The notes under the pieces are model-generated. The model made no database searches. It had not been told where the DNA came from and saw nothing but the letters and a program-made list of their open reading frames with translations. This document shows positions 1 to 64,000 of a stretch of 64,000 nt of DNA, piece after piece. Where the stretch lies: assembly GCA_963718575.1 (NCBI GenBank), contig OY970358.1, forward strand, positions 194,172 through 258,171, in the 5' to 3' direction. Origin of the DNA: an uncultured bacterium (lineage in GTDB: Bacteria; Patescibacteriota; Minisyncoccia; UBA6257; 2-01-FULL-56-20). Both the position numbers and the translations under genes were made by a program. Numbering within the stretch: the stretch's first letter is position 1; the number at the start of each line of letters is the position of its first letter.

Positions 1-231
1 CGCTTTGCAATTCGGGCAGATGATCATCACTTTGGAAGCGGCGATCGGGCGCGAGACCGCAACGACCTGGCCTTTCTCTCCCTGCTTGCGCGGTTTGGAT
101 CGCTTTTTGAACACGTTCAATCCGTCGATCATGATGCGGCCCTCTTCCGGGTACGCGCGCAAAATCACCCCGGTCTTGCCCCGATCCTTGCCGGATAAAA
201 TCTTTACGTTGTCTCCTTTCTTGAGGTTCAT
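1..231 (-). CDS. rplX: 50S ribosomal protein L24, partial (3' end lies beyond window start)
   Basis: RC translation from ATG at 231..229 gives MNLKKGDNVKILSGKDRGKTGVILRAYPEEGRIMIDGLNVFKKRSKPRKQGEKGQVVAVSRPIAASKVMI (KOW-type L24). Sits directly downstream of rplN. Runs off the window edge. Confidence 0.8.
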   Translation of the reverse strand, partial: MNLKKGDNVKILSGKDRGKTGVILRAYPEEGRIMIDGLNVFKKRSKPRKQGEKGQVVAVSRPIAASKVMIICPNCKA

Positions 232-241
232 GAAAATAGTG

Positions 242-610
242 TTAAACGATTTCTTCCGCCATCGTCATTAATTTCTCGTTGCCCTTTTCCTTGAGCTCGC
301 GCGGGAGCGGACCGAAGATACGGGTCGCCACCGGCTCTTTTTTTGCATCGATCAACACGACCGCATTCTCGTCGAAGCGGACGTACGAACCGTCGCTGCG
401 GCGCAAGGCGCTCTTCGTGCGGACCACCATCACCTTCACCACGTCTTTCTTCTTCACCGTCTTGCGGGGTTCCGCGCTCTGCACGGAAGCGACGATGACA
501 TCGCCCACGCCGGCATAACGGTGATGGGTCCCGCCGAGGATGCGGAAACAACGCACCACCTTGGCACCGCTGTTATCCGCAACTTTTATGACTGATCGTT
601 CTTGTATCAT
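242..610 (-). CDS. rplN: 50S ribosomal protein L14
   Basis: 122-aa ORF MIQERSVIKVADNSGAKVV...RTKSALRRSDGSYVRFDENAVVL, a classic L14 sequence. Operon position between S17 and L24. Confidence 0.95.
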   Translation of the reverse strand: MIQERSVIKVADNSGAKVVRCFRILGGTHHRYAGVGDVIVASVQSAEPRKTVKKKDVVKVMVVRTKSALRRSDGSYVRFDENAVVLIDAKKEPVATRIFGPLPRELKEKGNEKLMTMAEEIV

Positions 611-620
611 AGCTCTATAA

Positions 621-881
621 TTATGCGATCTTGTTTATGATCCTCCAGCGCTTTTCGCGCGAGAGCGGGCGGGATTCCTCGATCGTGACCTTATCCCCCG
701 TCTTGTACTCGTTGTTCTCGTCGTGCGCTTTGAACTTGGTCGTTACCTTGTAGTACTTGAGGTACTTCGGATGCTTCTTCAGGCTCGCCACCGCAACCAC
801 GCGCGTCTTCGTCATCTTGTCAGAGACGACCACGCCGATGATCTTCCGGATCTTTTTAATTTGTTCTTGGTTATTTGGCAT
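621..881 (-). CDS. rpsQ: 30S ribosomal protein S17
   Basis: 86-aa ORF ...[17 protein letters not shown]...[29 protein letters not shown]. Position after L29. Confidence 0.9.
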
Positions 882-1080
882 TGTTTTGCATATGGATGAA
901 TGTCTTCGCGCGGGCGATCAGTTTGCGCGTGTGGTGAAGCTCGTTCACATTCTTCACTTTTCCGGCCGCCAGGTCAAATCGCAGTGCGCGCAATTTCTCT
1001 CCCGAATCCAAAACCAGGCGTTCCAATTCGCCGAGTGGCTTGTTCTTCAATTCCTGGATTTCTTTCTTTTTCATGGTCAT
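871..1080 (-). CDS. rpmC: 50S ribosomal protein L29
   Basis: 69-aa helical [64 protein letters not shown]. Lies between L16 and S17. Confidence 0.85.
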
Positions 1081-1090
1081 AATAGCAAAA

Positions 1091-1502
<412 letters not shown>

Positions 1503-1513
1503 GGTAGTGAGTA

Positions 1514-2233
1514 TTAATAGTTGCCAGATGATGGCTTACGGCGTGCGCGGCCGGCCTCTTCGTCTTCTTGTTTGGCGGTCTTTGCAAAAACCTCTCCTTT
1601 ATATATCCAAACGTGGATGCCGATTGTGCCATACGTTGTGTACGCAGTGGCGGTTGAATAATCAATATCAGCGCGGAGCGTCTGTAACGGCAAGGAACCT
1701 TTTGAAAGGTGCTCATTGCGCGCGATCTCGTTACCGTCAAGACGACCCTTCATGAGGATCTTTGCGCCCTTCACGTCGCGGTTCTGCAATATCTGCTCCA
1801 GATATTTCTTCATGGTGCGACGGAAGCGGATGCGCTTCTCCAAATCCCATGCGATTTGCTGTGCGGTATAGCGGGCGGAAACATCCGAGCGCTTCAGTTC
1901 CTCTACGTTCAAGCTGAGCGCAACCTTCGAGCGCGTCTTGCGTACCTTCATGAGCGCATCGACGACGGCCTTGTTGAGATCCTCCATACCCTTGCCTCCG
2001 CGGCCGATGATGAGTCCCGGGCGGGCGGCGCGGATGAACACGCGAAGATTTCCCTGCGTGCGCTCGATCTCGATCGCGGCGACGCCGGCGAGCGCGATCT
2101 TCTTGTTGATTGTATTGCGGATCGCTTCATCCTCCTCAAGGAACTTGGCATAGCCGCCCTTAAGGAACCAGCGCACCGGCCAGCCTTTCGAGACGCCCAA
2201 CCGATATGAATTTGGATTGATCTTTTGTCCCAT
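1514..2233 (-). CDS. rpsC: 30S ribosomal protein S3
   Basis: 239-aa [21 protein letters not shown]...KH domain...[11 protein letters not shown] with a basic tail. Intact. Confidence 0.95.
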
Positions 2234-2238
2234 GGTGA

Positions 2239-2758
2239 TTATTTATCGCCGCTCTTACGGCCAAAATTTCTGCGCCAGAATCCCGGGTTCTGCTTCGATT
2301 CCGTGAGCGGTTTATCGCCCGGCGCTTTCGGCTTCTTGTTCTTTGAACGCACATCCTGGCCCGGCGGAAGTTTTGCCTTCTTCGGAGGCACGATCGTAAA
2401 GCGCGACTTCAAGTTCTCGTTGACGCCGAGCACCAACGTGACGTGGCTCATCTTCTTCTGGATCGGCGACGCACTGCCGCGCGCGCGCGGAAGCATGCGC
2501 TTCAACATCGGGCCGCCGTCAACGCGGACGCTCGATACAAAAAGATGCTGAGGATCTGCGTGTTTGTTATTTTTAGCATTCGCAACGGCCGAACGCAAGA
2601 GTTTCAAAAGCGGCTGCGAAGGGCGGCGGGTCGGTCACGATCAATTGCGCCTCGGCTTCGTTCACCGGCAATCCCTTGATGAGGTCTCCAACGCTGCGTA
2701 CCTTGCGGGGCGCCATGCGGAGGAAACTTATTTTTGCCGAGTATTCTTTGGATTCCAT
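2239..2758 (-). CDS. rplV: 50S ribosomal protein L22, split by an apparent frameshift (~2610-2640), with an unusual ~55-aa basic C-terminal extension
   Basis: N-terminal half (MESKEYSAKISFLRMAPRKVRSVGDLIKG...) is in ORF 2573..2758. C-terminal half (SAVANAKNN...VDGGPMLKRMLPRARGSASPIQKKMSHVTLVL) is in ORF 2239..2607. The two frames overlap. Confidence 0.85.
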
Positions 2759-2763
2759 GGATG

Positions 2764-3102
2764 TTATTTCTTAGCGGGCGCGGCCTTTGCGGCTGCAGCC
2801 TGGGTCTTAGCGGTCTCGGTAGCTTTGATCTCGAGTTCCTTCTGCATCTTGCCTCCGTGACGGATGAACTTCTTGGTCGGCGAGAATTCACCGAGACGAT
2901 GTCCTACCATTTCTTCCGTTACGCGCACTTCAACGTGCGTGCGGCCGTTATGGACGCCGAACACCTGCCCCACGAATTCCGGAGCGATCTCCGAAGCGCG
3001 CGACCACGTCTTGATGACCGTGCCGCTGCCGGACTTGGTATTCAAAACCTTCTTCATAAGTTTTGGATCGACGAACGGGCCTTTTTTGAGTGAACGTGAC
3101 AT
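2764..3102 (-). CDS. rpsS: 30S ribosomal protein S19
   Basis: [19 protein letters not shown]...[29 protein letters not shown] is canonical S19. Confidence 0.95.
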
Positions 3103-3119
3103 GATAGTGAATTTAAAGA

Positions 3120-3969
3120 CTATTTATTGTTGCGGTTACGCAAGCTGACGCGCCGCTTGACGATAAATTTGCTCGACTTGTTCTTCTTGTTGCGCGTCTT
3201 GTGACCGCCGGTGACCTTGCCCCACATGGTCTTCGGTTTTCGGGTGCCGCGCGGCTGTGCGCCTTCACCGCCTCCGTACGGATGATCAACCGGGTTCATA
3301 GCACTGCCGCGGACCGTCGGACGGATGCCCATCCAGCGCGAACGGCCGGCCTTGCCAAAGTTTACGAGCGACCATTCCGAGTTCGAAACCTGACCGAGCG
3401 ATGCAAGGCACGTCCAGAGGACGCGGCGGACCTCGCCCGAGTTGAGCTTGAGGTCGGTGTAGTTATCGGCATTGGCCAAGACTTCTGCATACGCACCGGC
3501 GGAGCGGGCGAGCTGTCCGCCGCGTCCCGGTGCCATTTCAATATTATAAACCTGCTGACCAACCGGAATGTTCTTGAGTTGCATGCGGTTTGCCGCCCTT
3601 GATCGGCGCCGCCTCCGCAGTCACGATCTCATCCCCTACCTTCAACTTTTCCGGCGCCAAAATGTATGTCTTCGTTCCGTCGGTGTATTTTACGAGCGCG
3701 ATGAACGCGGTGCGATACGGATCGTACTCGATCGTCTCGACGATCGCTTTGGAATTCAAACGGTCCTGTTTGAAGTCGATCACGCGATAGAGCTTCTTGT
3801 TGCCGCCGCCCTGATGGCGTACAGTGATGCGGCCTGCGGAGTTGCGGCCGGAATGCGTCTTCAAGCGAACCACGAGCGGCTTATAAGGACGCGCGCCCTT
3901 GGTCAGGGTGCTGTAGTCCGAAGACGTCATGTTGCGCCGCGAAGCGCTTGTTGGCTTGAAGGATTTCAT
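3120..3969 (-). CDS. rplB: 50S ribosomal protein L2, interrupted by an apparent 1-nt insertion near 3589
   Basis: N-terminal 141 aa (ORF 3544..3969: ...[22 protein letters not shown]...) and C-terminal 154 aa (ORF 3120..3584: [16 protein letters not shown]...HPYGGGEG...) are both L2. Removing one A in AAACCGC restores [15 protein letters not shown]. Confidence 0.9.
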
Positions 3970-3973
3970 GAAA

Positions 3974-4253
3974 TTAGTTCAGATCGATTTTTTGCCCCTC
4001 TTTAATAGTGACGATCGCCTTGCGATATCCTTCTTGGTCGCCCCTTGATGCCGCGGCCGGATTTCTTCATCTTGCCCGCGCGATTCACCATGTTCACACC
4101 AACCACGTCCACTTTATAGAGCGCATGGATAGCTTTCTTTACCTCCGGCTTCGTCGCAGCGGATTTTACCATAAAAACGTACTGATTGGAAGTGGTCAGC
4201 ATCGTTGCTTTCTCCGTGATCCAGGGTTTTTTGATGAGAAGATGGTCGGTCAT
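3974..4253 (-). CDS. rplW: 50S ribosomal protein L23, C-terminal frameshift near 4025
   Basis: MTDHLLIKKPWITEKATMLTTSNQYVFMVKSAATKPEVKKAIHALYKVDVVGVNMV is L23. The conserved end ...KAIVTIKEGQKIDLN* is found only in the adjacent frame, ending at TAA 3974..3976. ATG overlaps the rplD stop (ATGA). Confidence 0.8.
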
Positions 4254-4907
4254 GGCGGTATTATATCTTGTAATGCTTTTCGATCGCTTCCGACGGCGCT
4301 CTTGTCGATAAAGAGGTTCTTGTGGTTCATGATGTCGTAAATATTGAGCGAGCCGGCCTCGATCGTCTTTGTTTTCTGGAGGTTGCTCGTCGCGCGGAAC
4401 AAGATTCTTGTTCGCGTTATCCGACACCAAAAGCACATCAAAGCGCTTATCGCCCTTCTTTGGCGACAAGACCATCTTCAACGCCGACGCAACAGTCTTC
4501 GTCTTTGGCGTCTCGACAACAAGCGTGTCGAAGATCTTCACCTCGCCATCTTTTATCTTTTTGGAAAGCACGGAAAAGAGCGCGACGCGCTTCATCTTCT
4601 TGTTCACCTTCTGCGAATAGTCCTTGTCATTGCGGGGTCCATGCGCTTTTCCGCCGCCTACCCAGATCGGAGAGCGGGTGGAACCGTGACGAGCGCGGCC
4701 CGTTCCCTTCTGCCGCCACGGCTTCTTGCCGCCGCCGCGCACTTCGCTGCGATCCATCACGTGCGCCCACGGCTGGCGCGCATTTGCGAGCTGAGCTTCC
4801 AACACCTGCTGAACGAGTGTCGCATTCCACTTCGTACCAAAAACCGTCGCGGGCAATTCCACCGTTCCCACCACTTCGTTCTTTAAATTGTAGACGTCGG
4901 CTTTCAT
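4250..4907 (-). CDS. rplD: 50S ribosomal protein L4, interrupted by an apparent 1-nt indel near 4398
   Basis: First 170 aa (MKADVYNLKNEVVGTVELP...GGGKKPWRQKGTGRARHGSTRSPIWVGGGKAHGPRNDKDY...) are L4. The continuation RATSNLQKTKTIEAGSLNIYDIMNHKNLFIDKSAV is found only in ORF 4250..4441, in another frame. Confidence 0.85.
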
Positions 4908-4912
4908 GGAAG

Positions 4913-5476
4913 TTATTTGGAAGATGAAATTTCGATCAATCCGCCGCGGCCGCCCGGAACGGCGCCCTTAAGGAAAAGCAAATTGTTTTCTTTATCGATT
5001 GCGGCAACGACGAGGTTCTTGATCGTGACGCGGTCAACACCCATGTGTCCTGCCATGCGGCGGCCCGGGACGACGCGCTGGAAAGCGGTCGAGCCGATGG
5101 AGCCCGGCGCGCGGTGACGATTCTTCTGACCGTGGGTTTTAGGACCGCCGCGGAAGTTGTAGCGCTTGACGACGCCCTGGAAACCGCGACCCTTCGTGAT
5201 GCCGCTCACGCGCACCTTGTCGCCTTCTACAAACGAATCAACGCCGACCAAATCATCAATTTTTAACGTAGAAATATCCACCTTCTGATTGGGGCGGTTC
5301 TTGAACTCGCGCTTCTTCTTGCCCAACGTCAATTGGACGGCCTCATAGCCGTCGCGCTCTGCGGTGCGCACGATGGAAACCTTGTTCGGTTCCGCCTGGA
5401 CGACCGTAACCGGAAAGACTTTTCCGTCCTTCCAAATCTGCGTCATTTTAAGTTTTTTGCCTAAGATATATGACAT
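4913..5476 (-). CDS. rplC: 50S ribosomal protein L3
   Basis: MSYILGKKLKMTQIWKDGKVFPVTVV...GITKGRGFQGVVKRYNFRGGPKTHGQKNRHRAPGSIG is L3. The 24-codon upstream extension in the ORF track is likely non-coding. Start chosen at the conserved MxxILGKK. Confidence 0.9.
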   Translation of the reverse strand: MSYILGKKLKMTQIWKDGKVFPVTVVQAEPNKVSIVRTAERDGYEAVQLTLGKKKREFKNRPNQKVDISTLKIDDLVGVDSFVEGDKVRVSGITKGRGFQGVVKRYNFRGGPKTHGQKNRHRAPGSIGSTAFQRVVPGRRMAGHMGVDRVTIKNLVVAAIDKENNLLFLKGAVPGGRGGLIEISSSK

Positions 5477-5488
5477 TTTCTTGATCGT

Positions 5489-5564
5489 TTCCGAGTGAAG
5501 TACTATCTCCCTCACTACCGCGTAGGAACGCTCAAACGTTCGGGACACAGTACTTCACTCGGAA
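5489..5564 (-). promoter_or_regulatory. 16-bp perfect inverted repeat (ttccgagtgaagtact / agtacttcactcggaa, 44-nt loop) immediately upstream of rplC; candidate leader hairpin/attenuator
   Basis: Seen directly in sequence. Position is just 5' of the rplC start codon, at the junction between the inserted block and the rest of the S10 cluster. Confidence 0.4.
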
Positions 5565-5583
5565 AATCCAGTAATAAATTATT

Positions 5584-5611
5584 AAACTCCGGTTCTGACA
5601 CCGGAGTTTTT
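5584..5611. terminator. GC hairpin (ctccggt-tctgaca-ccggag) followed by TTTTT; intrinsic-terminator-like
   Basis: Stem-loop plus T-run in sequence. Lies between the NUDIX gene and rplC. Confidence 0.4.
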
Positions 5612-5804
5612 AGCACAATCAACCGACCTACCCCGCTTTTAGACGGGATCCAGAGAAAACGGCGACCGTTTTTCTGCGCCTGGCCCGCGAACACGTTTCG
5701 CGTTCATAGCCGAGGCATAAGGGGTAAATATTTGCATAAAAACTACCGAGCAAACCTTGATGACGATTATAGCAAAGCGGGCGGTAAAGTCAAATGGGGT
5801 CTCT

Positions 5805-5922
5805 GCCTCCTGGCTTCGCATACCCTTTTGAGGGACGGGTTCCGCGCTGCTGCGCGGCCCCTTACGCTCGCCGCCTTCGCGGCTCCGCGATACCCTCAAA
5901 AGGGTATGCGAAGCCAGGAGGC
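5805..5922. repeat. Structured repeat element, copy A: 30-bp perfect inverted-repeat arms around a 58-nt core
   Basis: Arms gcctcctggcttcgcatacccttttgaggg and its exact reverse complement. The core shares ~80% identity with the element at 51345..51459 (gttccg...ctgctg...cggcc...cctta.gctc...gccttcgcg..tccg) although the arm sequences differ. Confidence 0.6.
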
Positions 5923-5959
5923 CAAAATCACCGTTTGGCGTATGCGCCCGCTATGAAAA

Positions 5960-6409
5960 TTATTTTAGATGCTTTTCGAAATAAGCTCTATATCTTTCAA
6001 AAGTATAAGCAAAACCGCCATGAAGTGGCTGTGGTAATTTGTCTATTTTATACCATCCTAGCTCCTCGATTTTTTCCGGTTCTCCGTTCTTAACCTCCGC
6101 AGGGTCAACAAGTATGAAAAATGGCACGGCGATCCAATGGGTTTTGACGCCGTCTTGATCGCGAAAAATATCATGCGCTGGCAATTGTTCCTGAACAACT
6201 CCCTTACAGCCGTACTCCTCCATAACTTCTTTTAAAACGTTTTCCTCCAATGAAATTTCAAATTCCATTTTCCCCGAACCGGTATCCCATCGGCCATGTT
6301 CATCTCTGCACTTTATTGTTCGTTTGTGCATCAGAAGATTCCCCTTTCCGTCATGACAATAAAACGGGGTGGTAACTCCAATAAAATCAAAGCCGATTTT
6401 CATATGCAT
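5960..6409 (-). CDS. NUDIX hydrolase
   Basis: Nudix box GSGKMEFEISLEENVLKEVMEEYGCKG (Gx5Ex7REVxEExG). 149 aa. Local GC is clearly lower than in the ribosomal genes. Confidence 0.7.
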   Translation of the reverse strand: MHMKIGFDFIGVTTPFYCHDGKGNLLMHKRTIKCRDEHGRWDTGSGKMEFEISLEENVLKEVMEEYGCKGVVQEQLPAHDIFRDQDGVKTHWIAVPFFILVDPAEVKNGEPEKIEELGWYKIDKLPQPLHGGFAYTFERYRAYFEKHLK

Positions 6410-6462
6410 AGTTTATGATGGGAATTATGTACAGGCTAATAGAATTTGTGCCAATCTTGCAG

Positions 6463-7095
6463 TTAAAACAGATATCGCCCCGAAGCCCAGCCTCGCTTTC
6501 CGGGCGGCGCAATGGCTTTTACTGCGTTGCCATCTATATATAACTCATCCTGGACAATTTCGCCTTTTCGAATAGCTTCTTCCCATGCCTGAGTTGGTTC
6601 TTTACCCCACGGAAGCCATGGCGTCAGGTCGTCCATAATAATAACGGTGTCAGGGCGAGCAAGCGCTTTCATATTATCAATATCTGCTTTTACGATTTCG
6701 TACTCGTGACCGCCATCAATAAAGATGAGGTCGAATTTTTGATCGGGATTCTGCGCTGAAAATTCTGGCACTGTTTTTGTCGAATCGCCAAGAATGAGTT
6801 TGTGCCTTCCGGGAAATTTGCGATTAATAATTTGCTTTGCGCCGGAAACGAATGAATGCGTTCCGATATCGAATGAAACTACCGCTATATCCTTCCGCGC
6901 TTTAAGAAATGCATACGAAGAAAATCCAAGGTGAAAACCAATTTCTGCGATGCTTTTTACATTCGGCCGCTTTGCTGTTTTATAAAGATATTGTAATTCC
7001 TGCGGAGAAGAAGCTCCTTCATTGATTTTATAACCACGCAATCGAAGCTCCCCATAGATCAGTCCTTGCGCGATATTAAATCGAAACGAGTTCAT
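6463..7095 (-). CDS. Class I SAM-dependent methyltransferase (Methyltransf_24/TylF-CmcI-like)
   Basis: Glycine-rich SAM motif IAEIGFHLGFSS and DLIFIDGGHEYE, typical of the O-methyltransferase/CmcI family. AT-richer than flanking sequence. Confidence 0.6.
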   Translation of the reverse strand: MNSFRFNIAQGLIYGELRLRGYKINEGASSPQELQYLYKTAKRPNVKSIAEIGFHLGFSSYAFLKARKDIAVVSFDIGTHSFVSGAKQIINRKFPGRHKLILGDSTKTVPEFSAQNPDQKFDLIFIDGGHEYEIVKADIDNMKALARPDTVIIMDDLTPWLPWGKEPTQAWEEAIRKGEIVQDELYIDGNAVKAIAPPGKRGWASGRYLF

Positions 7096-7103
7096 TTATC
7101 GGA

Positions 7104-7661
7104 TTATTCGAGTATTATTTTAAGTAATTCCGGAAATTCCTCCGTTCGCACTTCGTCGTCTCCGGCATAGTGTCCCCTTCCTTTCAATTCGATGATTGTC
7201 CCGCCCAGGGCATCGTGAAACATTTTCAAACTTTTTTTGCCATTCTCCGCTTCGTTGTCGGCGGTGAACATGACGATGTTATTTACCCGCGATTTAATCG
7301 TTTCATCTATCGCATAATTATAAAACTTTATCTTCTCCTTGCTGCTCGTGCCGATCTTCCACGGGGCGACAAGAATAAGCTTATCGATTTTTCTCTTTGA
7401 ATCGCCAAGCCAACGGACGAGAAACGCGCATCCGCAGCTGTGCCCGATCAGCGTCGTCTCCTCGTTTATTTCTTTCTTTTCAAATTCCGATTTCCACTTC
7501 TCATAGCTCGGTACCCAAGACTCTGGCATTTGGGGTGTTGTGGCTGGTATGCCATGGGCAATCAATGTTTTTTGAATCCACGAGATCCAGTGTCTATCGT
7601 CTGGTTTTATATTCTCCTGCGGACCAGAGGAACATCCGTGGATAATGATTGCGTTTTTCAT
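7104..7661 (-). CDS. Alpha/beta-hydrolase, YdeN/RBBP9-like serine hydrolase
   Basis: Start chosen at MKNAIIIHGCSSGPQEN. GxSxG nucleophile motif GHSCG. The ORF-track N-terminal 70 aa is an alternative-frame read-through into the upstream gene. Confidence 0.55.
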   Translation of the reverse strand: MKNAIIIHGCSSGPQENIKPDDRHWISWIQKTLIAHGIPATTPQMPESWVPSYEKWKSEFEKKEINEETTLIGHSCGCAFLVRWLGDSKRKIDKLILVAPWKIGTSSKEKIKFYNYAIDETIKSRVNNIVMFTADNEAENGKKSLKMFHDALGGTIIELKGRGHYAGDDEVRTEEFPELLKIILE

Positions 7662-7668
7662 CTCGCTT

Positions 7669-8208
7669 CTACTTCCGCACCTCGATCCCGCCGAACACGG
7701 CGTCGCCGTGGATGACGAGCGTGACCGCGCCGTCGCCGCCTTGAGCGTTGCTTGTGTCCACGCCACCGAGGAAGACGTTCGCGGTGGAGACCACTTTCCA
7801 ATCCTTGGGGATGGTGATCTGGATGCCGCTGAATATTGATGAGACTTCGAGGTGGATCTCGCTGCCGTCAACCTTGACCTGGGTGAGGTCGATCTCGCCG
7901 CCGGAGAAGACCATGACGATCTTCCCTCCTTTAAAGTGCTCGGTAGCGTAGGAACGGTTCAGCGCGCTGAAAATGGCAACTTCGTCGATGGTGCGTTCGC
8001 CGGATGCGGGCGCTGCTGTGCCGTGGTCGTGACCATGATCGTGGTGATGATCATCCCAGTGCCAGCCGTCAGCCACCGAACGGCGCGCGATCATGCGAAC
8101 GCCGATCGCAATGAGGACGAGAGCAAAGAGAAAGCCGAAAAACGGGATGCCAGTGAGAGCGCTGATACCGATGAGTATTAAGATGATGCCAACGATGAGT
8201 CCTCCCAT
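7669..8208 (-). CDS. Membrane protein with LiaF-like/DUF2154 (toast-rack) C-terminal domain and a His-rich linker
   Basis: N-terminal TM helix. HWDDHHHDHGHDHG His cluster. C-terminal beta-rich repeat ...GEIDLTQVKVDG...VIHGDAVFGGIEV resembles cell-wall stress LiaF C-termini. Confidence 0.4.
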   Translation of the reverse strand: MGGLIVGIILILIGISALTGIPFFGFLFALVLIAIGVRMIARRSVADGWHWDDHHHDHGHDHGTAAPASGERTIDEVAIFSALNRSYATEHFKGGKIVMVFSGGEIDLTQVKVDGSEIHLEVSSIFSGIQITIPKDWKVVSTANVFLGGVDTSNAQGGDGAVTLVIHGDAVFGGIEVRK

Positions 8209-8224
8209 GGTTTTTGTTACGAGT

Positions 8225-8830
8225 TTAATATTGCGTGTGCGTGTTTTGGATCGCGGCCATGACGGTGGGCGAAAGCGAGCTCACGACCGGCGAATTGGTT
8301 TTGACGAGGCCGTAGAGGATGACGGCGACGAGGAACGCGACCGCGAGAAGGAACACGATGAATCGCGCAAACCAGTGGCGGCCGAGCACGATGCTCGCGC
8401 CCCACAAGATGAGCAAGATCGGCCAGAACGGCGCGATCGCCAGCCAGAAACCGTGCGAGACGAAGCCCATCGTATAGAGCAATCCAACGACGCCCACAAA
8501 AAGCACGATCATCCCAAAGAACAGGCCGCCCTCGTGATGATGATCGCGGCGCCAGTCTTCGCGCTGCATCCGGCGCTCGGCGCGCTGTTGATCCCGTTGC
8601 TCGTGATGATGCTGCTTCCACCCATCCTTGCGCGCACGCCAGTCTTCTTTGGTCTCTGATTTGGCATCGGACGCGGTCTTCCTCCAATCCGCGCCGCCAT
8701 GCTCCCCTGACGTATTTACGTCCATGCCAAAAACCTGCACATGTGGGCGCGGGCCACCCTGCCCGACTTCTTGCTTGGCCTCGACTTCACTGGCGTTATT
8801 TTCCTGCTCCTGCTTGTTTTCTTCATCCAT
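8225..8830 (-). CDS. Polytopic membrane protein with acidic/His-rich cytoplasmic N-terminus (hypothetical; PspC/LiaF-TM-like)
   Basis: 201 aa. Charged N-terminal half (HHHEQRDQQRAERRMQREDWRRDHHHEGG) then 4 predicted TM helices. Co-oriented with the LiaF-like gene. Confidence 0.35.
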   Translation of the reverse strand: MDEENKQEQENNASEVEAKQEVGQGGPRPHVQVFGMDVNTSGEHGGADWRKTASDAKSETKEDWRARKDGWKQHHHEQRDQQRAERRMQREDWRRDHHHEGGLFFGMIVLFVGVVGLLYTMGFVSHGFWLAIAPFWPILLILWGASIVLGRHWFARFIVFLLAVAFLVAVILYGLVKTNSPVVSSLSPTVMAAIQNTHTQY

Positions 8831-8851
8831 AAAACCATTATAGCACGAACT

Positions 8852-9232
8852 CTAGACGCGCTCCTCTAGAGTATTCACGCGTTCGTTCATCCCCTCAATT
8901 AATATTTTAAGCGAGCCGTATCCTTCCAACGTAAAATCAAATTTTGAATCTAATTTTTCGAGCAAGAGGCCGGTCTTTTTATTTGATTCTTCGAAACGAT
9001 CTATCCTCTTTTCAAAAAGATTCATCCGTTCATCTAACCTCTCTGCCACTGAATCCATTTTGCCGGCAATAAGAAGCATTCTTCCATCCACTCCGTTCTT
9101 TAAATGGTCAAACTTATCATCAAACGCAATAACAAGCCCGTCCATCTTCTTATCGATGGCCCCCACCTTGCCCTCAAGGGTTTCAACCCTCTTATCCAGA
9201 TTTTTTAAAAGAATATTTTCCTTTTCAAGCAT
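8852..9232 (-). CDS. Small coiled-coil protein, paralog family member 1
   Basis: 126-aa heptad-rich ORF. Promoter/upstream motif is shared with 19197..19481 and 55026..55388. Confidence 0.5.
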   Translation of the reverse strand: MLEKENILLKNLDKRVETLEGKVGAIDKKMDGLVIAFDDKFDHLKNGVDGRMLLIAGKMDSVAERLDERMNLFEKRIDRFEESNKKTGLLLEKLDSKFDFTLEGYGSLKILIEGMNERVNTLEERV

Positions 9233-9238
9233 GCACTT

Positions 9239-9266
9239 ATTTTAGAAGCGCAAGAGAATAAGTCAA
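9239..9266 (-). promoter_or_regulatory. Sigma70-like promoter TTGACT-N16-TAAAAT placing the TSS at or near the ATG (leaderless)
   Basis: RC of 9233..9266 reads TTGACTtattctcttgcgcttcTAAAATaagtgcATG. Nearly identical arrangement upstream of 19197..19481. Confidence 0.5.
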
Positions 9267-9296
9267 AAACTTTTTAAGAAATTTTTAATGTTTAGT

Positions 9297-10304
9297 TTAC
9301 GGCAGCAGCTGCTTTATCTCCTCTGCATTCAGCGTGTATGCCCGCACGAACGAATCGTCAACGTGCGCATAGAGAACGCCGCTCCCGTTTCCTTGCTCCA
9401 CAAACTGGCTGGCAAATGTGATCGTTCGCGCTTCGCTATCCTGGATGAACGGCTCGGGCGAGACCCAATCGATCGTGCCATTCTCGTAGTCGTAAATAAA
9501 CAATCCGACCGAAAAAATACCGTATTTTATTTTGCCATCCACGCGCTGGTTCGCTTCGCGGCCGTTGATAACGCCCAATAGCTTCCCTTGGCCAACATCA
9601 ATAAAATTTTTCGGAAAGAGCGGACCGGGTGATGCGTGCCCGCCGATCCACGAAATATTCTGCTCTGCCGGATGGAACACCGTCTCGCCAAACTTCCATG
9701 CCGCACCCATATCTTCCGTAATGGCGACACGCACCGTGGAATAAGTGAAATCTTCTCCCGTCGCCGACGACTCGATCAAATTATAATGAACGCCATGTTT
9801 ATTCGTCGGCGCAATGGAAACTTCCTTAGCGCCGCCCGTGCCAACATCCATCAGAACCGGCATCGTCATCTCCAACGAATCCAGATCTTTGCCGACGGCA
9901 TGGCCAAGATGGATGAGCATTCCATGCTTTCCAATATTATGAAACGGCATCGTAAAGTAGAGATGCGTCAATCCGACCTTCTCATCAATCCAAATGTCCG
10001 GGTCTTCAAGGCCGAGAAAATCGAGCGTTTCACCCGCTAATTGCGCAACTATCTCTTCCTGATTTTTTATCATTAAGCGCTCCCCGATTGAAAAACGATC
10101 GAGCGAATCTCCGCGAACCTTATGCAACACGCTCCGATCAATATACCCAGACGTCGCCACATCGCCCGAACGATTTGTGATGCACCGAATGACGCCTTCT
10201 TTATATCCCGAACGCGGGTCGAGCGAGATTGCCATCACATGCTCAAACTTTCCATTCGTCTCCACGGCCTTCCCCGGATGCTCAATATATCCTTTCATCC
10301 TCAT
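9297..10304 (-). CDS. Beta-propeller glycosidase-like protein (GH130/DUF377-like?), hypothetical
   Basis: 335 aa with EDPDIW- and DPR-type blade motifs and repeated hydrophobic beta segments. Family assignment is uncertain without an HMM search. Confidence 0.3.
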   Translation of the reverse strand: MRMKGYIEHPGKAVETNGKFEHVMAISLDPRSGYKEGVIRCITNRSGDVATSGYIDRSVLHKVRGDSLDRFSIGERLMIKNQEEIVAQLAGETLDFLGLEDPDIWIDEKVGLTHLYFTMPFHNIGKHGMLIHLGHAVGKDLDSLEMTMPVLMDVGTGGAKEVSIAPTNKHGVHYNLIESSATGEDFTYSTVRVAITEDMGAAWKFGETVFHPAEQNISWIGGHASPGPLFPKNFIDVGQGKLLGVINGREANQRVDGKIKYGIFSVGLFIYDYENGTIDWVSPEPFIQDSEARTITFASQFVEQGNGSGVLYAHVDDSFVRAYTLNAEEIKQLLP

Positions 10305-10323
10305 TTCTTTATTATAATCTCGT

Positions 10324-10365
10324 CTAAAACAAAAAGCCCCGCTTTCGCGGGGCTTTTTGTTTTAG
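10324..10365. terminator. Perfect palindromic intrinsic terminator (ctaaaacaaaaagccccgc-tt-tcgcggggctttttgttttag), bidirectional
   Basis: Stem agccccgc/gcggggct flanked by A-run and T-run. The T-run overlaps the rpsJ stop codon. Confidence 0.7.
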
Positions 10366-10685
10366 ACCATCTTGATCTCAATATCAACGCCGGCGGGAAG
10401 GTTCAAGTTCGAAAGGGATTCAATGATCTTCTGACTGGGGTTTAATATCTCTACAAGGCGCTTATGAATGCGGAGCTCGAACTGTTCGCGGGCATCCTTA
10501 TGGACGAAGGTCGAACGGTTGACAGTGTAGTGCTTCACTTCCGTGGGAAGCGGGATAGGACCCGTCACCTTGGCATCGTTCCGCTCGGCGGCCTCGATGA
10601 TCTGGCGTGCCGAGTTGTCGATCAGTTTATGATCGTACGACTTGATGCGAAGGCGCAACTTTTGTGGAGTATCTGTCTTTGCCAT
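10362..10685 (-). CDS. rpsJ: 30S ribosomal protein S10
   Basis: [48 protein letters not shown]...RIHKRLVEI is S10. Start chosen at the conserved MAK, not the upstream ORF-track ATG. Confidence 0.9.
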
Positions 10686-10699
10686 TTGAGTACCAAGGG

Positions 10700-10727
10700 A
10701 GTATAGCAAATCCGGCAGAAGTGTCAA
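10700..10727 (-). promoter_or_regulatory. rpsJ promoter TTGACA-N16-TATACT with ~7-nt leader
   Basis: RC reads TTGACActtctgccggatttgcTATACTcccttggtactcaaATG. Near-consensus -35 and -10. Confidence 0.55.
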
Positions 10728-10813
10728 CAAGTGCGATAGGTAATAGTGCAAATGACTTTAGATAGTTTTAATGCATGATTCTATACAATGCCTGCGGGGG
10801 TGGCATAGTGCTG

Positions 10814-10958
10814 GGCCCAGGTTGGCACCATGGACCCACGAGGCGCACGTCCTCGCACCCCCGCGTATAGGCACCAAGAGAAATATTAAATAAAGATTAA
10901 AAATATTTTGACAGATCCTTTTGAATTGCTATTATGATCACAGGTGCCAACCTGGGCC
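10814..10958. repeat. 16-bp perfect inverted repeat (ggcccaggttggcacc / ggtgccaacctgggcc) bracketing ~113 nt that contains a TTGACA-N16-TATTAT promoter
   Basis: Seen in sequence. Intergenic between rpsJ and tuf. Confidence 0.4.
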
Positions 10959-10982
10959 ATGCAATATTATGTTTGGATCCAC

Positions 10983-11010
10983 AAAAAACCCGGCAACGGG
11001 TTTTTTGTTT
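10983..11010. terminator. Bidirectional intrinsic terminator aaaaaa-cccggcaacggg-tttttt
   Basis: Short GC stem with flanking A/T runs, ~40 nt downstream of the + strand promoter at 10908..10935. Confidence 0.6.
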
Positions 11011-11337
11011 GCGCGAGGTATCGAACGACATCTAAATATTGGTTACATAAAAAAAGAGCGTCGCACTGATAGAGCCGCATTTACTCGTCTTCGTCTTCCT
11101 CTGCCTCTGGCGTGACTTTGACAATCTTATCGTCCTTCGCGTCAACGATCAGAAAAAATATATGCGTGGCTCCGGTGATGAGTCCGCCAGTTTTTCCCTC
11201 TGGATCAAAAAACTCTCCTCTCCTTGGGACTCCTGGAGGCGTCAGCGTCGTGAAAAAAATGTAATAACATAAGCAAATAAAAACCACCCTTGAAGGGAAT
11301 CGCGGAGCCGCGAAGGCATCTTCATCCCTCGAGCAGT

Positions 11338-11416
11338 AACAAAAACACCCCTTCCTTTTTTGACGGTCACGTTCCTACGTGGCATTTCCGTCAAAAAAGG
11401 AAGGGGTGTTTTTGTT
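11338..11416. repeat. Conserved long hairpin element, copy 1, immediately 3' of tuf
   Basis: Near-perfect 79-nt palindrome aacaaaaacaccccttccttttttgacgg-TCACGTTCCTACGTGGCATTTCC-gtcaaaaaaggaaggggtgtttttgtt. The central 27 nt are identical to copy 2 at 16026..16105, while the outer stems covary. Confidence 0.6.
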
Positions 11417-11421
11417 ACTGC

Positions 11422-12623
11422 TTACTTGATGATCTTCGTCACGACGCCGGCGCCGACCGTCTTGCCGCCCTCGCGGATGGCGAAACGCATCTTGTCTTCC
11501 ATAGCAACCGGGGTGATGAGCTTGACCGTGATCTTGACGGTGTCGCCCGGCATGACCATTTCCATTCCTTCAGGAAGGGTGACCTCACCGGTCACGTCGG
11601 TCGTGCGGATGTAGAACTGCGGCTTATACCCCTTGAAGAACGGAGAGTGACGGCCGCCCTCTTCCTTCGAGAGCACGTAGATCTCACCTTCGAACTCCGC
11701 GTGCGGGGTGACGGTGCCCGGCTTCGCGAGCACCTGTCCGCGCTCCACGTCCTCTTTCTTGAGACCGCGGAGGAGCAAACCGGCGTTGTCGCCTGCCTGA
11801 CCATCATCCAAGCTCTTGTTGAACATTTCGATGCCGGTGACGACGGTCTTCTGGGTCGGCTTCAAACCGACGACCTCGACTTCCTCGTTCACTTTGACGC
11901 GACCGCGCTCGATGCGGCCGGTGACGACCGTGCCGCGGCCTTCGATCGAGAAGATGTCCTCGATAGGCATAAGGAACGGCTTGTCGAGTTCGCGGACCGG
12001 ATCCGGGAAGTAATCGTCCATCGCCTTGATCAAGATCAAGGATCGGCTTCGCATCTGCGGAATCAGCATCGGTCGCGTTCAACGCCTTCAATGCCGAACC
12101 GCGGATCACCGGGGCATGCTCGCCATCGTAGCCGTTCTTGGTGAGCAACTCGCGCACCTCGGACTCTACGAGATCGATCAATTCCGGATCATCTACCATA
12201 TCGCACTTATTAAGGAACACGATGATGTTCGGCACACCGACCTGGTGAGCGAGCAAGATGTGTTCGCGGGTCTGCGGCATCGGGCCGTCAGTCGCGGCAA
12301 CGACGAGCACTGCGCCGTCCATCTGGGCGGCGCCCGTGATCATGTTCTTAATGTAGTCAGCGTGTCCCGGAGCATCAACGTGCGCATAGTGGCGCTTCTC
12401 CGAAGAATATTCGGAGTGATGCAAAGCGATCGTGATGCCACGAGCCTTCTCTTCCGGAGCATTGTCGATCTGATCGACTTTCTCCTCTTTCTTTGCCCAA
12501 CCCTTCAAAAACAAAACGTGCGTGATCGCCGCGGTCGAGCGTCGTCTTGCCATGATCGACGTGGCCAATCGTACCTACGTTGAGGTGCGGCTTGGACCGG
12601 TCGAACTTTTCTTTTTCTGCCAT
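11422..12623 (-). CDS. tuf: Elongation factor Tu, interrupted by two apparent 1-nt indels (~12536 and ~12032)
   Basis: Three overlapping frames together read [29 protein letters not shown] | [36 protein letters not shown]...ADAKPILDL | [25 protein letters not shown]...[14 protein letters not shown]. This gives a full-length EF-Tu. Confidence 0.9.
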
Positions 12624-12761
12624 AGTGTTTAAAAAATATTAATGTTTGTTTTACTGCGCGCGCAATCCCCTTTCGAAGAAAAACAGCCTCGAGAGCTGTG
12701 AAAATCTATAGCCAATCGACCTAAGTGACTTTCTCTTTTTTCCTCAGGGATTTACCAAGCA

Positions 12762-12790
12762 ATTGTATGTGGATTGCGCGAAATTGTCAA
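12762..12790 (-). promoter_or_regulatory. tuf promoter TTGACA-N17-TACAAT, ~130-nt leader
   Basis: RC of 12762..12790 reads TTGACAatttcgcgcaatccacaTACAAT. Same consensus as the rpsL promoter. Confidence 0.5.
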
Positions 12791-12814
12791 ATACGGCGGG
12801 GAAAAGTTGTGGAT

Positions 12815-12857
12815 ACAATAAAAAGCGCGAGAAAAAGATGTAATCTTCTTCTCGCGC
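12815..12857 (-). terminator. Intrinsic terminator (gcgcgagaa...ttctcgcgc hairpin + T-run on minus strand)
   Basis: Lies just 3' of the 12871..13383 gene. Confidence 0.5.
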
Positions 12858-12870
12858 CACACCCCCAGCA

Positions 12871-13383
12871 CTAGTTTTCCAAAATCTCCGGCATTGATCG
12901 CCCTATCATATCCAAGAGGTTTTTGACCTCTTCACTTTCAATGCCGCGCATAAAAACCTCCTCCTGGATGAACATCGGGGCATTCCGGGCGAGCGCGAGC
13001 GAAATCGCATCACCGGCGAACGCAACGACAGAAAAGTCCTTTTCTCCCTGCCGTAGGCATATCACCGGTATGGAAACTTCTGCCCGCTTTCCATCCTCAT
13101 CGGTCGCCGTCCCATTCGCGATCACGATCCGCTCGAGAGATGCCCCAAGCCCATCGAGTATGTTGCCCATGACATTCGGAAACGCCTGATCGTAGAATTC
13201 CAACCCCGCTGCCATGCTCATAACGCATTTCGTGTCAAACGGAGTCATGATGATAGGAAAGTGTACCATTACTTCCCCTACCCTGAGCACCACCACCGAC
13301 CTGCCGTCGCTCAAATTCACTCCCGCATCCTTCGTGACCACAAATGGTATCAATCCCATGCAATCCTCCCATTCTTCGACCAC
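12871..13383 (-). CDS. Bifunctional nuclease (BFN/DUF151) domain protein
   Basis: ...VVVLRVGEVMVHFPIIMTPFDTKCVMSMAAGLEF...PVICLRQGEKDFSVVAFAGDAISLALARNAPMFIQEEV matches the DUF151 pattern (PIxIG.FEA..I......DARPSDAIALALR..PI.V.E.V). Confidence 0.5.
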   Translation of the reverse strand: MVEEWEDCMGLIPFVVTKDAGVNLSDGRSVVVLRVGEVMVHFPIIMTPFDTKCVMSMAAGLEFYDQAFPNVMGNILDGLGASLERIVIANGTATDEDGKRAEVSIPVICLRQGEKDFSVVAFAGDAISLALARNAPMFIQEEVFMRGIESEEVKNLLDMIGRSMPEILEN

Positions 13384-13416
13384 TGCCTAAAGCCTATCAA
13401 GATGCCGCTCGCGATG

Positions 13417-13884
13417 TCAACGGTTCATCGCCCACACCCGATAGTTCAAATATGACGCGAATGTGACCCAGGCCGCGTATGGCACTAACAACCACGCGGC
13501 GAGCGGCGAGAGCGGCGCTATAAATTGGATGAGTAGGATGATCGTAAGGTCGAGGAATAGGCATACCCAGATGGCCGGCCCGGGCCGGTGCAAATAGAAG
13601 AATACGTAGCTCCAGAAAACGTTCACTGCCGCGTTCAGTATAAAAAGCGTGGCGACGAGCGCCGGCACCTGCACACCGTCCGGCAGGTTCCACACCATGA
13701 GCGCCGCGATTGCCGCAAGGATATAGAGCACCGTCCACACCGCGCCGATCACGCCTCCCGGCGGCGTCCACGACGGCATGCGCAACGTCTCGTACCACGT
13801 CGCGACCGATCGGGCCGTAAGCCGGCCACCGGCGAATGCGACGATCACCGCAATGAGCGGAATGAGGATGTAAGAGAGCTGCAT
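13417..13884 (-). CDS. tspO: TspO/MBR family tryptophan-rich sensory protein
   Basis: WYETLRMPSWTPPGGVIGAVWTVLY...5 TM helices. Start chosen at MQLSYILIPLI. Confidence 0.8.
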   Translation of the reverse strand: MQLSYILIPLIAVIVAFAGGRLTARSVATWYETLRMPSWTPPGGVIGAVWTVLYILAAIAALMVWNLPDGVQVPALVATLFILNAAVNVFWSYVFFYLHRPGPAIWVCLFLDLTIILLIQFIAPLSPLAAWLLVPYAAWVTFASYLNYRVWAMNR

Positions 13885-13891
13885 GGATTCA

Positions 13892-14134
13892 TTATAGCGC
13901 ACCGTAGGTCTGTTCACTCCGCCGCTCAATCAATAAGATCGAGACAGCACTGCCTTTTTTGCGAAATATAATACGTACACCTCCCTTTCGGATACGGAAA
14001 ATATCATCACGGCCTTGCAACTTCTTTACATCTAATCCTCCCAACTTATTCAATCTCAGCCTTCCAAAAACATCCTTCACCCAAAGTCGCTCCTTGGCGC
14101 TCAGCTTCTTGAGCGCTTTTTCGATCGCATCCAT
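13892..14134 (-). CDS. Type II toxin, RelE/ParE superfamily
   Basis: 80 aa, ...GRDDIFRIRKGGVRIIFRKKGSAVSILLIERRSE. Immediately downstream of a Phd/YefM-like antitoxin ORF. Confidence 0.5.
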   Translation of the reverse strand: MDAIEKALKKLSAKERLWVKDVFGRLRLNKLGGLDVKKLQGRDDIFRIRKGGVRIIFRKKGSAVSILLIERRSEQTYGAL

Positions 14135-14143
14135 GGGGCAGCG

Positions 14144-14371
14144 CTATAACCGCGAAAGCAGATCAGCGATCGCAACACCGCCCTTTTTGATCTTAGTGAA
14201 ATCGATGACCGGCTCCCACAATCCGGAAGAATCGTCATCAAGCGGGGATATTTTGAACACCGGCTTTGATTTTCTGACCACCACAAAAGAATCCCCTTTT
14301 TCCACCCGGGAAATATAGGTTTCTATATTCTCGCGCAATTCCCTCAGCCCCACGATCGTCTTTTTCTTCAT
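14144..14371 (-). CDS. Type II antitoxin, Phd/YefM family
   Basis: MKKKTIVGLRELRENIETYISRVEKGDSFVVVRKSKPVFKISPL. Start chosen at the internal ATG with the Phd-like N-terminus. 7-nt gap to the toxin gene. Confidence 0.5.
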   Translation of the reverse strand: MKKKTIVGLRELRENIETYISRVEKGDSFVVVRKSKPVFKISPLDDDSSGLWEPVIDFTKIKKGGVAIADLLSRL

Positions 14372-14515
14372 ATCCTCAAGTTTATCTTGAGATAAACTTG
14401 GCGTCAAATAATATTCCGTTGCCACACAATAGCACATCCGGATTAAAAATCTATTAAATATCTCCTGAATTTACTTTTTCCGGCTGCCACGCTATATTTC
14501 CTTTCGGGAGGTGCT

Positions 14516-14848
14516 ATGAAAAGCACTCAGATAAAATTCAAGGCAATACTCAAAGAGTATTGCGACGGGTCGCCGCACATTGTCGGAATGCGGGCAGGGA
14601 TCTACACAAGACACGTCAATGTGTCGATCGACGCACGCTTCCCCCGAAAAACCCGGGAGATCGACGAACTGGACAAGGAGACGCTGCGGATGAAGAGAGA
14701 ACTCGAAGAGTCCTTTCCCCACCGGAAAGTCGATGTCCGCATCGGACCAAGCGAAACAATGCCAAAGCCGGATGAGATTAAGCCCTTTCAGAGCGAAAAG
14801 ATCGTTTACATCACTGTGCGGCCGTACAAGATAAAATCCAAGTGTTAG
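14516..14848 (+). CDS. Hypothetical protein (110 aa)
   Basis: ORF with GGGAGG RBS 5 nt upstream of the ATG. Terminator follows. No recognisable motif. Confidence 0.4.
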   Translation: MKSTQIKFKAILKEYCDGSPHIVGMRAGIYTRHVNVSIDARFPRKTREIDELDKETLRMKRELEESFPHRKVDVRIGPSETMPKPDEIKPFQSEKIVYITVRPYKIKSKC

Positions 14849-14863
14849 CGCCGGCAACGGCAT

Positions 14864-14894
14864 AAATCGCAACCTCACGGGGTTGCGATTTTTC
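14864..14894. terminator. Bidirectional intrinsic terminator (aaatcgcaacc-tcac-ggggttgcgattttt)
   Basis: Lies between the convergent genes 14516..14848 (+) and 14913..15503 (-). Confidence 0.65.
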
Positions 14895-14912
14895 TATGCA
14901 ATAAAAATATCT

Positions 14913-15503
14913 TCAGAGTAATCGCAGAGCCCGCAGTTCGCGCCGCGCCGCGCGCCAATCGGGAATCACGCTTGCGACGAGCGCCCAAAAGCGCGGCGAA
15001 TGGTTGAGCTCGCGCAGATGCGCCAGCTCGTGGACAATCACGTAGTCCTGTAAGTGCGGCGGCAGGAATACTATCTTGTAATTGAAGTTCAGATTCCCTT
15101 TCCGCGAACAGCTTCCCCAGCATGTCTTTTGATCGCGGATCGCAACGCGGGCGAACGAAACCCCGGGAACACCCGGTCCGCCAAGCAGCGGCGCGAACAC
15201 TGCAAGCCGCGCAAGCACGAATGCCCGCGCCACCTCGCGATGCAAAAGATATTCGCGGCGGCCGTACCGCGCCACAGGATCCGGCGGCGGAAGCGAACGG
15301 ATCCGCGCGAGCGCGGCCATCACCCATCGCGCGTGGCGCAGAACAAATCCTTCCCCAAAGCGCTCCGCCGTCCGCATGGGCGTCGTGAGCACCACCGCCC
15401 CGTCGCGGCCTACCGCAAGCCGCATCCGCCGCGCCCGCGCGGAGCGGCGATGCGTGTACGAAATCGTCGATGAACCAACAGTCAATTCTTTTTGCATATG
15501 CAT
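14913..15503 (-). CDS. DUF45/YgjP-like zinc metallopeptidase (WLM/M48-type HExxH)
   Basis: ...WGSCSRKGNLNFNYKIVFLPPHLQDYVIVHELAHLRELNHSPRFWALV... carries the diagnostic DUF45 motifs. Very GC-rich. The alternative-frame ORF 14875..15726 is a shadow. Confidence 0.8.
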   Translation of the reverse strand: MHMQKELTVGSSTISYTHRRSARARRMRLAVGRDGAVVLTTPMRTAERFGEGFVLRHARWVMAALARIRSLPPPDPVARYGRREYLLHREVARAFVLARLAVFAPLLGGPGVPGVSFARVAIRDQKTCWGSCSRKGNLNFNYKIVFLPPHLQDYVIVHELAHLRELNHSPRFWALVASVIPDWRAARRELRALRLL

Positions 15504-15516
15504 CTATTCTACCCCA

Positions 15517-15549
15517 ATAAAAAAGTCCGGTGGATATGCTCCACCGGAC
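15517..15549 (-). terminator. Hairpin gtccggtgga-tatgc-tccaccggac + T-run (minus strand), upstream of the DUF45 gene
   Basis: Seen in sequence. Could insulate the insert from fusA read-through. Confidence 0.4.
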
Positions 15550-16025
15550 ACCCGATCCGTTTATCACCCGAGCCTGCCGCTGTCGAGTGAGGGGTTTCGT
15601 TTTTTTAGATTCGCATCCCCGACCGCCCTGTATCCCCGCCACCTCACGCATGCCCGCCGCCGACGAGAAAGCGTCCGGGAATGAGGGATGACTCCACCAT
15701 ATCCGCCGGTACGGCAGTCGCTTCACTCGCGCCGTAGAAGATCACCCTCGCCCGCATTCCTTCCTTTTCTGAAGTTCCGAGAGCATACCCAGAAGGGGTC
15801 GTCAAAATTATTGTCCGGCAATTTCCCGGAGGGCAAAAGCATTTCCTTAGCGTATATAGGAGAAAAAGAAAATCCCCTCCATCATGAATGAAAGGGATTT
15901 TCTATCCGCCCGCGTCTACATATAACGTAGACAGGGACTACCGCCCCACGGGCATGTTTTTATAGTATGCCTCTACGCATCCACCGTCAAATAACTTTTA
16001 ATGATTTTTTAACCATCATGTTTCT

Positions 16026-16103
16026 AAAAACAAAACACCCCTCCTCTTTTTAACGGTCACGTTCCTACGTGGCATTTCCGTTAAAAAGAGGAGGGGTGTT
16101 TTG

Positions 16104-16105
<2 letters not shown>
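16026..16105. repeat. Conserved long hairpin element, copy 2, immediately 3' of fusA (overlaps the stop codon)
   Basis: aaaaacaaaacacccctcctctttttaacgg-TCACGTTCCTACGTGGCATTTCC-gttaaaaagaggaggggtgttttgtt. The central 27 nt are identical to copy 1, with compensatory changes in the stem. Confidence 0.6.
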
Positions 16106-18212
<2,107 letters not shown>

Positions 18213-18245
18213 AAAAAAGTAAGGGTTAGTTCTTGCGCGCGTTCA

Positions 18246-18713
18246 TTAGCGGGCAAAGTGCGCGAAGGCGCGATTCGCTTCTGCCATGCGGTGCATGTCG
18301 AGCTTCTTCTTGATGGCGTTGCCTTCGTTCTTGGATGCGGCGATGATCTCGTCGGCCAGCTTGTCGGCCATGCCCTTGCCTTTCTTTGAGCGGGCGGCGC
18401 CGATGATCCAGCGGAGCGCGAGCACGAAGCGGCGCTCGGGGCGCACCTCGCGCGGCACCTGATAGTTCGCACCGCCGACGCGCTTCGACGCGACTTCCAA
18501 AAGCGGCATCACATTCTCGAGCGCTCGCTCGAAGACCACCATCGGCTCTTCTTTCGTCGTTTCCTTTATCTTATCAAAAGCATCGTAGACCAACTTCTCA
18601 GCGGTCGACTTCTTCCCGTCCTTCATGACGTAGTTGATGAAGCGGCCCAGCTCAATGCGGCCGAACACGACGTCGGGCTGATGGAACTTTTTATATACTC
18701 TCTTTTTACGCAT
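18246..18713 (-). CDS. rpsG: 30S ribosomal protein S7
   Basis: 155 aa ...MKDGKKSTAEKLVYDAF...RMAEANRAFAHFAR. Confidence 0.95.
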   Translation of the reverse strand: MRKKRVYKKFHQPDVVFGRIELGRFINYVMKDGKKSTAEKLVYDAFDKIKETTKEEPMVVFERALENVMPLLEVASKRVGGANYQVPREVRPERRFVLALRWIIGAARSKKGKGMADKLADEIIAASKNEGNAIKKKLDMHRMAEANRAFAHFAR

Positions 18714-18725
18714 GGGATTGGAATG

Positions 18726-19142
18726 TTATTTTGCCTTCGCGCGCTTGGCGCCATACTTTGAGCGCTGCTGTTTGCGATTGGCCACGCCAACGGTATCCAG
18801 CACGCCGCGAACGATGTGATAGCGCACGCCCGGAAGATCCTTTACGCGGCCGCCGCGCAACATAACAATCGAGTGCTCTTGTAAGGTGTGGCCTTCGCCC
18901 GGGATGTATGCGGTGACTTCCATGCCGTTCGTCAAACGAACGCGCGCAACCTTACGGATGGCGGAGTTCGGTTTCTTCGGCGTCTGAGTGAACACCTTCA
19001 CGCACACGCCGCGCTTGAACGGCGACGTGGAATCCACCGGACGGTTATGGATAGAATTAAAATAGTATGCCAAAGCCGGCGCTTTGCTCTTTGTGGCAAG
19101 CGGCTTGCGACCCTTTTTTATGAGTTGACGGATAGTAGGCAT
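18726..19142 (-). CDS. rpsL: 30S ribosomal protein S12
   Basis: [13 protein letters not shown]...[59 protein letters not shown]. Confidence 0.95.
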
Positions 19143-19157
19143 AACGAATACCAGAGA

Positions 19158-19186
19158 ATTGTAAGCGAGACGCGGTGTTATGTCAA
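19158..19186 (-). promoter_or_regulatory. str-operon promoter TTGACA-N17-TACAAT with ~15-nt leader before the rpsL ATG
   Basis: RC reads TTGACAtaacaccgcgtctcgctTACAATtctctggtattcgttATG. Confidence 0.55.
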
Positions 19187-19196
19187 ATAAAGCGCG

Positions 19197-19481
19197 CTAT
19201 CCCCGCTCCTCCACCACCCGGAGGCGGACGTCGAAATCCTTATTGGCGCCCTGGAGTTTAGAAATGTCTTCATTTGTGCGCACCGCATATGCAGAAAAGT
19301 GTGCATTAATGCCTTCTGTTACTTTGCGAAGATCCGCGATCGCCGCGAGAACTTCATCTTTAAATGACCTTAACTCATCTTTGGTGGCCATTCCGCCCAT
19401 CGTGGTCTTCATCTCTATCATCTCGGCGTGAACCACGTCGAAATCTTTTTGAATTGCGAGTGCTAATTTATCTATTGTCAT
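19197..19481 (-). CDS. Small coiled-coil protein, paralog family member 2
   Basis: 94 aa. ...GGMATKDELRSFKDEV... aligns with ...EGFMATAKDLLSLTERV... of 55026..55388. Shares its promoter with 8852..9232. Confidence 0.5.
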   Translation of the reverse strand: MTIDKLALAIQKDFDVVHAEMIEMKTTMGGMATKDELRSFKDEVLAAIADLRKVTEGINAHFSAYAVRTNEDISKLQGANKDFDVRLRVVEERG

Positions 19482-19487
19482 GCACTA

Positions 19488-19515
19488 ATTTTAGAGCGCG
19501 TGCAGAGAAAGTCAA
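19488..19515 (-). promoter_or_regulatory. Leaderless promoter TTGACT-N16-TAAAAT-N6-ATG, copy of the 9239..9266 promoter
   Basis: RC reads cattaaaaaatcctaaaaaagtttttgactttctctgcacgcgctcTAAAATtagtgcATG. Upstream A-tract motif is conserved with copy 1. Confidence 0.5.
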
Positions 19516-19614
19516 AAACTTTTTTAGGATTTTTTAATGAATTAATTCAATACACAGAATCACCTGCACTTTTCATTTTTCCCAACTCACGCTATAAATA
19601 GATGGTCGCAAATA

Positions 19615-19685
19615 GGGCCTTTAGCTTAGTGGTAGAGCAATCGGTTTGCATCCGATAGATAGGGGTTCGATTCCCCTAAGGTCCA
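19615..19685 (+). tRNA. tRNA-Cys (GCA)
   Basis: Manual cloverleaf: 7-bp acceptor stem (one G-U), anticodon loop tttGCAt, T-arm agggg-ttcgatt-cccct. No encoded CCA. Confidence 0.8.
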
Positions 19686-19706
19686 CATTGCGGCAATCCG
19701 ACTGCG

Positions 19707-20870
19707 GTGGCCGCGGAAAAATCTATCCCTAAAAAGGAGAAGGATACTACTGCGCTCCAACGGATACTTGGGCTTTGGATTATCGGCATTGCGGTTTTAA
19801 TATTTGGGTTGGAATTTTTATTTCCTTCACAATTTCTTGCCCTGAGTGCATTCATCAGTCAGATACCAAAGTTTTTTACGAGTTTTTCGCAGACAACGAT
19901 AACAGATCAAGGCGATGGAGCCCACGTCGTCAATATGCCCATACAAATGGGTCAGCCCGCGACGACGCAACCGCAGCCAGCTGCCAATCCGCTCGCCGTT
20001 CAGACAAGCAGCGCCGGAACATTTTATCCGCTCCAGCAAGTTAATCTTTGGGGCTATTCATTTTACACGAGCAAGATCGACGGGAGCGGAAGCATCGACA
20101 TAGGATCGAGCGCGAAGCAGACCATCGCTACTCTCCTATACGACATTGGCTATCCACATTCTCTGACAACCAACCTCGCCATCATCGACGCCGACCCGAC
20201 GCTCATGCAGCCGGGCGAATATATTGAAACCCCTTTTGCGAGCAATATCCCCGTTGCGATATCCAGCTTTCCTGAAAGCGGGTTATACGAACAAGTTGGT
20301 ATCGGATCATCCTATACGGGAGCGATCATTTACATGGATAGCACCAACAATTGGGATTTGGCCGTCCTGACCCACGAGCTGGGTCATAACATTGGTTTCC
20401 GCCTGACCGACGCGCAATGGACGGAGTATTACGAACTGCGCGGCATACCAGCGAACACGCCACGAGAGACGAGCAACTGGTATACGTCTCCCGAAGAAGA
20501 TTTTGCGGAAGTATTCAAAGCGACCTACGCGCAAGGCAGTGGCGGCGAGTGGAATATCAGAACATATTATGGCCCACTGATTTCGACAAATGATATTTAC
20601 GACGTTGAAAGTCCCTGTTACCCGTTGGAACAAACCGCCTTTCAAAATTTACTCGATACATGGAAGGAAAATAACAGCAGCACGTTTATGGTTCCGGCGA
20701 ATGTTATGACTGAATTTCAAGATCAAGCCCAATATGATCCGAAGGTGCAGGCGTGCCGACAAACCGATACTACGCAGTCGCCGTTCGGGGGCTCTATCTA
20801 CGAGAGAATTACTACCCCAGCGACGCAGGCGTTTATAAAAAGCGTCGTAGCGGGATTTGCTAAGAGTTAG
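19707..20870 (+). CDS. Membrane-anchored putative zinc metalloprotease (HExxH), hypothetical
   Basis: N-terminal TM helix ILGLWIIGIAVLIFGLEFLF. HELGHNIG zincin motif. GTG start right after tRNA-Cys. Confidence 0.4.
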   Translation: MAAEKSIPKKEKDTTALQRILGLWIIGIAVLIFGLEFLFPSQFLALSAFISQIPKFFTSFSQTTITDQGDGAHVVNMPIQMGQPATTQPQPAANPLAVQTSSAGTFYPLQQVNLWGYSFYTSKIDGSGSIDIGSSAKQTIATLLYDIGYPHSLTTNLAIIDADPTLMQPGEYIETPFASNIPVAISSFPESGLYEQVGIGSSYTGAIIYMDSTNNWDLAVLTHELGHNIGFRLTDAQWTEYYELRGIPANTPRETSNWYTSPEEDFAEVFKATYAQGSGGEWNIRTYYGPLISTNDIYDVESPCYPLEQTAFQNLLDTWKENNSSTFMVPANVMTEFQDQAQYDPKVQACRQTDTTQSPFGGSIYERITTPATQAFIKSVVAGFAKS

Positions 20871-21466
20871 ACATTCGCATATAGCGACCTCATCTTAGCA
20901 AGCGTGTCCTTATAGAAAGTATCAAAACTCCTGCTGCTAGATCGAAGCTTACCCATGTCGATCAATCGAACGATTTCTAAATGTACATCGTCATCGGTCT
21001 TGGTAATGTCGTCGTTGGATTTGCTGATCATGTAATGATACCTGTCTTTTGGTGAAATAATATCGCCGAATGGCAGTGGTTCGGTTCCTGCGAAGCCAAG
21101 GATATTTTTAATCGCATTCTCCTCGTCCAAAAACCACTCTTCTATCACTGGGTCCGGACATCCGACAACACCGAAGGAATGATCAATCCCCAAGAGACAC
21201 GCCTCCCTGACTAGCCGACGGACGTTTGAACATTTATGAGAATCGCCGTCCGTGTCGGTAACAAAAATCCCGAATGAGCATTCAGGCTTTATCTCTAAAA
21301 ATAAACCAAGCGCCGCTTCGATCGATGATTTCGTTATCGATCCATCCGCCGTCTTCACTCTAAACTTTATTTCCTCCGTTATTCCGGCATCAATGGCGAT
21401 GCGTTTTATCAATTCCTTCAGGGTCTTATCGTCAAATGTTCCTTCGCAATGAATGCCTACTAACAT
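20867..21466 (-). CDS. TOPRIM-like nuclease-domain protein (DUF4276/RloB-like), partner of the upstream ATPase
   Basis: 199 aa. N-terminal ...VGIHCEGTFD (conserved Glu) and FVTDTDGDSH (DxD) are arranged like TOPRIM. AT-rich relative to the genome. Confidence 0.5.
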   Translation of the reverse strand: MLVGIHCEGTFDDKTLKELIKRIAIDAGITEEIKFRVKTADGSITKSSIEAALGLFLEIKPECSFGIFVTDTDGDSHKCSNVRRLVREACLLGIDHSFGVVGCPDPVIEEWFLDEENAIKNILGFAGTEPLPFGDIISPKDRYHYMISKSNDDITKTDDDVHLEIVRLIDMGKLRSSSRSFDTFYKDTLAKMRSLYANV

Positions 21467-21475
21467 GGAAAGCGG

Positions 21476-22585
21476 TTACAGATTATTGATGTAGTCTGTC
21501 ATCTTCCCGCCTCTCTCCAACATTTTTTGTATGCTGGTAGCCTGTGCACTTTCACTCAAGAGAGTAAGCTCCGTCCCTTTATCATTTTTTTCGGCTAGCA
21601 CTACTTCGTGAACTGGAAGGCGATTGATTACCAAAGGGCTGTGGGTAGTAAAAAGAATTTGCATATTTTTTATTGTTGCAATTTTTCTTAGATGGTCGAT
21701 CAACTCGTTGATCCGATGGGGGTGGATGCCGTTTTCTATCTCCTCAATTATAAGCGACGAATGCTCGTTGAGCTTGATCGCTTCGCCGATAAGGTAGAGT
21801 GTTCGAAGATCACCAGCCGAGAGCAACTTCATTGAAAGCATTCTTTTTAGGTTATGCTCTTGCATCAAAACCAAATACTGCTGTTCAGCCGGATTACCGG
21901 ATGCCTTGAGCTCCACTTCCTTGAAAGCTGAAATTGAAGGGATCATCTTTTTGCTGATGTCGATAAAATTCTTGTATAACTCTGGCTTGTGATTTAGCCA
22001 GACCAAAAGACTTGCCAATGACTCCTCGCTGCTACCCACACTCCCAATGGAGTCGCTGACCTCAAAATATTCTTTGGTTATATAAACATCAGAAAATATT
22101 TTTCTTATCCCGGCGGCGTCTTCCTGATTGAAGAGTGCCGTAGCCAAACGCTCGTTATCGATTGCAAGAGGCACCGGATTTCCGGCGGCATCGGTTAAGC
22201 TATTCTGTTTCCGCGTATAAACAGGAGCTTGCACTCCATCGATTATTTTTTCCAACTTCTCTGATCGGATGACAGTTGACTGATTTCCGGAGAGCAGCTC
22301 GACAGAAAAATCCAATATGTACTTTCCACCATTAGAAAGATTTATCTTTATAGAAAACTCAGACGAAACATCGCTTGCATTAAAAAGTTCGTTCTGCGTA
22401 AGGCTCATCTTTGCCGCCGCCTTGGGAAGACTGTCGCCAGCCACTAAGCTTTTCACGAGCAGCAATGCTTGGATGAGGTTGGTTTTACCAACAGCGTTCT
22501 TTCCCACTACGGCACCAAAAGAAGGCAAACTAGCGCTGCTTTTCTGAAAGCTTTTGAAATTAACGATCTCTATGGAGTTAATCAT
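21476..22585 (-). CDS. ABC-type ATPase of the AAA_15/AAA_21 (RloA/AbiLi/AriA/OLD N-terminus-like) class
   Basis: Walker A GKNAVGKT. Walker B/D-loop LIIEEIENGIHP. H-loop FTTHSPLV. 369 aa, AT-rich. 9 nt upstream of the TOPRIM-like gene. Confidence 0.7.
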   Translation of the reverse strand: MINSIEIVNFKSFQKSSASLPSFGAVVGKNAVGKTNLIQALLLVKSLVAGDSLPKAAAKMSLTQNELFNASDVSSEFSIKINLSNGGKYILDFSVELLSGNQSTVIRSEKLEKIIDGVQAPVYTRKQNSLTDAAGNPVPLAIDNERLATALFNQEDAAGIRKIFSDVYITKEYFEVSDSIGSVGSSEESLASLLVWLNHKPELYKNFIDISKKMIPSISAFKEVELKASGNPAEQQYLVLMQEHNLKRMLSMKLLSAGDLRTLYLIGEAIKLNEHSSLIIEEIENGIHPHRINELIDHLRKIATIKNMQILFTTHSPLVINRLPVHEVVLAEKNDKGTELTLLSESAQATSIQKMLERGGKMTDYINNL

Positions 22586-22811
22586 TTAAGCCATTTATAT
22601 ATTATCACACTTTGGAGATGATGTTCTTATGAATACAATATCTTGCTCCATTTTTATCTCCGTTGCAATGGCACCGCCATGATACCACTCGGCCATTAAA
22701 AAACAATTAATTAGACCAGCGCCGACGAGATCCATAATCCTTGCCAAGATCCCAGCGCGATGATAATGTTGTGCCAGCAGGTATTCACATTCCAACGAGG
22801 AGAGAAAGAGC

Positions 22812-23786
22812 ATGGAAAATACACACAGCACCCAACGGTTTGCCGTGGGAACGATCCCAGATATTCCATTGGGGCTCATCCGGCCCTTTCGGAATCAACC
22901 TCGCAAACACTTCGACCAAAAAGGATTGGAAGAGCTCGCCGCGAGCATCAAGGAAGAGGGACAGATAACGCCAGCATGGGTGATGCCCATCTTCGACGAT
23001 CCGGTGATCGAGTACGAGCTTATCGCAGGAGAACGCCGGTGGCGTGCCTGTGGGATAGCGGGAATAGCAACGCTGCGAGGAGAAATCCGCGCACCAGAGA
23101 CCGCAGCGAAGCAGTATCTCGACTCCGTAATGGAAAACTTCGGAAGAAGGGATTGCACGCATCTCGAAACCGCGCGGGCGATCGAAGAAATGCGGCGTAT
23201 CCATTTTGGAGAAAAACCAGAGTGGGGCGAAAAAGTTACGGAAAAACTCGCCAAGATCTTCGTCCATTCCACCGCGTGGATCAACCAGTACCGGAGCCTT
23301 CTCCGACTTCATCCCGAAGTACAGGCCATGATGGAGCCGGGGGTTGAGGAAAAACAGCGGCTTCCGTTTCAGGTCGCGATCGCGTTGGCAAACTTGGAGC
23401 AGGAATCGCAGCTTACCATCGCACGGCATATCGTCGGGGAGGGTTTGAGACTCAAACCAGCGCTTGCCCATATCCGTGCGGAAGTTAGCGATGATATACG
23501 TATCAAGAAGAATGGTCGGCGTGGACGTCCACACAGGGACTACGACGTTCTGCGAACCTTCCTGAAAAGTCTGGGGGAAGGAGCGGAAGGATTGCTTAAT
23601 ATGTCCCACAAGACATTTGAGGAGATGTTCCGCCACCGGCCAGTACGAGAACTTCAGAACGTCATTGAGGTCTTGAAAAAAAGGCAGGGTCAGCTCAAAG
23701 ATCTTGAGCAGGCACTGCGCCGTGTATCGGTTCCTAATGAAGGTCAACGGCCCGTCTTGATAAGCAGAGCCGCTGGCGAACGTTAA
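22812..23786 (+). CDS. ParB/Sulfiredoxin N-terminal domain protein
   Basis: ...IPLGLIRPFRNQPRKHFDQKGLEELAASIKEEGQITPAWVMP...YELIAGERRWRAC matches the ParB-like nuclease/NTPase domain. 324 aa, helical C-terminal half. Confidence 0.6.
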   Translation: MENTHSTQRFAVGTIPDIPLGLIRPFRNQPRKHFDQKGLEELAASIKEEGQITPAWVMPIFDDPVIEYELIAGERRWRACGIAGIATLRGEIRAPETAAKQYLDSVMENFGRRDCTHLETARAIEEMRRIHFGEKPEWGEKVTEKLAKIFVHSTAWINQYRSLLRLHPEVQAMMEPGVEEKQRLPFQVAIALANLEQESQLTIARHIVGEGLRLKPALAHIRAEVSDDIRIKKNGRRGRPHRDYDVLRTFLKSLGEGAEGLLNMSHKTFEEMFRHRPVRELQNVIEVLKKRQGQLKDLEQALRRVSVPNEGQRPVLISRAAGER

Positions 23787-23815
23787 TGCCATTCAACTTC
23801 GGAAAGGAGAAGTAT

Positions 23816-24460
23816 ATGTCGATAGCACCTCGGCCGCAGCAGGTCAATCAGGATGCGCTCATCGAACGCGCGCAACAGGGAGATTCTGCTGCGTTCAAGG
23901 AGCTCTATGAACTTCATAAGAGACAGGTGTACCGCATCTGCTACAGAATGGTTAAAAACCAAGCTGATGCAGAAGATTTGGTGCAAGAAGCCTTTCTCCA
24001 ACTTTTCCGCAAGTTGAAACTGTTTCGCGGTGAATCCCAGTTCAGCACTTGGTTTCACCGCCTCGTGGTAAATGTTGCGCTGATGAAACTCCGCAGGAAA
24101 GACGGTCGATACGACGTCTCCCTCGACGAACTTGTGGAGGTTGGCGACGGCGAGCTCCAGCGGGAGGTTGAGTCCATCGACCATCATCTGAGGTTGTCGC
24201 CCGAACGTATCGCAGTGGGAAAAGCCATCGAACAGCTGCCTCCGGGCTACCGCTTGATCCTTCGGATGCACGATCTCGAAGGGTTTGAGCATAACGAGAT
24301 TGCGGAGATCCTTGGATGCAGCATCGGCAACTCAAAGTCCCAACTCCATAAGGCGAGGGCAGCACTCCTTTCTCTCCTTGAGGTCAAACTTGATCCACTT
24401 TCAATCCTTGTTAATTTCGATAAATTTTTGTCGGACAACGGGAATGAGAGCATACAATAA
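23816..24460 (+). CDS. ECF-type RNA polymerase sigma factor (sigma-70 regions 2 and 4)
   Basis: ...FKELYELHKRQVYRICYRMVKNQADAEDLVQEAFLQLF... (region 2) and ...YRLILRMHDLEGFEHNEIAEILGCSIGNSKSQLHKARAAL (region 4). GGAAAGGAGA RBS. 30 nt after the ParB-like stop. Confidence 0.8.
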   Translation: MSIAPRPQQVNQDALIERAQQGDSAAFKELYELHKRQVYRICYRMVKNQADAEDLVQEAFLQLFRKLKLFRGESQFSTWFHRLVVNVALMKLRRKDGRYDVSLDELVEVGDGELQREVESIDHHLRLSPERIAVGKAIEQLPPGYRLILRMHDLEGFEHNEIAEILGCSIGNSKSQLHKARAALLSLLEVKLDPLSILVNFDKFLSDNGNESIQ

Positions 24461-24488
24461 AAAGCCATCTGTAGTTAGGTGAAATTCT

Positions 24489-24536
24489 AAAAGCTCGGCA
24501 CCAAAAATTGCCGAGCTTTTTCTTTTAAATTAGTCC
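24489..24536 (+). terminator. Intrinsic terminator (agctcggcaccaaaaattgccgagct + T-run)
   Basis: Follows the sigma factor gene. Confidence 0.65.
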
Positions 24537-24549
24537 GAATATCCTCTAC

Positions 24550-24960
24550 CTACCCCCGCTCCGTGTGGTCAACAATATTATTGTTAATCATTCCGACAGC
24601 CTGTGATAAGCGCTTCCACTTTACTTTCAGCTCAGCATATTTTTCGGGCGCGATATTTGTCTCGTCTTTAATAAGCTGCAATTTTTTATAAATAGGATTT
24701 AATGCCTGCTTGGCAGGTTCTCTTATTGGATGATGAGGTGCTTCCGCTGGCGTAAGGTTCATAACGGCATTCAACGCCGCCAGGTCATGGGTCTGCTCAA
24801 AGCTTTCAAACATCCCTTCGAGTTCTTCGACTTCTGGCCCGCATTCCCGACGCTTCTCTGCGGGGATTTCTTCGGTGGCATACTTCGCCAGCCATTCATT
24901 AATCACCTCTTCCTGTTCCTCGCTGAAGTTTTCGCTGTTCTTCTCGGGATTCTCGTTCAT
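24550..24960 (-). CDS. Hypothetical acidic protein (136 aa)
   Basis: ORF only. No recognisable motif. Confidence 0.3.
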   Translation of the reverse strand: MNENPEKNSENFSEEQEEVINEWLAKYATEEIPAEKRRECGPEVEELEGMFESFEQTHDLAALNAVMNLTPAEAPHHPIREPAKQALNPIYKKLQLIKDETNIAPEKYAELKVKWKRLSQAVGMINNNIVDHTERG

Positions 24961-25077
24961 TCCATGATCTTAGCATAAAATCTTTAACATCATCCGCTAG
25001 CCCGCTCCGCTGCTAATTGTTGCCATTCCTGCATTTCGGCTATAAACTGGCTCCAATGGACTCGCAGGTAGTCCACC

Positions 25078-25761
25078 CTAAAAGAATCTTCCCGTGAAGA
25101 GGGCGAAGAAAAAGTTGATGACCGGGAAGATGATGCCGAATCCGAAGAAGACGAAGATAAGCACGAGGATCAATCCCCAGCGCTCCATGAAGTACATGAA
25201 TTTGTATGTGGCGGGCGTGGGCGGTAAAACCAAAAACAAAAGTTTTGAACCGTCGAGCGGCGGGATCGGCACGAGGTTGAAGATGCCGAGGAGCACATTG
25301 ATATAGACGATGATCAAAAAGAAGAAATAGATCCCGTCGAGCGGGCCCACGAAGACCGGCGTGCCGGCGTTCGCGATCGCGCCGAAGAGCGCGCCCTTCG
25401 TTGCGCCCGCGATCGGCACGAGCACGCTCAGGATCCCGAACACGAGCGCGATGAATAAATTTGTGGCGGGACCCGCGAGCGCGACCTTCACCGCGCCCGT
25501 GCGCGGATTCTTCAGGTTGTTCGGATTGTACGGGACCGGCTTTGCGCCCGCAAAGAAAAATCCCGTCGTTAAAAACAGGACGAGCGGCATGAGGAATGAG
25601 AGAAACGGGTCAAGGTGCGCGAGCGGATTCAACGTCAGCCGCCCGGCGCGCCGCGCGGTGTCGTCCCCAAGCCGCTCCGCCTCGTAACCGTGCGCCACTT
25701 CATGGAGCACCGCCGAGAAGAGCAGAACGACGAATTCGAATATGATGATTGCAATAGTCAT
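25078..25761 (-). CDS. Site-2 protease family (M50) intramembrane metalloprotease
   Basis: HEVAHG zinc motif in TM1 plus NLVPIPPLDGS. 227 aa, polytopic. Confidence 0.8.
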   Translation of the reverse strand: MTIAIIIFEFVVLLFSAVLHEVAHGYEAERLGDDTARRAGRLTLNPLAHLDPFLSFLMPLVLFLTTGFFFAGAKPVPYNPNNLKNPRTGAVKVALAGPATNLFIALVFGILSVLVPIAGATKGALFGAIANAGTPVFVGPLDGIYFFFLIIVYINVLLGIFNLVPIPPLDGSKLLFLVLPPTPATYKFMYFMERWGLILVLIFVFFGFGIIFPVINFFFALFTGRFF

Positions 25762-25838
25762 AGGGATAATTGTAGCATTAGAGCATACGGTATCGCATCG
25801 CTACTGTATACGCGCCTCGCAACATCGCCGGTGCACAT

Positions 25839-25910
25839 GCCCTCGTAGTGAAACGGATATCACGCATGGCTTCGAACCATGAAGTCTGGGTTCAACTCCT
25901 GGCGGGGGCA
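25839..25910 (+). tRNA. tRNA-Arg (TCG), tentative
   Basis: Manual fold: acceptor gccctcg/cgggggc, D-arm gtga-aacggata-tcac, anticodon loop ctTCGaa, T-arm with two G-U pairs. Weaker than the other tRNAs. Confidence 0.5.
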
Positions 25911-25961
25911 CCGATAGAAAACAGTAGGGCTACATTTTAATTCAGTAAGTAAACTTCTCTA

Positions 25962-25990
25962 TTCTAAAATCACAATTTGTGATTTTAGAA
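25962..25990. repeat. 29-nt perfect palindrome ttctaaaatcacaa-t-ttgtgattttagaa between two tRNA genes
   Basis: Seen in sequence. AT-rich spacer. Operator-like dyad. Confidence 0.4.
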
Positions 25991-26129
25991 TGCGGGAAAA
26001 CTCGATATTATTCGAGAAGCGGCGCAAGCGCGGCAAACCCCCTTACCCTTACACGCTGGCGATGACGAAATATATCTCACGCAACTCATTGCATTTTCCG
26101 CCTATCCTTAATAGAATAACTTTGATATT

Positions 26130-26202
26130 GCCCCTATAGCTCAGTTGGTAGAGCAACTCCCTCTTAAGGAGATGGTCCGAGGTTCGAATCCTCGTGGGGG
26201 CA
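26130..26202 (+). tRNA. tRNA-Lys (CTT)
   Basis: gcccctatagctcagttggtagagc...anticodon loop ctCTTaa...cgagg-ttcgaat-cctcg-tgggggc-a. Canonical cloverleaf. Confidence 0.85.
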
Positions 26203-26447
26203 CCGCGTGCGAACATTGCGTATAGTGAGATTCTGTGGTATTTTAATTTCTGCAATTCCTATATCATCCAGGGAGGAAAAATGGACAACGCTACGGCGAT
26301 GATCGCGTCGCCCCGACAGAAACTTTGCGCCAGAGCATTTATCATGACGCAGACAAGACTCCGAAACCATATCCAACCGGACTTCAACGTGTTCTTACGC
26401 GGAGATCAAAGAATCACTTTGCCAAGAGCAAGAAAAGGGAGGCGTAC

Positions 26448-26747
26448 ATGGAAGCTGAGGTGAAGCGGGCGGTCATGGAGATTCTCCCGGATCAACACCC
26501 GCATTTTTTTCTGGGCCACTTCAAAGAGCCGTTTGAAACTCTTTCGCTCGCTCAGGCGATCGCAGCCGTCCACCAAAGAATCGCCGCGGCGGACCATGAC
26601 GAATTGGTCAGAGTGTCCGATAAAGTCACCGCCTATCTCGCACCAAAGGATTCCACCATCGAGGAACTCGGCAATATATCGCTAAAGCTTCTCGGAGCCA
26701 TGTTATCAATCAGGCAAAGTGAATTTTCAGCCCCCTGCCGCAATTGA
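26448..26747 (+). CDS. Hypothetical protein (99 aa)
   Basis: AAGGGAGG RBS 6 nt before the ATG (MEAEVKRAV...). Terminator-like hairpin after the stop. Confidence 0.35.
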   Translation: MEAEVKRAVMEILPDQHPHFFLGHFKEPFETLSLAQAIAAVHQRIAAADHDELVRVSDKVTAYLAPKDSTIEELGNISLKLLGAMLSIRQSEFSAPCRN

Positions 26748-27038
26748 TCTCCTCGTGGCCTCCTTCCCGTCGGCGCGCCCCCGCAAGGCACGCCGATTTT
26801 TTTATCATCAATGGATGCGTAGTCATGCGATAAACCATGATGCTATGGTTAGGGTGCGCTTTTTTATTATAGAAATAGAAACGGCGTGCAACTCATGAAG
26901 AGTCGCACGCCGTAGTGTGCCATTGCCCGTGACACGTCGGTAAACCTCATAGTTATTTCGCAGAGATTGCTCGGCTCTCTGCCACCAGGAGGGTGCGTGT
27001 GCTTCTTGCGCCCGGTATGCTATACTATTCGCAATCAA

Positions 27039-46448: not shown

Positions 46449-46510
46449 AAAGCCCGCTTGTTTTAAGACCGTTGCGTCTTCGCACTAGGTCGCAAAACAA
46501 GCGGGCTTTT
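46449..46510 (-). terminator. Long-stem intrinsic terminator (gcccgcttgtttt...aaaacaagcgggc)
   Basis: Seen in sequence. 3' of the 46515..46856 gene. Confidence 0.6.
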
Positions 46511-46514
46511 ATAT

Positions 46515-46856
46515 TTACTGCTGTGCCGGGATCATCGGACCGCCGGGAGTGCTCGTGGCACCGCCCGTCGTCTCGCCCGACGGCATATAACCGCCGCCGT
46601 ATCCTCCATCACTCTGCATCATCGAATGTTCGTGGTAGTAGGATCCGCCAAACGCGGCGTGGAGCTCATCGCGAAACTCTCCCGCCTTTACGCCCAGCGC
46701 AAAAACGAAAGCGAGGATCACGATGCCCACGATCCACCAGATCAGGCGATGGCCATGCCCGCATCCGCATCCACACCCGCAGGTGCATCCAGCACCGCAC
46801 GCGCACGTCGTTTTGCCCGTCGATACTATCTTCTGTCCGTTCTTCATTTCGTCCAT
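46515..46856 (-). CDS. Cys/Gly-rich membrane protein (possible metal-binding), hypothetical
   Basis: CACGAGCTCGCGCGCGHGH cluster. One TM helix. Gly/Tyr-rich tail. Confidence 0.4.
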   Translation of the reverse strand: MDEMKNGQKIVSTGKTTCACGAGCTCGCGCGCGHGHRLIWWIVGIVILAFVFALGVKAGEFRDELHAAFGGSYYHEHSMMQSDGGYGGGYMPSGETTGGATSTPGGPMIPAQQ

Positions 46857-46947
46857 CTTTTGAATGACGTTAAAAAAATCCTTTTCATCGACGACCTTTA
46901 CTTTCCCTCATTATACATTATATTGGGAAGTAGTAAATGGAGGCACC

Positions 46948-47259
46948 ATGGAAAACCCTCTAGAGGATGCTCCTATCGCCCATCGCCCTTTTATCGATTT
47001 CACCGTAGGGATGATGCCTTCGGAGCATATCCGTGCATTCGGCAAGCGCGTGCGAAACCTTCGCAAAGAACAAGGCCTTAGCCAACAAACACTTGCCGAT
47101 CGAGCAAATCTAAAACGTCCCTATCTTGCAAGGATAGAAAATGGCCGATGCCTTCCGACGATGAACGGGCATGTAAAACTTGCCTGTGCGCTCGATATTG
47201 AACTCTCTGACTTCGTATATGAAACATGGAGCAGAATCATCTACTCCGTCAATCAATAA
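46948..47259 (+). CDS. XRE-family HTH transcriptional regulator
   Basis: ...IRAFGKRVRNLRKEQGLSQQTLADRANLKRPYLARIENGR..P matches the HTH_3 pattern. Confidence 0.7.
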   Translation: MENPLEDAPIAHRPFIDFTVGMMPSEHIRAFGKRVRNLRKEQGLSQQTLADRANLKRPYLARIENGRCLPTMNGHVKLACALDIELSDFVYETWSRIIYSVNQ

Positions 47260-47275
47260 AAAACTTCTTTTCTTT

Positions 47276-47304
47276 CCCGCGCCCCATCCGGCGCGGGATT
47301 TTTT
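47276..47304 (+). terminator. Intrinsic terminator cccgcgcc-ccatc-cggcgcggg + T-run
   Basis: Seen in sequence. Confidence 0.65.
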
Positions 47305-47343
47305 CTGGAAAAAATCCATAAAATCGGCTACAATCGAAGCATT

Positions 47344-49470
47344 ATGGAACCGCGTTATAATCACGCCGAAGTCGAGAAGAAAATATACGAGCAATGGGAA
47401 AAATCGGGGTATTTTAACCCGGACGTTTGTATAGAAAAAGGCGTGACCGCCGCCGACGCGGAGCCGTTCTCCATCGTGCTTCCGCCGCCGAATGTGACGG
47501 GCACCCTACATATGGGACACGCGGCGATGCTCGTGATCGAAGACATCATGGTGCGCGTAAATCGCATGCGGGGGAAAAAGACGCTCTGGATCCCCGGCAC
47601 CGATCACGCCGCGATCGCTACGCAATCGAAAGTGGAAAAAGATATCGTCAAGGCCGAAGGAAAAAATCGCCACGATCTCGGCCGCGAGGAATTTTTGAAG
47701 CGCGTTCGCGCGTTCGCGCAAGAAAGCCATGACACGATCGTGAATCAAGTGAAGCGTATAGGTGCATCGCTCGACTGGAGCCGCGAAGCATATACGCTCG
47801 ACGATAAACGTGAAATCGCCGTCCGCACTGCGTTCAAAAAGATGTACGACCTCGGTTTGATCTATCGCGGGCATCGCGTGATCAACTGGGACGTCAAAGG
47901 GCAGACCACGATCTCCGACGATGAGATCGTTTACGAAGAGCGCAAAGCAAAATTATATACATTTCGATACGACGAACACTTCCCTATTTCCATCGCCACC
48001 ACGCGCCTTGAAACAAAGTTCGGCGATACCGCCGTCGCAGTGCATCCTTCGGATGATCGTTACAAACAATTCGTCGGAAAAACGTTCGACGTGGATTTTT
48101 GCGGGACGCCGCTCTCCATAAAAGTGATCGCGGACGAATCGGTGGAAAAGGATTTTGGCACCGGCGCGCTCGGCGTCACGCCCGCGCACAGCATGATCGA
48201 CTGGGAGATCGCCCAGCGGCACGACCTGCCGTTCAAGCAAGTAATAGACGAGTATGGAAAGATGACAGTAAATGATCCGCTCGTGCAAGGCAGGAAGACC
48301 GCGGAGGCACGAGAGATCACAGCGGAAGACCTGCGCGCACGCGGCTTGATCGAAAAAGAAGAGGAGATATTGCAGAATGTGGCGACCGCGGAGCGCACCG
48401 GCGGTATCATCGAGCCCCTGCCAAAATTGCAATGGTTTATCGGGGTCAATAAGCCGTTCGGTGATATGAAAAAAACATTAAAAGAATTGATGAAGGAGGC
48501 CGTCACGAAGGATGGCATCGTAATCCTGCCCGAGCGGTTCGAGCGCATTTATTTTAACTGGATCGATAACCTGCGCGACTGGTGCATCTCGCGCCAGATA
48601 TGGTTTGGACATCAGATTCCCGTATGGTACAAGGGCGATGAGATTTTTGTCGGCATCGCAGTGCCTGAGGGTGACGAGTGGATGCAGGATCCTGACACGC
48701 TCGACACATGGTTCTCGTCCGGACTCTGGCCGTTCAGCACGCTCGGCTGGCCGGAAAAGACCGCCGACCTCGGCACGTATTTCCCGAACGCGGTCCTCGA
48801 AACAGGCTATGATATTCTGTTCTTCTGGGTCGCACGTATGATTTTAATGAGCAAAGTATTGATGGACGCCGCACCGTTCAACCGCGTTTACCTGCACGGC
48901 CTTGTCCGCGACGACAAGGGACGCAAGATGTCGAAGAGCCTCGGCAACATCATCGACCCGCTCACGATGGCGGACAAATACGGCGCGGATGCCACTCGCC
49001 TCTCGCTCGTGATCGGCGCTGCTGCGGGCAACGACATCAAGCTCTCCGAAGACCGCATCCGCGGCTATCGCAACTTCTCCACGAAATTGTGGAATATCGC
49101 GCGATTCATCAATATGAACAAGCCAGAAAAGGAGCTGCCGACGAATGTATTCCCCGGCGACCGCGCGGAGATAAAAGAATTAGATGAACTCAAACGCGAC
49201 ATTACCAACCATATCGACGATTTTGAATTCCACCTCGCCGGCGAAAAACTCTATCACTACACCTGGCATCGCCTTGCCGACGAGATCATCGAACAGGAAA
49301 AGAAAAAACTGGCCGATGGCACCGACGCAGAAAAGGCGCAGTCCTACGCGCTGCTCGAACGCCTCCTCCTTGGGTCAGTCACGATGCTTCACCCATTTAT
49401 GCCTTTCATCACCGAGGAGATCTATCAGATCTTCCGCCCGGGAAAGATGCTGATGGTGGAAAAATGGTAA
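47344..49470 (+). CDS. valS: Valyl-tRNA synthetase (short form, 708 aa)
   Basis: PPPNVTGTLHMGHA (HIGH) and KMSKSLGN (KMSKS). TACAAT -10 lies 9 nt upstream of the ATG (near-leaderless). Confidence 0.85.
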   Translation: MEPRYNHAEVEKKIYEQWEKSGYFNPDVCIEKGVTAADAEPFSIVLPPPNVTGTLHMGHAAMLVIEDIMVRVNRMRGKKTLWIPGTDHAAIATQSKVEKDIVKAEGKNRHDLGREEFLKRVRAFAQESHDTIVNQVKRIGASLDWSREAYTLDDKREIAVRTAFKKMYDLGLIYRGHRVINWDVKGQTTISDDEIVYEERKAKLYTFRYDEHFPISIATTRLETKFGDTAVAVHPSDDRYKQFVGKTFDVDFCGTPLSIKVIADESVEKDFGTGALGVTPAHSMIDWEIAQRHDLPFKQVIDEYGKMTVNDPLVQGRKTAEAREITAEDLRARGLIEKEEEILQNVATAERTGGIIEPLPKLQWFIGVNKPFGDMKKTLKELMKEAVTKDGIVILPERFERIYFNWIDNLRDWCISRQIWFGHQIPVWYKGDEIFVGIAVPEGDEWMQDPDTLDTWFSSGLWPFSTLGWPEKTADLGTYFPNAVLETGYDILFFWVARMILMSKVLMDAAPFNRVYLHGLVRDDKGRKMSKSLGNIIDPLTMADKYGADATRLSLVIGAAAGNDIKLSEDRIRGYRNFSTKLWNIARFINMNKPEKELPTNVFPGDRAEIKELDELKRDITNHIDDFEFHLAGEKLYHYTWHRLADEIIEQEKKKLADGTDAEKAQSYALLERLLLGSVTMLHPFMPFITEEIYQIFRPGKMLMVEKW

Positions 49471-49551
49471 GCGCCCTGCCAGCCATTGACTCGTCGACTT
49501 AAAAGATGTATATTTTCGACCAGTTAGTAACCAGACTGGAGGAGTCGGGAT

Positions 49552-50064
49552 ATGGATATCAAAGCACTTCAAGCGGCTGCAGAGAAACTCGATGCGTCAG
49601 CGAAAAAGATCAACCACCTCAACCCAAAGCAGCTAAGGGTTGCTCGGCTGATCACGGAAGAGCATGTGATGGATGAGATCGCCAGCTTGCTCAAGACGTC
49701 CAGGCTCATCGTGCGACGCCATGTCCATAAAATTCATGGCATCCTCGATACCAAAGACCTAACCCAGTTGGCAATCGTGATCTACTGGAAAGAACTGATG
49801 GAGGATGATGATCCCGGCACGCCGAACAGACCCCTTTGCGAGCTATTGTCGCCCAAGGAGCTCGAGGTTGCCTATCTCATTCTCGATGAATCCAGCAATA
49901 GGGAGATCGGCGTTCGGCTCGCTATCGCGCTCGACACCGTCGAAAATTACATCCAGCATATTTTCAACAAACTCGGGATGTCCAGCAGGATTGAAGTTGC
50001 CCACTATGTTGTTCGTGAAATCTTCTTTGCCACCCACACCATTTACTCCCCGGTGCCTCAATGA
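49552..50064 (+). CDS. Regulator with two tandem LuxR/GerE-type HTH domains
   Basis: Two copies of the L(N/S)PK(Q/E)L..A.LI...S..EIA..L..S..TV..H...I..KL pattern. Confidence 0.6.
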   Translation: MDIKALQAAAEKLDASAKKINHLNPKQLRVARLITEEHVMDEIASLLKTSRLIVRRHVHKIHGILDTKDLTQLAIVIYWKELMEDDDPGTPNRPLCELLSPKELEVAYLILDESSNREIGVRLAIALDTVENYIQHIFNKLGMSSRIEVAHYVVREIFFATHTIYSPVPQ

Positions 50065-50104
50065 GGCCCGGGGAGTTTCACTATTATCATGGTAGAATAA
50101 GGTC

Positions 50105-50797
50105 ATGGTGATGCTCGTCCTTTCTATCGTCGCCGGACTGCTCCCCGGCTTCGCGTGGCTTATGTTCTATCTCGGTGAGGCTACGCACGCAGAGCCGAAG
50201 CGGCTCATCGCGTTCACGTTCATCGTAGGCATGGCCTTCGGGTTCTTCACCGTCGCGATCGAGAATATTTTCAACGGGTGGGCGTCCAGGATCGGCATCC
50301 AGGAACTCTCGCTCCTGTCGCTCTTCGGCCTCGCCATTATCGAGGAACTGATGAAGTTCGCCGCGGCGCACTTTGCCGTGAACCGCGCGCCGGAGTTCAA
50401 CGAACCGGCGGATGCGATGATCTATATGATCGTCGCGGCGCTCGGCTTTGCCACGCTCGAGAACATCGGCGCGATCGCCGGCATCTCACCGTCCGCAACG
50501 CTCATCCCCGCCGTGCTCGAGACCATCTCGTTGCGATTCGTGGGCGCCACGCTCCTCCACACGCTCACGTCGGGCATCGTCGGTTACTACTGGGCGGTCG
50601 GCATCGTGGAAGGGAAAGCGAAGCGCTTCCTCGCGGTCGGCATCACGGTCGCCGCTATTTTACACGCCACCTTCAACTATCTTATCGTCACCTATGGAGG
50701 TGCGGTCTATTCTGTGATATTCTTGATGATAGTCGGATTCTTTGTATTGAACGATTTTGAAGCACTCAAGGCGAAGCCAATCAACCTTATCGTATAA
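50105..50797 (+). CDS. PrsW-family intramembrane metalloprotease
   Basis: EELMKF and FATLEN motifs. Polytopic. Confidence 0.7.
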   Translation: MVMLVLSIVAGLLPGFAWLMFYLGEATHAEPKRLIAFTFIVGMAFGFFTVAIENIFNGWASRIGIQELSLLSLFGLAIIEELMKFAAAHFAVNRAPEFNEPADAMIYMIVAALGFATLENIGAIAGISPSATLIPAVLETISLRFVGATLLHTLTSGIVGYYWAVGIVEGKAKRFLAVGITVAAILHATFNYLIVTYGGAVYSVIFLMIVGFFVLNDFEALKAKPINLIV

Positions 50798-50818
50798 ACA
50801 ATTTGCTATAATAATTTT

Positions 50819-51343
50819 ATGATCATAAACAGCGAGGACGAGAAATTTTTTGAGGATCTTGCCGGCGCGAAGACGGAAGCCGACGGCGAGTACGACGTGG
50901 AACTCGTGAAGGCGTCGAGCGGCGCAGTTGCTTCGCGCCCGGCATCCGCCGCGCCGAAGATGATCCGCACCGCAAAAGAAGACAAAGAGGATCTCTGGGC
51001 CGACGGCGAACCGGAAGGCCAGCTGACGGTGGACGTCTATCAGACGGCGAACGACATCGTCGTGGAATCCGCGATTGCGGGCGTGGCGCCGGACGACATC
51101 GATGTGAACGTCACCACCGACTCGATCTCCATCCGCGGCTCGCGCAAGCGCGAGAAGACCGTGCGCGACGATGATTACCTCTATCAGGAATGCTACTGGG
51201 GCAAATTCGGCCGCTCCATCATATTGCCGCAGGAAGTTGACCCGGAAGGCGCGGTGGTCAAGTTCAAGAACGGGATTCTGACGGTGACCCTGCCAAAAGC
51301 GAATAAGAAGAAGATCCACAAGTTGAAGATTCGGGTGGACTAA
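50819..51343 (+). CDS. Hsp20/alpha-crystallin family small heat-shock protein
   Basis: ...GQLTVDVYQTANDIVVESAIAGVAPDDIDVNVT...GILTVTLPK alpha-crystallin domain. Confidence 0.8.
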   Translation: MIINSEDEKFFEDLAGAKTEADGEYDVELVKASSGAVASRPASAAPKMIRTAKEDKEDLWADGEPEGQLTVDVYQTANDIVVESAIAGVAPDDIDVNVTTDSISIRGSRKREKTVRDDDYLYQECYWGKFGRSIILPQEVDPEGAVVKFKNGILTVTLPKANKKKIHKLKIRVD

Positions 51344-51344
51344 G

Positions 51345-51459
51345 GGCCTAAGTGACACACCTTTCGAAAGGACGGCGTTCCGATCTGCTGACCGGCCGCC
51401 TTAGCTCTCAGCGCCTTCGCGCTTCCGACACACCTTCCAAAAGGTGTGTCACTTAGGCC
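51345..51459. repeat. Structured repeat element, copy B (2 nt after the hsp20 stop)
   Basis: 20-27-bp inverted arms ggcctaagtgacacaccttt... around a core ~80% identical to the core of 5805..5922. Confidence 0.6.
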
Positions 51460-51539
51460 AATAATAAACCCCGATATATCAACTTGCGTAAATTATTCTT
51501 TTCCGCTATAATCTTTCAGTAATTTAACCAATCAAAGAC

Positions 51540-51761
51540 ATGAGGAAATGCGCCAAGTGCGAGAAAACTTCACAGATGGGCGGACACCGGATTTTGCTCC
51601 GCGGCCATTACAATCCCACGAACTGGACCCGAAAGTATCCGAATTTGCAGTACGCGACGATCGACGGCAAGCGCCAGCTCGTTTGCACCGGCTGCTTAAG
51701 GACTTTGCATAAAGCGCCGCACAAGGTAGTGCGCAAGACGGCGGTTACGGCGGCAAAATAA
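51540..51761 (+). CDS. rpmB: 50S ribosomal protein L28 (Zn-ribbon type)
   Basis: ...RKYPNLQ... and two CxxC pairs. 73 aa. TATAAT box ~28 nt upstream. Confidence 0.7.
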   Translation: MRKCAKCEKTSQMGGHRILLRGHYNPTNWTRKYPNLQYATIDGKRQLVCTGCLRTLHKAPHKVVRKTAVTAAK

Positions 51762-51780
51762 CTTTTTTAAACTTAATAGC

Positions 51781-53112
51781 ATGCTGAAAGAGGGTGCCTA
51801 TGCTGAAGTTGAGCCAGATTCGAATGAAAGCATCGAGCAAATAAAATCCCCTGAAATTCCCGACGAAAATTATGGAGAGCTGCTTCTTTCTGGCGATCTC
51901 GCCGGCGAAGGAGGAAGAGCTGTTATCGTAAAGCTCTCTCGCGATAATGTAGCGGAAAATCTTCGGCCCGCATATAAATCATTGAGCCTCGACAGAGAGG
52001 CCGAGGAAAAAGCTGTTAAGGTTTTTAAACTCTATCTCCCCAATAAAGGAAAGAATGAGTACGAAATACACTCGAGGATGCAAAGAATGATCGAAGAACT
52101 GCCGGATGATCAAAAGAATGAGTTTGCTCGCGTGCCGACACTTTCTTCATCCCGAGATATTTCACTTACTCCAGATATGCGACATAAACTCGAAGAACAT
52201 TTCCAACTTTCCAGCCTTGGCGAACGATCCATCCTTATCACTATGGAATATATCGACGGCGAAGATCTTGCGACTATTTTTTATAAATGGATACTGGAAC
52301 ATAAAAGTGACGATGCCCAACGGATGGTTATTCCTTCTTATAAAACAGACATGATGAGCTTTGGCGAGTTATATATTGCGTTGGCAAAAAAACTTAACCT
52401 CGAATCCCCTCCTGAGGGTATAGATGCACCCCAAGAGGTTCTCGAACGAGCAGAATGGAAAGTGTCCCAGAGAAATGCGGATAAAATATATAGCTACCTC
52501 CGAAAGTATAATTTCCCAATGCCGCCTCAAGTCGCATCTCGCCTAGAAAATACCCTCAAACTCATGCACAAGGGGCGCATGACGCACGGCGATGCTTTTG
52601 AGAGAAATATTATGCTTACCGGAGGTTCTAAGGCCTTAAGAGAAAAAGGCACGCTTGAAGGTGAAGATACCTTTTTGATCGATTTTGGAGAATCGCGCGA
52701 TCACTTTGTTGAGTCGGTCGATGATTTCAATGTCGTGCGGCGATTAAAAACCCTTTCACTCTCCCGTGATCAGGAAATCCAACTGGCCAAAAGCAAAGAA
52801 TTTGAAGATATAAATACTAAAGCAGAGTTAATAAAAGGGAATGGAAAATGGCGCCAGACCTATGAAGCCATAAAGAAGCAGGCAAAATCGGATCCAGAAA
52901 AAGCCATTATAAGCGCGTGGAATAATACCGCGATACTTAAAGAGAGCGGCGTGGAAGATTTCTCGATTATCGTAAGGGGGCTTATTGAAGAAGGATTAGT
53001 ACAAAAGGCTATCGCTGCTGATTTTTTAAAAGAAAAAGGCAAGGAAAAAATGACCCCGTTTAGAAAGAATCTCTTAGCGAAATGCGCAGAGTGGTTAAAT
53101 ATCGACGCATAA
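51781..53112 (+). CDS. Protein-kinase-like fold protein (APH/ePK-like catalytic motifs), hypothetical
   Basis: HGDAFERNIML (HxDxxxxN catalytic loop) and IDFGES (DFG). 443 aa. Markedly AT-rich relative to the genome. Confidence 0.45.
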   Translation: MLKEGAYAEVEPDSNESIEQIKSPEIPDENYGELLLSGDLAGEGGRAVIVKLSRDNVAENLRPAYKSLSLDREAEEKAVKVFKLYLPNKGKNEYEIHSRMQRMIEELPDDQKNEFARVPTLSSSRDISLTPDMRHKLEEHFQLSSLGERSILITMEYIDGEDLATIFYKWILEHKSDDAQRMVIPSYKTDMMSFGELYIALAKKLNLESPPEGIDAPQEVLERAEWKVSQRNADKIYSYLRKYNFPMPPQVASRLENTLKLMHKGRMTHGDAFERNIMLTGGSKALREKGTLEGEDTFLIDFGESRDHFVESVDDFNVVRRLKTLSLSRDQEIQLAKSKEFEDINTKAELIKGNGKWRQTYEAIKKQAKSDPEKAIISAWNNTAILKESGVEDFSIIVRGLIEEGLVQKAIAADFLKEKGKEKMTPFRKNLLAKCAEWLNIDA

Positions 53113-53140
53113 GTTATATTAACAAGGCGTAAACACAGGA

Positions 53141-53211
53141 CGGGCCGTAGTATACCGGCAGTACGAGCGCATGGGGTGCGTTTAGACCGGGTTCGATTCC
53201 CGGCGGCCCGA
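53141..53211 (+). tRNA. tRNA-Pro (GGG)
   Basis: Manual fold with C1:G72 acceptor pair (typical of bacterial tRNA-Pro), anticodon loop atGGGgt, T-arm ccggg-ttcgatt-cccgg. Confidence 0.55.
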
Positions 53212-53257
53212 CAATCAGAAAAAGAAAAGGGATGGTCTTTCGGCCATCCCTCGTCGA

Positions 53258-53710
53258 TCAATTTTTGTTTCTCATTTTTGCATTGGTGATCATGTCAGCG
53301 ATCTCCCGATATCGACGAGCGGCATCTCCCACGCTGTATCCCCGGGAATTGAGGATGTGTTCCAATTCTCCCCTCTTCTGTTTGAATGACGCAAGCTCTT
53401 CCTGGGCGTCCGGATACGCTTCGAACACGCTTGCCCCACCCCAAAAGTACCAAAAAACTTCCCTAAGGTGTTTCCACAACTCCTCCTCGCAAAGCTCGGC
53501 GACCGCTTCAAAGTCTTTCATGACCTGAGCCACCCGCCGCCCCTCGCCGGTCATGGCAGTTTCATATGCGTTATTTGCCAGCATCCGGCGATTGCAGACT
53601 CCCTGGGAAAATTCAAAGTCAAGATACTCATTTGCGATGGCGTTAAGCGCCTCGACCCGAAGCTTTGGTGCGTGGAGTAGTTCGTTTTCGTTCACGGCAA
53701 CGATCAACAT
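53258..53710 (-). CDS. Hypothetical all-alpha protein with C-terminal Rx4H motif (possible HEPN-like)
   Basis: ...KQKRGELEHILNSRG. R-X4-H near the C-terminus. 150 aa. Speculative. Confidence 0.3.
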   Translation of the reverse strand: MLIVAVNENELLHAPKLRVEALNAIANEYLDFEFSQGVCNRRMLANNAYETAMTGEGRRVAQVMKDFEAVAELCEEELWKHLREVFWYFWGGASVFEAYPDAQEELASFKQKRGELEHILNSRGYSVGDAARRYREIADMITNAKMRNKN

Positions 53711-53774
53711 ATAACTCCTCCTTTTTTGCAGAGCCGATCGTCCCCTGCAACACTGTTTATAGTATTAAGAAACA

Positions 53775-54698
53775 TTGTCCGCATGTCAATGGAGGAGTAT
53801 AATGAACGCAATGGATGAGACTTTTGCGCTAAACGCCACGAATGAGCTGACGGAACACGTCACGTACCATAAGCTCGCATTGATGGAAAAGAACACCGCG
53901 AACCGTGATGCGCTTGAGCGGCTTTCGGTGCAGGAGAAAACACATTATGAGTTCTGGCAATCGCTCCTGCCGGAGGCAAAGGCCAAAGCGATCCGCGCGC
54001 GATGGTATACCGTCTGGGGCGTCTCATTTTTGCGCGTGGCGTTCGGCGTGACGTTCATCACAAAGTTCCTGGAAACGCACGAGACCGGTGCCGTGGGGAA
54101 ATATCAAAGCATGCTCGGTTCGATTCCCGAATCACATAAAGCTCGTTTCCTTCAAATAATAGAAGACGAAAAATCGCATGAACGGGCATTGATCGCCCAG
54201 CTCAAAGAGAAGCGCGTGAGCTACATCGGCTTCGTCGTGCTCGGCCTCGCGGACGCGATCGTCGAGATCACGGGCGTCCACGCCGGATTCCTCGGCGTCA
54301 CCGGCTCCACGCTCATCGCCGGCATCGCCGGCGTCATCGTGGGATTCTCCGCAGCGATCTCCATGGGTTCGGCGGGGTATCTGCAGGCAAAGCAGGACCC
54401 GGAAAAGTCCGCGCTCCTTTCGGGATTCATCACGTGGGCATCGTACTTCTGCTCCGTCATCCTGCTCGCACTCCCCTACTTTTTGATCCGCGTGATGATC
54501 CCCGCGTTCATCGTCTCCGCATCCGTCGGCATCCTGCTCGTCGCCGCGTTCACCTTCTACGGCGCCGTCGTCTTCGACCGCACGTTCTGGCGCGAATTTG
54601 CGGAGACCGTAACGCTGATGCTCGCCACCGCGCTTGCCACATTCCTGCTCGGCATCGTCGTCGGCGGCATCTTCCATATCAATACCGGAAGTTTTTAG
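53775..54698 (+). CDS. VIT1/CCC1-family iron/manganese transporter with N-terminal ferritin-like domain
   Basis: N-terminal E..H-containing four-helix region (EKTHYEFWQ, DEKSHER). C-terminal 5 TM helices. Confidence 0.65.
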   Translation: MSACQWRSIMNAMDETFALNATNELTEHVTYHKLALMEKNTANRDALERLSVQEKTHYEFWQSLLPEAKAKAIRARWYTVWGVSFLRVAFGVTFITKFLETHETGAVGKYQSMLGSIPESHKARFLQIIEDEKSHERALIAQLKEKRVSYIGFVVLGLADAIVEITGVHAGFLGVTGSTLIAGIAGVIVGFSAAISMGSAGYLQAKQDPEKSALLSGFITWASYFCSVILLALPYFLIRVMIPAFIVSASVGILLVAAFTFYGAVVFDRTFWREFAETVTLMLATALATFLLGIVVGGIFHINTGSF

Positions 54699-54711
54699 AT
54701 TATTTCTCCGG

Positions 54712-54788
54712 GATTTAAAAAGGGCGCCTGCTTTTGTGACCGTTGTTTCTTAACACTAAGTCTCAAAAGCAGATGCCCTTTTTAAATC
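54712..54788. terminator. 25-bp near-perfect inverted repeat (gatttaaaaagggcgcctgcttttg / caaaagcagatgccctttttaaatc), bidirectional terminator-like
   Basis: Seen in sequence downstream of the VIT gene. Confidence 0.5.
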
Positions 54789-55025
54789 CCGTCAGATTTC
54801 TGGCGCAACAGCCAGGTGGGTGGACTCAACTGCGGTCCACGGACGGCAGAGATTTGTCCTCCCCTTTAAAATTGTTTGATCCGAAATCTGCGCGGGATCT
54901 GACTCTATTATACCACCGCTCCGGCAAAAGATATCAATGTGCATAGCGCTTCACTACCACAAAGCCCATTAAATCTATATTAAAAGAGTTTTGACTTCCC
55001 CATTGTAAGGATTATCCTTATTGGC

Positions 55026-55388
55026 ATGATAAAAAAGCAAAAAGCGAAAAAGATGACCCTTGAGGATCTCGCGGTAAGAATAGACAAAAAGATAGATAGT
55101 AAGATAGATAAATCCATAGGCGATCTGGCGATCAAGGTCCAGGAAGGATTTATGGCGACCGCGAAAGACCTGCTTTCACTCACCGAACGGGTAAAATCCA
55201 TTGAAGAACGACTCGCCGGATACGACAAGGAGTTCGGAGGTATTCACAGCAACTTTGATATCGTTTTCACTGAGCTGAAAAGCATCCGGGAGCGCCTCGA
55301 TCGGATAGAAAAGAACGATACGAGCGCCGAAGTCATCAACCTCGACCTTCGCGTGAAAAAACTGGAAAAGAAGGCCGGATTGAAGTAG
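55026..55388 (+). CDS. Small coiled-coil protein, paralog family member 3
   Basis: 120 aa. Aligns with 19197..19481. Upstream aaaagagttttgact motif is shared with the other two paralogs. Confidence 0.5.
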   Translation: MIKKQKAKKMTLEDLAVRIDKKIDSKIDKSIGDLAIKVQEGFMATAKDLLSLTERVKSIEERLAGYDKEFGGIHSNFDIVFTELKSIRERLDRIEKNDTSAEVINLDLRVKKLEKKAGLK

Positions 55389-55400
55389 AATCAGTCTGCA

Positions 55401-56744
55401 ATGAAACTCCAGACCCGCAAGCGCATATTCTATGTGTTTATTCTTTTATTCGTCGTGATCGGCGCGGCCGTCGTGCTCTATGCCGAGGGGTGGCGACTCA
55501 ATCTCTCCACGCTCGAGGCCGAAAAAGCGGGCGGTATTTACGTCCGCTCCTACCCCGACGACGCGCAGATCGCCCTTAACGGAAAATCTGTTCCGAACCA
55601 ATCCGCATTTCTGAGCCGCGGAACGTTTATCTCCGGCCTTTTCCCAAAGACGTATACCCTTCAGCTCTCGGCGGCCGGATACGACGCCTGGACCGAAAAT
55701 ACGCAGGTCGTCCCCTCGCTTGTCGCGGAAATGAAATATGCCGTGCTCGTGCCAAAAACGGCGACGAATATCGCGACGACGACCGCAGCGGTAAGCGATT
55801 TCTTTGAGACGGACGGGCAGACGATCGTCACCGATTCCAGCGCGACGATCTCGTGGCTTGGGAAGATCATCGGATACGGCACCGTAGTGAGCCACAGCGC
55901 CGACCTCAGAACCGCGGTCATTCGTACGATCAGCGCGAAGACGGGTGCGACAACCTATTCTTTTTATGATTTCACCACCGCTACAAGCACCAATCTTTCC
56001 GCGCTGCTACGACAGTCGGATATCCGGTCCACGCCGACGACAAACGTATTCGTCGATCCGTACGATGATACAAACATCATCACCCAGACCCCGGCGCAGA
56101 TTGTGGCAATCGACTCGGACACCCATCGCACGACCGTCGTCGACACGGCGCCCGCAGGAGAGACGATCGAGTCTCCCATCGCCATGTCGCCGTCGGTCAT
56201 GGCATGGGCGCGCTATGCCAACGCATCCGACACGTCGCAAATCGTGATCTACGACAAATTTTCCGGCGACACGACCGATGATTCACTCAGGATCATCGGC
56301 CCGGTAAAACAGCTCGCATGGGTGCGGAATGATGTGCTGGGTATCCTTGCAAGCGACAACACGCTCTATCTTTACAATGTACCGAACGAACAGCTTTCCA
56401 CGCTCGCGAATGACGTGAAACAATTCTATCCCACGAGCGACGGCACCGCGGTCGCGGCGCTCGAATATGACAGCCTCGAGGTTTTCTCTTTCACCACGCA
56501 GGATTACTATCGTTTCGCCCTCCCCGACATCGCGGATGTGCAAGGGCTCGTCTGGTATAAAGACGAGGCACATCTTTTTGTGCAATATTCGGACCACGTT
56601 GCCTTCCTCGATCTCGCCGATACCAACCTGAAAAATCTCACGACCGTATCAGCGGGAACGGACGCCTCCTACGATCCGCAGGAAAACGCGCTCTATCTTA
56701 TCGATCAGGGGCAGAAACTGCTTCGCTTCGATTTCCCGAATTAA
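55401..56744 (+). CDS. Membrane-anchored PEGA-domain protein with C-terminal beta-rich (propeller-like) region
   Basis: N-terminal TM helix. ...VRSYPDDAQIALNGKSVPNQSAF...TYTLQLSAAGYDAW resembles a PEGA domain. 12 nt after the coiled-coil gene. Confidence 0.45.
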   Translation: MKLQTRKRIFYVFILLFVVIGAAVVLYAEGWRLNLSTLEAEKAGGIYVRSYPDDAQIALNGKSVPNQSAFLSRGTFISGLFPKTYTLQLSAAGYDAWTENTQVVPSLVAEMKYAVLVPKTATNIATTTAAVSDFFETDGQTIVTDSSATISWLGKIIGYGTVVSHSADLRTAVIRTISAKTGATTYSFYDFTTATSTNLSALLRQSDIRSTPTTNVFVDPYDDTNIITQTPAQIVAIDSDTHRTTVVDTAPAGETIESPIAMSPSVMAWARYANASDTSQIVIYDKFSGDTTDDSLRIIGPVKQLAWVRNDVLGILASDNTLYLYNVPNEQLSTLANDVKQFYPTSDGTAVAALEYDSLEVFSFTTQDYYRFALPDIADVQGLVWYKDEAHLFVQYSDHVAFLDLADTNLKNLTTVSAGTDASYDPQENALYLIDQGQKLLRFDFPN

Positions 56745-57261
56745 CATCGTTTGACACGTGGCGCCGCGCGCGCACGAGCAATTCCTTCTGCACAAGCCGC
56801 GCCTTCGTCTTCCCCACCGCCGGCAAGACGATCTTGTTATGCACCGGATCGTGCTCCGAACCGATCATCGTGATGATAATCTGGCTCACGCCCGCCATGC
56901 GGTCGAGCGGGCCGCGCTGGATGCTCACATTCTGGATCTGGTGATACAGCGCCGCAAGCTCGGTGCGCATGATATATCCCTGCGTCATGATGAACGCTTC
57001 ATCGGTGAACATATAAGTATAAAAGCGATATTCCAGATAGGTCCACAAGAGGATCGCGAGGAAATAGAGCGCGCTCACGAGCGCCAATATCTTTGCTCCG
57101 TAATCCAAAAACGGCCCGTAAAACGCCGGTGCCCATCGCTCGCCATACCACACCGCCGCGGTGAGCGCGAACAAAAAGATGACGAGCTTGATCCGCTTCG
57201 AAAGAAAGAGAATGAATGCGCGCCTGCCGAGCGAATGCTTCCGTTGGTTTTCCATCCCCAT
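56698..57261 (-). CDS. Bacterial PH-domain (YdbS/YdbT-like, DUF304) membrane protein
   Basis: Two N-terminal TM helices followed by ...YTYMFTDEAFIMTQGYIMRTELAALYHQIQNVSIQRGPLDRMAGVSQIII.... Confidence 0.55.
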   Translation of the reverse strand: MGMENQRKHSLGRRAFILFLSKRIKLVIFLFALTAAVWYGERWAPAFYGPFLDYGAKILALVSALYFLAILLWTYLEYRFYTYMFTDEAFIMTQGYIMRTELAALYHQIQNVSIQRGPLDRMAGVSQIIITMIGSEHDPVHNKIVLPAVGKTKARLVQKELLVRARRHVSNDVNSGNRSEAVSAPDR

Positions 57262-57286
57262 GATATACTATAAGTATAGCATCCAC

Positions 57287-57742
57287 ATGAAACTTCCCCA
57301 TTCGCTCCGGGCGATCATTCTTTTGCTCCGCATCGCGCTCGGGCTCAACTTCTTCTATCTCGGCTTCAGCGTGCTGTTCAATCACGAACTCGGCACGCAG
57401 ATCCGCGCGCAGTCGTTCGGCAATCTCTATTCGTGGCTCGCCGCGCCAGTGGTGCAAGGCGGCTGGGTGCAGCCCGTCGCGCAATGGGCATTCCTCATCA
57501 TCGGTATCTGCCTCATGGTCGGGCTCCTCACGCGCCTGGCGTCGATCGCGGGCATCGTTCTCACACTGCTCAGCTACCTGCCGACCGTGAGCTATGCCGC
57601 GCTCAGCGTCTCGCAATTCATCAACGATGAAGTGATCGTCGTCATCTGTCTGCTCATTCTCGTCTTTGCGAACGCGGGGAGCTATCTCGGCCTAGATACA
57701 TTCATTCATTTTCACAGACCAACAAAGAAAGCGAAGGAATAG
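57287..57742 (+). CDS. DoxX family membrane protein
   Basis: Start chosen at MKLPHSLRAIILLLRIALGLNFFYLG. 4 TM helices. Confidence 0.6.
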   Translation: MKLPHSLRAIILLLRIALGLNFFYLGFSVLFNHELGTQIRAQSFGNLYSWLAAPVVQGGWVQPVAQWAFLIIGICLMVGLLTRLASIAGIVLTLLSYLPTVSYAALSVSQFINDEVIVVICLLILVFANAGSYLGLDTFIHFHRPTKKAKE

Positions 57743-57881
57743 CTGAGGTATTTCTTTAAGAGAAATTTAACCCGCTGCAGGTAGTATTAAATAATGATTA
57801 AAAGATATTTGACGACTATTCCTTTTTGCTATATTAAAATAGCGGGTGGCAATCCGGAGTCAGCACCGTGTTGGACCGAAT

Positions 57882-57913
57882 AAAAAAGGACTCATAACTG
57901 GGTCCTTTTTTAT
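57882..57913. terminator. Bidirectional intrinsic terminator aaaaaagga-ctcataa-ctgggtcc-tttttt
   Basis: Lies between convergent doxX-like and eno. Confidence 0.65.
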
Positions 57914-57931
57914 TACTATCCCCTCGTGGAA

Positions 57932-59128
57932 TTATTTCCCTGCCTCGATCTCCAATAACCGGTTATACTTTGCAACGCGCTCGCCGCGCGCAGGAGCGCC
58001 GAGCTTGAAGCCGTCGGCCGCGACGCCGTAGGCAAAGTCGGCGATGAAGTCGTCGTTCGTCTCGCCGCTGCGATGCGACACGACGACCGCCCAGCGATAG
58101 TGCCGCGCCAGGCGCACCGCATTCAGCGTTTCCGTGACGGTTCCGATCTGGTTCGGCTTGATGATGATCGCATTCACGCTCCCCTTCGCCTCTGCGAATT
58201 CCATGCGATCGGTGTTCGTGGTCGTAAGGTCATCTCCTGCAACCCACACCGTTGACTTCCCTTTTATATTGTTCGCCGCCGTGAACGCCGCAAAATTTTT
58301 GAAATCATTCTCGCCGAACGGATCCTCTATATATATCGGCGAATATTCTTTGATCAGCTTTTTATACGTATTGCTCAATTGCTGACGCGAAAGGCCTTTG
58401 ATGTCCGTCGCGGCGGCATCAATGCCGAAATCGATCTTTTTATCCAATTTTAATTTCCTGGCAACCGCGCGAAGCATCTGAAGTGGCTCAAGGTCATTCT
58501 TGAAGTTCGGCGCAAAGCCGCCTTCGTCGCCAAGGTTCGCCGCGCCGCGGCCTTTGGCCCTCACAAGCGCTGCGCCAAGCGCGTGATAGATCGCCGTGCC
58601 GATATCGATCGATTCTTTAAATGTTCTCGCGCGCGGAATGATCAAATATTCCTGAAAATGCAGATTGTTGCCCGCGTGCAGACCGCCGTTCACCACGTTC
58701 ATAAAAAGGCGGGGATGGAGCGTTTTTGCCGTGGGATCAACCCAAATGCCATAGACCTCACGGATGTGCTTCCAGAGCGGCGCTTTCTTGGTGCGCGCGG
58801 TGGCGCGAAGGAACGCGACCGAGACCGCAAGGATGGCGTTCGCGCCGAGGCGCGATTTGCTCGCGGTACCATCAAGCCGCACGAGAAACTCGTCGAGCGC
58901 CGCCTGATCGAAAAAATCTTTATGGATGATCCGCGTGGCAATCGTCATATTGACATTACGCACCGCCGCTGCCGCCGGCAGGGCGCGCGCTTCGGTTGCG
59001 CCGGTGCTCTTGCCCTGCGGTACCGAGGCCGTCGCGCGGACGCCATTTTGCAGCGTGAGTGAAACTTCCATGGTCCATTGTCCGCGGGAATCAAGAATGG
59101 GGCGCGCGACGAGCGAACTTACTTTCAT
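57932..59128 (-). CDS. eno: Enolase
   Basis: ...ARPILDSRGQWTMEVSL... and VSHRSGETNDDFIADFAYG. 398 aa, intact. Confidence 0.9.
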   Translation of the reverse strand: MKVSSLVARPILDSRGQWTMEVSLTLQNGVRATASVPQGKSTGATEARALPAAAAVRNVNMTIATRIIHKDFFDQAALDEFLVRLDGTASKSRLGANAILAVSVAFLRATARTKKAPLWKHIREVYGIWVDPTAKTLHPRLFMNVVNGGLHAGNNLHFQEYLIIPRARTFKESIDIGTAIYHALGAALVRAKGRGAANLGDEGGFAPNFKNDLEPLQMLRAVARKLKLDKKIDFGIDAAATDIKGLSRQQLSNTYKKLIKEYSPIYIEDPFGENDFKNFAAFTAANNIKGKSTVWVAGDDLTTTNTDRMEFAEAKGSVNAIIIKPNQIGTVTETLNAVRLARHYRWAVVVSHRSGETNDDFIADFAYGVAADGFKLGAPARGERVAKYNRLLEIEAGK

Positions 59129-60138
59129 ACTTGCGGCTTCACAACGTTGATCGGCGCGCCGGTGGCAAAGGCGACGATGTTATCGATCGTGGTATCGAGG
59201 ATGCGGATGAACGCCTCGTGCGTGTTGAACGCGTTGTGCGGCGTGACGATCACGTTCGGCATCGCGATGAGCTCCGCGTCTGCGCTCATATCCCCCGCTT
59301 TCATCGTTGCCTCCTCTTCAAGCACATCGATACCCGCGCCTGCGAGCGTGCCGCTCGTGAGCGCCACCACAAACGCCGGCGTCTCCACGATCGCGCCGCG
59401 CGCGGTGTTGATCAGGATCGCGCCTTTCTTTATCAACCCAACATTGCTCATATTGATAAGATGATGCGTCGATGGAAGATACGGCGCATGGATCGTGATG
59501 ACGTCGCTCGTCTTGAGCAGATCTTCGAGTGAAAGATATTGAAAGTCCATCTCTTTTGCGAACGCGTCATCGTGATACACGTCATACGCAACGATCTTCA
59601 TCCCAAATCCCTTTGCCATGCGCACCGCATGCTTGCCGATGCGGCCGGTGCCCACGACGCCGATCGTCTTGCCAGCGAGGTCGAAGCCGCACAGGCCGTC
59701 GGTCGTGAACTTGTGCTCGTCGCGCACGCGCGCGTTCGCCTGGATGACCTTGCGAGAGAGAGCGAGGATCAGCGCGAATGCAAATTCGGCGACGGTATTT
59801 TCGCCATACGCCGGTACGGACGACACCGGAATCCCCCGCGCGGCAGCGGCGGCGAGATCGATATGATCGTAGCCCGTGGAAAGCGTCGTCACGAACTTGA
59901 GCTCCGGTAGCGCCGCGATCACTGCCGCATCCACCGGCGAATCCATAAACACCCCCGCGATATCAAAATTCGTGGCACCACCTGCCTGGGCCGTCGCCGG
60001 AATTTTATCCTTACTTAATATATCGTCAACGAACGCCACCTCCACGCCCGCGGTTTTCAATTTCTCACTCCCCGAAAGATACGACTTTGCCTCGTCTCCC
60101 CACCGCTCACAATTGAAGAACATTACTTTGTGTGCCAT
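59125..60138 (-). CDS. D-isomer-specific 2-hydroxyacid dehydrogenase (D-lactate/glycerate dehydrogenase family)
   Basis: GVVGTGRIG NAD-binding motif. Start chosen at MAHKVMF. TATAAT lies 6 nt upstream (leaderless). Overlaps eno start by 4 nt. Confidence 0.8.
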   Translation of the reverse strand: MAHKVMFFNCERWGDEAKSYLSGSEKLKTAGVEVAFVDDILSKDKIPATAQAGGATNFDIAGVFMDSPVDAAVIAALPELKFVTTLSTGYDHIDLAAAAARGIPVSSVPAYGENTVAEFAFALILALSRKVIQANARVRDEHKFTTDGLCGFDLAGKTIGVVGTGRIGKHAVRMAKGFGMKIVAYDVYHDDAFAKEMDFQYLSLEDLLKTSDVITIHAPYLPSTHHLINMSNVGLIKKGAILINTARGAIVETPAFVVALTSGTLAGAGIDVLEEEATMKAGDMSADAELIAMPNVIVTPHNAFNTHEAFIRILDTTIDNIVAFATGAPINVVKPQV

Positions 60139-60341
60139 AGGGGTATTATACAACAAAAAACCACTGACTGATGGCTTTTGAAGTTGGGAGGTCGTTTAAT
60201 CTTTGCTGTGAATAAAATCCGAGAGTATCTGTCCTGGATTCGAACCCGTTTCTCCTGTTTAGCAAAACAAGATCCTACCGACATAGACGACCGGCCCATG
60301 TCAGAATAAAACAATGGCCATGAAAACTATCTAAAACAAAA

Positions 60342-60371
60342 ACAGCCACATATTGTGGCTGCCCTTGCTGC
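60342..60371 (-). terminator. Intrinsic terminator (cagccacatattgtggctg + T-run on minus strand) 3' of ppsA
   Basis: Seen in sequence. Confidence 0.6.
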
Positions 60372-60471
60372 TAAACAGGATTTTCGTCCACGGTCTCCGT
60401 GGAACCTTGTTTCCTAACTATCATACCGTTTGCAACTAAAACGTCAAATAAGATTTAATGAAAATTTAATC

Positions 60472-62966
60472 TTATTTCCCGCGCCCACGCTTCCCCTTCA
60501 TCTTCGCCTCCTCCTTTGCGATGGCGATCGTGGTTGGTACGACGGTGTCGGGATTCAAAGAGATGCTCTCGATGCCGCGCGTCACGAGGAATTGCGCAAA
60601 GTCGGGATAGTCGGACGGCGCTTGGCCGCAGATGCCGATGTACTTCTTCCGCGCGAGACATTTCTTGATAATGTCTGCCGATCAGGGTCTTCACCGCCTC
60701 GTTGTTCTCGTTCGCGATCTTTGTGACGATGCCGGAATCGCGATCGAGTCCGAGCGTGAGTTGCGTGAGATCGTTCGAGCCGATGGACATACCGTCAAAG
60801 ATGTCGAGGAATTTGTCCGCGAGTAACACGTTCGACGGGATCTCGCACATCACATAGATCGGCGTCGTCGCCTGCTTCGCGCCAAGCCGGAATTTCTTTG
60901 CGACGCCCTTCGCGCCGCGATGCACAATGTAATTTGTCACCAAACCCGCCTCTGCCATCGTCTCCTGCACCTTGATGCCTTCATCCACCGTGCGGCAGAA
61001 CGGCACCATCGGGATCACGTTCGTGAGGCCCATCTCCTCACGCACCATCTTCATTGCGGCGGCCTCCATCATGAACGCAGGCTTGAACTTGGGATCATAG
61101 TACCGCGATGCGCCGCGCCAACCGATCATTGGATTCTCCTCGCGCGGTTCATACGCCTCGCCGCCGAGCAACGTACGATACTCGTTTGTCTTGAAATCCG
61201 AGAAGCGCACGATCACTTTGCGCGGCCAGAACGCCGCGCCGATCTTTGCGATACCGTACGCAAGATTATCGGTGTAATACTGCTTTGGATCTTTCCAACC
61301 GGCGATCTTCTTTTCGATCGCGGCGCGCACGATCGGCGTCTGCGTCCCTTACGTTGAGCATCGCCATCGGATGCATGCCGATCTTTGAAGCGATGATGAA
61401 CTCCTCGCGCGCGAGGCCCACGCCGTCATTCGGCAGGAACGATATCTCGAATGCGCTGTCCGCGACCGCCACATTCACCATCACTTTCGTTTTCGTTTTT
61501 GGAATCTTTTTCAGGTCGTGTTCCACCACCTTGAATTTGAGCGCGCCCTTATAAATATTGCCGCCGCTGCCCGTGGTATCCACTGTGATCTCCTCGCCGG
61601 TCTTGATGAGCTTCGTCGCCTTTTCCGTTCCCACGATCGCCGGGATGCCAAGCTCGCGGCTGACGATCGCCGCGTGCGACGTGCGTCCGCCCTTGTCCGT
61701 CACGATCGCCGACGCCATCTTCATGATCGGTTCCCAGTCCGGGTCGGTCATCGTCGTCACGAGCACCTCGCCCTTCTTGAAATCACCGATGTGCTTCGCC
61801 TCCAGAATGATATGCGCCTTGCCGACGGCGATCTTCGATCCCACCGACGCGCCGGTCAGGATCGCGGGCTTCGTTTCCTGCGGAATATATTCTTTTAACT
61901 TTGAAAAGTCGCGGCCGGCCTGGATCGTTTCCGGGCGCGCCTGCACGATGAAGAGCTCGCCCGTCACGCCGTCCTTCGCCCATTCCATATCCATCGGCGT
62001 CCACTTTTTATAGTGGTCGGTGTAGTGCTTCTCTATCATAGTGCCCCACGTGGCGAGCTGTGCCACTTCCTTATCGCTCAGCACGAACGTGTCGCGCTCC
62101 TCCTCGCTCGTGTTCACGATCTTTGTCTGTTGGATACTCGAAACAGCGGTGCCAGTATGCGGATGATAGATCATCTTGCGCAACTTCACCCCGAGCTTCT
62201 TTTCGATGATCGGGCGCTTTGCCTTCGCCGCAAGGCCTTCTTTCCAGACAATGAACTCGTCCGGCGTCACCTCGCCCTTCACGATCATCTCGCCAAGACC
62301 CCACGAGCCGTTGATGATGACAATATCCTTGAAACCGGATTCCGTGTCCACCGAGAACATGACGCCGGAGCACGCCTTGTCCGAGCGCACCATCTTCTGC
62401 ACGCCCGCGCTCAACGCGATCTTCAAGTGGTCAAAGCCGCGATCCGCGCGATATGAGATCGCGCGATCGGTAAACAAAGATGCCATGGTCGCGCGGACCG
62501 CGACGGCAACCTCCTTTGCGCCGCGGATGCCGAGGTAGCTCTCCTGCTCGCCCGCGAAGCTCGCGCCCGGCAGGTCCTCCGCGGTCGCGGACGACCGCAC
62601 CGCCACGTCGGCGTTCTTGCCATAGCGCTTTTCGATAAAGTTGCGATACGCAGCAACGATCTCCTCATCCAGATCTTTCGGAAATTCCGTCGCAACGATC
62701 TTTTCGCGAATCAGCTTGCCCACGCGCTCAAGCTCCTTCAAATTCTTTGTATTCAAACCTTTTAATGTTTCTTTGATGAACTTATCAAGCCCGGTGCTCG
62801 CCAAGAAATAGTAATAGCCGTCGGCAGTGACGGTAAATCCCGAAGGTACCGGCACGCCCTTTGCGCCGAGCGTGCGGATCATTTCGCCCAACGATGCATT
62901 CTTTCCTCCGACCATCCCGACATCCTTGATCCCGACTTCTTCGAATTTTAATATATATTTTTTCAT
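60472..62966 (-). CDS. ppsA: Phosphoenolpyruvate synthase, interrupted by two apparent 1-nt indels (~61335 and ~60678)
   Basis: N-terminal [11 protein letters not shown]. Middle ...[34 protein letters not shown]...[22 protein letters not shown]-terminal ...[17 protein letters not shown]...SLNPDTV* is readable only after switching frames twice. Confidence 0.85.
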
Positions 62967-63001
62967 AATTTTTTGGTTAATTAATAGTTATTATTCGATC
63001 G

Positions 63002-64000
63002 TTACTCCTTTAATCCGATGATGAGATCAGAGACATTCGATCCTGTGTCTCCGGTCATCAGATAATTCCCGACTTTTTCAAAAAACGGATAGGTGTCGTT
63101 CGCCATGCGAAATTTCTCCGGATCCATCCCGACGGCCGCTGCCGCCGTTTTTGTCATCGTGTCACAAATGGCTCCCGCAAACGCACCATGATCCCGACCA
63201 TCCGACGCAAGCGATAGTATTTCCTCGCCGGGATGTATGAATCGCAGGGCGGAAGCGCAAAGCTGCAAATTCCGTCCGCCGCGTCCGTCCGGATTGCGCA
63301 CCGTCACCGTCGTTTCGCCGGCCCAGAGCAATACCGAATGTGCCGGCGCCGCGTGGACCGCTGACGCGATCATTTCACCGACATCATCGGCGTTCCCCGT
63401 CAATTCGCTCCCGCGGATATCGACGCTGAAGCCGATCCTCTCCGCCGCGGTCTTCATTCCTTCAAGGGCGTGACGATTGGAAACCACTAATAGGTTCGAC
63501 ACATGCTCAAAATATTTATCCTCTTTTGGCGTTTCGATCAACCCGCACGCCGAGATATGGCAAGTCTGTAATACGTTGAACTTTGCGAGGATGGCTTCCG
63601 CATCGGCGATCGTCGTCGTATCCTTCACCGTCGGCCCGGACGCGATGGACGAAACATCATTGCCAACCACGTCCGAAAATATGAGCGATACGACGCGCGC
63701 GGGATACGCGTCCTTCGCCAGATTGCCGCCGCGGGCATACGAAAGATGCTTGCGTACGATATTGATCTCCTGGATCGTGGCGCCCGCGTCGATCAATGCC
63801 GTCATGATCGGCACCTCTTCCCTGCTCGCCTTGTCCTCCGGCAAGAATAATAATGTCGATCCGCCGCCGGAAATCACGCATATGACGAGGTCCTTTTCCG
63901 TGAGCCCATTGAGCACGTCGACGATCGCCGTGGCGGCCTGCAGATTCTCGGTGGATGGCAGCGGATGCGTACCGCAGAACGTCCTGATGCGTCCGAGCTC
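63002..64000 (-). CDS. Glycerate kinase (MOFRL/GckA family), N-terminus beyond window end
   Basis: ...VICVISGGGSTLL...LLWAGETTVTVRNPDGRGGRNLQ... matches the MOFRL pattern. ORF remains open to the window edge. Confidence 0.8.
   Translation of the reverse strand, partial: ELGRIRTFCGTHPLPSTENLQAATAIVDVLNGLTEKDLVICVISGGGSTLLFLPEDKASREEVPIMTALIDAGATIQEINIVRKHLSYARGGNLAKDAYPARVVSLIFSDVVGNDVSSIASGPTVKDTTTIADAEAILAKFNVLQTCHISACGLIETPKEDKYFEHVSNLLVVSNRHALEGMKTAAERIGFSVDIRGSELTGNADDVGEMIASAVHAAPAHSVLLWAGETTVTVRNPDGRGGRNLQLCASALRFIHPGEEILSLASDGRDHGAFAGAICDTMTKTAAAAVGMDPEKFRMANDTYPFFEKVGNYLMTGDTGSNVSDLIIGLKE

Follow-up and report, generated by a model that had tools for sequence, protein, structure and literature searches.

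The window analysed here, a stretch of 64,000 nucleotides from an uncultured member of the Patescibacteriota, contains two short intergenic elements in which a similar GC-rich core is enclosed by different, self-complementary arms. What kind of entity combines a conserved centre with variable, mutually pairing ends? An earlier note on this DNA had offered three options, namely a non-coding RNA, a REP-like protein-binding cruciform or a small non-autonomous mobile element. The gains, losses and relics that are found at orthologous sites favour a REP-like or small non-autonomous mobile element as the best of the three, and the element behaves as a DNA repeat that is gained and lost, not as an RNA gene. 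In the reading we prefer, to which we assign a little more than an even chance, it is a REP- or MITE-like dispersed DNA module residing in hairpin tips, with arms that are made and kept perfect by replication template switching.

The first element, copy A (5805-5922), has the anatomy that the earlier note gave it: 118 nt long, it consists of two locus-specific arms of 30 bp (left arm 5805-5834, right arm 5893-5922), which are 100% complementary to each other and enclose a core of 58 nt (5835-5892). According to fold prediction and covariation, the core forms a three-way junction comprising hairpin 1 (5842-5857; CCGCGC TGCT GCGCGG, enclosed by GGG/CCC) and hairpin 2 (5870-5883; GCCGC CTTC GCGGC, enclosed by CGC/GCG). 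On either strand the element is predicted to fold into a single long stem capped by these two small hairpins, with energies of -94.5 kcal/mol (plus strand) and -100.4 kcal/mol (minus strand) and a z-score of about -11, matched by none of 200 shuffled sequences. The plus strand reads the core in the direction termed “forward” (GTTCC...CTGCTG...GCCTTCGC), and therefore the surrounding minus-strand genes would transcribe the reverse core. Under the covariance model R1 the element scores 98.4 bits, and the retrieved contig L066 is identical to it, flanks included.

Copy B (51345-51459; 96.8 bits under R1) begins 1 nt past the hsp20 stop codon (51341-51343) and ends 24 nt ahead of the -35 box of the rpmB promoter (TTGCGT at 51484-51489, TATAAT at 51507-51512). 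Its arms (51345-51371 and 51433-51459) are unrelated to those of copy A, as had been claimed, and form 27 pairs; of these the outer 20 are perfect, whereas two mismatches (C.A and A.C, plus strand) interrupt the inner part close to the core, which makes the earlier description “perfectly self-complementary” slightly overstated. The core, delimited by fold and alignment (51372-51432), again contains hairpin 1 (51380-51395; CCGATC TGCT GACCGG, with one A.C mismatch) and hairpin 2 (51410-51423; AGCGC CTTC GCGCT). The cores of both copies are identical at 46 of 61 aligned positions, or 75% instead of the roughly 80% first estimated. A 21-nt core pattern common to both (GTTCCGNNCTGCTGNNCGGCC) occurs exactly twice in the window, where 0.16 occurrences are expected. 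On the minus strand the two arm mismatches of copy B are G-U pairs, and a minus-strand RNA was considered as an explanation; it was rejected, since the family-wide mismatch bias described below ignores the mRNA strand. The 3' end of hsp20 and the region of the rpmB promoter are 71% complementary, probably by chance in low-complexity sequence, because relatives that lack the element also retain this promoter.

Copy A lies 37 nt past the stop codon of the NUDIX gene (5960) and upstream of the strong promoter of the rplC operon, a near-consensus sigma-70-type sequence with a TG extension on the minus strand (5766-5793; TTGACT-16-TGnTATAAT, 11 of 12 matches). The promoter begins 11 nt outside the left arm and is context, not part of the repeat; its region is conserved in the related contig L056. 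A weak outer repeat (5773-5797 with 5931-5955, 72%) spans its -35 box and spacer. The gene directly upstream of this promoter differs in relatives (L056 and apparently L103). In the window, rpsJ (10362-10751) and rplC (4913-5548), both on the minus strand, are separated by six unrelated genes (window 5960-10751), which encode a NUDIX protein, a methyltransferase, a serine hydrolase, a LiaF-TM membrane protein and two unknown products.

Copy A thus sits where the earlier note had placed it, at the rplC-proximal edge of a real gap between rpsJ and rplC. This position, and a 19-nt inverted match to a third copy near the other side of the block, would suit a one-off insertion scar or a chance palindrome, a reading to which we give next to no credence. 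It is refuted by the size of the family, with dozens of copies at unrelated loci. Furthermore, the place upstream of the rplC promoter is occupied beside different genes in L056 and, to judge from short flank motifs only, apparently in L103; the site between the NUDIX stop codon and the rplC promoter, like that of the L056 orthologue, is the normal position of the family and not the scar that had been suspected. The third copy, C (~11283-11335, minus strand), is a decayed relic containing an exact 19-mer (11299-11317), in which hairpin 1 is gone but hairpin 2 and the right end remain. Its orthologue in another contig is a second, degenerate element (L100:1117-1218) located downstream of tuf, again at odds with a scar. 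An inversion between copies A and C was also rejected, as the genes within the block have the same direction as those outside it. The contigs L030, L062 and L130 have a similar promoter and were considered as further orthologues of copy A; the neighbour in L062 is rpsM, so that L062 at least represents another site.

A full-sensitivity covariance-model search revealed no further full copies beyond A and B in the 64-kb window. Outside the window, copies were gathered with a pattern derived from A and B, and L-numbers denote the retrieved loci or contigs that carry pattern matches or are syntenic to the window; genes in these loci were called by a longest-ORF heuristic. A scan of metagenomes yielded at least 118 stretches, with about 80 genuine ones among the matches listed; after removal of duplicates these listed matches comprise 58 distinct full elements, a count inflated by orthologous copies, which are not independent observations. 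Among GTDB species representatives, which do not include the genome of the window, the pattern gave 18 matches, one of them genuine (L018, a 726-kb contig of an uncultured bacterium). In IMG/VR viral contigs, scanned with two patterns, no genuine copy was found. Model R1 detected 11 additional copies unseen by the pattern in the same loci, several of which harbour two, and L121 contains three copies within 11 kb. Six syntenic 20-kb loci chosen via hsp20 homologues, and not by the element, contained two copies in 123 kb, which implies a few tens of copies per megabase.

The earlier note had proposed a search for further copies and for conservation of the core in relatives. The roughly 80 genuine stretches listed and L018 provide both, and copy C, the at least 118 metagenome stretches and the GTDB genome together establish a genuine repeat family with a conserved structured core. 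To go by the names given by the sources, not by phylogeny, it is a dispersed non-coding DNA repeat of Paceibacteria-type, small-genome CPR bacteria. The contigs L065, L091 and L033 resemble assembly chimeras joined at the core, and the covariance model and sequence markers for this lineage-specific repeat are useful for binning and for the detection of chimeric assemblies. A second, longer repeat family (GGGAATCGGTCAC..GTTCC...CTGCTG...GCCTTCGC...TTTCGATTCCC) was observed in L044, L073, L096 and L108; it has loop motifs in common with the core of the A/B family and scores 31-56 bits under R1.

The conserved unit of the A/B family is a GC-rich, self-folding module of about 60-75 nt, a three-way junction whose two hairpins (TGCT and CTTC loops) are closed by a short stem of the GAAAGG/CCTTTC type. 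The forward-strand consensus of 63 aligned copies reads CTTTTGAAAGG AC GGCG TT CCGGTC TGCT GACCGG C CGCC TTGG CTC TC GCCGC CTTC GCGGC TCC GAG ACA CCTTTCAAAAG. Pairing in the core helices of this alignment reaches 97.6%, 95.2% and 99.0%, and in 11 of 18 core pairs both partners have changed; the covariation of the core as a whole amounts to 0.525, versus 0.165 in shuffled alignments and at most 0.21 with the 3' partners slid. Wobbles make up 8 of 1132 cells and are symmetric (4 G.T and 4 A.C). There are 15 variants of the hairpin-1 stem and 9 of the hairpin-2 stem, and the two commonest of each occur in all four combinations, which identifies the copies as mosaics. Part of the core conservation is forced by the search pattern, as the columns GTTCC, CTGCTG and GCCTTCGC are invariant by construction. 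Nevertheless, the TGCT-type and CTTC loops and the hairpin-2 frame CTC..TCCG persist in copies that were found independently of the pattern, with variation around hairpin 1. Loops and junction bases are strongly conserved across species, which could point to a specific partner instead of mere foldability. In one element (L141:640-765) an extra 22-nt hairpin is nested within core hairpin 1, and hence a module can itself receive a nested insertion.

A trans-acting small RNA gene or a ribozyme, held together by a variable closing stem, could look like this: the three-way junction is conserved, its helices covary and the fold is very stable. We nevertheless consider such a gene very improbable. 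With Rfam 15 at gathering thresholds no family matched copy A or copy B, and a search with A, B and a consensus-type copy at E-values up to 10 returned chance matches only, far below threshold (score/threshold: SorY 18.9/111, DUF1874 16.5/42, HOTTIP 17.5/50, MIR6425 35/142). By inspection, none of the hammerhead (CUGANGA/GAAA), group II domain V, k-turn or SRP-like motifs fits the core. No promoter or terminator of its own is conserved alongside the element, each genome carries many copies with locus-specific arms, and G-U pairs are nearly absent on both strands. Relative to the abutting gene and its transcription unit the core can face either way, and close relatives differ in presence and absence of the element. 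The ncRNA option of the earlier note was accordingly abandoned; any dedicated RNA function of the core is unlikely because of the mixed orientation, the missing wobbles and the close relatives that lack the element.

The arms tell more about the origin of the hairpins. Among the 58 listed elements their median length is 30 bp (range 14-51), with 39 mismatches in 1711 pairs, and in 33 elements the arms are perfect. The sequences are locus-specific, and the common part is restricted to the innermost stem (6-10 bp, GAAAGG/CCTTTC type) and a T-run/A-run. Beyond about 12 nt from the core no arm consensus exists, save that the 5' arm is C-rich and the 3' arm G-rich, a bias also seen in the plain terminators of these genomes. 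Orthologous copies differ mostly by matched changes in both arms: the ratio of compensated to single changes is 5:0 in L027/L121, 7:0 in L069/L094, 15:0 in L023/L095 and 9:0 in L086/L100. The closest orthologue pairs show a few uncompensated states. Moreover, the arms extend outward into decayed inverted copies of neighbouring functional sequence. At 11-30 nt outside the arm ends, complementarity is 32-34% in register versus 25-26% in a shifted-register control. The right flank of the L100 element includes the last codons of tuf as a diverged copy in inverse orientation, and within the L062 and L130 elements the spacer of the neighbouring promoter recurs inverted; the weak outer repeat around copy A covers promoter sequence in the same manner.

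Template switching during replication is known to create and repair perfect stems (PMC8794818; PMC7202029). At quasipalindromes it converts imperfect into perfect inverted repeats, compensates several bases in one step and leaves reverse-complement copies of flanking sequence (PMC7202029; PMC8794818). The arms of the A/B family behave likewise: perfect pairing on both strands, one-step compensation and inverted flank copies match template switching, and thus the arms do not show selection at the RNA level. The earlier note had taken the covarying arms as the signature of selection on structure. Near-perfect Watson-Crick palindromes of up to 51 bp, concerted change and decayed inverted copies of the flanks are instead the signature of inverted duplication and template switching at the DNA level, and a conserved core plus covarying stems is, as a general caution, no proof of an RNA gene. 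Quasipalindrome template switching is a mutational mechanism and not an element family, however, and leaves the conservation and dispersal of the core unexplained (PMC7202029; PMC8794818).

At orthologous sites the elements show turnover. The spacer between hsp20 and rpmB was compared in seven genomes (the window and L141-L146), in which hsp20 is 74-100% identical. Copy B occupies this spacer in the window, another subtype with entirely different arms in L144 and a short relic (AGGACGG|TCTCAAAAGG) in L145; in L141, L142, L143 and L146 the spacer measures about 25-50 nt and contains no hairpin. At the flavodoxin terminator, the window, L142, L144 and L145 have a plain A-tract/GC-stem/T-tract hairpin; its tip carries a different module (family S4) in L146 and the core of the A/B family in L141, where the element sits in a standard bidirectional terminator between convergent genes. 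Two L141 terminators (L141:6046-6089 and L141:636-764) have the stem AACAAAAGCCCCACC in common, and only one of them contains the core. Upstream of tgt, the hairpin is plain in L141 (centre TTTTAAAA), bears an S2 module in the window and another module in L142 and L143. Between the copy C/L100 relic and the tuf stop codon lies a newer hairpin, with an S1 module in the window and an A/B-family core in L100. Orthologous sites thus record the gain, loss and replacement of modules as well as their relics, and a module can occupy the tip of a pre-existing bidirectional terminator.

Tip modules are not restricted to the A/B family, which is the largest of at least six types in these genomes. Recurring modules of families S1 (CACGTTCCTACGTGGCATTT), S2 (GTTGnTTCTTAnCACTA), S3, S4 and S5 are found in most long intergenic hairpins, and nearly all tip modules are bracketed by TTTT(G/A)A ... 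T(C/T)AAAA. In the window, hairpin I1 at the tuf stop codon (11332-11422; 35-bp perfect arms) contains the 21-nt S1 module TCACGTTCCTACGTGGCATTT, and hairpin I5 at the 3' end of fusA (16029-16105; 28-bp perfect arms) contains the identical module in arms that resemble those of I1, which, like the common stem of the two L141 terminators, is a probable instance of whole-hairpin copying. Hairpin I6, the terminator upstream of tgt (46441-46517), bears a module of family S2 (GTTGCGTCTTCGCACTA). An S2 module is also present in hairpin I4 (54709-54791), and this hairpin is missing from the 18-20-nt spacer between VIT1 and Pterin_4a in L141 and L142.

Two further hairpins near rplC were noticed. A hairpin of 17-24 bp with an S5-like tip module (CGCGTAGGAACGC; window 5488-5565) precedes the likely start codon of rplC by about 10 nt and is absent at the equivalent place in L056. 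The rplC leader of about 215 nt (5549-5765, minus strand), conserved in L056, contains a terminator-like hairpin (5584-5609) followed by a U-rich tail, which may serve as an attenuator of the ribosomal-protein operon.

With respect to genes, the elements typically lie between a stop codon, which they follow closely, and the next promoter; both orientations occur. A gene 3' end is found within 70 nt in 50 of the 58 listed elements (on the forward side only in 24, on the reverse side only in 12 and on both sides in 14), and a cruder analysis of neighbours counted 13 ++, 8 --, 8 convergent and 2 divergent arrangements. Upstream genes, recognised from their C-termini and not by family search, include fusA, tuf, groEL, secY, atpG, rpoD, greA, dnaB, ligA and RNase J. 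Element flanks usually read TTGA ... TCAA, with variation. A T4 run at the outer right end is present in 13 of the 58 listed elements and both tracts in 9, so that about 80% lack a U-tract. Copies A and B have none, and a terminator scan calls neither. On the other hand, copies in L019, L064, L099, L100 and L141:636-764 reside inside standard terminators whose orthologues are plain, and the L141 copy has the U-tract and A-tract of a bidirectional terminator.

These positions are also what one would expect of a cis-acting RNA selected by the host, i.e., a specialised terminator, an RNase III site or a 3'-end stabiliser, in which the core is a recognition or nucleation module and not a passenger. 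The genes upstream are often highly expressed (fusA, tuf, groEL, secY, atpG, rpoD, greA, hsp20), copies occur immediately upstream of strong promoters, and between the convergent genes in L141 pairing on both strands would be useful to a bidirectional terminator. The conserved loops, kept even in copies found without the search pattern, would fit as well. Yet close relatives manage with a plain terminator or no hairpin at the orthologous sites, the two orientations offer an RNA different loop and junction sequences, most copies lack the U-tract, and perfect arms of 40-51 bp far exceed what RNA folding needs. On balance, such a cis-acting RNA appears improbable to us.

The few mismatches in the arms raise a different alternative. 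Among the 58 listed elements they are strand-biased, yielding a wobble on the reverse strand in 23 cases versus 7 on the forward strand (p = 0.005). The favoured strand reads CGCGAAGGCG...CAGCAG, independently of the mRNA strand, which hints at a single-stranded functional or mutational state that the template-switch model does not predict. The element might be a signal at the DNA level. For example, a protein of the nucleoid, of recombination or of priming could bind it as a cruciform or hairpin, or it could be the active strand of a transposon that moves as single-stranded DNA and inserts into hairpin tips. The fixed core strand favoured by the wobbles, the Watson-Crick-only pairing on both strands and, read from the sequence, the purine-rich internal loops of the favoured strand (GGA/GA, G/AA) are compatible with such a signal; insertion into tips fits the targeting of single-stranded loops, and the lineage possesses a Y1 (IS200-type) transposase. 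We rate this alternative as distinctly improbable. Orientation shows no significant bias relative to flank GC skew, a proxy for replication (24 vs 13, p = 0.1), and no partner protein was identified. Target-site duplications, which the earlier note had suggested looking for, are absent as direct repeats at the hairpin boundaries of 57 copies (0 nt in 43, 1 nt in 10 and 2 nt in 4).

The transposase gene in question (L115:10041-10505) adjoins a tRNA gene and encodes an IS200/IS605-type Y1 protein of 154 aa with HVHIQM and GYFVSSVG motifs. It is flanked by hairpins of the CCCCGGGC type, which are unlike the core and argue against a link, and not by an A/B element. A search of about 1 Mb of related DNA with an approximate IS200 TnpA query returned this single homologue. 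Miniature elements derived from IS200/IS605 (PATE) have two similar hairpins near their ends, lack terminal inverted repeats and insert 3' of a fixed target of 4-5 nt; in the A/B family the two core hairpins differ in both stem and loop (TGCT vs CTTC), and the flanks have a usual sequence, given above, from which some copies deviate.

We therefore return to a dispersed DNA module in hairpin tips, for which the following course of events may be envisaged. Replication template switching, as in quasipalindrome correction, would create and lengthen the arms and keep them perfect. Modules, and sometimes whole hairpins, may be copied from hairpin to hairpin by copy-choice or gene conversion, and not by a transposase acting on fixed ends. 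To persist, a module would have to fold compactly on both strands, since the hairpin around it presumably must still close in transcripts arriving from either side. The resulting hairpin would end or insulate transcription units and cap mRNA 3' ends. The element probably acts as a terminator or insulator, a role against which the missing U-tract of copies A and B must be set. The weak point of this explanation is that neither an enzyme nor a donor or target rule has been identified, and that we infer the spread of the module.

How does the family relate to known repeats? REP, BIME and REPIN sequences of Proteobacteria are short extragenic palindromes present in many copies per genome, mostly after genes or between transcription units; hairpins arise from them in both DNA and RNA, and termination as well as stabilisation of mRNA has been attributed to them. 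The A/B family resembles them in size class, copy number, post-gene position and hairpins. In REPs, however, conservation resides in the arms of the palindrome, and the repeats are associated with a RAYT transposase, whereas the A/B family has a conserved centre, locus-specific arms and no link to a RAYT that was found. MITEs of the Correia, ERIC and RUP type are non-coding dispersed repeats of about 100-150 bp, which form long hairpins in transcripts, lie beside promoters or terminators and vary in presence from strain to strain; RNase III cleaves Correia transcripts. The A/B family is likewise short, non-coding, multi-copy (58 listed copies) and present or absent among relatives, as at the hsp20-rpmB and flavodoxin sites. 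In contrast to the family-wide terminal inverted repeats and direct duplications of MITEs (TA in Correia), only the innermost 6-10 bp are common to its members, the outer arms are unique and a direct duplication is lacking.

Bidirectional intrinsic terminators (A-tract, GC stem, T-tract) have the same position and stem make-up, C-rich 5' and G-rich 3', as the A/B family. They end in a small loop, in place of which the A/B family has a structured insert of 60 nt, and its U-tract is mostly absent. A further parallel is offered by integron attC sites, which combine conserved structure with variable sequence, function as a folded single strand and have a variable or branched tip. Their end motifs (RYYYAAC ... 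GTTRRRY) are conserved around a variable centre, and they form cassette arrays beside an integrase gene, whereas in the A/B family the centre is conserved, the outer ends lack a motif and the copies are scattered after housekeeping genes.

The A/B family therefore inverts the usual layout of palindromic repeats, a conserved centre being combined with unique arms. It also provides an unusually clear natural record of palindromes that are born, perfected, extended over functional flanks and left to decay. Intergenic palindromic repeats are well known from Proteobacteria, Neisseria and streptococci; a literature search on CPR bacteria found neither such repeats nor relevant work on terminators. 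The elements are candidate transcription-unit boundaries in genomes whose terminators are poorly understood. As a broader and doubtful, though conceivable, generalisation, CPR genomes might build and renew such boundaries without a transposase: modules copied into hairpin tips by replication copy-choice would seed palindromes, which grow by inverted duplication of neighbouring gene ends and promoters and yield new terminator or insulator hairpins beside decaying older ones. Alternatively, within the same tentative proposal, the wobble bias might mark a single-strand DNA element that targets hairpin tips with an enzyme of its own.

Several other features of the window came to light. The tuf gene (minus strand, 11422-12568) is split in two overlapping frames, one encoding domains 2 and 3 of EF-Tu (11422-12069) and the other the GTP-binding domain (11804-12568); the gene being essential, the split reflects either a frameshift or an error of assembly. 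Upstream of rpsJ (window 10814-10958), a conserved region of about 113 nt with a promoter-like TTGACA...TATTAT sequence is located between 16-nt perfect inverted repeats (GGCCCAGGTTGGCACC). Similar counterparts exist at L095:629-771, L100:3020-3159 and L028:5967-6108, and the region could be a structured leader or a tRNA-linked feature. Finally, the palindrome AAATCACAA-T-TTGTGATTT recurs in the window (25961-25991) and at L100:1061-1089, L019:833-871 and L146:3399-3427, and looks like an operator for a dimeric regulator.

What the first reader, a model, noticed from the sequence alone, without database searches (positions are those of the whole stretch)
8852..9232. Family of three small coiled-coil proteins sharing a conserved leaderless promoter and upstream A-tract motif
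The paralogs are at 8852..9232, 19197..19481 and 55026..55388. Members 2 and 3 align in protein sequence (MATKDELRSFKDEV vs MATAKDLLSLTERV). Members 1 and 2 share nearly identical upstream DNA (cattaaaaa[a]tYctWaaaaagtttttgact-N16-TAAAAT-N6-ATG). Member 3 keeps aaaagagttttgact at the same distance. This implies a common regulator and leaderless translation. Two of the three sit directly upstream of envelope proteins (LiaF/PspC-like membrane proteins; a PEGA-domain membrane protein), hinting at an envelope-associated function.
Basis: seen in the sequence. Interest (0 to 1): 0.55.

Follow-up and report, generated by a model that had tools for sequence, protein, structure and literature searches.

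The report
Leaderless small coiled-coil proteins, generic promoter
Three small all-helical proteins of an uncultivated Paceibacterota (CPR) bacterium are real, distantly related and probably made from leaderless mRNAs, but the DNA motif they share is this lineage's ordinary strong-promoter design, not a private regulatory signal.

Summary
M1 and M2 upstream DNA is 47/66 identical. All three have TTGACT-N16-(-10)-N6/7-ATG. In 19 orthologous promoters from about 8 genomes the ATG sits 34-35 nt after TTGACT, although synonymous sites are saturated. That strongly supports leaderless mRNAs.

The "common regulator" reading is not supported. The same two-box A-tract element (ATTAAA-N5-ATTAAAA-N4/5-TTGAC) also precedes five unrelated, terminator-bounded candidate sRNAs in the window (8 sites, 0 in shuffles). 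It also precedes their orthologues elsewhere, and its position fits an UP element. A -10 hexamer 6-7 nt before the ATG is also common here (19 of 79 ORFs).

The proteins are orphans with no family hit above threshold. Pairwise BLAST fails. Profile-profile comparison links M2 to M3 (90%, E 1.5e-6) and M1 orthologues to M3 (89%, E 2e-6). M1 and M2 are not linked directly.

Synteny is conserved:
- M1 always precedes a split LiaF-like pair (LiaI-LiaF-TM plus Toastrack).
- M3 usually precedes a 447-aa membrane-anchored protein.
- M2 always heads rpsL-rpsG-fusA.

Function is inferred only. Verdict: ordinary promoter biology, a modestly interesting lineage-specific protein family.

The parts
8852..9232 (-). 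M1: 126-aa acidic protein with no Cys, Trp or Pro, predicted as one continuous helix (coiled-coil type).
   Evidence: ORF. AF2 gives one helix, residues 2-125, pLDDT 92. dN/dS about 0.15 against orthologues. About 20 relatives, including 66-95 aa positional orthologues.
9233..9290 (-). M1 promoter: two A-tract boxes (9267..9290), -35 TTGACT (9261..9266), 16-nt spacer, -10 TAAAAT (9239..9244), 6 nt, then ATG.
   Evidence: The same layout is found in 5 orthologous loci.
19197..19481 (-). M2: 94-aa helical protein (helix 3-29, helix 34-93). Conserved N-terminal box MTIDxLAxAIQKDF, MATKDEL motif and C-terminal DVRLRVVEKRG.
   Evidence: dN/dS about 0.16.
19482..19539 (-). M2 promoter: A-tract boxes (19516..19539), TTGACT (19510..19515), N16, TAAAAT (19488..19493), N6, ATG.
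55026..55388 (+). M3: 120-aa basic helical protein, the hub that links the M1 and M2 families. The true start is the leaderless ATG at 55026, not the internal MATAKD start used by one gene call.
54967..55025 (+). M3 promoter: A-tract boxes (54967..54990), TTGACT (54991..54996), N16, TATCCT (55013..55018), N7, ATG.
8225..8830 (-). LiaI-LiaF-TM membrane protein directly after M1. It has its own extended -10 (TGcTATAAT) 6 nt before its ATG.
   Evidence: Pfam LiaF-TM 27.4 bits against cut-off 27. Conserved after M1 in 7 loci, and the -10 is conserved.
7669..8208 (-). TM + LiaF-like C-terminal (Toastrack-type) protein, third gene of the conserved M1 cluster.
   Evidence: Pfam LiaF-like_C 29.5 bits against cut-off 29. 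Synteny.
55401..56744 (+). 447-aa protein with an N-terminal membrane anchor, directly after M3. The PEGA hit is below threshold.
   Evidence: An orthologue follows M3 in L024, L025 and L026; FtsEX follows instead in L009.
18726..19142 (-). rpsL (S12), first gene of rpsL-rpsG-fusA, directly after M2 with no terminator between. It has its own TTGACA-N17-TACAAT promoter.

Best explanation
M1, M2 and M3 are three very divergent members of a Paceibacterota-restricted family of small (10-15 kDa), soluble, fully alpha-helical proteins. They most likely form homo-oligomeric coiled-coil rods.

Each gene has a near-consensus sigma-70-type promoter (TTGACT, 16-nt spacer, TAnnnT). The promoter is strengthened by a two-box A-tract element at about -58 to -40, read here as an UP element contacted by the RNA polymerase alpha C-terminal domains. 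The -10 hexamer ends 6-7 nt before the ATG, so transcription should start at or next to the start codon. The mRNA would then be leaderless and translated without a Shine-Dalgarno sequence.

The shared upstream DNA is therefore the lineage's generic strong-promoter plus leaderless design, kept by selection for high expression. It is not the operator of a dedicated regulator.

Function is inferred from conserved neighbours only:
- M1 works with the split LiaF-like membrane pair (LiaI-LiaF-TM plus Toastrack), as the cytoplasmic partner of a PspA-free envelope-stress-type module.
- M3 works with a membrane-anchored 447-aa protein.
- M2 is expressed at the head of the rpsL-rpsG-fusA operon.

Shown: the ORFs, purifying selection, promoter anatomy and its conservation, the generality of the motif, the synteny. 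Inferred: the transcription start site, alpha-CTD contact, oligomeric state and all function.
For: Real proteins: dN/dS is 0.11-0.22 with synonymous sites saturated. The N-termini are conserved from the proposed ATG.

Promoter and leaderless layout: in 19 promoters from three families and about 8 genomes the ATG is at +34/+35 from TTGACT. The 80% consensus is ATTAAAa.atcaTtAAAAagTTT-TTGACT-Tt...TAaaaT.

Generality of the motif:
- 8 two-box+TTGAC sites in the window against 0 in 100 shuffles.
- Five of them precede 57-93 nt units that end in strong terminator hairpins (z -2.9 to -7.5) and have no Rfam match.
- Orthologous sRNA promoters occur in other genomes.
- Ribosomal-protein promoters (rpsL, rpsJ) have -35/-10 hexamers but no A-tracts.
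- Leaderless layout is common: 19/79 ORFs against 2.7% of all ATGs, and only 11/79 ORFs have an SD-like 4-mer.
- UP elements with roughly 10-bp phased A/T tracts are general in bacteria (PMC12641261).

Family:
- hhalign M2 family vs M3 family: 90%, E 1.5e-6, near full length.
- Short M1 positional orthologues vs M3 family: 89%, E 2e-6.
- P0050 vs M3: 40% identity over 72 columns, E 7e-6.
- Each family HMM's best non-self hits among 933 window ORFs are the other members.

Structure: all-helical AF2 models. No Cys, Trp, Pro or TM segment, and heptad a/d periodicity.

Synteny: M1-LiaF-TM-LiaF_C in 7 loci. M2-rpsL in 8 loci. M3-447aa in 4 of 5 loci. No terminators lie between the M genes and their downstream genes.
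Against: - No transcription start or expression data exist. Leaderlessness and promoter strength rest on sequence geometry alone.
- M1 and M2 are not detectably related directly (hhalign 0.7-4%).
- The M1-M3 alignment register differs between runs, as coiled-coil similarity often does.
- Against composition-matched shuffles the cross-family HMM scores are only about top 1 in 1,000-9,000.
- The three families share an extra sub-motif (AAAAnnTTTTTGACTT, plus TAAAATwAGTGC in M1 and M2) that the sRNA promoters lack. A family-specific layer of control is therefore not excluded.
- The downstream genes have their own promoters, so co-expression is not proven.
- The LiaF-type Pfam hits are only at threshold.
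- M3 is followed by FtsEX instead in one genome.
Confidence: 0.62

Rival explanations
1. The direct repeat ATTAAA-N5-ATTAAA(A) next to the -35 is the operator of a dedicated DNA-binding regulator, for example a response regulator that binds 11-bp-phased direct repeats. The three proteins and the five sRNAs would then form one co-regulated regulon.
For: The motif is sharply defined, phased at 11-12 bp, and limited to 8 sites in 64 kb. It is absent from the rpsL and rpsJ promoters. It is conserved across genomes although synonymous sites are saturated.
Against: All sites already have consensus -35 and good -10 hexamers, so no activator is needed. The box positions (A-runs near -42 and -54) match the proximal and distal UP subsites (established knowledge). 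The downstream units are heterogeneous: unrelated sRNAs and proteins.
Confidence: 0.15
2. The three proteins are not homologous. They are independent small coiled-coil proteins, and their apparent similarity comes from heptad composition. They look alike upstream only because each uses the same generic promoter.
For: BLASTP finds nothing for M1/M2 or M2/M3. hhalign M1-M2 gives 0.7-4%. The M1-M3 register is unstable. PDB, Pfam and NCBIfam return only generic coiled-coil noise.
Against: M2-M3 align over nearly full length with three shared blocks: xIxxLAxxIQxxF, MATKDxL and DxRLRVxExK. Short M1 positional orthologues share MIKKQKx-TLExL and EGF...L-ER..IEER with M3. Reciprocal best hits appear among 933 ORFs.
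Confidence: 0.2
3. M2 is a translation-linked factor. It is the first cistron of the str operon, and its strong promoter mainly serves to drive rpsL-rpsG-fusA. M1 lies in the S10-L3 gap for the same reason. On this reading the family is ribosome-associated or growth-rate-associated rather than envelope-associated.
For: M2 is directly upstream of rpsL in the same orientation in 8/8 loci, with no terminator. M1 always lies between rpsJ and rplC. The promoter resembles rrn P1-type promoters: UP element, 16-nt spacer and a GC-containing discriminator (the resemblance is from established knowledge).
Against: rpsL has its own 11/12-match promoter. Synteny near ribosomal operons is generally conserved among close relatives, so it carries little functional weight. 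M1's tightest conserved neighbours are membrane proteins. M3 is not near translation genes.
Confidence: 0.1
4. The ORFs are not translated. The loci are further small RNAs of the same promoter class.
For: The same promoter class drives five non-coding units.
Against: dN/dS is 0.11-0.22 with saturated dS. The reading frames and N-termini are conserved, and length changes are in-frame heptad insertions. No terminator follows the ORFs.
Confidence: 0.03

Closest known systems
UP-element-containing sigma-70 promoters (E. coli rrnB P1 type; phased A-tracts upstream of -35 in Bacillus subtilis sigma-A promoters)
   Same: Consensus-like -35 and -10 hexamers. A/T tracts phased about 11 bp apart at roughly -42 and -54. 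16-nt spacer. Used for short, presumably abundant transcripts.
   Different: Box sequence is ATTAAA(A) rather than the E. coli AAAWWTWTTTT/AAA consensus. Alpha-CTD contact is untested. The element is found here at sRNA and small-protein genes; rRNA promoters were not available for comparison.
Leaderless mRNAs (abundant in Actinobacteria such as Mycobacterium tuberculosis, in Deinococcus and in archaea)
   Same: The -10 hexamer ends 6-7 nt before an ATG and there is no SD sequence. Many genes in the genome share this layout.
   Different: No start-site mapping exists for this lineage. Here even genes inside clusters (the LiaF-TM gene) carry their own -10 right before the ATG.
[quoted passage not shown]
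   Same: M1 is invariably followed by a LiaI-LiaF-TM protein and a TM+LiaF_C (Toastrack-type) protein. A cytoplasmic coiled-coil protein next to such membrane proteins parallels LiaH/PspA next to LiaI/PspBC.
   Different: M1 has no PspA_IM30 or Snf7 similarity, is half the size, and is predicted as one helix rather than an ESCRT-III-like hairpin. No LiaSR two-component genes lie nearby. LiaF is split into two genes.
Small bacterial and viral coiled-coil families (XhlA, DUF16, DUF7310, HSBP1/prefoldin-like, sll1863 family)
   Same: Size, heptad composition and weak sub-threshold profile hits.
   Different: No hit reaches a curated threshold. There is no TM segment, unlike XhlA. No relatives were found in viral contigs.

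Membership tests
Sigma-70 promoter with UP element | -35 and -10 hexamers close to TTGACA/TATAAT with a 16-18 nt spacer | tested here: met
   TTGACT-N16-TAAAAT (M1, M2) and TTGACT-N16-TATCCT (M3). Conserved in 19 orthologous promoters.
Sigma-70 promoter with UP element | A/T-rich tracts between about -40 and -60, phased by one helical turn, found at otherwise unrelated promoters | tested here: met
   Boxes sit at -58..-52 and -47..-40. 8 sites in the window against 0 in shuffles, and 5 of them precede unrelated sRNA-like units.
Sigma-70 promoter with UP element | Stimulation depends on binding by the RNA polymerase alpha C-terminal domain | not testable with these tools
   Needs in vitro transcription or footprinting.
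Leaderless mRNA | The transcription start coincides with the start codon | tested here: inconclusive
   The geometry fits and is conserved: the -10 ends 6-7 nt before the ATG in 19/19 promoters. No 5'-end data are available.
Leaderless mRNA | No Shine-Dalgarno sequence; AUG start codon | tested here: met
   The 6-7 nt between the -10 and the ATG leave no room for an SD. All three start with ATG.
Single paralogous protein family (M1, M2, M3) | Significant pairwise sequence similarity | tested here: not met
   BLASTP: M1/M2 none; M2/M3 E 1.6; M1/M3 E 0.002 over 43 residues.
Single paralogous protein family (M1, M2, M3) | Significant profile-profile similarity | tested here: inconclusive
   M2-M3 90%, E 1.5e-6. 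Short M1 orthologues-M3 89%, E 2e-6. M1-M2 0.7-4%. Reciprocal best hits among the window ORFs. The coiled-coil composition is a caveat.
PspA/IM30/LiaH (ESCRT-III superfamily) | PspA_IM30 or Snf7 domain; helical-hairpin ESCRT-III fold of about 220 aa | tested here: not met
   No Pfam or NCBIfam hit at E<=1. M1 is 126 aa and modelled as one helix. Foldseek was run only on the M2 model, against the PDB, and returned no matches.
Lia/Psp-type envelope-stress gene module | Adjacent LiaI-LiaF-TM and Toastrack (LiaF_C/DUF2154) proteins | tested here: met
   LiaF-TM 27.4 bits against cut-off 27 and LiaF-like_C 29.5 against 29. The pair follows M1 in 7 loci.
Lia/Psp-type envelope-stress gene module | Linked LiaSR-type two-component system or PspF-type regulator | tested here: not met
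   None among the called genes within about 4 kb on either side in the window or in the orthologous loci.
Lia/Psp-type envelope-stress gene module | Induction by envelope stress; membrane protection | not testable with these tools
   The organism is uncultivated and there are no expression data.
Pfam XhlA / DUF16 / DUF7310 coiled-coil families | Score above the Pfam gathering threshold | tested here: not met
   Best scores: DUF7310 22.6 against 40; XhlA 17.9 against 34.7; DUF16 17.8 against 40.
PEGA-domain protein (M3 neighbour) | PEGA domain above the Pfam threshold | tested here: not met
   16.2 bits against cut-off 20.8.

The most novel reading that the evidence does not exclude
The M family is the missing cytoplasmic effector class of PspA-free, Lia/Psp-like membrane-maintenance modules in CPR bacteria. 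On this reading the proteins are very abundant, leaderless-expressed coiled-coil rods that dock onto LiaI-LiaF-TM/Toastrack and other membrane-anchored proteins and stabilise the envelope of these tiny cells. The promoter sub-motif they share (AAAAnnTTTTTGACTT and TAAAATwAGTGC) would add a family-specific control layer on top of the generic UP element.
Probability: 0.15. Interest if true: 0.6.

Novelty: new variant of a known kind. Interest (0 to 1): 0.3.

Why it matters
Promoter and translation-initiation rules for CPR/Patescibacteria are almost unknown experimentally. This locus set gives three usable results:

- A comparative definition of a strong promoter class in one Paceibacterota clade: two ATTAAA boxes, TTGAC, a 16-nt spacer and a -10.
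- Evidence that leaderless initiation is common there. This bears on gene calling, because several database gene models for these very proteins start at the wrong codon.
- The same motif points to at least five unannotated conserved small RNAs.

The protein family itself is an orphan. Its firm linkage of M1 to a split LiaF-like pair offers a concrete, testable candidate for a PspA-independent envelope module in organisms with minimal genomes. None of this overturns current understanding.

Tried and rejected
- Pairwise BLASTP of the three proteins gave essentially nothing.
- Pfam, NCBIfam and PHROGs returned only sub-threshold coiled-coil noise.
- Profile searches of the PDB returned only generic trimeric coiled coils such as HA2, spike HR1 and designed peptides. 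These were rejected as compositional.
- Foldseek of the M2 model against the PDB gave no match. No fold search was attempted for M1, because a single helix is uninformative.
- An exhaustive HMMER search with the M1 profile gave about 15 true small relatives. Below those were long repetitive coiled-coil proteins, judged non-specific.
- The genome-contig scan found only 4 species representatives with M2. Viral contig scans for all three families were negative, so a phage origin was rejected.
- Rfam at gathering and at E<=1 found no match for the sRNA-like units.
It was repeated with a narrower alignment.
- A literature search for leaderless or promoter data in CPR found nothing specific to this clade.
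- The idea that the ORFs are untranslated sRNAs was rejected on dN/dS.
- The internal MATAKD start for M3 (gene call P0029) was rejected because the N-terminus MIKKxK and the promoter geometry are conserved.

Full report
**Observation.** M1 is 8852..9232(-), 126 aa. M2 is 19197..19481(-), 94 aa. M3 is 55026..55388(+), 120 aa. Read on their coding strands, M1 and M2 have cATTAAAAA..(C)TTAAAAAGTTTTTGACT-N16-TAAAAT-N6-ATG and are 47/66 identical upstream without gaps. M3 has cATTAAATCTATATTAAAAGAGTTTTGACT-N16-TATCCT-N7-ATG. These matches exceed chance. TTGACT-N15-18-TAWAAT has 3 hits against 0.06 expected. A two-box A-tract+TTGAC pattern has 8 hits against 0 in 100 shuffles.

**Organism and reality of the genes.** Database relatives are annotated as Candidatus Paceibacterota/Parcubacteria (CPR) MAGs from bog and soil metagenomes. 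M2 has 24 clusters of relatives, M3 has 7, and M1 has about 20 once an exhaustive profile search is added. Against orthologues the three genes show dN/dS of 0.11-0.22 while synonymous sites are saturated (pS 0.56-0.79). The N-termini are conserved from the proposed start codons. They are therefore real protein-coding genes. All three lack Cys, Trp, Pro and any hydrophobic segment, and they show heptad periodicity. AlphaFold2 models M1 as one helix (residues 2-125, pLDDT 92) and M2 as two helices (3-29 and 34-93, pLDDT 78). Each family varies in length through in-frame repeat insertions in the N-terminal half.

**Are they one family?** BLASTP says no for M1/M2 and M2/M3, and gives only E 0.002 for M1/M3. 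Family profiles change the picture.
- The M2 family aligns with the M3 family over nearly full length at 90% probability, E 1.5e-6.
- The short (66-95 aa) proteins that occupy M1's genomic position in other genomes align with M3 at 89%, E 2e-6.
- One of these, P0050, is 40% identical to M3 residues 1-64 (E 7e-6).
- When each family HMM is run against all 933 ORF segments of the window, its best non-self hits are always the other members.

M1 and M2 are not linked directly (0.7-4%). The M1-M3 register is not stable between runs. Shuffle controls give only p of about 1e-3 to 1e-4. I conclude that this is a distant superfamily with M3 as hub, with a residual 20% chance that it is coiled-coil convergence. 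No Pfam, NCBIfam, PHROG or PDB match passes a threshold. Foldseek finds nothing for the M2 model. No relatives occur in viral contigs.

**Leaderless expression.** I aligned 19 promoters of the three families from the window and from loci of about 8 other genomes. The ATG is at +34 or +35 from the first T of TTGACT in every case. That places a TAnnnT hexamer 6-7 nt before the ATG. With a -10 at -12..-7, the A of the ATG is +1. This geometry is kept although synonymous sites have turned over completely. The start site itself is still inferred. The layout is not special to these genes. 19 of 79 ORFs in the window have a -10 hexamer 6-7 nt before an ATG, against 2.7% of all ATG trinucleotides. Only 11/79 have an SD-like 4-mer. 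The LiaF-TM gene after M1 even has its own conserved extended -10 (TGnTATAAT) 6 nt before its ATG, immediately after the M1 stop codon.

**The A-tract motif is generic.** The same architecture, ATTAAA(W)-N4/5-ATTAAA(A)-N4/5-TTGAC-N15-17-(-10), occurs at five further sites. The TTGAC positions are +10908, +42829, +57809, -60447 and -15990. Each of these is followed by a 57-93 nt unit that ends in a strong hairpin plus U-run (z -2.9 to -7.5). These units have no convincing ORF and no Rfam match. Two of them have orthologues with the same promoter in related genomes. The rpsL and rpsJ promoters have good hexamers but no boxes. The boxes put A-runs near -42 and -54, which are the proximal and distal UP subsites, and they accompany a consensus -35. 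Phased A/T tracts upstream of -35 are a general bacterial feature (PMC12641261). The parsimonious reading is a clade-wide strong promoter, not a dedicated regulator. A sub-motif does remain shared by the three protein families but not by the sRNA promoters: AAAAnnTTTTTGACTT, plus TAAAATwAGTGC in M1 and M2. It could reflect inherited promoters under strong selection, or an extra control layer. I cannot separate these two.

**Context and likely role.**
- M1 lies between rpsJ (sometimes with a 335-aa ORF between) and a LiaI-LiaF-TM protein followed by a TM+LiaF_C (Toastrack-type) protein. This holds in all 7 loci examined, even where M1 is only 31-40% identical or shrunk to 67 aa. These domains belong to the Psp/Lia envelope-stress network, where they co-migrate with the coiled-coil effector PspA/LiaH (PMC11237479). 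M1 is not a PspA homologue, and no LiaSR genes are nearby. I therefore propose it works like a small cytoplasmic partner of a PspA-free module, by inference only.
- M3 is followed by the orthologue of the 447-aa N-terminally anchored protein in 4 of 5 loci, and by FtsEX in one. The PEGA assignment is below threshold.
- M2 is always directly upstream of rpsL-rpsG-(..)-fusA.
- No terminator separates any M gene from its downstream gene. Read-through from these strong promoters is therefore possible.

**Verdict.** The sequence observations hold. It is wrong on the point that gave it most of its interest, because the shared motif is ordinary promoter architecture for this lineage and is found at unrelated units. 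What remains is a lineage-specific orphan family of small coiled-coil proteins with one robust membrane-module association, plus a useful promoter definition for a CPR clade.

Noticed in passing
window ~10885..11015 (+); orthologues in L005, L007, L016, L019, L020, L022: Candidate sRNA between tuf and rpsJ on the opposite strand. It has the two-box promoter, TTGACA at 10908 and -10 TATTAT. The transcript is about 70 nt (GGUGCC...GUUUGGAUCCAC) and ends in a strong terminator. Promoter and RNA are conserved in at least 5 other genomes. No Rfam match.
   Followed up: partly
window ~15862..16012 (-); orthologues L002 (-5852), L013 (-5505), L014 (-5782): Candidate structured sRNA of about 93 nt (AUGCCCGUGGGGCGGUAGUCCCU...; MFE -49 kcal/mol, z -7.5) with the same promoter class and a terminator. 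Conserved near fusA in related genomes. Gene callers place small spurious ORFs over it.
   Followed up: partly
window ~42806..42920 (+), ~57786..57915 (+), ~60333..60470 (-): Three more short terminator-bounded units (57-80 nt; z -3.9, -4.7 and -5.6) behind the same two-box promoter. No Rfam match. Conservation was not examined.
   Followed up: partly
window 11364..11389 and 16054..16079 (-): An exact 26-nt sequence (GGAAATGCCACGTAGGAACGTGACCG) forms the loop of two long, otherwise different GC/AT hairpins placed just after tuf and just after fusA. They look like bidirectional terminators with a shared loop. It was not found in the loci of other genomes.
   Followed up: partly
window 11422..12623 (-): The tuf (EF-Tu) gene is split over three reading frames. 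Residues 1-30, 30-206 and 195-399 match in frames -2, -3 and -1. That implies two frameshifts near ~12535 and ~12020. Assembly indel errors are most likely, since EF-Tu is essential.
   Followed up: partly
whole window: Shine-Dalgarno-like motifs are rare (11/79 ORFs). A -10 hexamer directly before the ATG is frequent (19/79), including at genes inside clusters. Genes after rpsL (rpsG, fusA) show neither feature. Translation initiation in this lineage seems largely SD-independent.
   Followed up: partly
P0029-P0032; L009 405, L024 150, L026 422: Public gene calls for M3 relatives start at the wrong codon. One uses the internal MATAKD start. Others use an ATG that lies inside or next to the -10 hexamer (MIVDMIKK, MDMIKK, MLSGMIK). 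Leaderless starts appear to mislead the gene callers.
   Followed up: yes
window 9297..10304 (-): A 335-aa ORF with no Pfam or NCBIfam hit, also leaderless (TATAAT-N6-ATG). It is conserved between rpsJ and M1 in several related genomes (65-78% identity).
   Followed up: no
window 8225..8830 and 7669..8208 (-): LiaF appears split into two genes. Both products carry His-rich, highly charged linkers (HHHEQRD..., HHHDHGHDHG), which hints at metal binding.
   Followed up: no

Follow-up and report, generated by a model that had tools for sequence, protein, structure and literature searches.

A Lineage-specific Family of Dispersed Palindromic 3'-End Elements with a Conserved Asymmetric Tip in Patescibacteria

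In behavior, the closest described parallels to the elements reported here are the REP/BIME sequences of enterobacteria and pseudomonads, which are likewise short, dispersed, multi-copy palindromes that lie just 3' of genes and are co-transcribed with them. Their 3' hairpins stabilize the upstream mRNA or terminate transcription, the role proposed below for the present family, and both kinds of element show repeat-like gain, loss, and inversion between close relatives. A REP unit is ~35 nt long, has a conserved stem and a 5' GTAG head, and is linked to a RAYT transposase. Intrinsic terminators provide a second point of reference; the usual one has a stem of ~5-14 bp and a loop of 3-8 nt. To our knowledge, the ways in which the mainly uncultured Patescibacteria end, stabilize, and sort their transcripts are almost wholly uncharted.

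The window, by which we mean the whole 64,000-nt stretch of DNA analyzed, part of an 881-kb source contig, carries two long hairpins that belong to a lineage-specific family of dispersed palindromic 3'-end elements with a median length of 86 nt. We put the odds at about even that these are REP-like, lineage-specific bidirectional terminators or 3'-end hairpins whose tip would act as a sequence-specific recognition module. The family is new, being undescribed in Rfam and in the literature searched; its kind is known, namely dispersed extragenic palindromes that serve as 3' hairpins.

Two Palindromes Downstream of tuf and fusA

The first copy (11332..11422) is a perfect 91-nt palindrome directly 3' of tuf, with the minus strand as the mRNA sense; its arms, at 11332-11366 and 11388-11422, are 35 nt each. 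The second (16029..16105, minus strand) is a perfect 77-nt palindrome directly 3' of fusA, with 28-nt arms at 16029-16056 and 16078-16105. Arm complementarity is 100% in both, and the arms are separated in each case by 21 nt. This spacing holds an invariant tip (11367..11387 in copy 1 and 16057..16077 in copy 2, both on the minus strand) that has the same letters in the two copies and reads TCACGTTCCTACGTGGCATTT on the plus strand. The window contains the 14-mer CACGTTCCTACGTG at these two places and no others, against a chance expectation of 0.32 even with two mismatches allowed. The predicted RNA fold of copy 1 reaches -65 kcal/mol (z-score of -14 versus shuffles) and that of copy 2 reaches -51.1 kcal/mol (z-score of -9 versus shuffles). 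A covariance model scores copy 1 at 101.8 bits on the minus strand versus 57.6 on the plus strand, and copy 2 at 91.6 bits on the minus strand.

A sequence-only reading of this DNA had reported hairpins at both 3' ends, and both are there, the full palindromes being slightly larger than it proposed. The identical apical sequence that it noticed is a 29-nt center, acggTCACGTTCCTACGTGGCATTTccgt, common to both copies without a difference. Its description of outer stems that differ yet remain perfectly paired also holds: the copies are 89% identical over 71 nt, and each of four left-arm differences is accompanied by a complementary change in the right arm. The inner palindrome, given as CACGT-TCCTA-ACGTG, is actually CACGT-TCCT-ACGTG, with a loop of 4 nt.

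Each element touches the gene upstream of it. The stop codon of the translation gene tuf (EF-Tu; 11422..12623, minus strand) occupies 11422-11424 and overlaps the stem base of copy 1, and the fusA ORF (EF-G, 702 aa; 16104..18212, minus strand) ends at 16104. The fusA product is 100% identical to P0001 (elongation factor G) and has the EF-G Pfam domains. Alignment to the intact tuf genes of loci L101 and L103 shows that the window tuf frame is broken twice, by single-base insertions at 12539 and 12031. One of the two insertions lies in a GATC-rich context, and the neighboring fusA is intact. The frame breaks could be long-read assembly errors or the mark of a pseudogene.

Every relative examined has a variable gene island as the spacer between fusA and tuf (window 12624-16028; L102-L110, 12.1-16 kb). 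In the window, it encodes a bifunctional-nuclease-like domain, TspO, and a Phd-like antitoxin, and in L102 it holds a defense-like set of MrcB_N/NucS_C, a MazG-like protein, and an SLFN-type helicase. A separate 36-nt AT-rich repeat lies at 9255-9290 and 19504-19539, with copies 86% identical; it contains a minus-strand TTGACT-16-TAAAAT promoter-like site whose end is 6 nt before the start codons of 8852-9232 and 19197-19481.

The position of the two hairpins, 4.7 kb apart as direct repeats flanking tuf and the variable gene island, is what would be expected if they were ordinary terminators that are alike through a recent local duplication involving fusA and tuf. This explanation is scarcely credible, given that the tip recurs unchanged in 85 other sequence contexts, that the window stems differ at the four compensated pairs, and that in L038 and L101 a different stem bears this tip at the tuf 3' site. 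The occurrence of the tip throughout a family found in both genomes and metagenomes excludes simple local duplication.

Pairing, Tip, and Gene Context across the Family

The exact 20-mer of the tip has 19 matches in species-representative genomes, all of them Patescibacteria metagenome-assembled genomes (MAGs), with 11 in a single MAG. The labels of the matching MAGs are Minisyncoccia, Parcubacteria, and, for one bin, 'Saccharibacteria', and Danish soil MAGs are among them. An exact 18-mer matched 82 stretches of JGI metagenome contigs; the same 18-mer gave 0 matches in the viral contigs searched, on which ground a phage origin was rejected. After removal of duplicates, 87 distinct copies remain, all but one within long palindromes. 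The exception (L063) is a match inside a coding region, without a stem, and was used as a chance control. The window copies recur letter for letter in two metagenome contigs, L050 and L061. The carriers are closely related, with 76-97% DNA identity between orthologous genes, and the family is restricted to a narrow clade of peat-bog Patescibacteria (Minisyncoccia/Paceibacteria-type MAGs). Rfam at gathering thresholds finds tRNAs only in the whole window and no family for the hairpins; an E-value search of 11300-11450 returns only matches resembling microRNA precursors, that is, long hairpins, far below threshold. A literature search that included the literal tip sequence found nothing relevant to the hairpin family.

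The stems range from 28 to 46 bp across the family, with a median arm of 32 bp and a median total length of 86 nt (82-86 aligned copies). The mRNA-sense consensus of 86 copies is AAAAcAAAA-nn-CCYYYC-n-UUUUU-GACGG-[AAAUGC-CACGU-AGGA-ACGUG-A]-CCGUC-AAAAA-n-GRRRGG-nn-UUUUgUUUU. In an ungapped alignment of 82 copies (A1), pairing in the 31-bp outer stem reaches 95.6%, with both sides changed at 28 of the 31 pairs; for the whole structure, 96.2% of cells are paired and 642 are doubly changed (82 copies). None of 500 shuffles reaches the observed pairing, and sliding the partner by 1-3 columns lowers it to 44-57%. The pyrimidine/purine block changes by transitions only (C-G to U-A), and the outer arm positions contain almost no sequence information. 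Pairing is thus under strong selection or templated correction.

The mismatches also bear on the level at which pairing is maintained. G-U pairs are rare in the stems, and mismatches of the G-T type (26) and the A-C type (20) are about equally frequent, indicating that the palindrome is kept Watson-Crick on both strands. Such balance is a prediction of palindrome maintenance at the DNA level and contains no RNA-strand signal; as a guide to the functional strand, the comparison (26 versus 20) was set aside as uninformative. These properties (Watson-Crick pairing on both strands, rare G-U, and mismatches lacking strand asymmetry) would suit a site that acts in DNA, whether a binding site or cruciform for a DNA-binding protein or a tag resembling an uptake signal, with its position at gene ends incidental. 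The CACGT-N4-ACGTG core has the typical shape of a dimer operator. Neisseria uptake sequences also occur as inverted pairs in terminators and thus offer a parallel, but two copies in 64 kb here and 11 in one MAG are far too low a density for an uptake signal. A cruciform is disfavored by the 21-nt loop, as a loop of this length is unfavorable for extrusion. A DNA-level role is further opposed by the asymmetry of the tip and its orientation relative to transcription, and by covariation in the internal hairpins of a sister family, type B (see below), that is sensible only in a single strand. A DNA-level site is therefore quite improbable as the main explanation.

The tip of the elements matched here, type 1, reads GG-AAAUGC-CACGU-AGGA-ACGUG-A-CC in the mRNA sense and is essentially invariant over 21-27 nt. 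It is predicted to fold into a mini-hairpin of 5 bp that closes an AGGA loop, with bulges of 6 nt on the 5' side and 1 nt on the 3' side. Because copies were gathered by exact tip words of 18-20 nt, the sample is biased toward unchanged tips; positions outside the search word and variants encountered as bystanders lessen this bias without abolishing it. The search word left out three unpaired Ts, and these show no change in 86 of 86 copies, next to stem positions that vary by 3-26%. A near-match count over all DNA examined found 85 exact and 5 variant tips within palindromes. One variant, in L006 (CAGGT...ACCTG), is a compensated change of the 5-bp mini-hairpin, and other tip types retain a mini-hairpin with different sequences. 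Constraint is far stronger on the asymmetric tip than on the stem.

Several specific functions for the tip or the element were considered and dropped. Pairing with rRNA does no better with the real tip than with shuffled ones: against the 16S of L039 and the rRNA downstream of it, the best duplex energies fall inside the shuffled range. No conserved frame follows the AUG in the tip bulge, which speaks against a peptide encoded from there, and a K-turn was rejected because the bulged strand has no G-A pairs. A promoter within the element (TTGACG in the inner stem) has no acceptable -10 at 16-18 nt, and none was called by a promoter scan.

The sequence-only reading had tied the element to tuf and fusA, which proved too narrow: the 87 distinct copies follow at least 33 gene families as well as tRNA-Pro genes. 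The comparison with relatives that it had set beforehand as a test finds the element at gene 3' ends there too, neither absent nor scattered without regard to gene ends. By the gene calls used here, which come from our own codon-usage caller and are approximate, the median distance between the upstream stop codon and the stem base is -1 nt, with most values between -10 and +6 (n = 65). The carrier genes are presumably those for EF-Tu, EF-G, L7/L12, L11, L21, L31, S10, S18, and GroEL, and further ones those for Hsp20, a cold-shock protein (Csp), an RRM protein, YchF, and sigma-70; the EF-G and S10 identities were confirmed by a separate check of their sequences. Judged by these identities, the carriers are probably for the most part highly expressed. 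Elements are also found 3' of tRNA-Pro(CGG) genes; what they mark is therefore where transcription units end, not where translation does.

The tip has a preferred direction with respect to the upstream gene. In 54 cases, the AGGA loop and the upstream gene are read from the same strand; in 10, they are on opposite strands, and a further 11 elements lie between convergent pairs. The preference is thus ~5:1, with ~16% of copies flipped, some of them at orthologous sites with the same stem; these minority copies are genuine and not gene-calling errors. GC skew was tried as a proxy for the replication strand and discarded, as it follows the local coding strand and leaves orientation to transcription and to replication inseparable.

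The stem has the layout of a bidirectional intrinsic terminator, with an A-tract, a pyrimidine-rich GC block, and a U-tract, and in place of the terminator loop it bears a ~45-nt extension that ends in the invariant asymmetric tip. A simple scan for consensus terminators did not call the hairpin elements. Among 381 genes from all loci and the window, there is no Shine-Dalgarno (SD) enrichment upstream of starts, and TATAAT-like words lie 6-12 nt before the ATG, implying one promoter and one terminator per gene. The 16S 3' end (L009 and L039) reads ...GGATCAATTAAAC and is without CCTCC. The clade appears, from these sequence signals, to rely on leaderless, largely monocistronic mRNAs, each needing a terminator. 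Mimicry of the SD or anti-SD by the purine and pyrimidine arms was dropped in view of the missing SD signal and the 16S 3' end without CCUCC.

An alternative that makes use of both stem and tip is an RNase III-type processing stem. Perfect 28-46-bp duplexes are classic RNase III substrates, and the elements could be precursors that release a small hairpin RNA with an invariant tip; the many copies, most of them under strong promoters, would then supply a single trans-acting pool of small RNA or protein sponge. The stems fit this proposal, as do the combination of a variable stem with an invariant apex, which is the pattern of a multi-copy precursor, the restriction of sub-threshold Rfam matches to microRNA precursors, and the presumably high expression of the carrier genes. 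Proteins of the CsrA type bind hairpins with an A(N)GGA motif, which the AGGA loop matches and which would suit a sponge. On the other hand, no complementary target was found in the DNA examined, the tips of types 2 and 3 have AAGA and not GGA, and a precursor needs neither terminator-like A/U tracts nor contact with a stop codon. A processing stem of this type is unlikely on balance.

Turnover at Orthologous Sites and Sister Tip Families

Arms diverge faster than the adjacent coding DNA at orthologous sites. Between tuf orthologues, the coding sequence is 91% identical and the arms match at 18 of 33 positions, whereas the tip is identical; between hsp20 orthologues, the corresponding values are 97% and 17 of 33, again with an identical tip. 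The different stem under the same tip at the tuf 3' site of L038 and L101 was mentioned above. At orthologous sites, close relatives may keep the tip, have it flipped, carry another conserved tip in its place, or show a plain terminator. For example, a plain bidirectional terminator follows rpsJ (S10) in the window (10322..10367, minus strand), with perfect 21-bp arms and a 4-nt loop. It is the 'empty' counterpart of a type 1 element: at the S10 3' end of L007 and L059, the same outer stem holds the ~45-nt type 1 module. Comparison of filled and empty S10 sites shows no target-site duplication. Flipped tips inside the same kind of stem are seen at the rplL site (L018 versus L048) and at the tRNA-Pro site (L006 and L037 versus L057 and L081).

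Nine relatives were sampled through EF-G alone (79-96% identity) and are thus unbiased by the tip sequence. Type 1 was found in none of the nine; after fusA, four have a type B module and five have a plain terminator. Presence and absence of the element, together with swaps of tip, despite coding DNA that is ~90% identical, imply that no given gene depends on it.

Some copies are irregular. Half or chimeric elements with a canonical tip occur at L040:10041, L093:26, and L080:1011, where the arms are mismatched or one arm comes from another locus; either recombination has taken place at the tip that they share, or the tip has broken the assembly there. Downstream of tuf in L101, a type 1 element (3551-3647) is followed ~150 nt on by a type B element (3790-3887), in tandem after one gene.

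Several sister tips sit on comparable palindromes. The window has two type 2 elements on the minus strand. One, at 46441..46517, has the tip ACC-UAG-UGCG-AAGA-CGCA-AC-GGU, scores 44.8 bits under the covariance model, and lies 3' of a 113-aa gene whose ORF (46515-46856, minus strand) ends in the stem base; the orthologous sites of L023 and L074 carry a type 1 tip. The other, at 54709..54791, lies between the convergent genes 53775-54698 (plus strand) and 54792-54944 (minus strand), and alignment shows a type 1 tip at this site in four relatives (L014, L030, L054, and L069). CsrA/Rsm sites present A(N)GGA in a short hairpin loop; here the loop is AGGA in the type 1 tip and AAGA in these sister tips at orthologous sites. 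Type 2 tips (ACC-UAG-UGNN-AAGA-NNCA-AC-GGU) on equally long palindromes are also present in L001 and L075, and their mini-hairpin is compensated between copies (UGUU/AACA versus UGCG/CGCA). Type 3 tips (GCC-GAAUUAUUCUUAUCACGA-GGC), found on long palindromes in L018, L025, L026, L048, L064, L074, L096, and L001, often lie 150-220 nt from a type 1 element near rplL and frequently have no abutting called gene. Tip types run to a fifth, whose CACUG-CGGA-CAGUG is a compensated version of the type 1 mini-hairpin; types 2 and 3 have AAGA, not GGA.

Type B is larger. Its window copies are a long palindrome at 5805..5922 (plus strand), with 30-bp arms and a tip module of ~58 nt that has two internal hairpins, and an element at 51345..51459 (plus strand) directly 3' of the plus-strand ORF 50819-51343. 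In all DNA examined, there are 18 distinct copies, with 12 of 17 internal pairs compensated and no match in Rfam, and type B is a candidate for a new structured RNA. The module spans ~60-75 nt, with conserved joining strands GGGACGG...CCUUAGCUCUC...CUUCG...CUCCGAGAUACCC. Elsewhere it follows fusA in L102-L104 and L110, tuf in L103 and L007, and tRNA genes in L006 and L069. A further long hairpin at 5488..5565 (plus strand) has the interior GCGU-AGGA-ACGC, a compensated version of the type 1 mini-hairpin; it and the type B element at 5805-5922 share a stretch of ~900 nt (5488-5565 and 5566-5960) with few convincing ORFs. A search of 5400-6500 against Rfam found nothing at E <= 0.01.

This turnover gives some weight to a second reading, in which type 1 is a selfish or neutral dispersed repeat: a ~45-nt palindromic module that colonizes the loops of pre-existing terminators and keeps its tip for its propagation machinery and not for use by the host. 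Ectopic gene conversion could be enough for its spread, or a transposase or recombinase specific for hairpins could be at work. Such a module would account for the S10 3' end that is filled in relatives and empty in the window with the same outer stem, for the swapping of tip types at orthologous sites, and for tips flipped within identical stems. The half or chimeric elements in L040 and L093, the coexistence of several tip families in one genome, the arms that are perfect on both strands, and the narrow range, with type 1 in 0 of the 9 EF-G-anchored relatives (79-96% identity), point the same way. However, neither a transposase nor a target-site duplication nor a conserved terminal repeat can be seen; what varies is the arms, which would have the role of MITE terminal repeats; and viral contigs gave 0 matches. 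Moreover, passive spread does not predict a 5:1 orientation bias or enrichment after highly expressed genes, although conversion linked to transcription could mimic both. A selfish or neutral repeat is thus a possible but doubtful account of the family.

Proposed Role and Comparison with Known Systems

The sequence-only reading had judged the elements to be more than two ordinary terminators, and a dispersed family with an invariant tip and compensatory stem changes bears this out. Its proposal of a shared termination or stability module, or of a protein-binding site, is still the best reading, in a form that is not specific to the two translation-factor mRNAs. In the reading that we favor, the hairpin would end transcription and/or shield the 3' end of the mRNA, in genes that are leaderless, largely monocistronic, and for the most part highly expressed. 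A partner with sequence specificity, probably a protein, would read the tip in the RNA. A reader of the tip at the RNA level would explain why the tip is frozen, why the stem is free as long as it is paired, and why the element faces one way relative to the upstream gene. At the DNA level, the family would spread and be reshuffled among terminators, possibly through gene conversion that starts from the identical center, through inversion between the arms, and through template switching, by which the arms would stay perfect. Such behavior would be REP-like, that of repeats that are also functional 3' hairpins.

More tentatively, the tips of the terminator hairpins (type 1, types 2-5, and the ~70-nt, two-hairpin type B) may be conserved RNA modules that replace one another within a single system. 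Dedicated readers could use them as 3'-end tags on tRNAs and on abundant leaderless mRNAs, or they could be self-propagating RNA-dependent elements that home into terminator loops. As 3'-end tags, they would be a bacterial counterpart of the logic of the histone stem-loop and the IRE. If true, either version would amount to an unrecognized layer of 3'-end biology in Patescibacteria.

Independently of that proposal, the 87 copies are a natural mutagenesis experiment in which everything is randomized except pairing and the 21-27-nt tip, pinpointing the nucleotides that a partner must read. The element marks what are probably the most highly expressed genes of organisms that apparently translate leaderless mRNAs, and it presents terminators as potential landing pads for exchangeable structured modules. 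In practical terms, identical tips within perfect inverted repeats are likely break or flip points for metagenome assemblers.

Among known systems, the DUS/USS uptake sequences occur about once per kb, and the window has 2 copies in 64 kb. Integron attC sites are also palindromes at gene 3' ends in which structure and not stem sequence is conserved. They have RYYYAAC and GTTRRRY boxes at the base, essential extrahelical bases, and a variable apex; the pattern here is the reverse, with stem bases that are A/T tracts without boxes and pairing that is essentially perfect, and there is no cassette array or integrase near the hairpins. Correia/NEMIS, ERIC, and YPAL elements are similarly dispersed and co-transcribed, forming long RNA hairpins with orientation-dependent effects on mRNA. 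They differ in having conserved terminal inverted repeats and target-site duplications, as expected of MITEs; here the outer arms are almost without information, and filled and empty sites show no duplication.

The IRE, the histone stem-loop, lambda boxB, and the GGA hairpins of CsrA resemble the present elements in their conserved loop or bulge, their variable paired stem, their occurrence across a set of mRNAs, and their dependence on orientation. Those hairpins are 15-30 nt long, lie outside terminators, and have known partners, whereas the elements described here are embedded in terminators, behave as a mobile repeat, and have a postulated partner. Bidirectional intrinsic terminators share the A-tract, GC-rich stem, and U-tract right after a stop codon or tRNA, and by sequence the hairpin features and the 3'-end location agree with such terminators. 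The size does not: with a median arm of 32 bp, the stems are 3-4 times longer, and a structured ~45-nt extension with a 21-nt tip stands in place of a 3-8-nt loop.

REP/BIME sequences come closest. They differ from the present family in stem and head, since here the stem is free in sequence (28 of 31 pairs vary) and 28-46 bp long, the apex is the conserved part, and GTAG occurs only inside the tip (CACGTAGGAACGTG); no RAYT (Y1 HUH) transposase was seen among the ten ORFs of the 9.3-18.7-kb region around tuf and fusA. Many extragenic copies at gene 3' ends are common to both.

Follow-up and report, generated by a model that had tools for sequence, protein, structure and literature searches.

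The gene pair and its ATPase

What does a closely spaced, AT-rich pair of genes, one for an ABC ATPase and one for a small putative nuclease, do in the tiny genome of a Patescibacteria (CPR) bacterium? The pair lies in a stretch of 64,000 nucleotides, here called the window, and consists of a 369-aa ATPase gene (21476..22585, minus strand) followed after a 9-nt gap, on the same strand, by a gene for a 199-aa protein (20867..21466, minus strand); the ORF coordinates agree with the sizes and spacing given in a first-pass annotation. Neither ORF is truncated or interrupted, and every invariant family residue is present. A 226-bp, AT-rich intergenic region (22586..22811; 41.6% GC) separates the ATPase gene from a divergent ParB-like gene and, from its position, is presumed to be the promoter region of a two-gene operon; a scan of this region for the sigma-70 consensus gave no site. 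Could the pair be a decaying remnant, acquired once and no longer functional in its host? The lack of a consensus promoter, and of an integrase or att sites in the surrounding insert, would fit this, but the completeness of both ORFs and the recurrence of identical protein sequences in several independent metagenome assemblies speak against decay, which we consider quite unlikely.

The larger protein has the features of an ABC ATPase of the AAA_15/AAA_21 family with an SMC/Rad50-like head: a Walker A (G28-K34-T35), a signature (S256-x-G258-D259), a Walker B with its catalytic residue (E281-E282) and an H-loop (H315). Residues G28, G33, K34, S256, G258, D259, E281, E282 and H315 occupy invariant family columns, and the motifs first picked out by eye (GKNAVGKT, LIIEEIENGIHP and TTHSP) are all in the translation and fall on such columns. 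Pfam AAA_21 and AAA_15 match at 2.2e-21 and 4.8e-18 in the HMM search, which bears out the architecture proposed at the outset; an identity as an ABC-transporter ATPase was considered and rejected. More specific profiles recognise the protein as well. The HEC-01A profile PDLC04176 matches it in a single stretch (4.6e-29; residues 2-347 against 3-348 of 371) and nine more HEC-01A profiles do so at 1e-20 or below; PDC-M25A reaches 7.2e-23 over residues 1-324, the AbiLi profile 4.5e-30, PADLOC mad3 4.6e-18 and NCBIfam MAD3 2.5e-26.

A divergent TOPRIM-like partner

Is the small protein a TOPRIM nuclease? Curated models all stay below threshold on the window's protein. Pfam DUF4276 (PF14103) aligns over nearly the full length (7-185 against 1-188 of 192) with 12.9 bits and an E-value of 0.14, below the gathering threshold of 30.2 bits, the HEC-01B profile PDLC04196 matches weakly (E 0.0083, 14.1 bits; 7-192 against 8-192 of 197), and NCBIfam gives no significant match. 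The relatives of the protein are more telling: 50 of 133 match DUF4276 at E <= 1e-3 (best 8.5e-19), 78 of the 133 match HEC-01B (best 3.7e-16) and 40 match PDC-M25B, while the syntenic partners at four other loci match HEC-01B at 5e-9 to 3e-4. The partner had been called DUF4276-like from its sequence; the name fails for the protein itself by the Pfam model and stands as a transitive link through its relatives. No match to RloB (PF13707), AbiLii, DUF4435 or AriB was found for the small protein or any of the 133 relatives in Pfam and PADLOC.

An AF2 model (pLDDT 96.4) has a four-fold beta-alpha core followed by a helical C-terminus, with strands at residues 2-7, 34-39, 65-69 and 99-102 and helices between them. 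Mapped onto this model, E8 lies in the beta1-alpha1 loop, D71xD73 directly follows beta3, E109 stands at the first helix after beta4 and K140 is in the helical part. A Toprim domain is defined by a conserved Glu in the beta1-alpha1 loop, a DxD after beta3 and a four-strand alpha/beta core (PMC12065111; PMC6755086), and all three are present here. Six residues are candidates for catalysis: E8, D71, E109 and K140 are invariant in the family, D12 and D73 are conserved in at least 90%, and the motifs HCEG and DTDGD are both in the translation, on conserved family columns. The order of E8/D12/D71/D73/E109/K140 is that of the site residues E400/E404/D455/D457/E508/K562 in the OLD protein of B. pseudomallei (PMC6755086), a correspondence of order in sequence and not of superposed structures. 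Foldseek found no significant match in the PDB and a profile search found no solved homolog among PDB sequences; DUF4276 and HEC-01B have been assigned to Toprim independently in the literature (PMC12065111; bioRxiv 10.1101/2024.01.29.577857). Model, residue order and the HMM links of the relatives thus agree on the TOPRIM-like arrangement suggested earlier, and the absence of ATPase or TOPRIM HMM matches, which the first-pass annotation had named as evidence against itself, is the contrary of what was found.

An ABC ATPase beside a small Toprim protein also recalls housekeeping DNA repair, where RecF (an ABC ATPase of ~360 aa) and RecR (a Toprim protein of ~200 aa) are of similar size. Such a role, or one in another SMC/Rad50-like module, is very improbable: the pair does not combine a RecF equivalog score with a RecR partner that has a zinc finger and its own Toprim family.

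Relation to known systems

To which system does the pair belong? It is best placed as a divergent branch of the PADLOC HEC-01/PDC-M25 candidate defence class, related to Mad3-Mad4 of MADS. HEC-01 joins an ABC ATPase (HEC-01A) to a TOPRIM protein (HEC-01B) in the same gene order and at the same sizes as here; its ATPase component is present in the window, the two genes are adjacent and co-oriented (across the 9-nt gap, and likewise in 10 of 10 contexts examined), and the Toprim metal-site residues are conserved in both. The weak HEC-01B score of the window's small protein (E 0.0083) marks a divergent branch. HEC-01 stands for Hma-embedded candidate 01, whereas the window pair lies outside any Hma system, in a Patescibacteria genome. 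In E. coli assays the published HEC-01 prototype failed to protect against any of the phages tried (Payne et al., bioRxiv 10.1101/2024.01.29.577857). PDC-M25 (A+B) is a candidate embedded in BREX, DISARM and type I RM systems. One example, between pglX and pglZ of BREX-1 on the Acinetobacter plasmid pNDM1_010055, is a distant relative: the ATPases are 28% identical, and PDC-M25B is longer (~245 aa) and matches only the C-terminal two thirds of the window's small-protein family.

MADS comprises several genes, among them one for a methyltransferase. Its Mad3 (ABC ATPase) and Mad4 (DUF4276) show the domain pairing of the window; Mad4 is a DUF4276 homolog according to the Menshen paper (PMC12065111), and the PARIS paper places 'MADS3-4' among the ABC ATPase + TOPRIM systems. 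The pair is not a MADS fragment: NCBIfam MAD3 gives 92.8 bits on the ATPase against a cut-off of 420 bits, and the neighbours are HExxH, ParB-like and sigma factor genes, with no methyltransferase. The pairing of an ABC ATPase with a DUF4276-TOPRIM protein has been described already; this kind of system is not new, and the known kinds are left unchanged by the window pair.

The resemblance to RloA/RloB, AbiL and PARIS seen at first holds in that all belong to an OLD-family-like, two-gene class, but strict membership does not, the partner being neither DUF4435 nor RloB. PARIS combines the ABC ATPase AriA with AriB, a DUF4435 TOPRIM protein of 35 kDa, whereas the window partner has 199 aa, its ATPase is also smaller, and PARIS is ruled out by the lack of a DUF4435 or AriB match in the small protein and its relatives. 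[quoted passage not shown] In OLD proteins of class 1 (P2 Old) and class 2 (Gabija GajA) both domains are fused in one polypeptide, whereas the window has two separate ORFs; class 2 is also paired with a UvrD-like helicase, and no helicase gene adjoins the window pair. HMM matches, structure, synteny and composition agree with the core of the first reading, an OLD-like ABC ATPase + DUF4276-like TOPRIM pair, and also with its remark that the pair is not among the well-characterised defence families: the nearest, HEC-01 and PDC-M25, are unproven candidates.

An acquired insert

How did the pair reach this locus? Its GC content of 43.8% is at the 0.6th percentile among windows of the same size and its tetranucleotide deviation at the 99th. 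It had been described as AT-richer than a background of ~58% GC; the difference is real, but that background fits only the flanking housekeeping genes (56-58%), the mean of the window being 52.9% and that of the insert 47.6%. This insert, between rpsL and an M50 peptidase gene (19143..25077, ~5.9 kb), is variable. Where Patescibacteria loci have both genes, the M50-rpsL spacing is 177-400 bp in 20 of 27, as opposed to ~6 kb here, and relatives of the host have no module at this locus. Besides the pair, the insert carries a 94-aa ORF, a tRNA gene, a 387-aa HExxH membrane protein, the ParB-like gene, an ECF-type sigma factor gene and a 136-aa ORF; both the ParB-like and the sigma factor genes match phage families. 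The tRNA, indeed one gene away from the pair, was first called tRNA-Cys and is a tRNA-Ala with anticodon UGC (19615..19686, plus strand), according to ARAGORN and the Rfam tRNA model (72.5 bits). Integration targeted to a tRNA is not supported, because in nine relatives the M50-rpsL junction is free of tRNA genes. The insert has no integrase, and a search for att-like direct repeats returned only chance-level repeats of 13-17 nt. The remaining low-GC patches of the window are ordinary accessory genes, none of them for defence.

Could the two genes be a fraction of something larger, a system that would not work without the ParB-like protein and the ECF-type sigma factor, or without the convergently encoded HExxH protein? 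These genes adjoin the pair within one insert, the ParB-like and ATPase genes have the 226-bp intergenic region in common, and ParB-like domains are known from some defence contexts (PMC12065111). Their GC content of 51-54%, however, differs from the 44% of the module, they are absent from all other contexts of the pair, and their only tblastn matches lie in copies of the same contig, all of which makes a larger system improbable. The foreign composition, the absence of the insert in relatives and the occurrence of homologous pairs in unrelated contexts uphold the horizontal acquisition proposed earlier, and we are highly confident of the identity of both proteins together with their acquired status.

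A possible role in defence

What would such a pair do? [quoted passage not shown] On the model of OLD, Gabija, PARIS and Septu/retron PtuA, the ATPase would di- or oligomerise via its SMC/Rad50-like heads and serve as a sensor or regulator, and it would keep the TOPRIM partner in check, presumably by contact between the two proteins. On meeting a cue from an invader, either a phage protein or nucleic acid of abnormal structure, the ATPase would bind or hydrolyse ATP and so release or activate the nuclease. Cleavage of nucleic acid could follow by two-metal catalysis, with E8/D71/D73 at metal A, D12/E109 at metal B and K140 at the scissile phosphate. The substrate might be DNA, as in OLD and GajA, or tRNA or another RNA, as in AriB and RNase M5. 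Replication of the phage or mobile element would be stopped, perhaps with the loss of the cell itself.

A bolder and rather doubtful idea is that the compact pair (an ATPase of ~370-385 aa and a TOPRIM protein of ~190-200 aa) forms a functionally distinct, self-sufficient OLD-like class, through which episymbiotic bacteria of ultra-small size would be immune by abortive infection or by RNA targeting. If so, the immunity could work for example by tRNA cleavage, as in PARIS, and the silence of the HEC-01 prototype in E. coli would be explained by a host-specific trigger or target.

Homologous pairs in other contexts

The ATPase gene is followed by the small gene within 5-13 nt in 10 of the 10 neighbourhoods examined, and the identities of the two proteins to their counterparts drop in step, from 52/41% to 42/35%. 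The surroundings are varied. One pair has an integrase, an rve transposase and HepT/MNT genes next to it, another a protein with a methyltransferase domain of the Eco57I/N6_Mtase family, a third Bro-N and a holin, and a fourth an SLFN-g3 helicase and a MazG-like gene; a faint Abi_C match lies near a fifth, and several neighbourhoods consist of plain housekeeping genes. Conservation in syntenic housekeeping contexts across related genomes, also named beforehand as counter-evidence, is not the pattern seen: host relatives have no module at this locus, and the contexts are unrelated and often mobile or defence-flavoured.

Is the pair protecting the cell or only itself? It could be a selfish, addiction-like module, in which the ATPase restrains a TOPRIM toxin and the main effect is to keep the inserted segment in place, not to fight phages. 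Pfam's own description of AAA_21 is that of a putative AbiEii toxin of a type IV toxin-antitoxin system, the insert has mobile-element-like genes (the ParB-like and sigma factor genes with their phage-family matches), one context adjoins the HepT/MNT toxin-antitoxin pair and a transposase, and the HEC-01 prototype did not protect against phages. Yet a defensive function has been demonstrated for the related ABC ATPase + TOPRIM systems PARIS, Gabija and OLD, and plasmids have no close relatives of the pair; addiction and abortive-infection defence may moreover coexist, so the two are not mutually exclusive. A mainly selfish role thus seems unlikely to us, and we keep to the reading as a defence operon.

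For that reading, the window offers a clean and intact ABC ATPase + DUF4276-TOPRIM candidate whose insertion site in a Patescibacteria genome has clear limits. With it comes a subfamily of small proteins (about 270 representatives), largely missed by the Pfam DUF4276 model, which can serve for better profiles in defence-finder tools and for choosing constructs with which to test whether HEC-01-type systems defend. Phage, plasmid and IMG/VR collections hold no close relatives of either gene, only distant AAA_15/21 ATPases. A pattern scan of the species representatives of the genome collection with the small-protein alignment gave no match, and therefore those representatives include neither the window's genome nor the Peregrinibacteria one. 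The close relatives found so far come from metagenome assemblies, at least some of them from Candidate Phyla Radiation bacteria.

The ATPase component

The module occupies the minus strand as two co-oriented genes 9 nt apart, an ATPase gene (21476..22585, 369 aa) and a small-protein gene (20867..21466, 199 aa), with the sizes and spacing given in the first-pass annotation. Every motif quoted there was found in the translations, and these are not chance strings because their positions are invariant columns of homolog alignments. In the ATPase (n=28 homologs) the invariant residues are G28, G33 and K34 of Walker A, S256, G258 and D259 of the ABC signature, E281 and E282 (Walker B/catalytic) and H315 of the H-loop, so the catalytic set is intact. 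The proposed AAA_15/AAA_21 architecture is confirmed by Pfam (AAA_21 2.2e-21, AAA_15 4.8e-18). Among the PADLOC profiles, PDC-M07A (6.8e-34), AbiLi (4.5e-30), PDC-M25A (7.2e-23), AriA (2.5e-22) and mad3 (4.6e-18) all match, and the profile of HEC-01A, the ATPase of a candidate defence system, aligns end to end over its 371 positions (4.6e-29). In NCBIfam the protein passes no threshold: MAD3 reaches 92.8 bits vs a 420-bit cut-off, and PtuA and RecF are also sub-threshold. By sequence, the solved structures nearest to it are those of retron/Septu PtuA and a class 1 OLD nuclease, with the similarity confined to the C-terminal 80 residues. Structural similarity is highest to SMC and Rad50 heads (21-22.5), followed by PtuA (20-20.6), AriA of PARIS (19.0), Thermus scotoductus OLD (16.1), RecF (14.3) and GajA (13.7). 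From the profile matches and structural similarities, the 369-aa protein is therefore an ATPase head of the ABC type rather than AAA+, and it lacks long coiled coils; Payne et al. made the same point for the ATPases of HEC-01 to HEC-04 (bioRxiv 10.1101/2024.01.29.577857). Could the pair instead be a RecF/RecR-like repair pair? This is very improbable, as the similarity to RecF is among the lower values, the small protein has no RecR features and the pair is absent from relatives.

The predicted TOPRIM component

No curated model matches the small protein itself above threshold, and NCBIfam and PHROGs return no match. The label DUF4276-like stands in part: Pfam DUF4276 is missed (E 0.14, 12.9 bits vs a 30.2-bit cut-off; the sub-threshold alignment spans residues 7-185 vs 1-188 of 192), but membership follows through relatives. 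PADLOC HEC-01B gives a borderline score (E 0.0083, 7-192 vs 8-192 of 197). A word-indexed search of proteins retrieved just two relatives (38-40% identity); with a profile run against 1.84 billion representatives the number rose to 271 at E <= 1e-3, nearly all of 185-205 aa. Among 133 aligned members, 50 match DUF4276 (best 8.5e-19), 78 one HEC-01B profile and 40 PDC-M25B; judged by these family matches, the protein is therefore a predicted divergent member of the DUF4276/HEC-01B lineage.

The same 133 homologs share E8, D71, E109 and K140 without exception and keep G4, D12, D73 and W111 at 90% or more. The AlphaFold model, of very high confidence (pLDDT 96.4, pTM 0.91), has four beta-alpha units (strands 2-7, 34-39, 65-69 and 99-102) and then a C-terminal portion made of helices. 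E8 lies in the beta1-alpha1 loop with D12 one helical turn further, D71xD73 directly follows beta3 in the chain, E109 is at the first helix past beta4 and K140 starts a later helix. In the model, the conserved residues are found at the positions that a Toprim nuclease requires, and their order (E8, D12, D71/D73, E109, K140) matches E400, E404, D455/D457, E508 and K562 of Burkholderia pseudomallei OLD, residues that coordinate two Mg2+ ions and make contact with the scissile phosphate (PMC6755086). The predicted Toprim identity is based on this residue pattern, the family links and the assignment of DUF4276/HEC-01B to Toprim in two independent publications (bioRxiv 10.1101/2024.01.29.577857; PMC12065111), and not on fold rank alone, because generic three-layer alpha/beta folds score equal or higher and Foldseek gave no significant match with the model. 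With ORFs and motifs intact in both genes, it is hard to credit that the pair is a decaying relic.

Conserved pairing and proposed mechanism

Every neighbourhood examined has an AAA_15/AAA_21 ATPase (368-392 aa) followed, a few nt apart, by a small protein of the family (186-204 aa). These comprise the window and its metagenome copies, L001 (a Peregrinibacteria MAG), L007 (GCA_027423255.1), L010 (GCA_040960095.1), one ENA contig, L011, L012, L150, L151 and L152. By tblastn the downstream genes are homologs and the identities of both genes drop in step, from 52%/41% to 42%/35%. The pairs do not sit in a shared syntenic housekeeping context, which would have refuted the first-pass annotation; the flanks differ each time, with Bro-N and holin in L001, an integrase, an rve transposase and a HepT/MNT pair on the ENA contig, a faint Abi_C match two genes downstream in L012 and plain housekeeping genes in L007 and L010. 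In L011 a 612-aa protein with LexA_DNA_bind, Peptidase_S24 and N6_Mtase/Eco57I domains (4863-6701, minus) lies directly upstream of the pair; such a joining of a LexA-like repressor to a restriction-modification-type methyltransferase is unusual. In L151/L152 (5642-7851, minus) the pair adjoins an SLFN-g3 (Schlafen-like) helicase and a MazG-like gene, which may be a small defence cluster. On the Acinetobacter NDM-1 plasmid pNDM1_010055 (L093; NZ_CP032284.1, 29932-31800), a PDC-M25A/B pair distantly related to the module (28% ATPase identity) lies between pglX and pglZ of a BREX-1 system.

The pairing of an ABC ATPase with DUF4276 has been published as HEC-01 and PDC candidates (bioRxiv 10.1101/2024.01.29.577857) and as Mad3-Mad4 ('MADS3-4'), and DUF4276 effector domains are described in Menshen (PMC12065111). 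The likeness to RloA/RloB, AbiL and PARIS suggested earlier holds for the ATPase, which matches AbiLi and AriA profiles, but the defining partner tests of PARIS and AbiL were negative. The locus lacks what defines PARIS (a DUF4435 partner), AbiL (an RloB partner), MADS (an equivalog score and multi-gene context) and fused OLD (both domains in one polypeptide). HEC-01/PDC-M25 is the best fit, with a borderline B-component score, and we rate the locus a divergent new member of the ABC ATPase + DUF4276-TOPRIM class, already known but functionally unproven. It is of moderate interest for its CPR host, its cleanly delimited insertion and a subfamily below the Pfam DUF4276 threshold.

How might such a pair work? 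By analogy with OLD, Gabija, PARIS and PtuA systems, the ATPase oligomer would sense an invader cue and, on ATP binding or hydrolysis, license the TOPRIM partner, which would then cleave nucleic acid through a two-metal mechanism. OLD/GajA would suggest DNA as the substrate, AriB and RNase M5 tRNA/RNA. A defence mechanism carries one chief caveat: the sole HEC-01 representative assayed in E. coli conferred no protection (bioRxiv 10.1101/2024.01.29.577857). The pair is less probably an addiction or toxin-like module, a reading compatible with abortive infection and not exclusive of it.

Host and insertion site

The window's EF-G shares 71-72% identity with its counterparts in MAGs of Colwellbacteria and other Patescibacteria, and the protein is found on an 881-kb contig; the host is therefore of the CPR/Parcubacteria type. 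In Patescibacteria loci with both genes (n=27), rpsL is preceded on its own strand by the M50 peptidase gene, and only 177-400 bp separate the two in 20 of the 27 vs ~5.9 kb in the window (19143..25077). This insert holds a 94-aa ORF, a tRNA-Ala, a 387-aa membrane HExxH protein, the module, a ParB-like gene, an ECF-type sigma factor gene and a 136-aa ORF. The junction is a variable spot in Patescibacteria, because seven relatives (L015, L028, L032, L035, L044, L076 and L078) carry other, unrelated cargo of 0.8-3.9 kb there, such as a 650-aa fusion protein and an HTH protein (L032), an 842-aa secreted protein (L035) or a CBS protein and a 638-aa secreted HExxH metalloprotease (L078). The odd composition of the module was also borne out: its GC of 43.8% ranks at the 0.6th percentile among windows of equal size, and its tetranucleotide deviation at the 99th; the window mean is 52.9%, not ~58%. 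Horizontal acquisition is thus well supported by this location. No integrase or att-like repeats were found in the insert, and relatives have no tRNA at the junction; the tRNA one gene from the module, earlier called tRNA-Cys, is tRNA-Ala(UGC) (19615..19686).

By tblastn of the fetched loci, none of the insert neighbours accompanies the module elsewhere. That the pair is part of a larger ParB/sigma system is accordingly a remote prospect, since these neighbours are not conserved alongside it. Together with the sigma-factor gene the ParB-like gene spans 22812-24460 (plus); it (ParB_N 4.5e-17) is an orphan with no ParA nearby, its stop TGA ends at 23786, the first base of the sigma-factor ATG (a one-base overlap), and both genes match phage protein families. 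The 387-aa protein (19707-20870, plus) has an N-terminal membrane anchor, an HELGH zincin-like motif and weak Peptidase_M57/M43 matches; its gene is convergent with the TOPRIM gene, their 3' ends overlapping by 4 nt, and the only homologs in the fetched loci are copies of the same contig. In one such metagenome copy (L003, JGI 3300077761), RecG, S12/S7 and EF-G are split into several short genes relative to the window and L004, which looks like an indel-rich assembly, not biology. Two further low-GC patches lie in the window, one (5200-8000) with NUDIX, methyltransferase, serine hydrolase and LiaF-like genes, the other (51100-54000) with 443-aa and 150-aa proteins without a Pfam match, adjoining tRNA-Pro (53141-53212).

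Follow-up and report, generated by a model that had tools for sequence, protein, structure and literature searches.

A ParB-like protein paired with sigma factors in Patescibacteria and tailed phages

The window, that is, the whole 64-kb stretch of DNA that was analyzed, contains a gene for a ParB-like protein that is followed by a gene for an ECF sigma factor. The ParB-like protein belongs to a rare clade of Patescibacteria and tailed phages, and a gene of the sigma-70 family was located within 1 kb at 12 of the 18 informative family loci, whereas the 230 ordinary ParB loci had no such neighbor (Fisher p = 2.2e-16). As the pairing recurs in related bacteria and phages, it probably represents an undescribed form of sigma factor control and not chromosome partition. 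The best reading is that the ParB-like protein is a nucleotide-gated DNA regulator of the KorB/BisD type that is dedicated to the co-encoded ECF sigma factor, and we put the chances of this reading at about even. The original prediction had suggested that the ParB-like protein might regulate the sigma factor in an unconventional way or serve as a regulatory module of a mobile element, which is supported by the conserved pairing and by the absence of a ZAS anti-sigma factor.

Organization of the two-gene cassette

The window was compared with the orthologous locus L003 using blastn and alignments. A cassette of 1.73 kb was the sole stretch that both had in common (86% DNA identity), and the flanks were unrelated. 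The locus comprises the following features:

22736..24465, + strand: cassette of promoter, ParB-like gene and ECF sigma factor gene (blastn, alignments)
22741..22746, + strand: -35 hexamer TTGCCA of a sigma70-type promoter (read from the sequence)
22761..22769, + strand: extended -10 element TGATAATGT (TGn + TAATGT), spacer of 17 nt (sequence, orthologue comparison)
22770..22811, + strand: 5′ leader with the RBS GAGGAG (22797-22802), candidate operator
22812..23786, + strand: coding sequence of the ParB-like protein, 324 aa
22857..23138, + strand: ParB N-terminal CTPase domain, residues 16-109 (Pfam, column conservation)
23160..23486, + strand: ParB-type HTH DNA-binding domain, residues ~117-225 (TIGR00180, HTH_ParB, PDB profile, Foldseek)
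23496..23783, + strand: three-helix family-specific C-terminal domain, residues 229-324 (AF2 model, profile search)
23804..23809, + strand: RBS AAGGAG of the sigma factor gene (sequence)
23816..24460, + strand: coding sequence of the ECF (group 4) sigma factor, 214 aa (profile matches)
23903-24103, + strand: sigma2 domain, residues 30-96
24212-24367, + strand: sigma4 domain, residues 133-184
24489..24530, + strand: intrinsic terminator with a perfect 12-bp stem, an 8-nt loop and a T-run

Both genes are real, and one sigma70-type promoter and one strong terminator are common to them. It was verified that the 324-aa open reading frame encodes a ParB N-terminal domain with the motif GERRWRA (ParB_N, PF02195, E 4.5e-17), and that the ECF sigma factor gene follows closely with an RBS of its own, as had been predicted. 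Two further assumptions had to be given up. The genes had been described as translationally linked; in the window the sigma factor ATG (23816) lies 29 nt past the stop codon of the ParB-like gene and is served by the separate RBS, and it is in homologous loci that stop and start codons often overlap. Likewise, the pair had been placed inside a low-GC island, but the GC content of the cassette (0.524) is close to that of the window (0.529), and the low-GC stretch is confined to positions 19707-22585 (0.461). Att-like repeats of the flanking tRNAs were not found.

The promoter arrangement TTG(C/T)CA-N17-TA(A/C)TGT together with the TGn was kept upstream of the orthologues in L003, L001, L253, and L255, and the promoter of the operon thus resembles a sigma70 promoter and not one that an ECF would autoregulate. 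Between the -10 element and the ATG (22760-22811), a single difference to L003 was counted, compared with a divergence of 14% for the whole cassette, and the divergence of the leader was higher in L255, which lacks the ParB-like gene. This near-invariant leader was the only lead to a candidate loading site. The leader motif occurs just once in the window, and the leader had no significant fold as a structured RNA (z = -0.27).

The search for parS-like palindromes, which had been envisaged from the beginning, remained negative: the window, which covers 64 kb of the 0.88-Mb genome, contained 0 matches to the canonical parS with up to three mismatches, no repeated palindromes were found in it, and no palindrome was conserved across nine module loci. 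A 16-mer with the perfect 12-bp palindrome GTGGACGTCCAC (23521-23532) was rejected, as no palindrome was recognized for it in L003. The generic ECF promoter GGAAC-N15-18-CGT matched six times in the window, versus 8.3 expected matches, and was thus not enriched; no promoter or regulon dependent on the sigma factor emerged.

Domains of the ParB-like protein and of the sigma factor

Residues 1-225 of the ParB-like protein form a complete module of the ParB/Noc/KorB type that consists of a CTPase and an HTH domain, and only residues ~229-324 are family-specific. The TIGR00180 model was matched with 82.6 bits (cutoff 58.45) by residues 18-199, and the HTH_ParB domain was present in 31 of the 33 family members. 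In PDB profile searches, residues 8-233 matched Spo0J, Noc and ParB with E values of 1e-34 to 1e-29, and KorB was a distant match over the N-terminal domain (E 7e-13). KorB was also matched by Foldseek, for which the best matches of the AF2 model (pLDDT 88) were the CTP- or CDP-bound structures of ParB, Noc, and KorB. The PHROG matches were named “ParB-like partition protein,” and KorB-specific Pfam domains were found neither in the ParB-like protein nor in the 33-member family. The C-terminus had been regarded as helical and unrelated to ParB. This is true for the novel residues ~229-324, but residues ~117-225 represent the canonical ParB HTH according to TIGR00180 and the PDB profile. The opposite case, a standard ParB C-terminal half with a parA elsewhere, applies to the HTH and not to the dimerization domain, and a parA was not seen.

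In ParB of C. crescentus, binding and hydrolysis of CTP require the residues Q58, R60, S74, G79, E102, R103, R104, E135, N136, and R139 (PMC8367383). The equivalent residues of the ParB-like protein are Q29, R31, S45, G50, E74, R75, R76, E108, N109, and R112, so that all 10 are present, and each is kept in 26-33 of the 33 family members. Most of them lie in Q29-P30-R31, G73-E74-R75-R76 and E108-N109, which belong to box I (QPR), box II (GERRxRA), and box III (ENxxR), and there is little or no variation throughout the family at Q29/P30/R31, G73-R76, and N109. To judge from these residues, the N-terminus is probably a nucleotide switch with CTP as ligand.

The family-specific C-terminal domain is presumed to serve dimerization and/or partner binding. 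In the AF2 model (pLDDT 88) its helices comprise residues 240-262, 266-272, and 278-306. A search among 1.84 billion representatives yielded just 18 matches to this domain, and in all 10 full-length matches of these 18 that were scanned, it was preceded by ParB_N and/or HTH_ParB. Residues 229-324 had no Pfam match, neither in the window protein nor in the 33 family members. It was also considered whether the domain could be an anti-sigma domain; this was rejected, as no Pfam anti-sigma match was obtained for the 33 members and BLASTP produced no alignment to the anti-sigma factor of the Acidobacterial locus L254. The motif HxxxCxxC is absent from the ParB-like protein. It contains only two cysteines, C80, which comes after GERRWRA (conserved in 31/33 members), and C115 (24/33); both are family-specific and adjoin the nucleotide motifs.

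The sigma factor of the window is an ordinary two-domain ECF of the ~200-aa class with sigma2 and sigma4 only (Sigma70_r2, 4e-20; r4_2, 6e-17; TIGR02937, 117 bits versus a cutoff of 42.9). It could not be assigned to a named ECF equivalog among the NCBIfam models, because PRK11922 (140 bits versus 204), SigM, and SigW all remained below the cutoff. The closest large family comprises ECFs of Acidobacteriota with 57-62% identity. As sigma2 and sigma4 are complete and this identity is to free-standing cellular ECFs, the sigma factor should be intrinsically active. The Acidobacteriota relatives use a conventional zinc-type (ZAS) transmembrane anti-sigma factor that is encoded downstream; in L254 the sigma factor gene is followed after 5 nt by a gene for a protein with HxxxCxxC and a transmembrane segment, and then by DUF4097. 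For the window pair, no neighbor contained an anti-sigma domain (Pfam), and no open reading frame with HxxxCxxC was present in the 64-kb window, in agreement with the earlier notion that no obvious anti-sigma factor is encoded nearby. The counter-case, a conventional ECF group with a cognate anti-sigma factor, therefore applies in part: the group is large and conventional, but the anti-sigma factor is missing here.

Conservation of the pairing and absence of partition features

The linked family loci exhibited the pairing in three different orientations. The sigma factor gene is located downstream of the ParB-like gene, often overlapping with it, in L001, L009, L250, L251, and L253; the sigma factor gene comes first and overlaps the ParB-like gene by 13 nt in L013; and the two genes are divergent in L012 and L170. 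The pairing was thus kept over a range of 30-90% protein identity and through changes of order and orientation, in chromosomes as well as in phages. Six informative members have no adjacent sigma factor gene (the phages L008 and L252, as well as L007, L091, L092, and L093), and therefore the ParB-like protein can function without one. In L007 the ParB-like gene is followed by a gene for a sigma54-activator AAA+ protein. Among related sigma factors in viral loci, only 1 of 46 had a ParB-like neighbor, indicating that the dependence is one-sided, with the ParB-like clade bound to a sigma factor and not vice versa. In phage L251 a distance of 3.4 kb separates the pair from the large terminase gene downstream of it, and in phage L252 the ParB-like gene lies ~4.8 kb upstream of terL. 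A scan of metagenome contigs returned almost exclusively canonical ParB among the matches listed and added at least one family locus, L170. Relatives from cultured phages were generic ParB proteins alone, with less than 38% identity, and a BFVD structure search also retrieved generic phage ParB alone.

The clade lacks the hallmarks of a partition system. For a Soj/ParA-like gene, the count was 0 of 20 family loci (the entire 64-kb window among them), as opposed to 71 of 76 control ParB loci. The absence of a parA had already been noted and was confirmed, as the window contains no ParA-type gene and no open reading frame with the motif KGGxGK[ST]. The ParA-activating peptide [LIF]G[KR]G[LIF] (LG[KR]GL) was present in 0 of 33 family members, compared with 58 of 87 canonical ParB controls, and the ParB C-terminal dimerization domain PF23552, which most canonical hits contain, was likewise absent from all 33.

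Both genes are under strong purifying selection, as omega between the window and L003 was 0.07 in the case of the ParB-like gene and 0.135 in that of the sigma factor gene, and the bare pair persists in at least four distinct chromosomal contexts. A natural deletion was found in L255, which has lost the equivalent of window positions 23048-23765. What remains of the ParB-like gene is its promoter and codons 1-79, now with an in-frame stop codon. Its sigma factor is intact (83% identity, omega 0.12-0.19). This makes it less likely that the ParB-like protein is an obligatory co-activator, but the evidence on dependence is weak because the deletion could be recent. In L005 the ParB-like gene is frameshifted.

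Proposed control of the sigma factor, alternatives, and known systems

The locus is a self-contained transcription module of 1.73 kb that extends from a housekeeping-type promoter to a terminator. We propose that the ParB-like protein is a site-specific, nucleotide-gated DNA-binding regulator that acts on DNA like KorB, BisD, or VirB, the latter being a ParB-like CTP switch that regulates transcription (PMC10770331). It would be the dedicated controller of the co-transcribed sigma factor and might gate the expression of the shared operon and/or sigma-dependent promoters, and its effect is more likely to be modulatory or negative than an obligatory co-activation. The clade-specific three-helix domain stands in for the usual C-terminal domain of ParB. 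The sequences show how the genes and the cassette are built, which domains and motifs are conserved, that the synteny is kept, that partition features are missing, that both genes are under purifying selection, and that the ParB-like gene was lost in one relative; for the proposal we infer the binding of CTP, the clamp behavior, a DNA target, the sign of the regulation, and any physical contact with the sigma factor. Counting against it are that neither a binding site nor a sigma-dependent promoter or regulon emerged from the searches, that the operon promoter is of the sigma70 type, that six informative members have no sigma factor gene beside them, and, as regards CTP, that a published ParB-Sigma70 fusion bound ATP. 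The nearby terminase gene, which in one phage contig follows the pair at a distance of a few kb, points to an origin as a timing module of a phage or mobile element, which was later kept by cells. It is tempting, if rather doubtful, to go further and speculate that a ParB-type clamp replaced the anti-sigma factor as a dedicated ECF controller that is DNA-borne, CTP-gated, and common to Patescibacteria and their phages. Redox gating might then be conferred by the clade-specific cysteine pair on either side of the nucleotide pocket, and in phages the module may time late transcription. A DNA-borne, CTP-gated control of sigma factors is not among the mechanisms covered in the ECF classification and in the review of non-canonical ECFs.

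Several other explanations were weighed against this regulator. The ParB-like protein could be an anti-sigma factor at the protein level, with C-terminal helices that directly bind and sequester the sigma factor, possibly on DNA, until nucleotide binding or hydrolysis, or a change in the redox state of the two conserved cysteines, releases it; the protein would then have taken over from the ZAS anti-sigma factor. This would fit with the lack of the ZAS anti-sigma factor of the sigma factor’s relatives, with the family-specific cysteines beside the nucleotide motifs, with the overlap of stop and start codons in many loci, which suggests stoichiometric co-expression, with L013, in which gene order and overlap correspond to a classic sigma/anti-sigma layout, and with L255, which resembles the loss of a negative regulator. 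However, the C-terminal domain is unlike any Pfam anti-sigma family and unlike the Acidobacterial anti-sigma factor, the HxxxCxxC motif is missing, and the divergent loci L012 and L170 as well as the members without a sigma factor need no stoichiometric coupling. In addition, the C-terminal domain always stood behind ParB domains in the scanned full-length matches, which a replacement of the dimerization domain explains equally well, and we regard an anti-sigma function as unlikely. An obligatory, DNA-borne co-activator, i.e., a ParB-like clamp that loads, slides, and delivers or activates the sigma-RNAP at distant promoters and thereby times late transcription in phages, appears quite improbable, because the sigma factor remained intact in L255 without the ParB-like gene, because a complete ECF with close free-standing relatives should be active on its own, and because most related phage sigma factors have no ParB-like neighbor. 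Nevertheless, there are precedents for it in BisD-BisC of ICEclc and in the T4 clamp gp45 for gp55, the locations upstream of the terminase genes in L251 and L252 would be in accordance with it, and in L007 the ParB-like gene precedes a gene for another initiation factor.

Two more explanations do not assume any functional relationship between the ParB-like protein and its sigma factor or place both in another context. The protein could simply serve the maintenance of a phage-plasmid or mobile element, as an ordinary ParB does, and happen to be encoded beside an early-gene sigma factor, with decaying chromosomal copies. The match to the “partition protein” TIGR00180 above the cutoff, the PHROG annotation, the occurrence in phages, some of them without a sigma factor, and the decay of the ParB-like gene in L255 and L005 would agree with this. 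It is nonetheless rather unlikely, given the lack of parA in the family loci compared with the controls, the lack of the ParA-activating peptide, of the ParB C-terminal domain, and of parS, the strong purifying selection on a bare cassette in at least four chromosomal contexts, and a linkage that outlasted inversion and reordering. A role in defense was suggested by an AAA_15/AAA_21 ATPase gene directly upstream of the ParB-like gene, on the opposite strand and divergent, which has a partner of 199 aa and matches the PADLOC models PDC-M07A, HEC-01A, AbiLi, and AriA; moreover, ParB-fold proteins occur in defense and anti-defense settings. That the pair adjoins a defense-like module thus proved correct, but a functional link did not: neither the ParB-like protein nor the sigma factor had a PADLOC match, none of the window neighbors (among them the defense-like genes, an M50 peptidase, and a 136-aa protein) recurs in any other family locus, and the DNA homology to L003 reaches no further than 76 nt ahead of the start codon of the ParB-like gene. 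The ATPase is outside the ParB-like/sigma module, and it is very improbable that the pair is a component of this system or an anti-defense factor.

The preferred nucleotide-gated regulator has its nearest functional parallels in two ParB-type clamps. KorB of plasmid RK2, which acts with KorA, is a CTP-dependent sliding clamp of the ParB family that regulates transcription (PMC11790492). The likeness lies in the ParB_N CTPase fold with an HTH, in a role, here a proposed one, in transcription with a small partner, and in the association with a mobile element. In contrast to the pair described here, KorA is a repressor and not an ECF sigma factor, the KorB-specific domains are lacking here, and an operator was not found. 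KorB also partners with the ParA-type protein IncC, whereas no ParA is encoded here. BisD of ICEclc, which acts with BisC, is a CTP clamp of the ParB-like type that has an additional activator domain and without which activation does not occur (PMC12409273). It shares with the ParB-like protein a lineage-specific extra domain, a co-encoded transcription factor, and, as proposed here, the regulation of genes of mobile elements; but no relationship between the C-terminal domains is detectable, the partner here is a sigma factor, and the natural deletion of the ParB-like gene leaves that factor intact.

Chromosomal ParB/Spo0J and Noc are homologous over ~225 residues of CTPase and HTH (E 1e-34), including QPR, GERR, and EN..R, but here the ParA peptide, parA, and PF23552 are absent, no parS or NBS was found, and a sigma factor is the neighbor instead. 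The ECF/ZAS pairs exemplified by L254 are similar in that the sigma factor is 57-62% identical to the group and shares an operon of two genes with its dedicated partner; however, the partner here is a cytoplasmic DNA-binding protein of the ParB family that is encoded upstream and has neither an ASD/ZAS motif nor a transmembrane segment. In late transcription of T4, the sliding clamp gp45 acts together with gp33 and the sigma-like gp55 (PMC2988020). The concept of a DNA-tracking clamp coupled to a phage sigma factor is alike, and family members are located upstream of packaging genes, but the proteins come from other families altogether, the sigma factor here is a complete ECF, and clamp dependence is contradicted by L255.

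ParB-fold CTP switches such as KorB, BisD, and VirB have just recently been recognized as regulators of transcription, and ECF sigma factors that lack an anti-sigma factor keep coming up as an unsolved problem, so that a conserved ParB-like/ECF pair would connect both fields. It is a small, testable system of two genes and one promoter, which would reveal the government of an alternative sigma factor by a DNA clamp, and it is among the few recognizable dedicated regulatory modules in the gene-poor Patescibacteria. As the module is common to phages, it offers a handle on the transcription programs of phages of uncultured Patescibacteria.

Fusion of the ParB-CTPase fold with Sigma70 domains is on record (bioRxiv 10.1101/2025.10.10.680097), and the published fusion bound ATP and not CTP. 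No Sigma70 entry is present in the supplement of the ParB-fold survey. By its description, the fusion joins the ParB nucleotide-switch fold to the sigma-70 family and thus provides support of the Rosetta-stone type; unlike the fusion, the pair described here consists of two genes 29 nt apart, and the ParB-like protein keeps its HTH. The reported fusions suggest that the relationship between ParB and sigma factors is more general than this clade.

A mobile two-gene cassette with its own promoter

The ParB-like gene and the ECF sigma factor gene are located on a contig of 881,652 bp, the ribosomal protein S12 of which groups with Minisyncoccia/Paceibacterota, i.e., Patescibacteria. The features of the operon are:

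22741-22746, + strand: -35 element TTGCCA of a sigma70-type promoter
22761-22769, + strand: extended -10 element TGATAATGT, 17-nt spacer from TTGCCA
22812-23786, + strand: ParB-like ORF, 324 aa, ending with TAA
23804-23809, + strand: RBS of the sigma gene, AAGGAG
23786-24460, + strand: open frame of the ECF sigma gene, 214 aa from the ATG at 23816
24489-24520: terminator-like hairpin, 12-bp perfect stem followed by a T-run

The sigma start at 23816 is the first ATG behind the RBS and lies 29 nt past the ParB-like TAA. The two genes had been predicted to be translationally linked; with this gap and a separate RBS, coupling was not shown in the window. The promoter architecture recurs ahead of the orthologues in L001, L253, L003 (a related genome), and L255 (a relative with a deleted ParB-like gene), which were described as having only 51-57% protein identity. 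The two genes are thus a single operon, the promoter of which looks like a housekeeping-type and not an ECF-type promoter.

At the DNA level, the window and L003 are similar only over 22736-24465 (86%), and their flanks are unrelated. The ParB-like proteins are 90% and the sigma factors 88% identical, and omega values of 0.07 and 0.135, respectively, revealed purifying selection on both genes. A single difference separates the two sequences across 22760-22811, the stretch that runs from the -10 element up to the start codon, in a cassette that is 14% diverged as a whole. L255, which lacks the ParB-like gene, shows a greater divergence in this leader, and on the basis of these three sequences the leader is a candidate operator; it has no significant RNA fold and no second copy within the window.

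In L255 (8650-9010), a 318-kb Patescibacteria-like contig, homology spans the window positions 22736-23047 and 23766-24467. The promoter and the first ~79 ParB-like codons were retained, an in-frame TAA was gained, and a deletion of ~718 bp (equivalent to 23048-23765) joined the remnant to the sigma RBS. The sigma gene is intact (83% identity, omega 0.12-0.19); in this one lineage the ParB-like gene was dispensable for sigma retention. In the Saccharibacteria MAG locus L005 (8690-9030) the ParB-like gene is split by a frameshift or an assembly error, with the C-terminal domain in another frame, which leaves P0021, the 247-aa protein in the database, truncated.

A ParB-type switch without partition features

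A search of 5.8 billion proteins yielded a tight family with 33 members (E 1e-192 to 1e-36, ~90% coverage), past which the scores fell sharply to ordinary ParB proteins (E ~1e-23, 50-65% coverage). Pfam assigned ParB_N to residues 16-109 of the window's protein (E 4.5e-17) and gave a weak HTH_ParB match, while the NCBIfam model TIGR00180 (ParB/RepB/Spo0J) matched residues 18-199 with 82.6 bits (cutoff 58.45). The family profile matched the solved chains of Spo0J, Noc, and ParB over residues 8-233 (E 1e-34 to 1e-29) and the KorB structure (E 7e-13), and the best PDB matches of an AlphaFold2 model (mean pLDDT 88) were CTP/CDP-bound ParB, Noc, and KorB. Because of these profile and structure matches, the description of an unrelated helical C-terminus fits only residues ~229-324, which comprise three helices (240-262, 266-272, and 278-306); its central part is a canonical ParB DNA-binding domain. 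A search with residues 229-324 alone over 1.84 billion representatives had only 18 hits, and ParB_N and/or HTH_ParB preceded this domain in 10/10 full-length hits scanned. It has no Pfam match, and its simplest role would be to replace the usual dimerisation domain, possibly combined with partner binding.

CTP binding or hydrolysis by C. crescentus ParB needs Q58, R60, S74, G79, E102, R103, R104, E135, N136, and R139 (PMC8367383). The counterparts are Q29, R31, S45, G50, E74, R75, R76, E108, N109, and R112, and, depending on the position, between 26 and all 33 family members keep these residues. Box III reads ENFGR, in contrast to ENLQR in canonical ParB. Exactly two cysteines are present. C80 (codon 23049-23051) lies right behind GERRWRA and is found in 31/33 members; C115 (codon 23154-23156) lies within NFGRxDC, and the position is Cys in 24/33 members and His in 6. 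In two aligned solved ParB-family proteins the positions are occupied by S/V and L, and the two cysteines near the nucleotide pocket may form a redox or metal switch.

In spite of this complete ParB-type switch with its HTH, partition features were missing. The ParB C-terminal domain PF23552 was found in none of the 33 family members, and none has the N-terminal ParA-activating motif, which is present in 58/87 canonical hits. A Soj/ParA-like gene was absent from all 20 family loci, including the entire 64-kb window, whereas such a protein is encoded in 71 of 76 control loci with an ordinary ParB that were retrieved by the same procedure. A canonical parS was not found in the window, and palindromes were neither conserved between loci nor repeated. 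The ParB-like protein is not a partition ParB.

Linkage to a single group of ECF sigma factors

A sigma-70-family gene was found directly 3' of the ParB-like gene in the chromosomal loci L001/2, L003/4, L005/6/10 (the Saccharibacteria MAG), and L253, the flanks of which are mutually unrelated, and in the phage or mobile loci L009, L090/L256, L250, and L251. In L001, L009, L090, L250, L251, and L253 the ParB-like stop and the sigma start overlap or abut. The phage nature is supported by an IMG/VR origin (L090), a phrog_1735 match (L009, E 7.6e-245), a large terminase 3.4 kb downstream (L251), and terminase and portal genes (L252). Members at a greater distance, with ~30% identity, retain the sigma gene in a different arrangement, either upstream with a 13-nt overlap (L013) or divergent (L012 and L170), and Pfam confirmed the identity of these sigma factors. 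Counting distinct informative loci only, a sigma gene lies within 1 kb in 12/18 family loci versus 0/230 ordinary ParB loci (Fisher p = 2.2e-16). It is missing beside the phage members L008 and L252 as well as L091 (which has LexA-like neighbours), L092, L093, and L007. From the sigma side the link is asymmetric: a ParB-like neighbour occurs in 1/46 viral loci with related sigmas, and this is the already known one. Taken together, the pair is a conserved, horizontally mobile two-gene module.

The chromosomal L007 (8001-10602), in ribosomal-protein-rich surroundings, encodes a 462-aa family member (36% identity), the C-terminal extension of which is long; the gene that follows encodes a sigma54-activator AAA+ protein instead of an ECF sigma. 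The ParB-like gene has PAPS-reductase-family genes within 1-3 kb in two phage or mobile loci (L008:4961-5878, - strand; L250:6146-7015, + strand), an arrangement reminiscent of the IbrA/IbrB (PAPS reductase/ParB-like) pairing.

The window's sigma factor is a standard two-domain ECF protein, which reached none of the NCBIfam equivalogs and shares 57-62% identity with a very large Acidobacteriota ECF family. All ParB-linked sigmas are 38-59% identical to this family, whereas a second ECF gene in the same locus is only 22-30% identical to them; judged by these identities, the partner thus always stems from one ECF group. In the Acidobacterial locus L254 (5001-6337) a 234-aa protein that combines HARECHNC (HxxxCxxC) with a TM segment is encoded 5 nt past the sigma homologue, and DUF4097 comes next; this is the classical ZAS anti-sigma arrangement. 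No such arrangement is present in the window, and the ECF sigma lacks the usual anti-sigma of its group. The window's sigma is nearer to the Acidobacteriota family than to most other ParB-linked sigmas (41-56%), a similarity suggestive of slow evolution of the Acidobacterial group or of cross-phylum transfer.

An independent link between the two protein types comes from a 2025 survey of the ParB-CTPase fold that reports ATP-binding fusions with Sigma70 domains (bioRxiv 10.1101/2025.10.10.680097). Full-text literature searches retrieved nothing specific to an operonic pairing of ParB-like and ECF genes. Neither the main text of the ECF re-classification (PMC7826278), which notes that it did not capture phage ECFs, nor a review of non-canonical ECF mechanisms (PMC8999054) mentions ParB. 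GenBank phages contained no close relatives. The support from synteny is solid, and mechanistically the module would join a ParB-like transcription regulator with non-canonical ECF control.

Possible mode of action and genomic surroundings

The ParB-like protein would be a nucleotide-gated, site-specific DNA-binding regulator dedicated to the sigma factor. By analogy, its mode of action on DNA could resemble that of KorB (PMC11790492), BisD (PMC12409273), or VirB (PMC10770331), with an effect that would be modulatory or negative instead of an obligatory activation. One rival explanation is a direct protein-level anti-sigma action via the C-terminal domain, which has no similarity to the Acidobacterial anti-sigma of L254. 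An obligatory clamp-type co-activator, comparable to BisD or T4 gp45, is disfavoured, because L255 lost the ParB-like gene and yet has an intact sigma. The absence of partition features and the selection on bare chromosomal cassettes likewise speak against a plain maintenance ParB.

A further rival explanation is membership of the pair in the adjacent defence-like system. The neighbouring genes are:

19707-20870, + strand: 387-aa protein, N-terminal hydrophobic segment, HELGH, faint Peptidase_M57/M43 hits
20867-22585, - strand: AAA_15/AAA_21 ATPase, 369 aa, and its 199-aa partner
25078-25761, - strand: M50 family peptidase (site-2-protease family), 227 aa, ~600 bp downstream of the sigma gene

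Membership in such a system was not supported, as none of the window neighbours was found in any other family locus. The ATPase and the 199-aa gene are a candidate two-gene defence system unrelated to the cassette, and the low GC content (0.46) ascribed to the pair belongs to the ATPase region. The original prediction was essentially right, apart from the GC content, the coupling, and the HTH, which is canonical ParB, and its interpretation was partly supported.

The ATPase matched PDC-M07A (E 7e-34), HEC-01A, AbiLi, and AriA in PADLOC, and the 199-aa protein gave only a faint HEC-01B match. An interval of ~6.1 kb is bracketed by tRNA-Ala (19615-19686), immediately followed by the HELGH protein gene, and by tRNA-Arg and tRNA-Lys (25839-25912 and 26130-26204). 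It contains the peptidase-like gene, the 199-aa gene, the ATPase, the cassette, a 136-aa gene, and the M50 peptidase; att-like direct repeats or an integrase were not seen. A role of the M50 peptidase in anti-sigma proteolysis was tempting and was rejected, since no membrane anti-sigma is present here and the gene is absent beside other cassettes. The neighbours of chromosomal cassettes (L255:10810-13841; L005:9801-10418; L001:10983-11558; L253:5375-6948 and 11899-12291) have a weak oxidative-stress/detoxification flavour, including DsbD, thioredoxin/AhpC, MsrA, MsrB, Fe/Mn-SOD, isochorismatase, aldo-keto reductase, and glyoxalase, and may hint at the sigma regulon.
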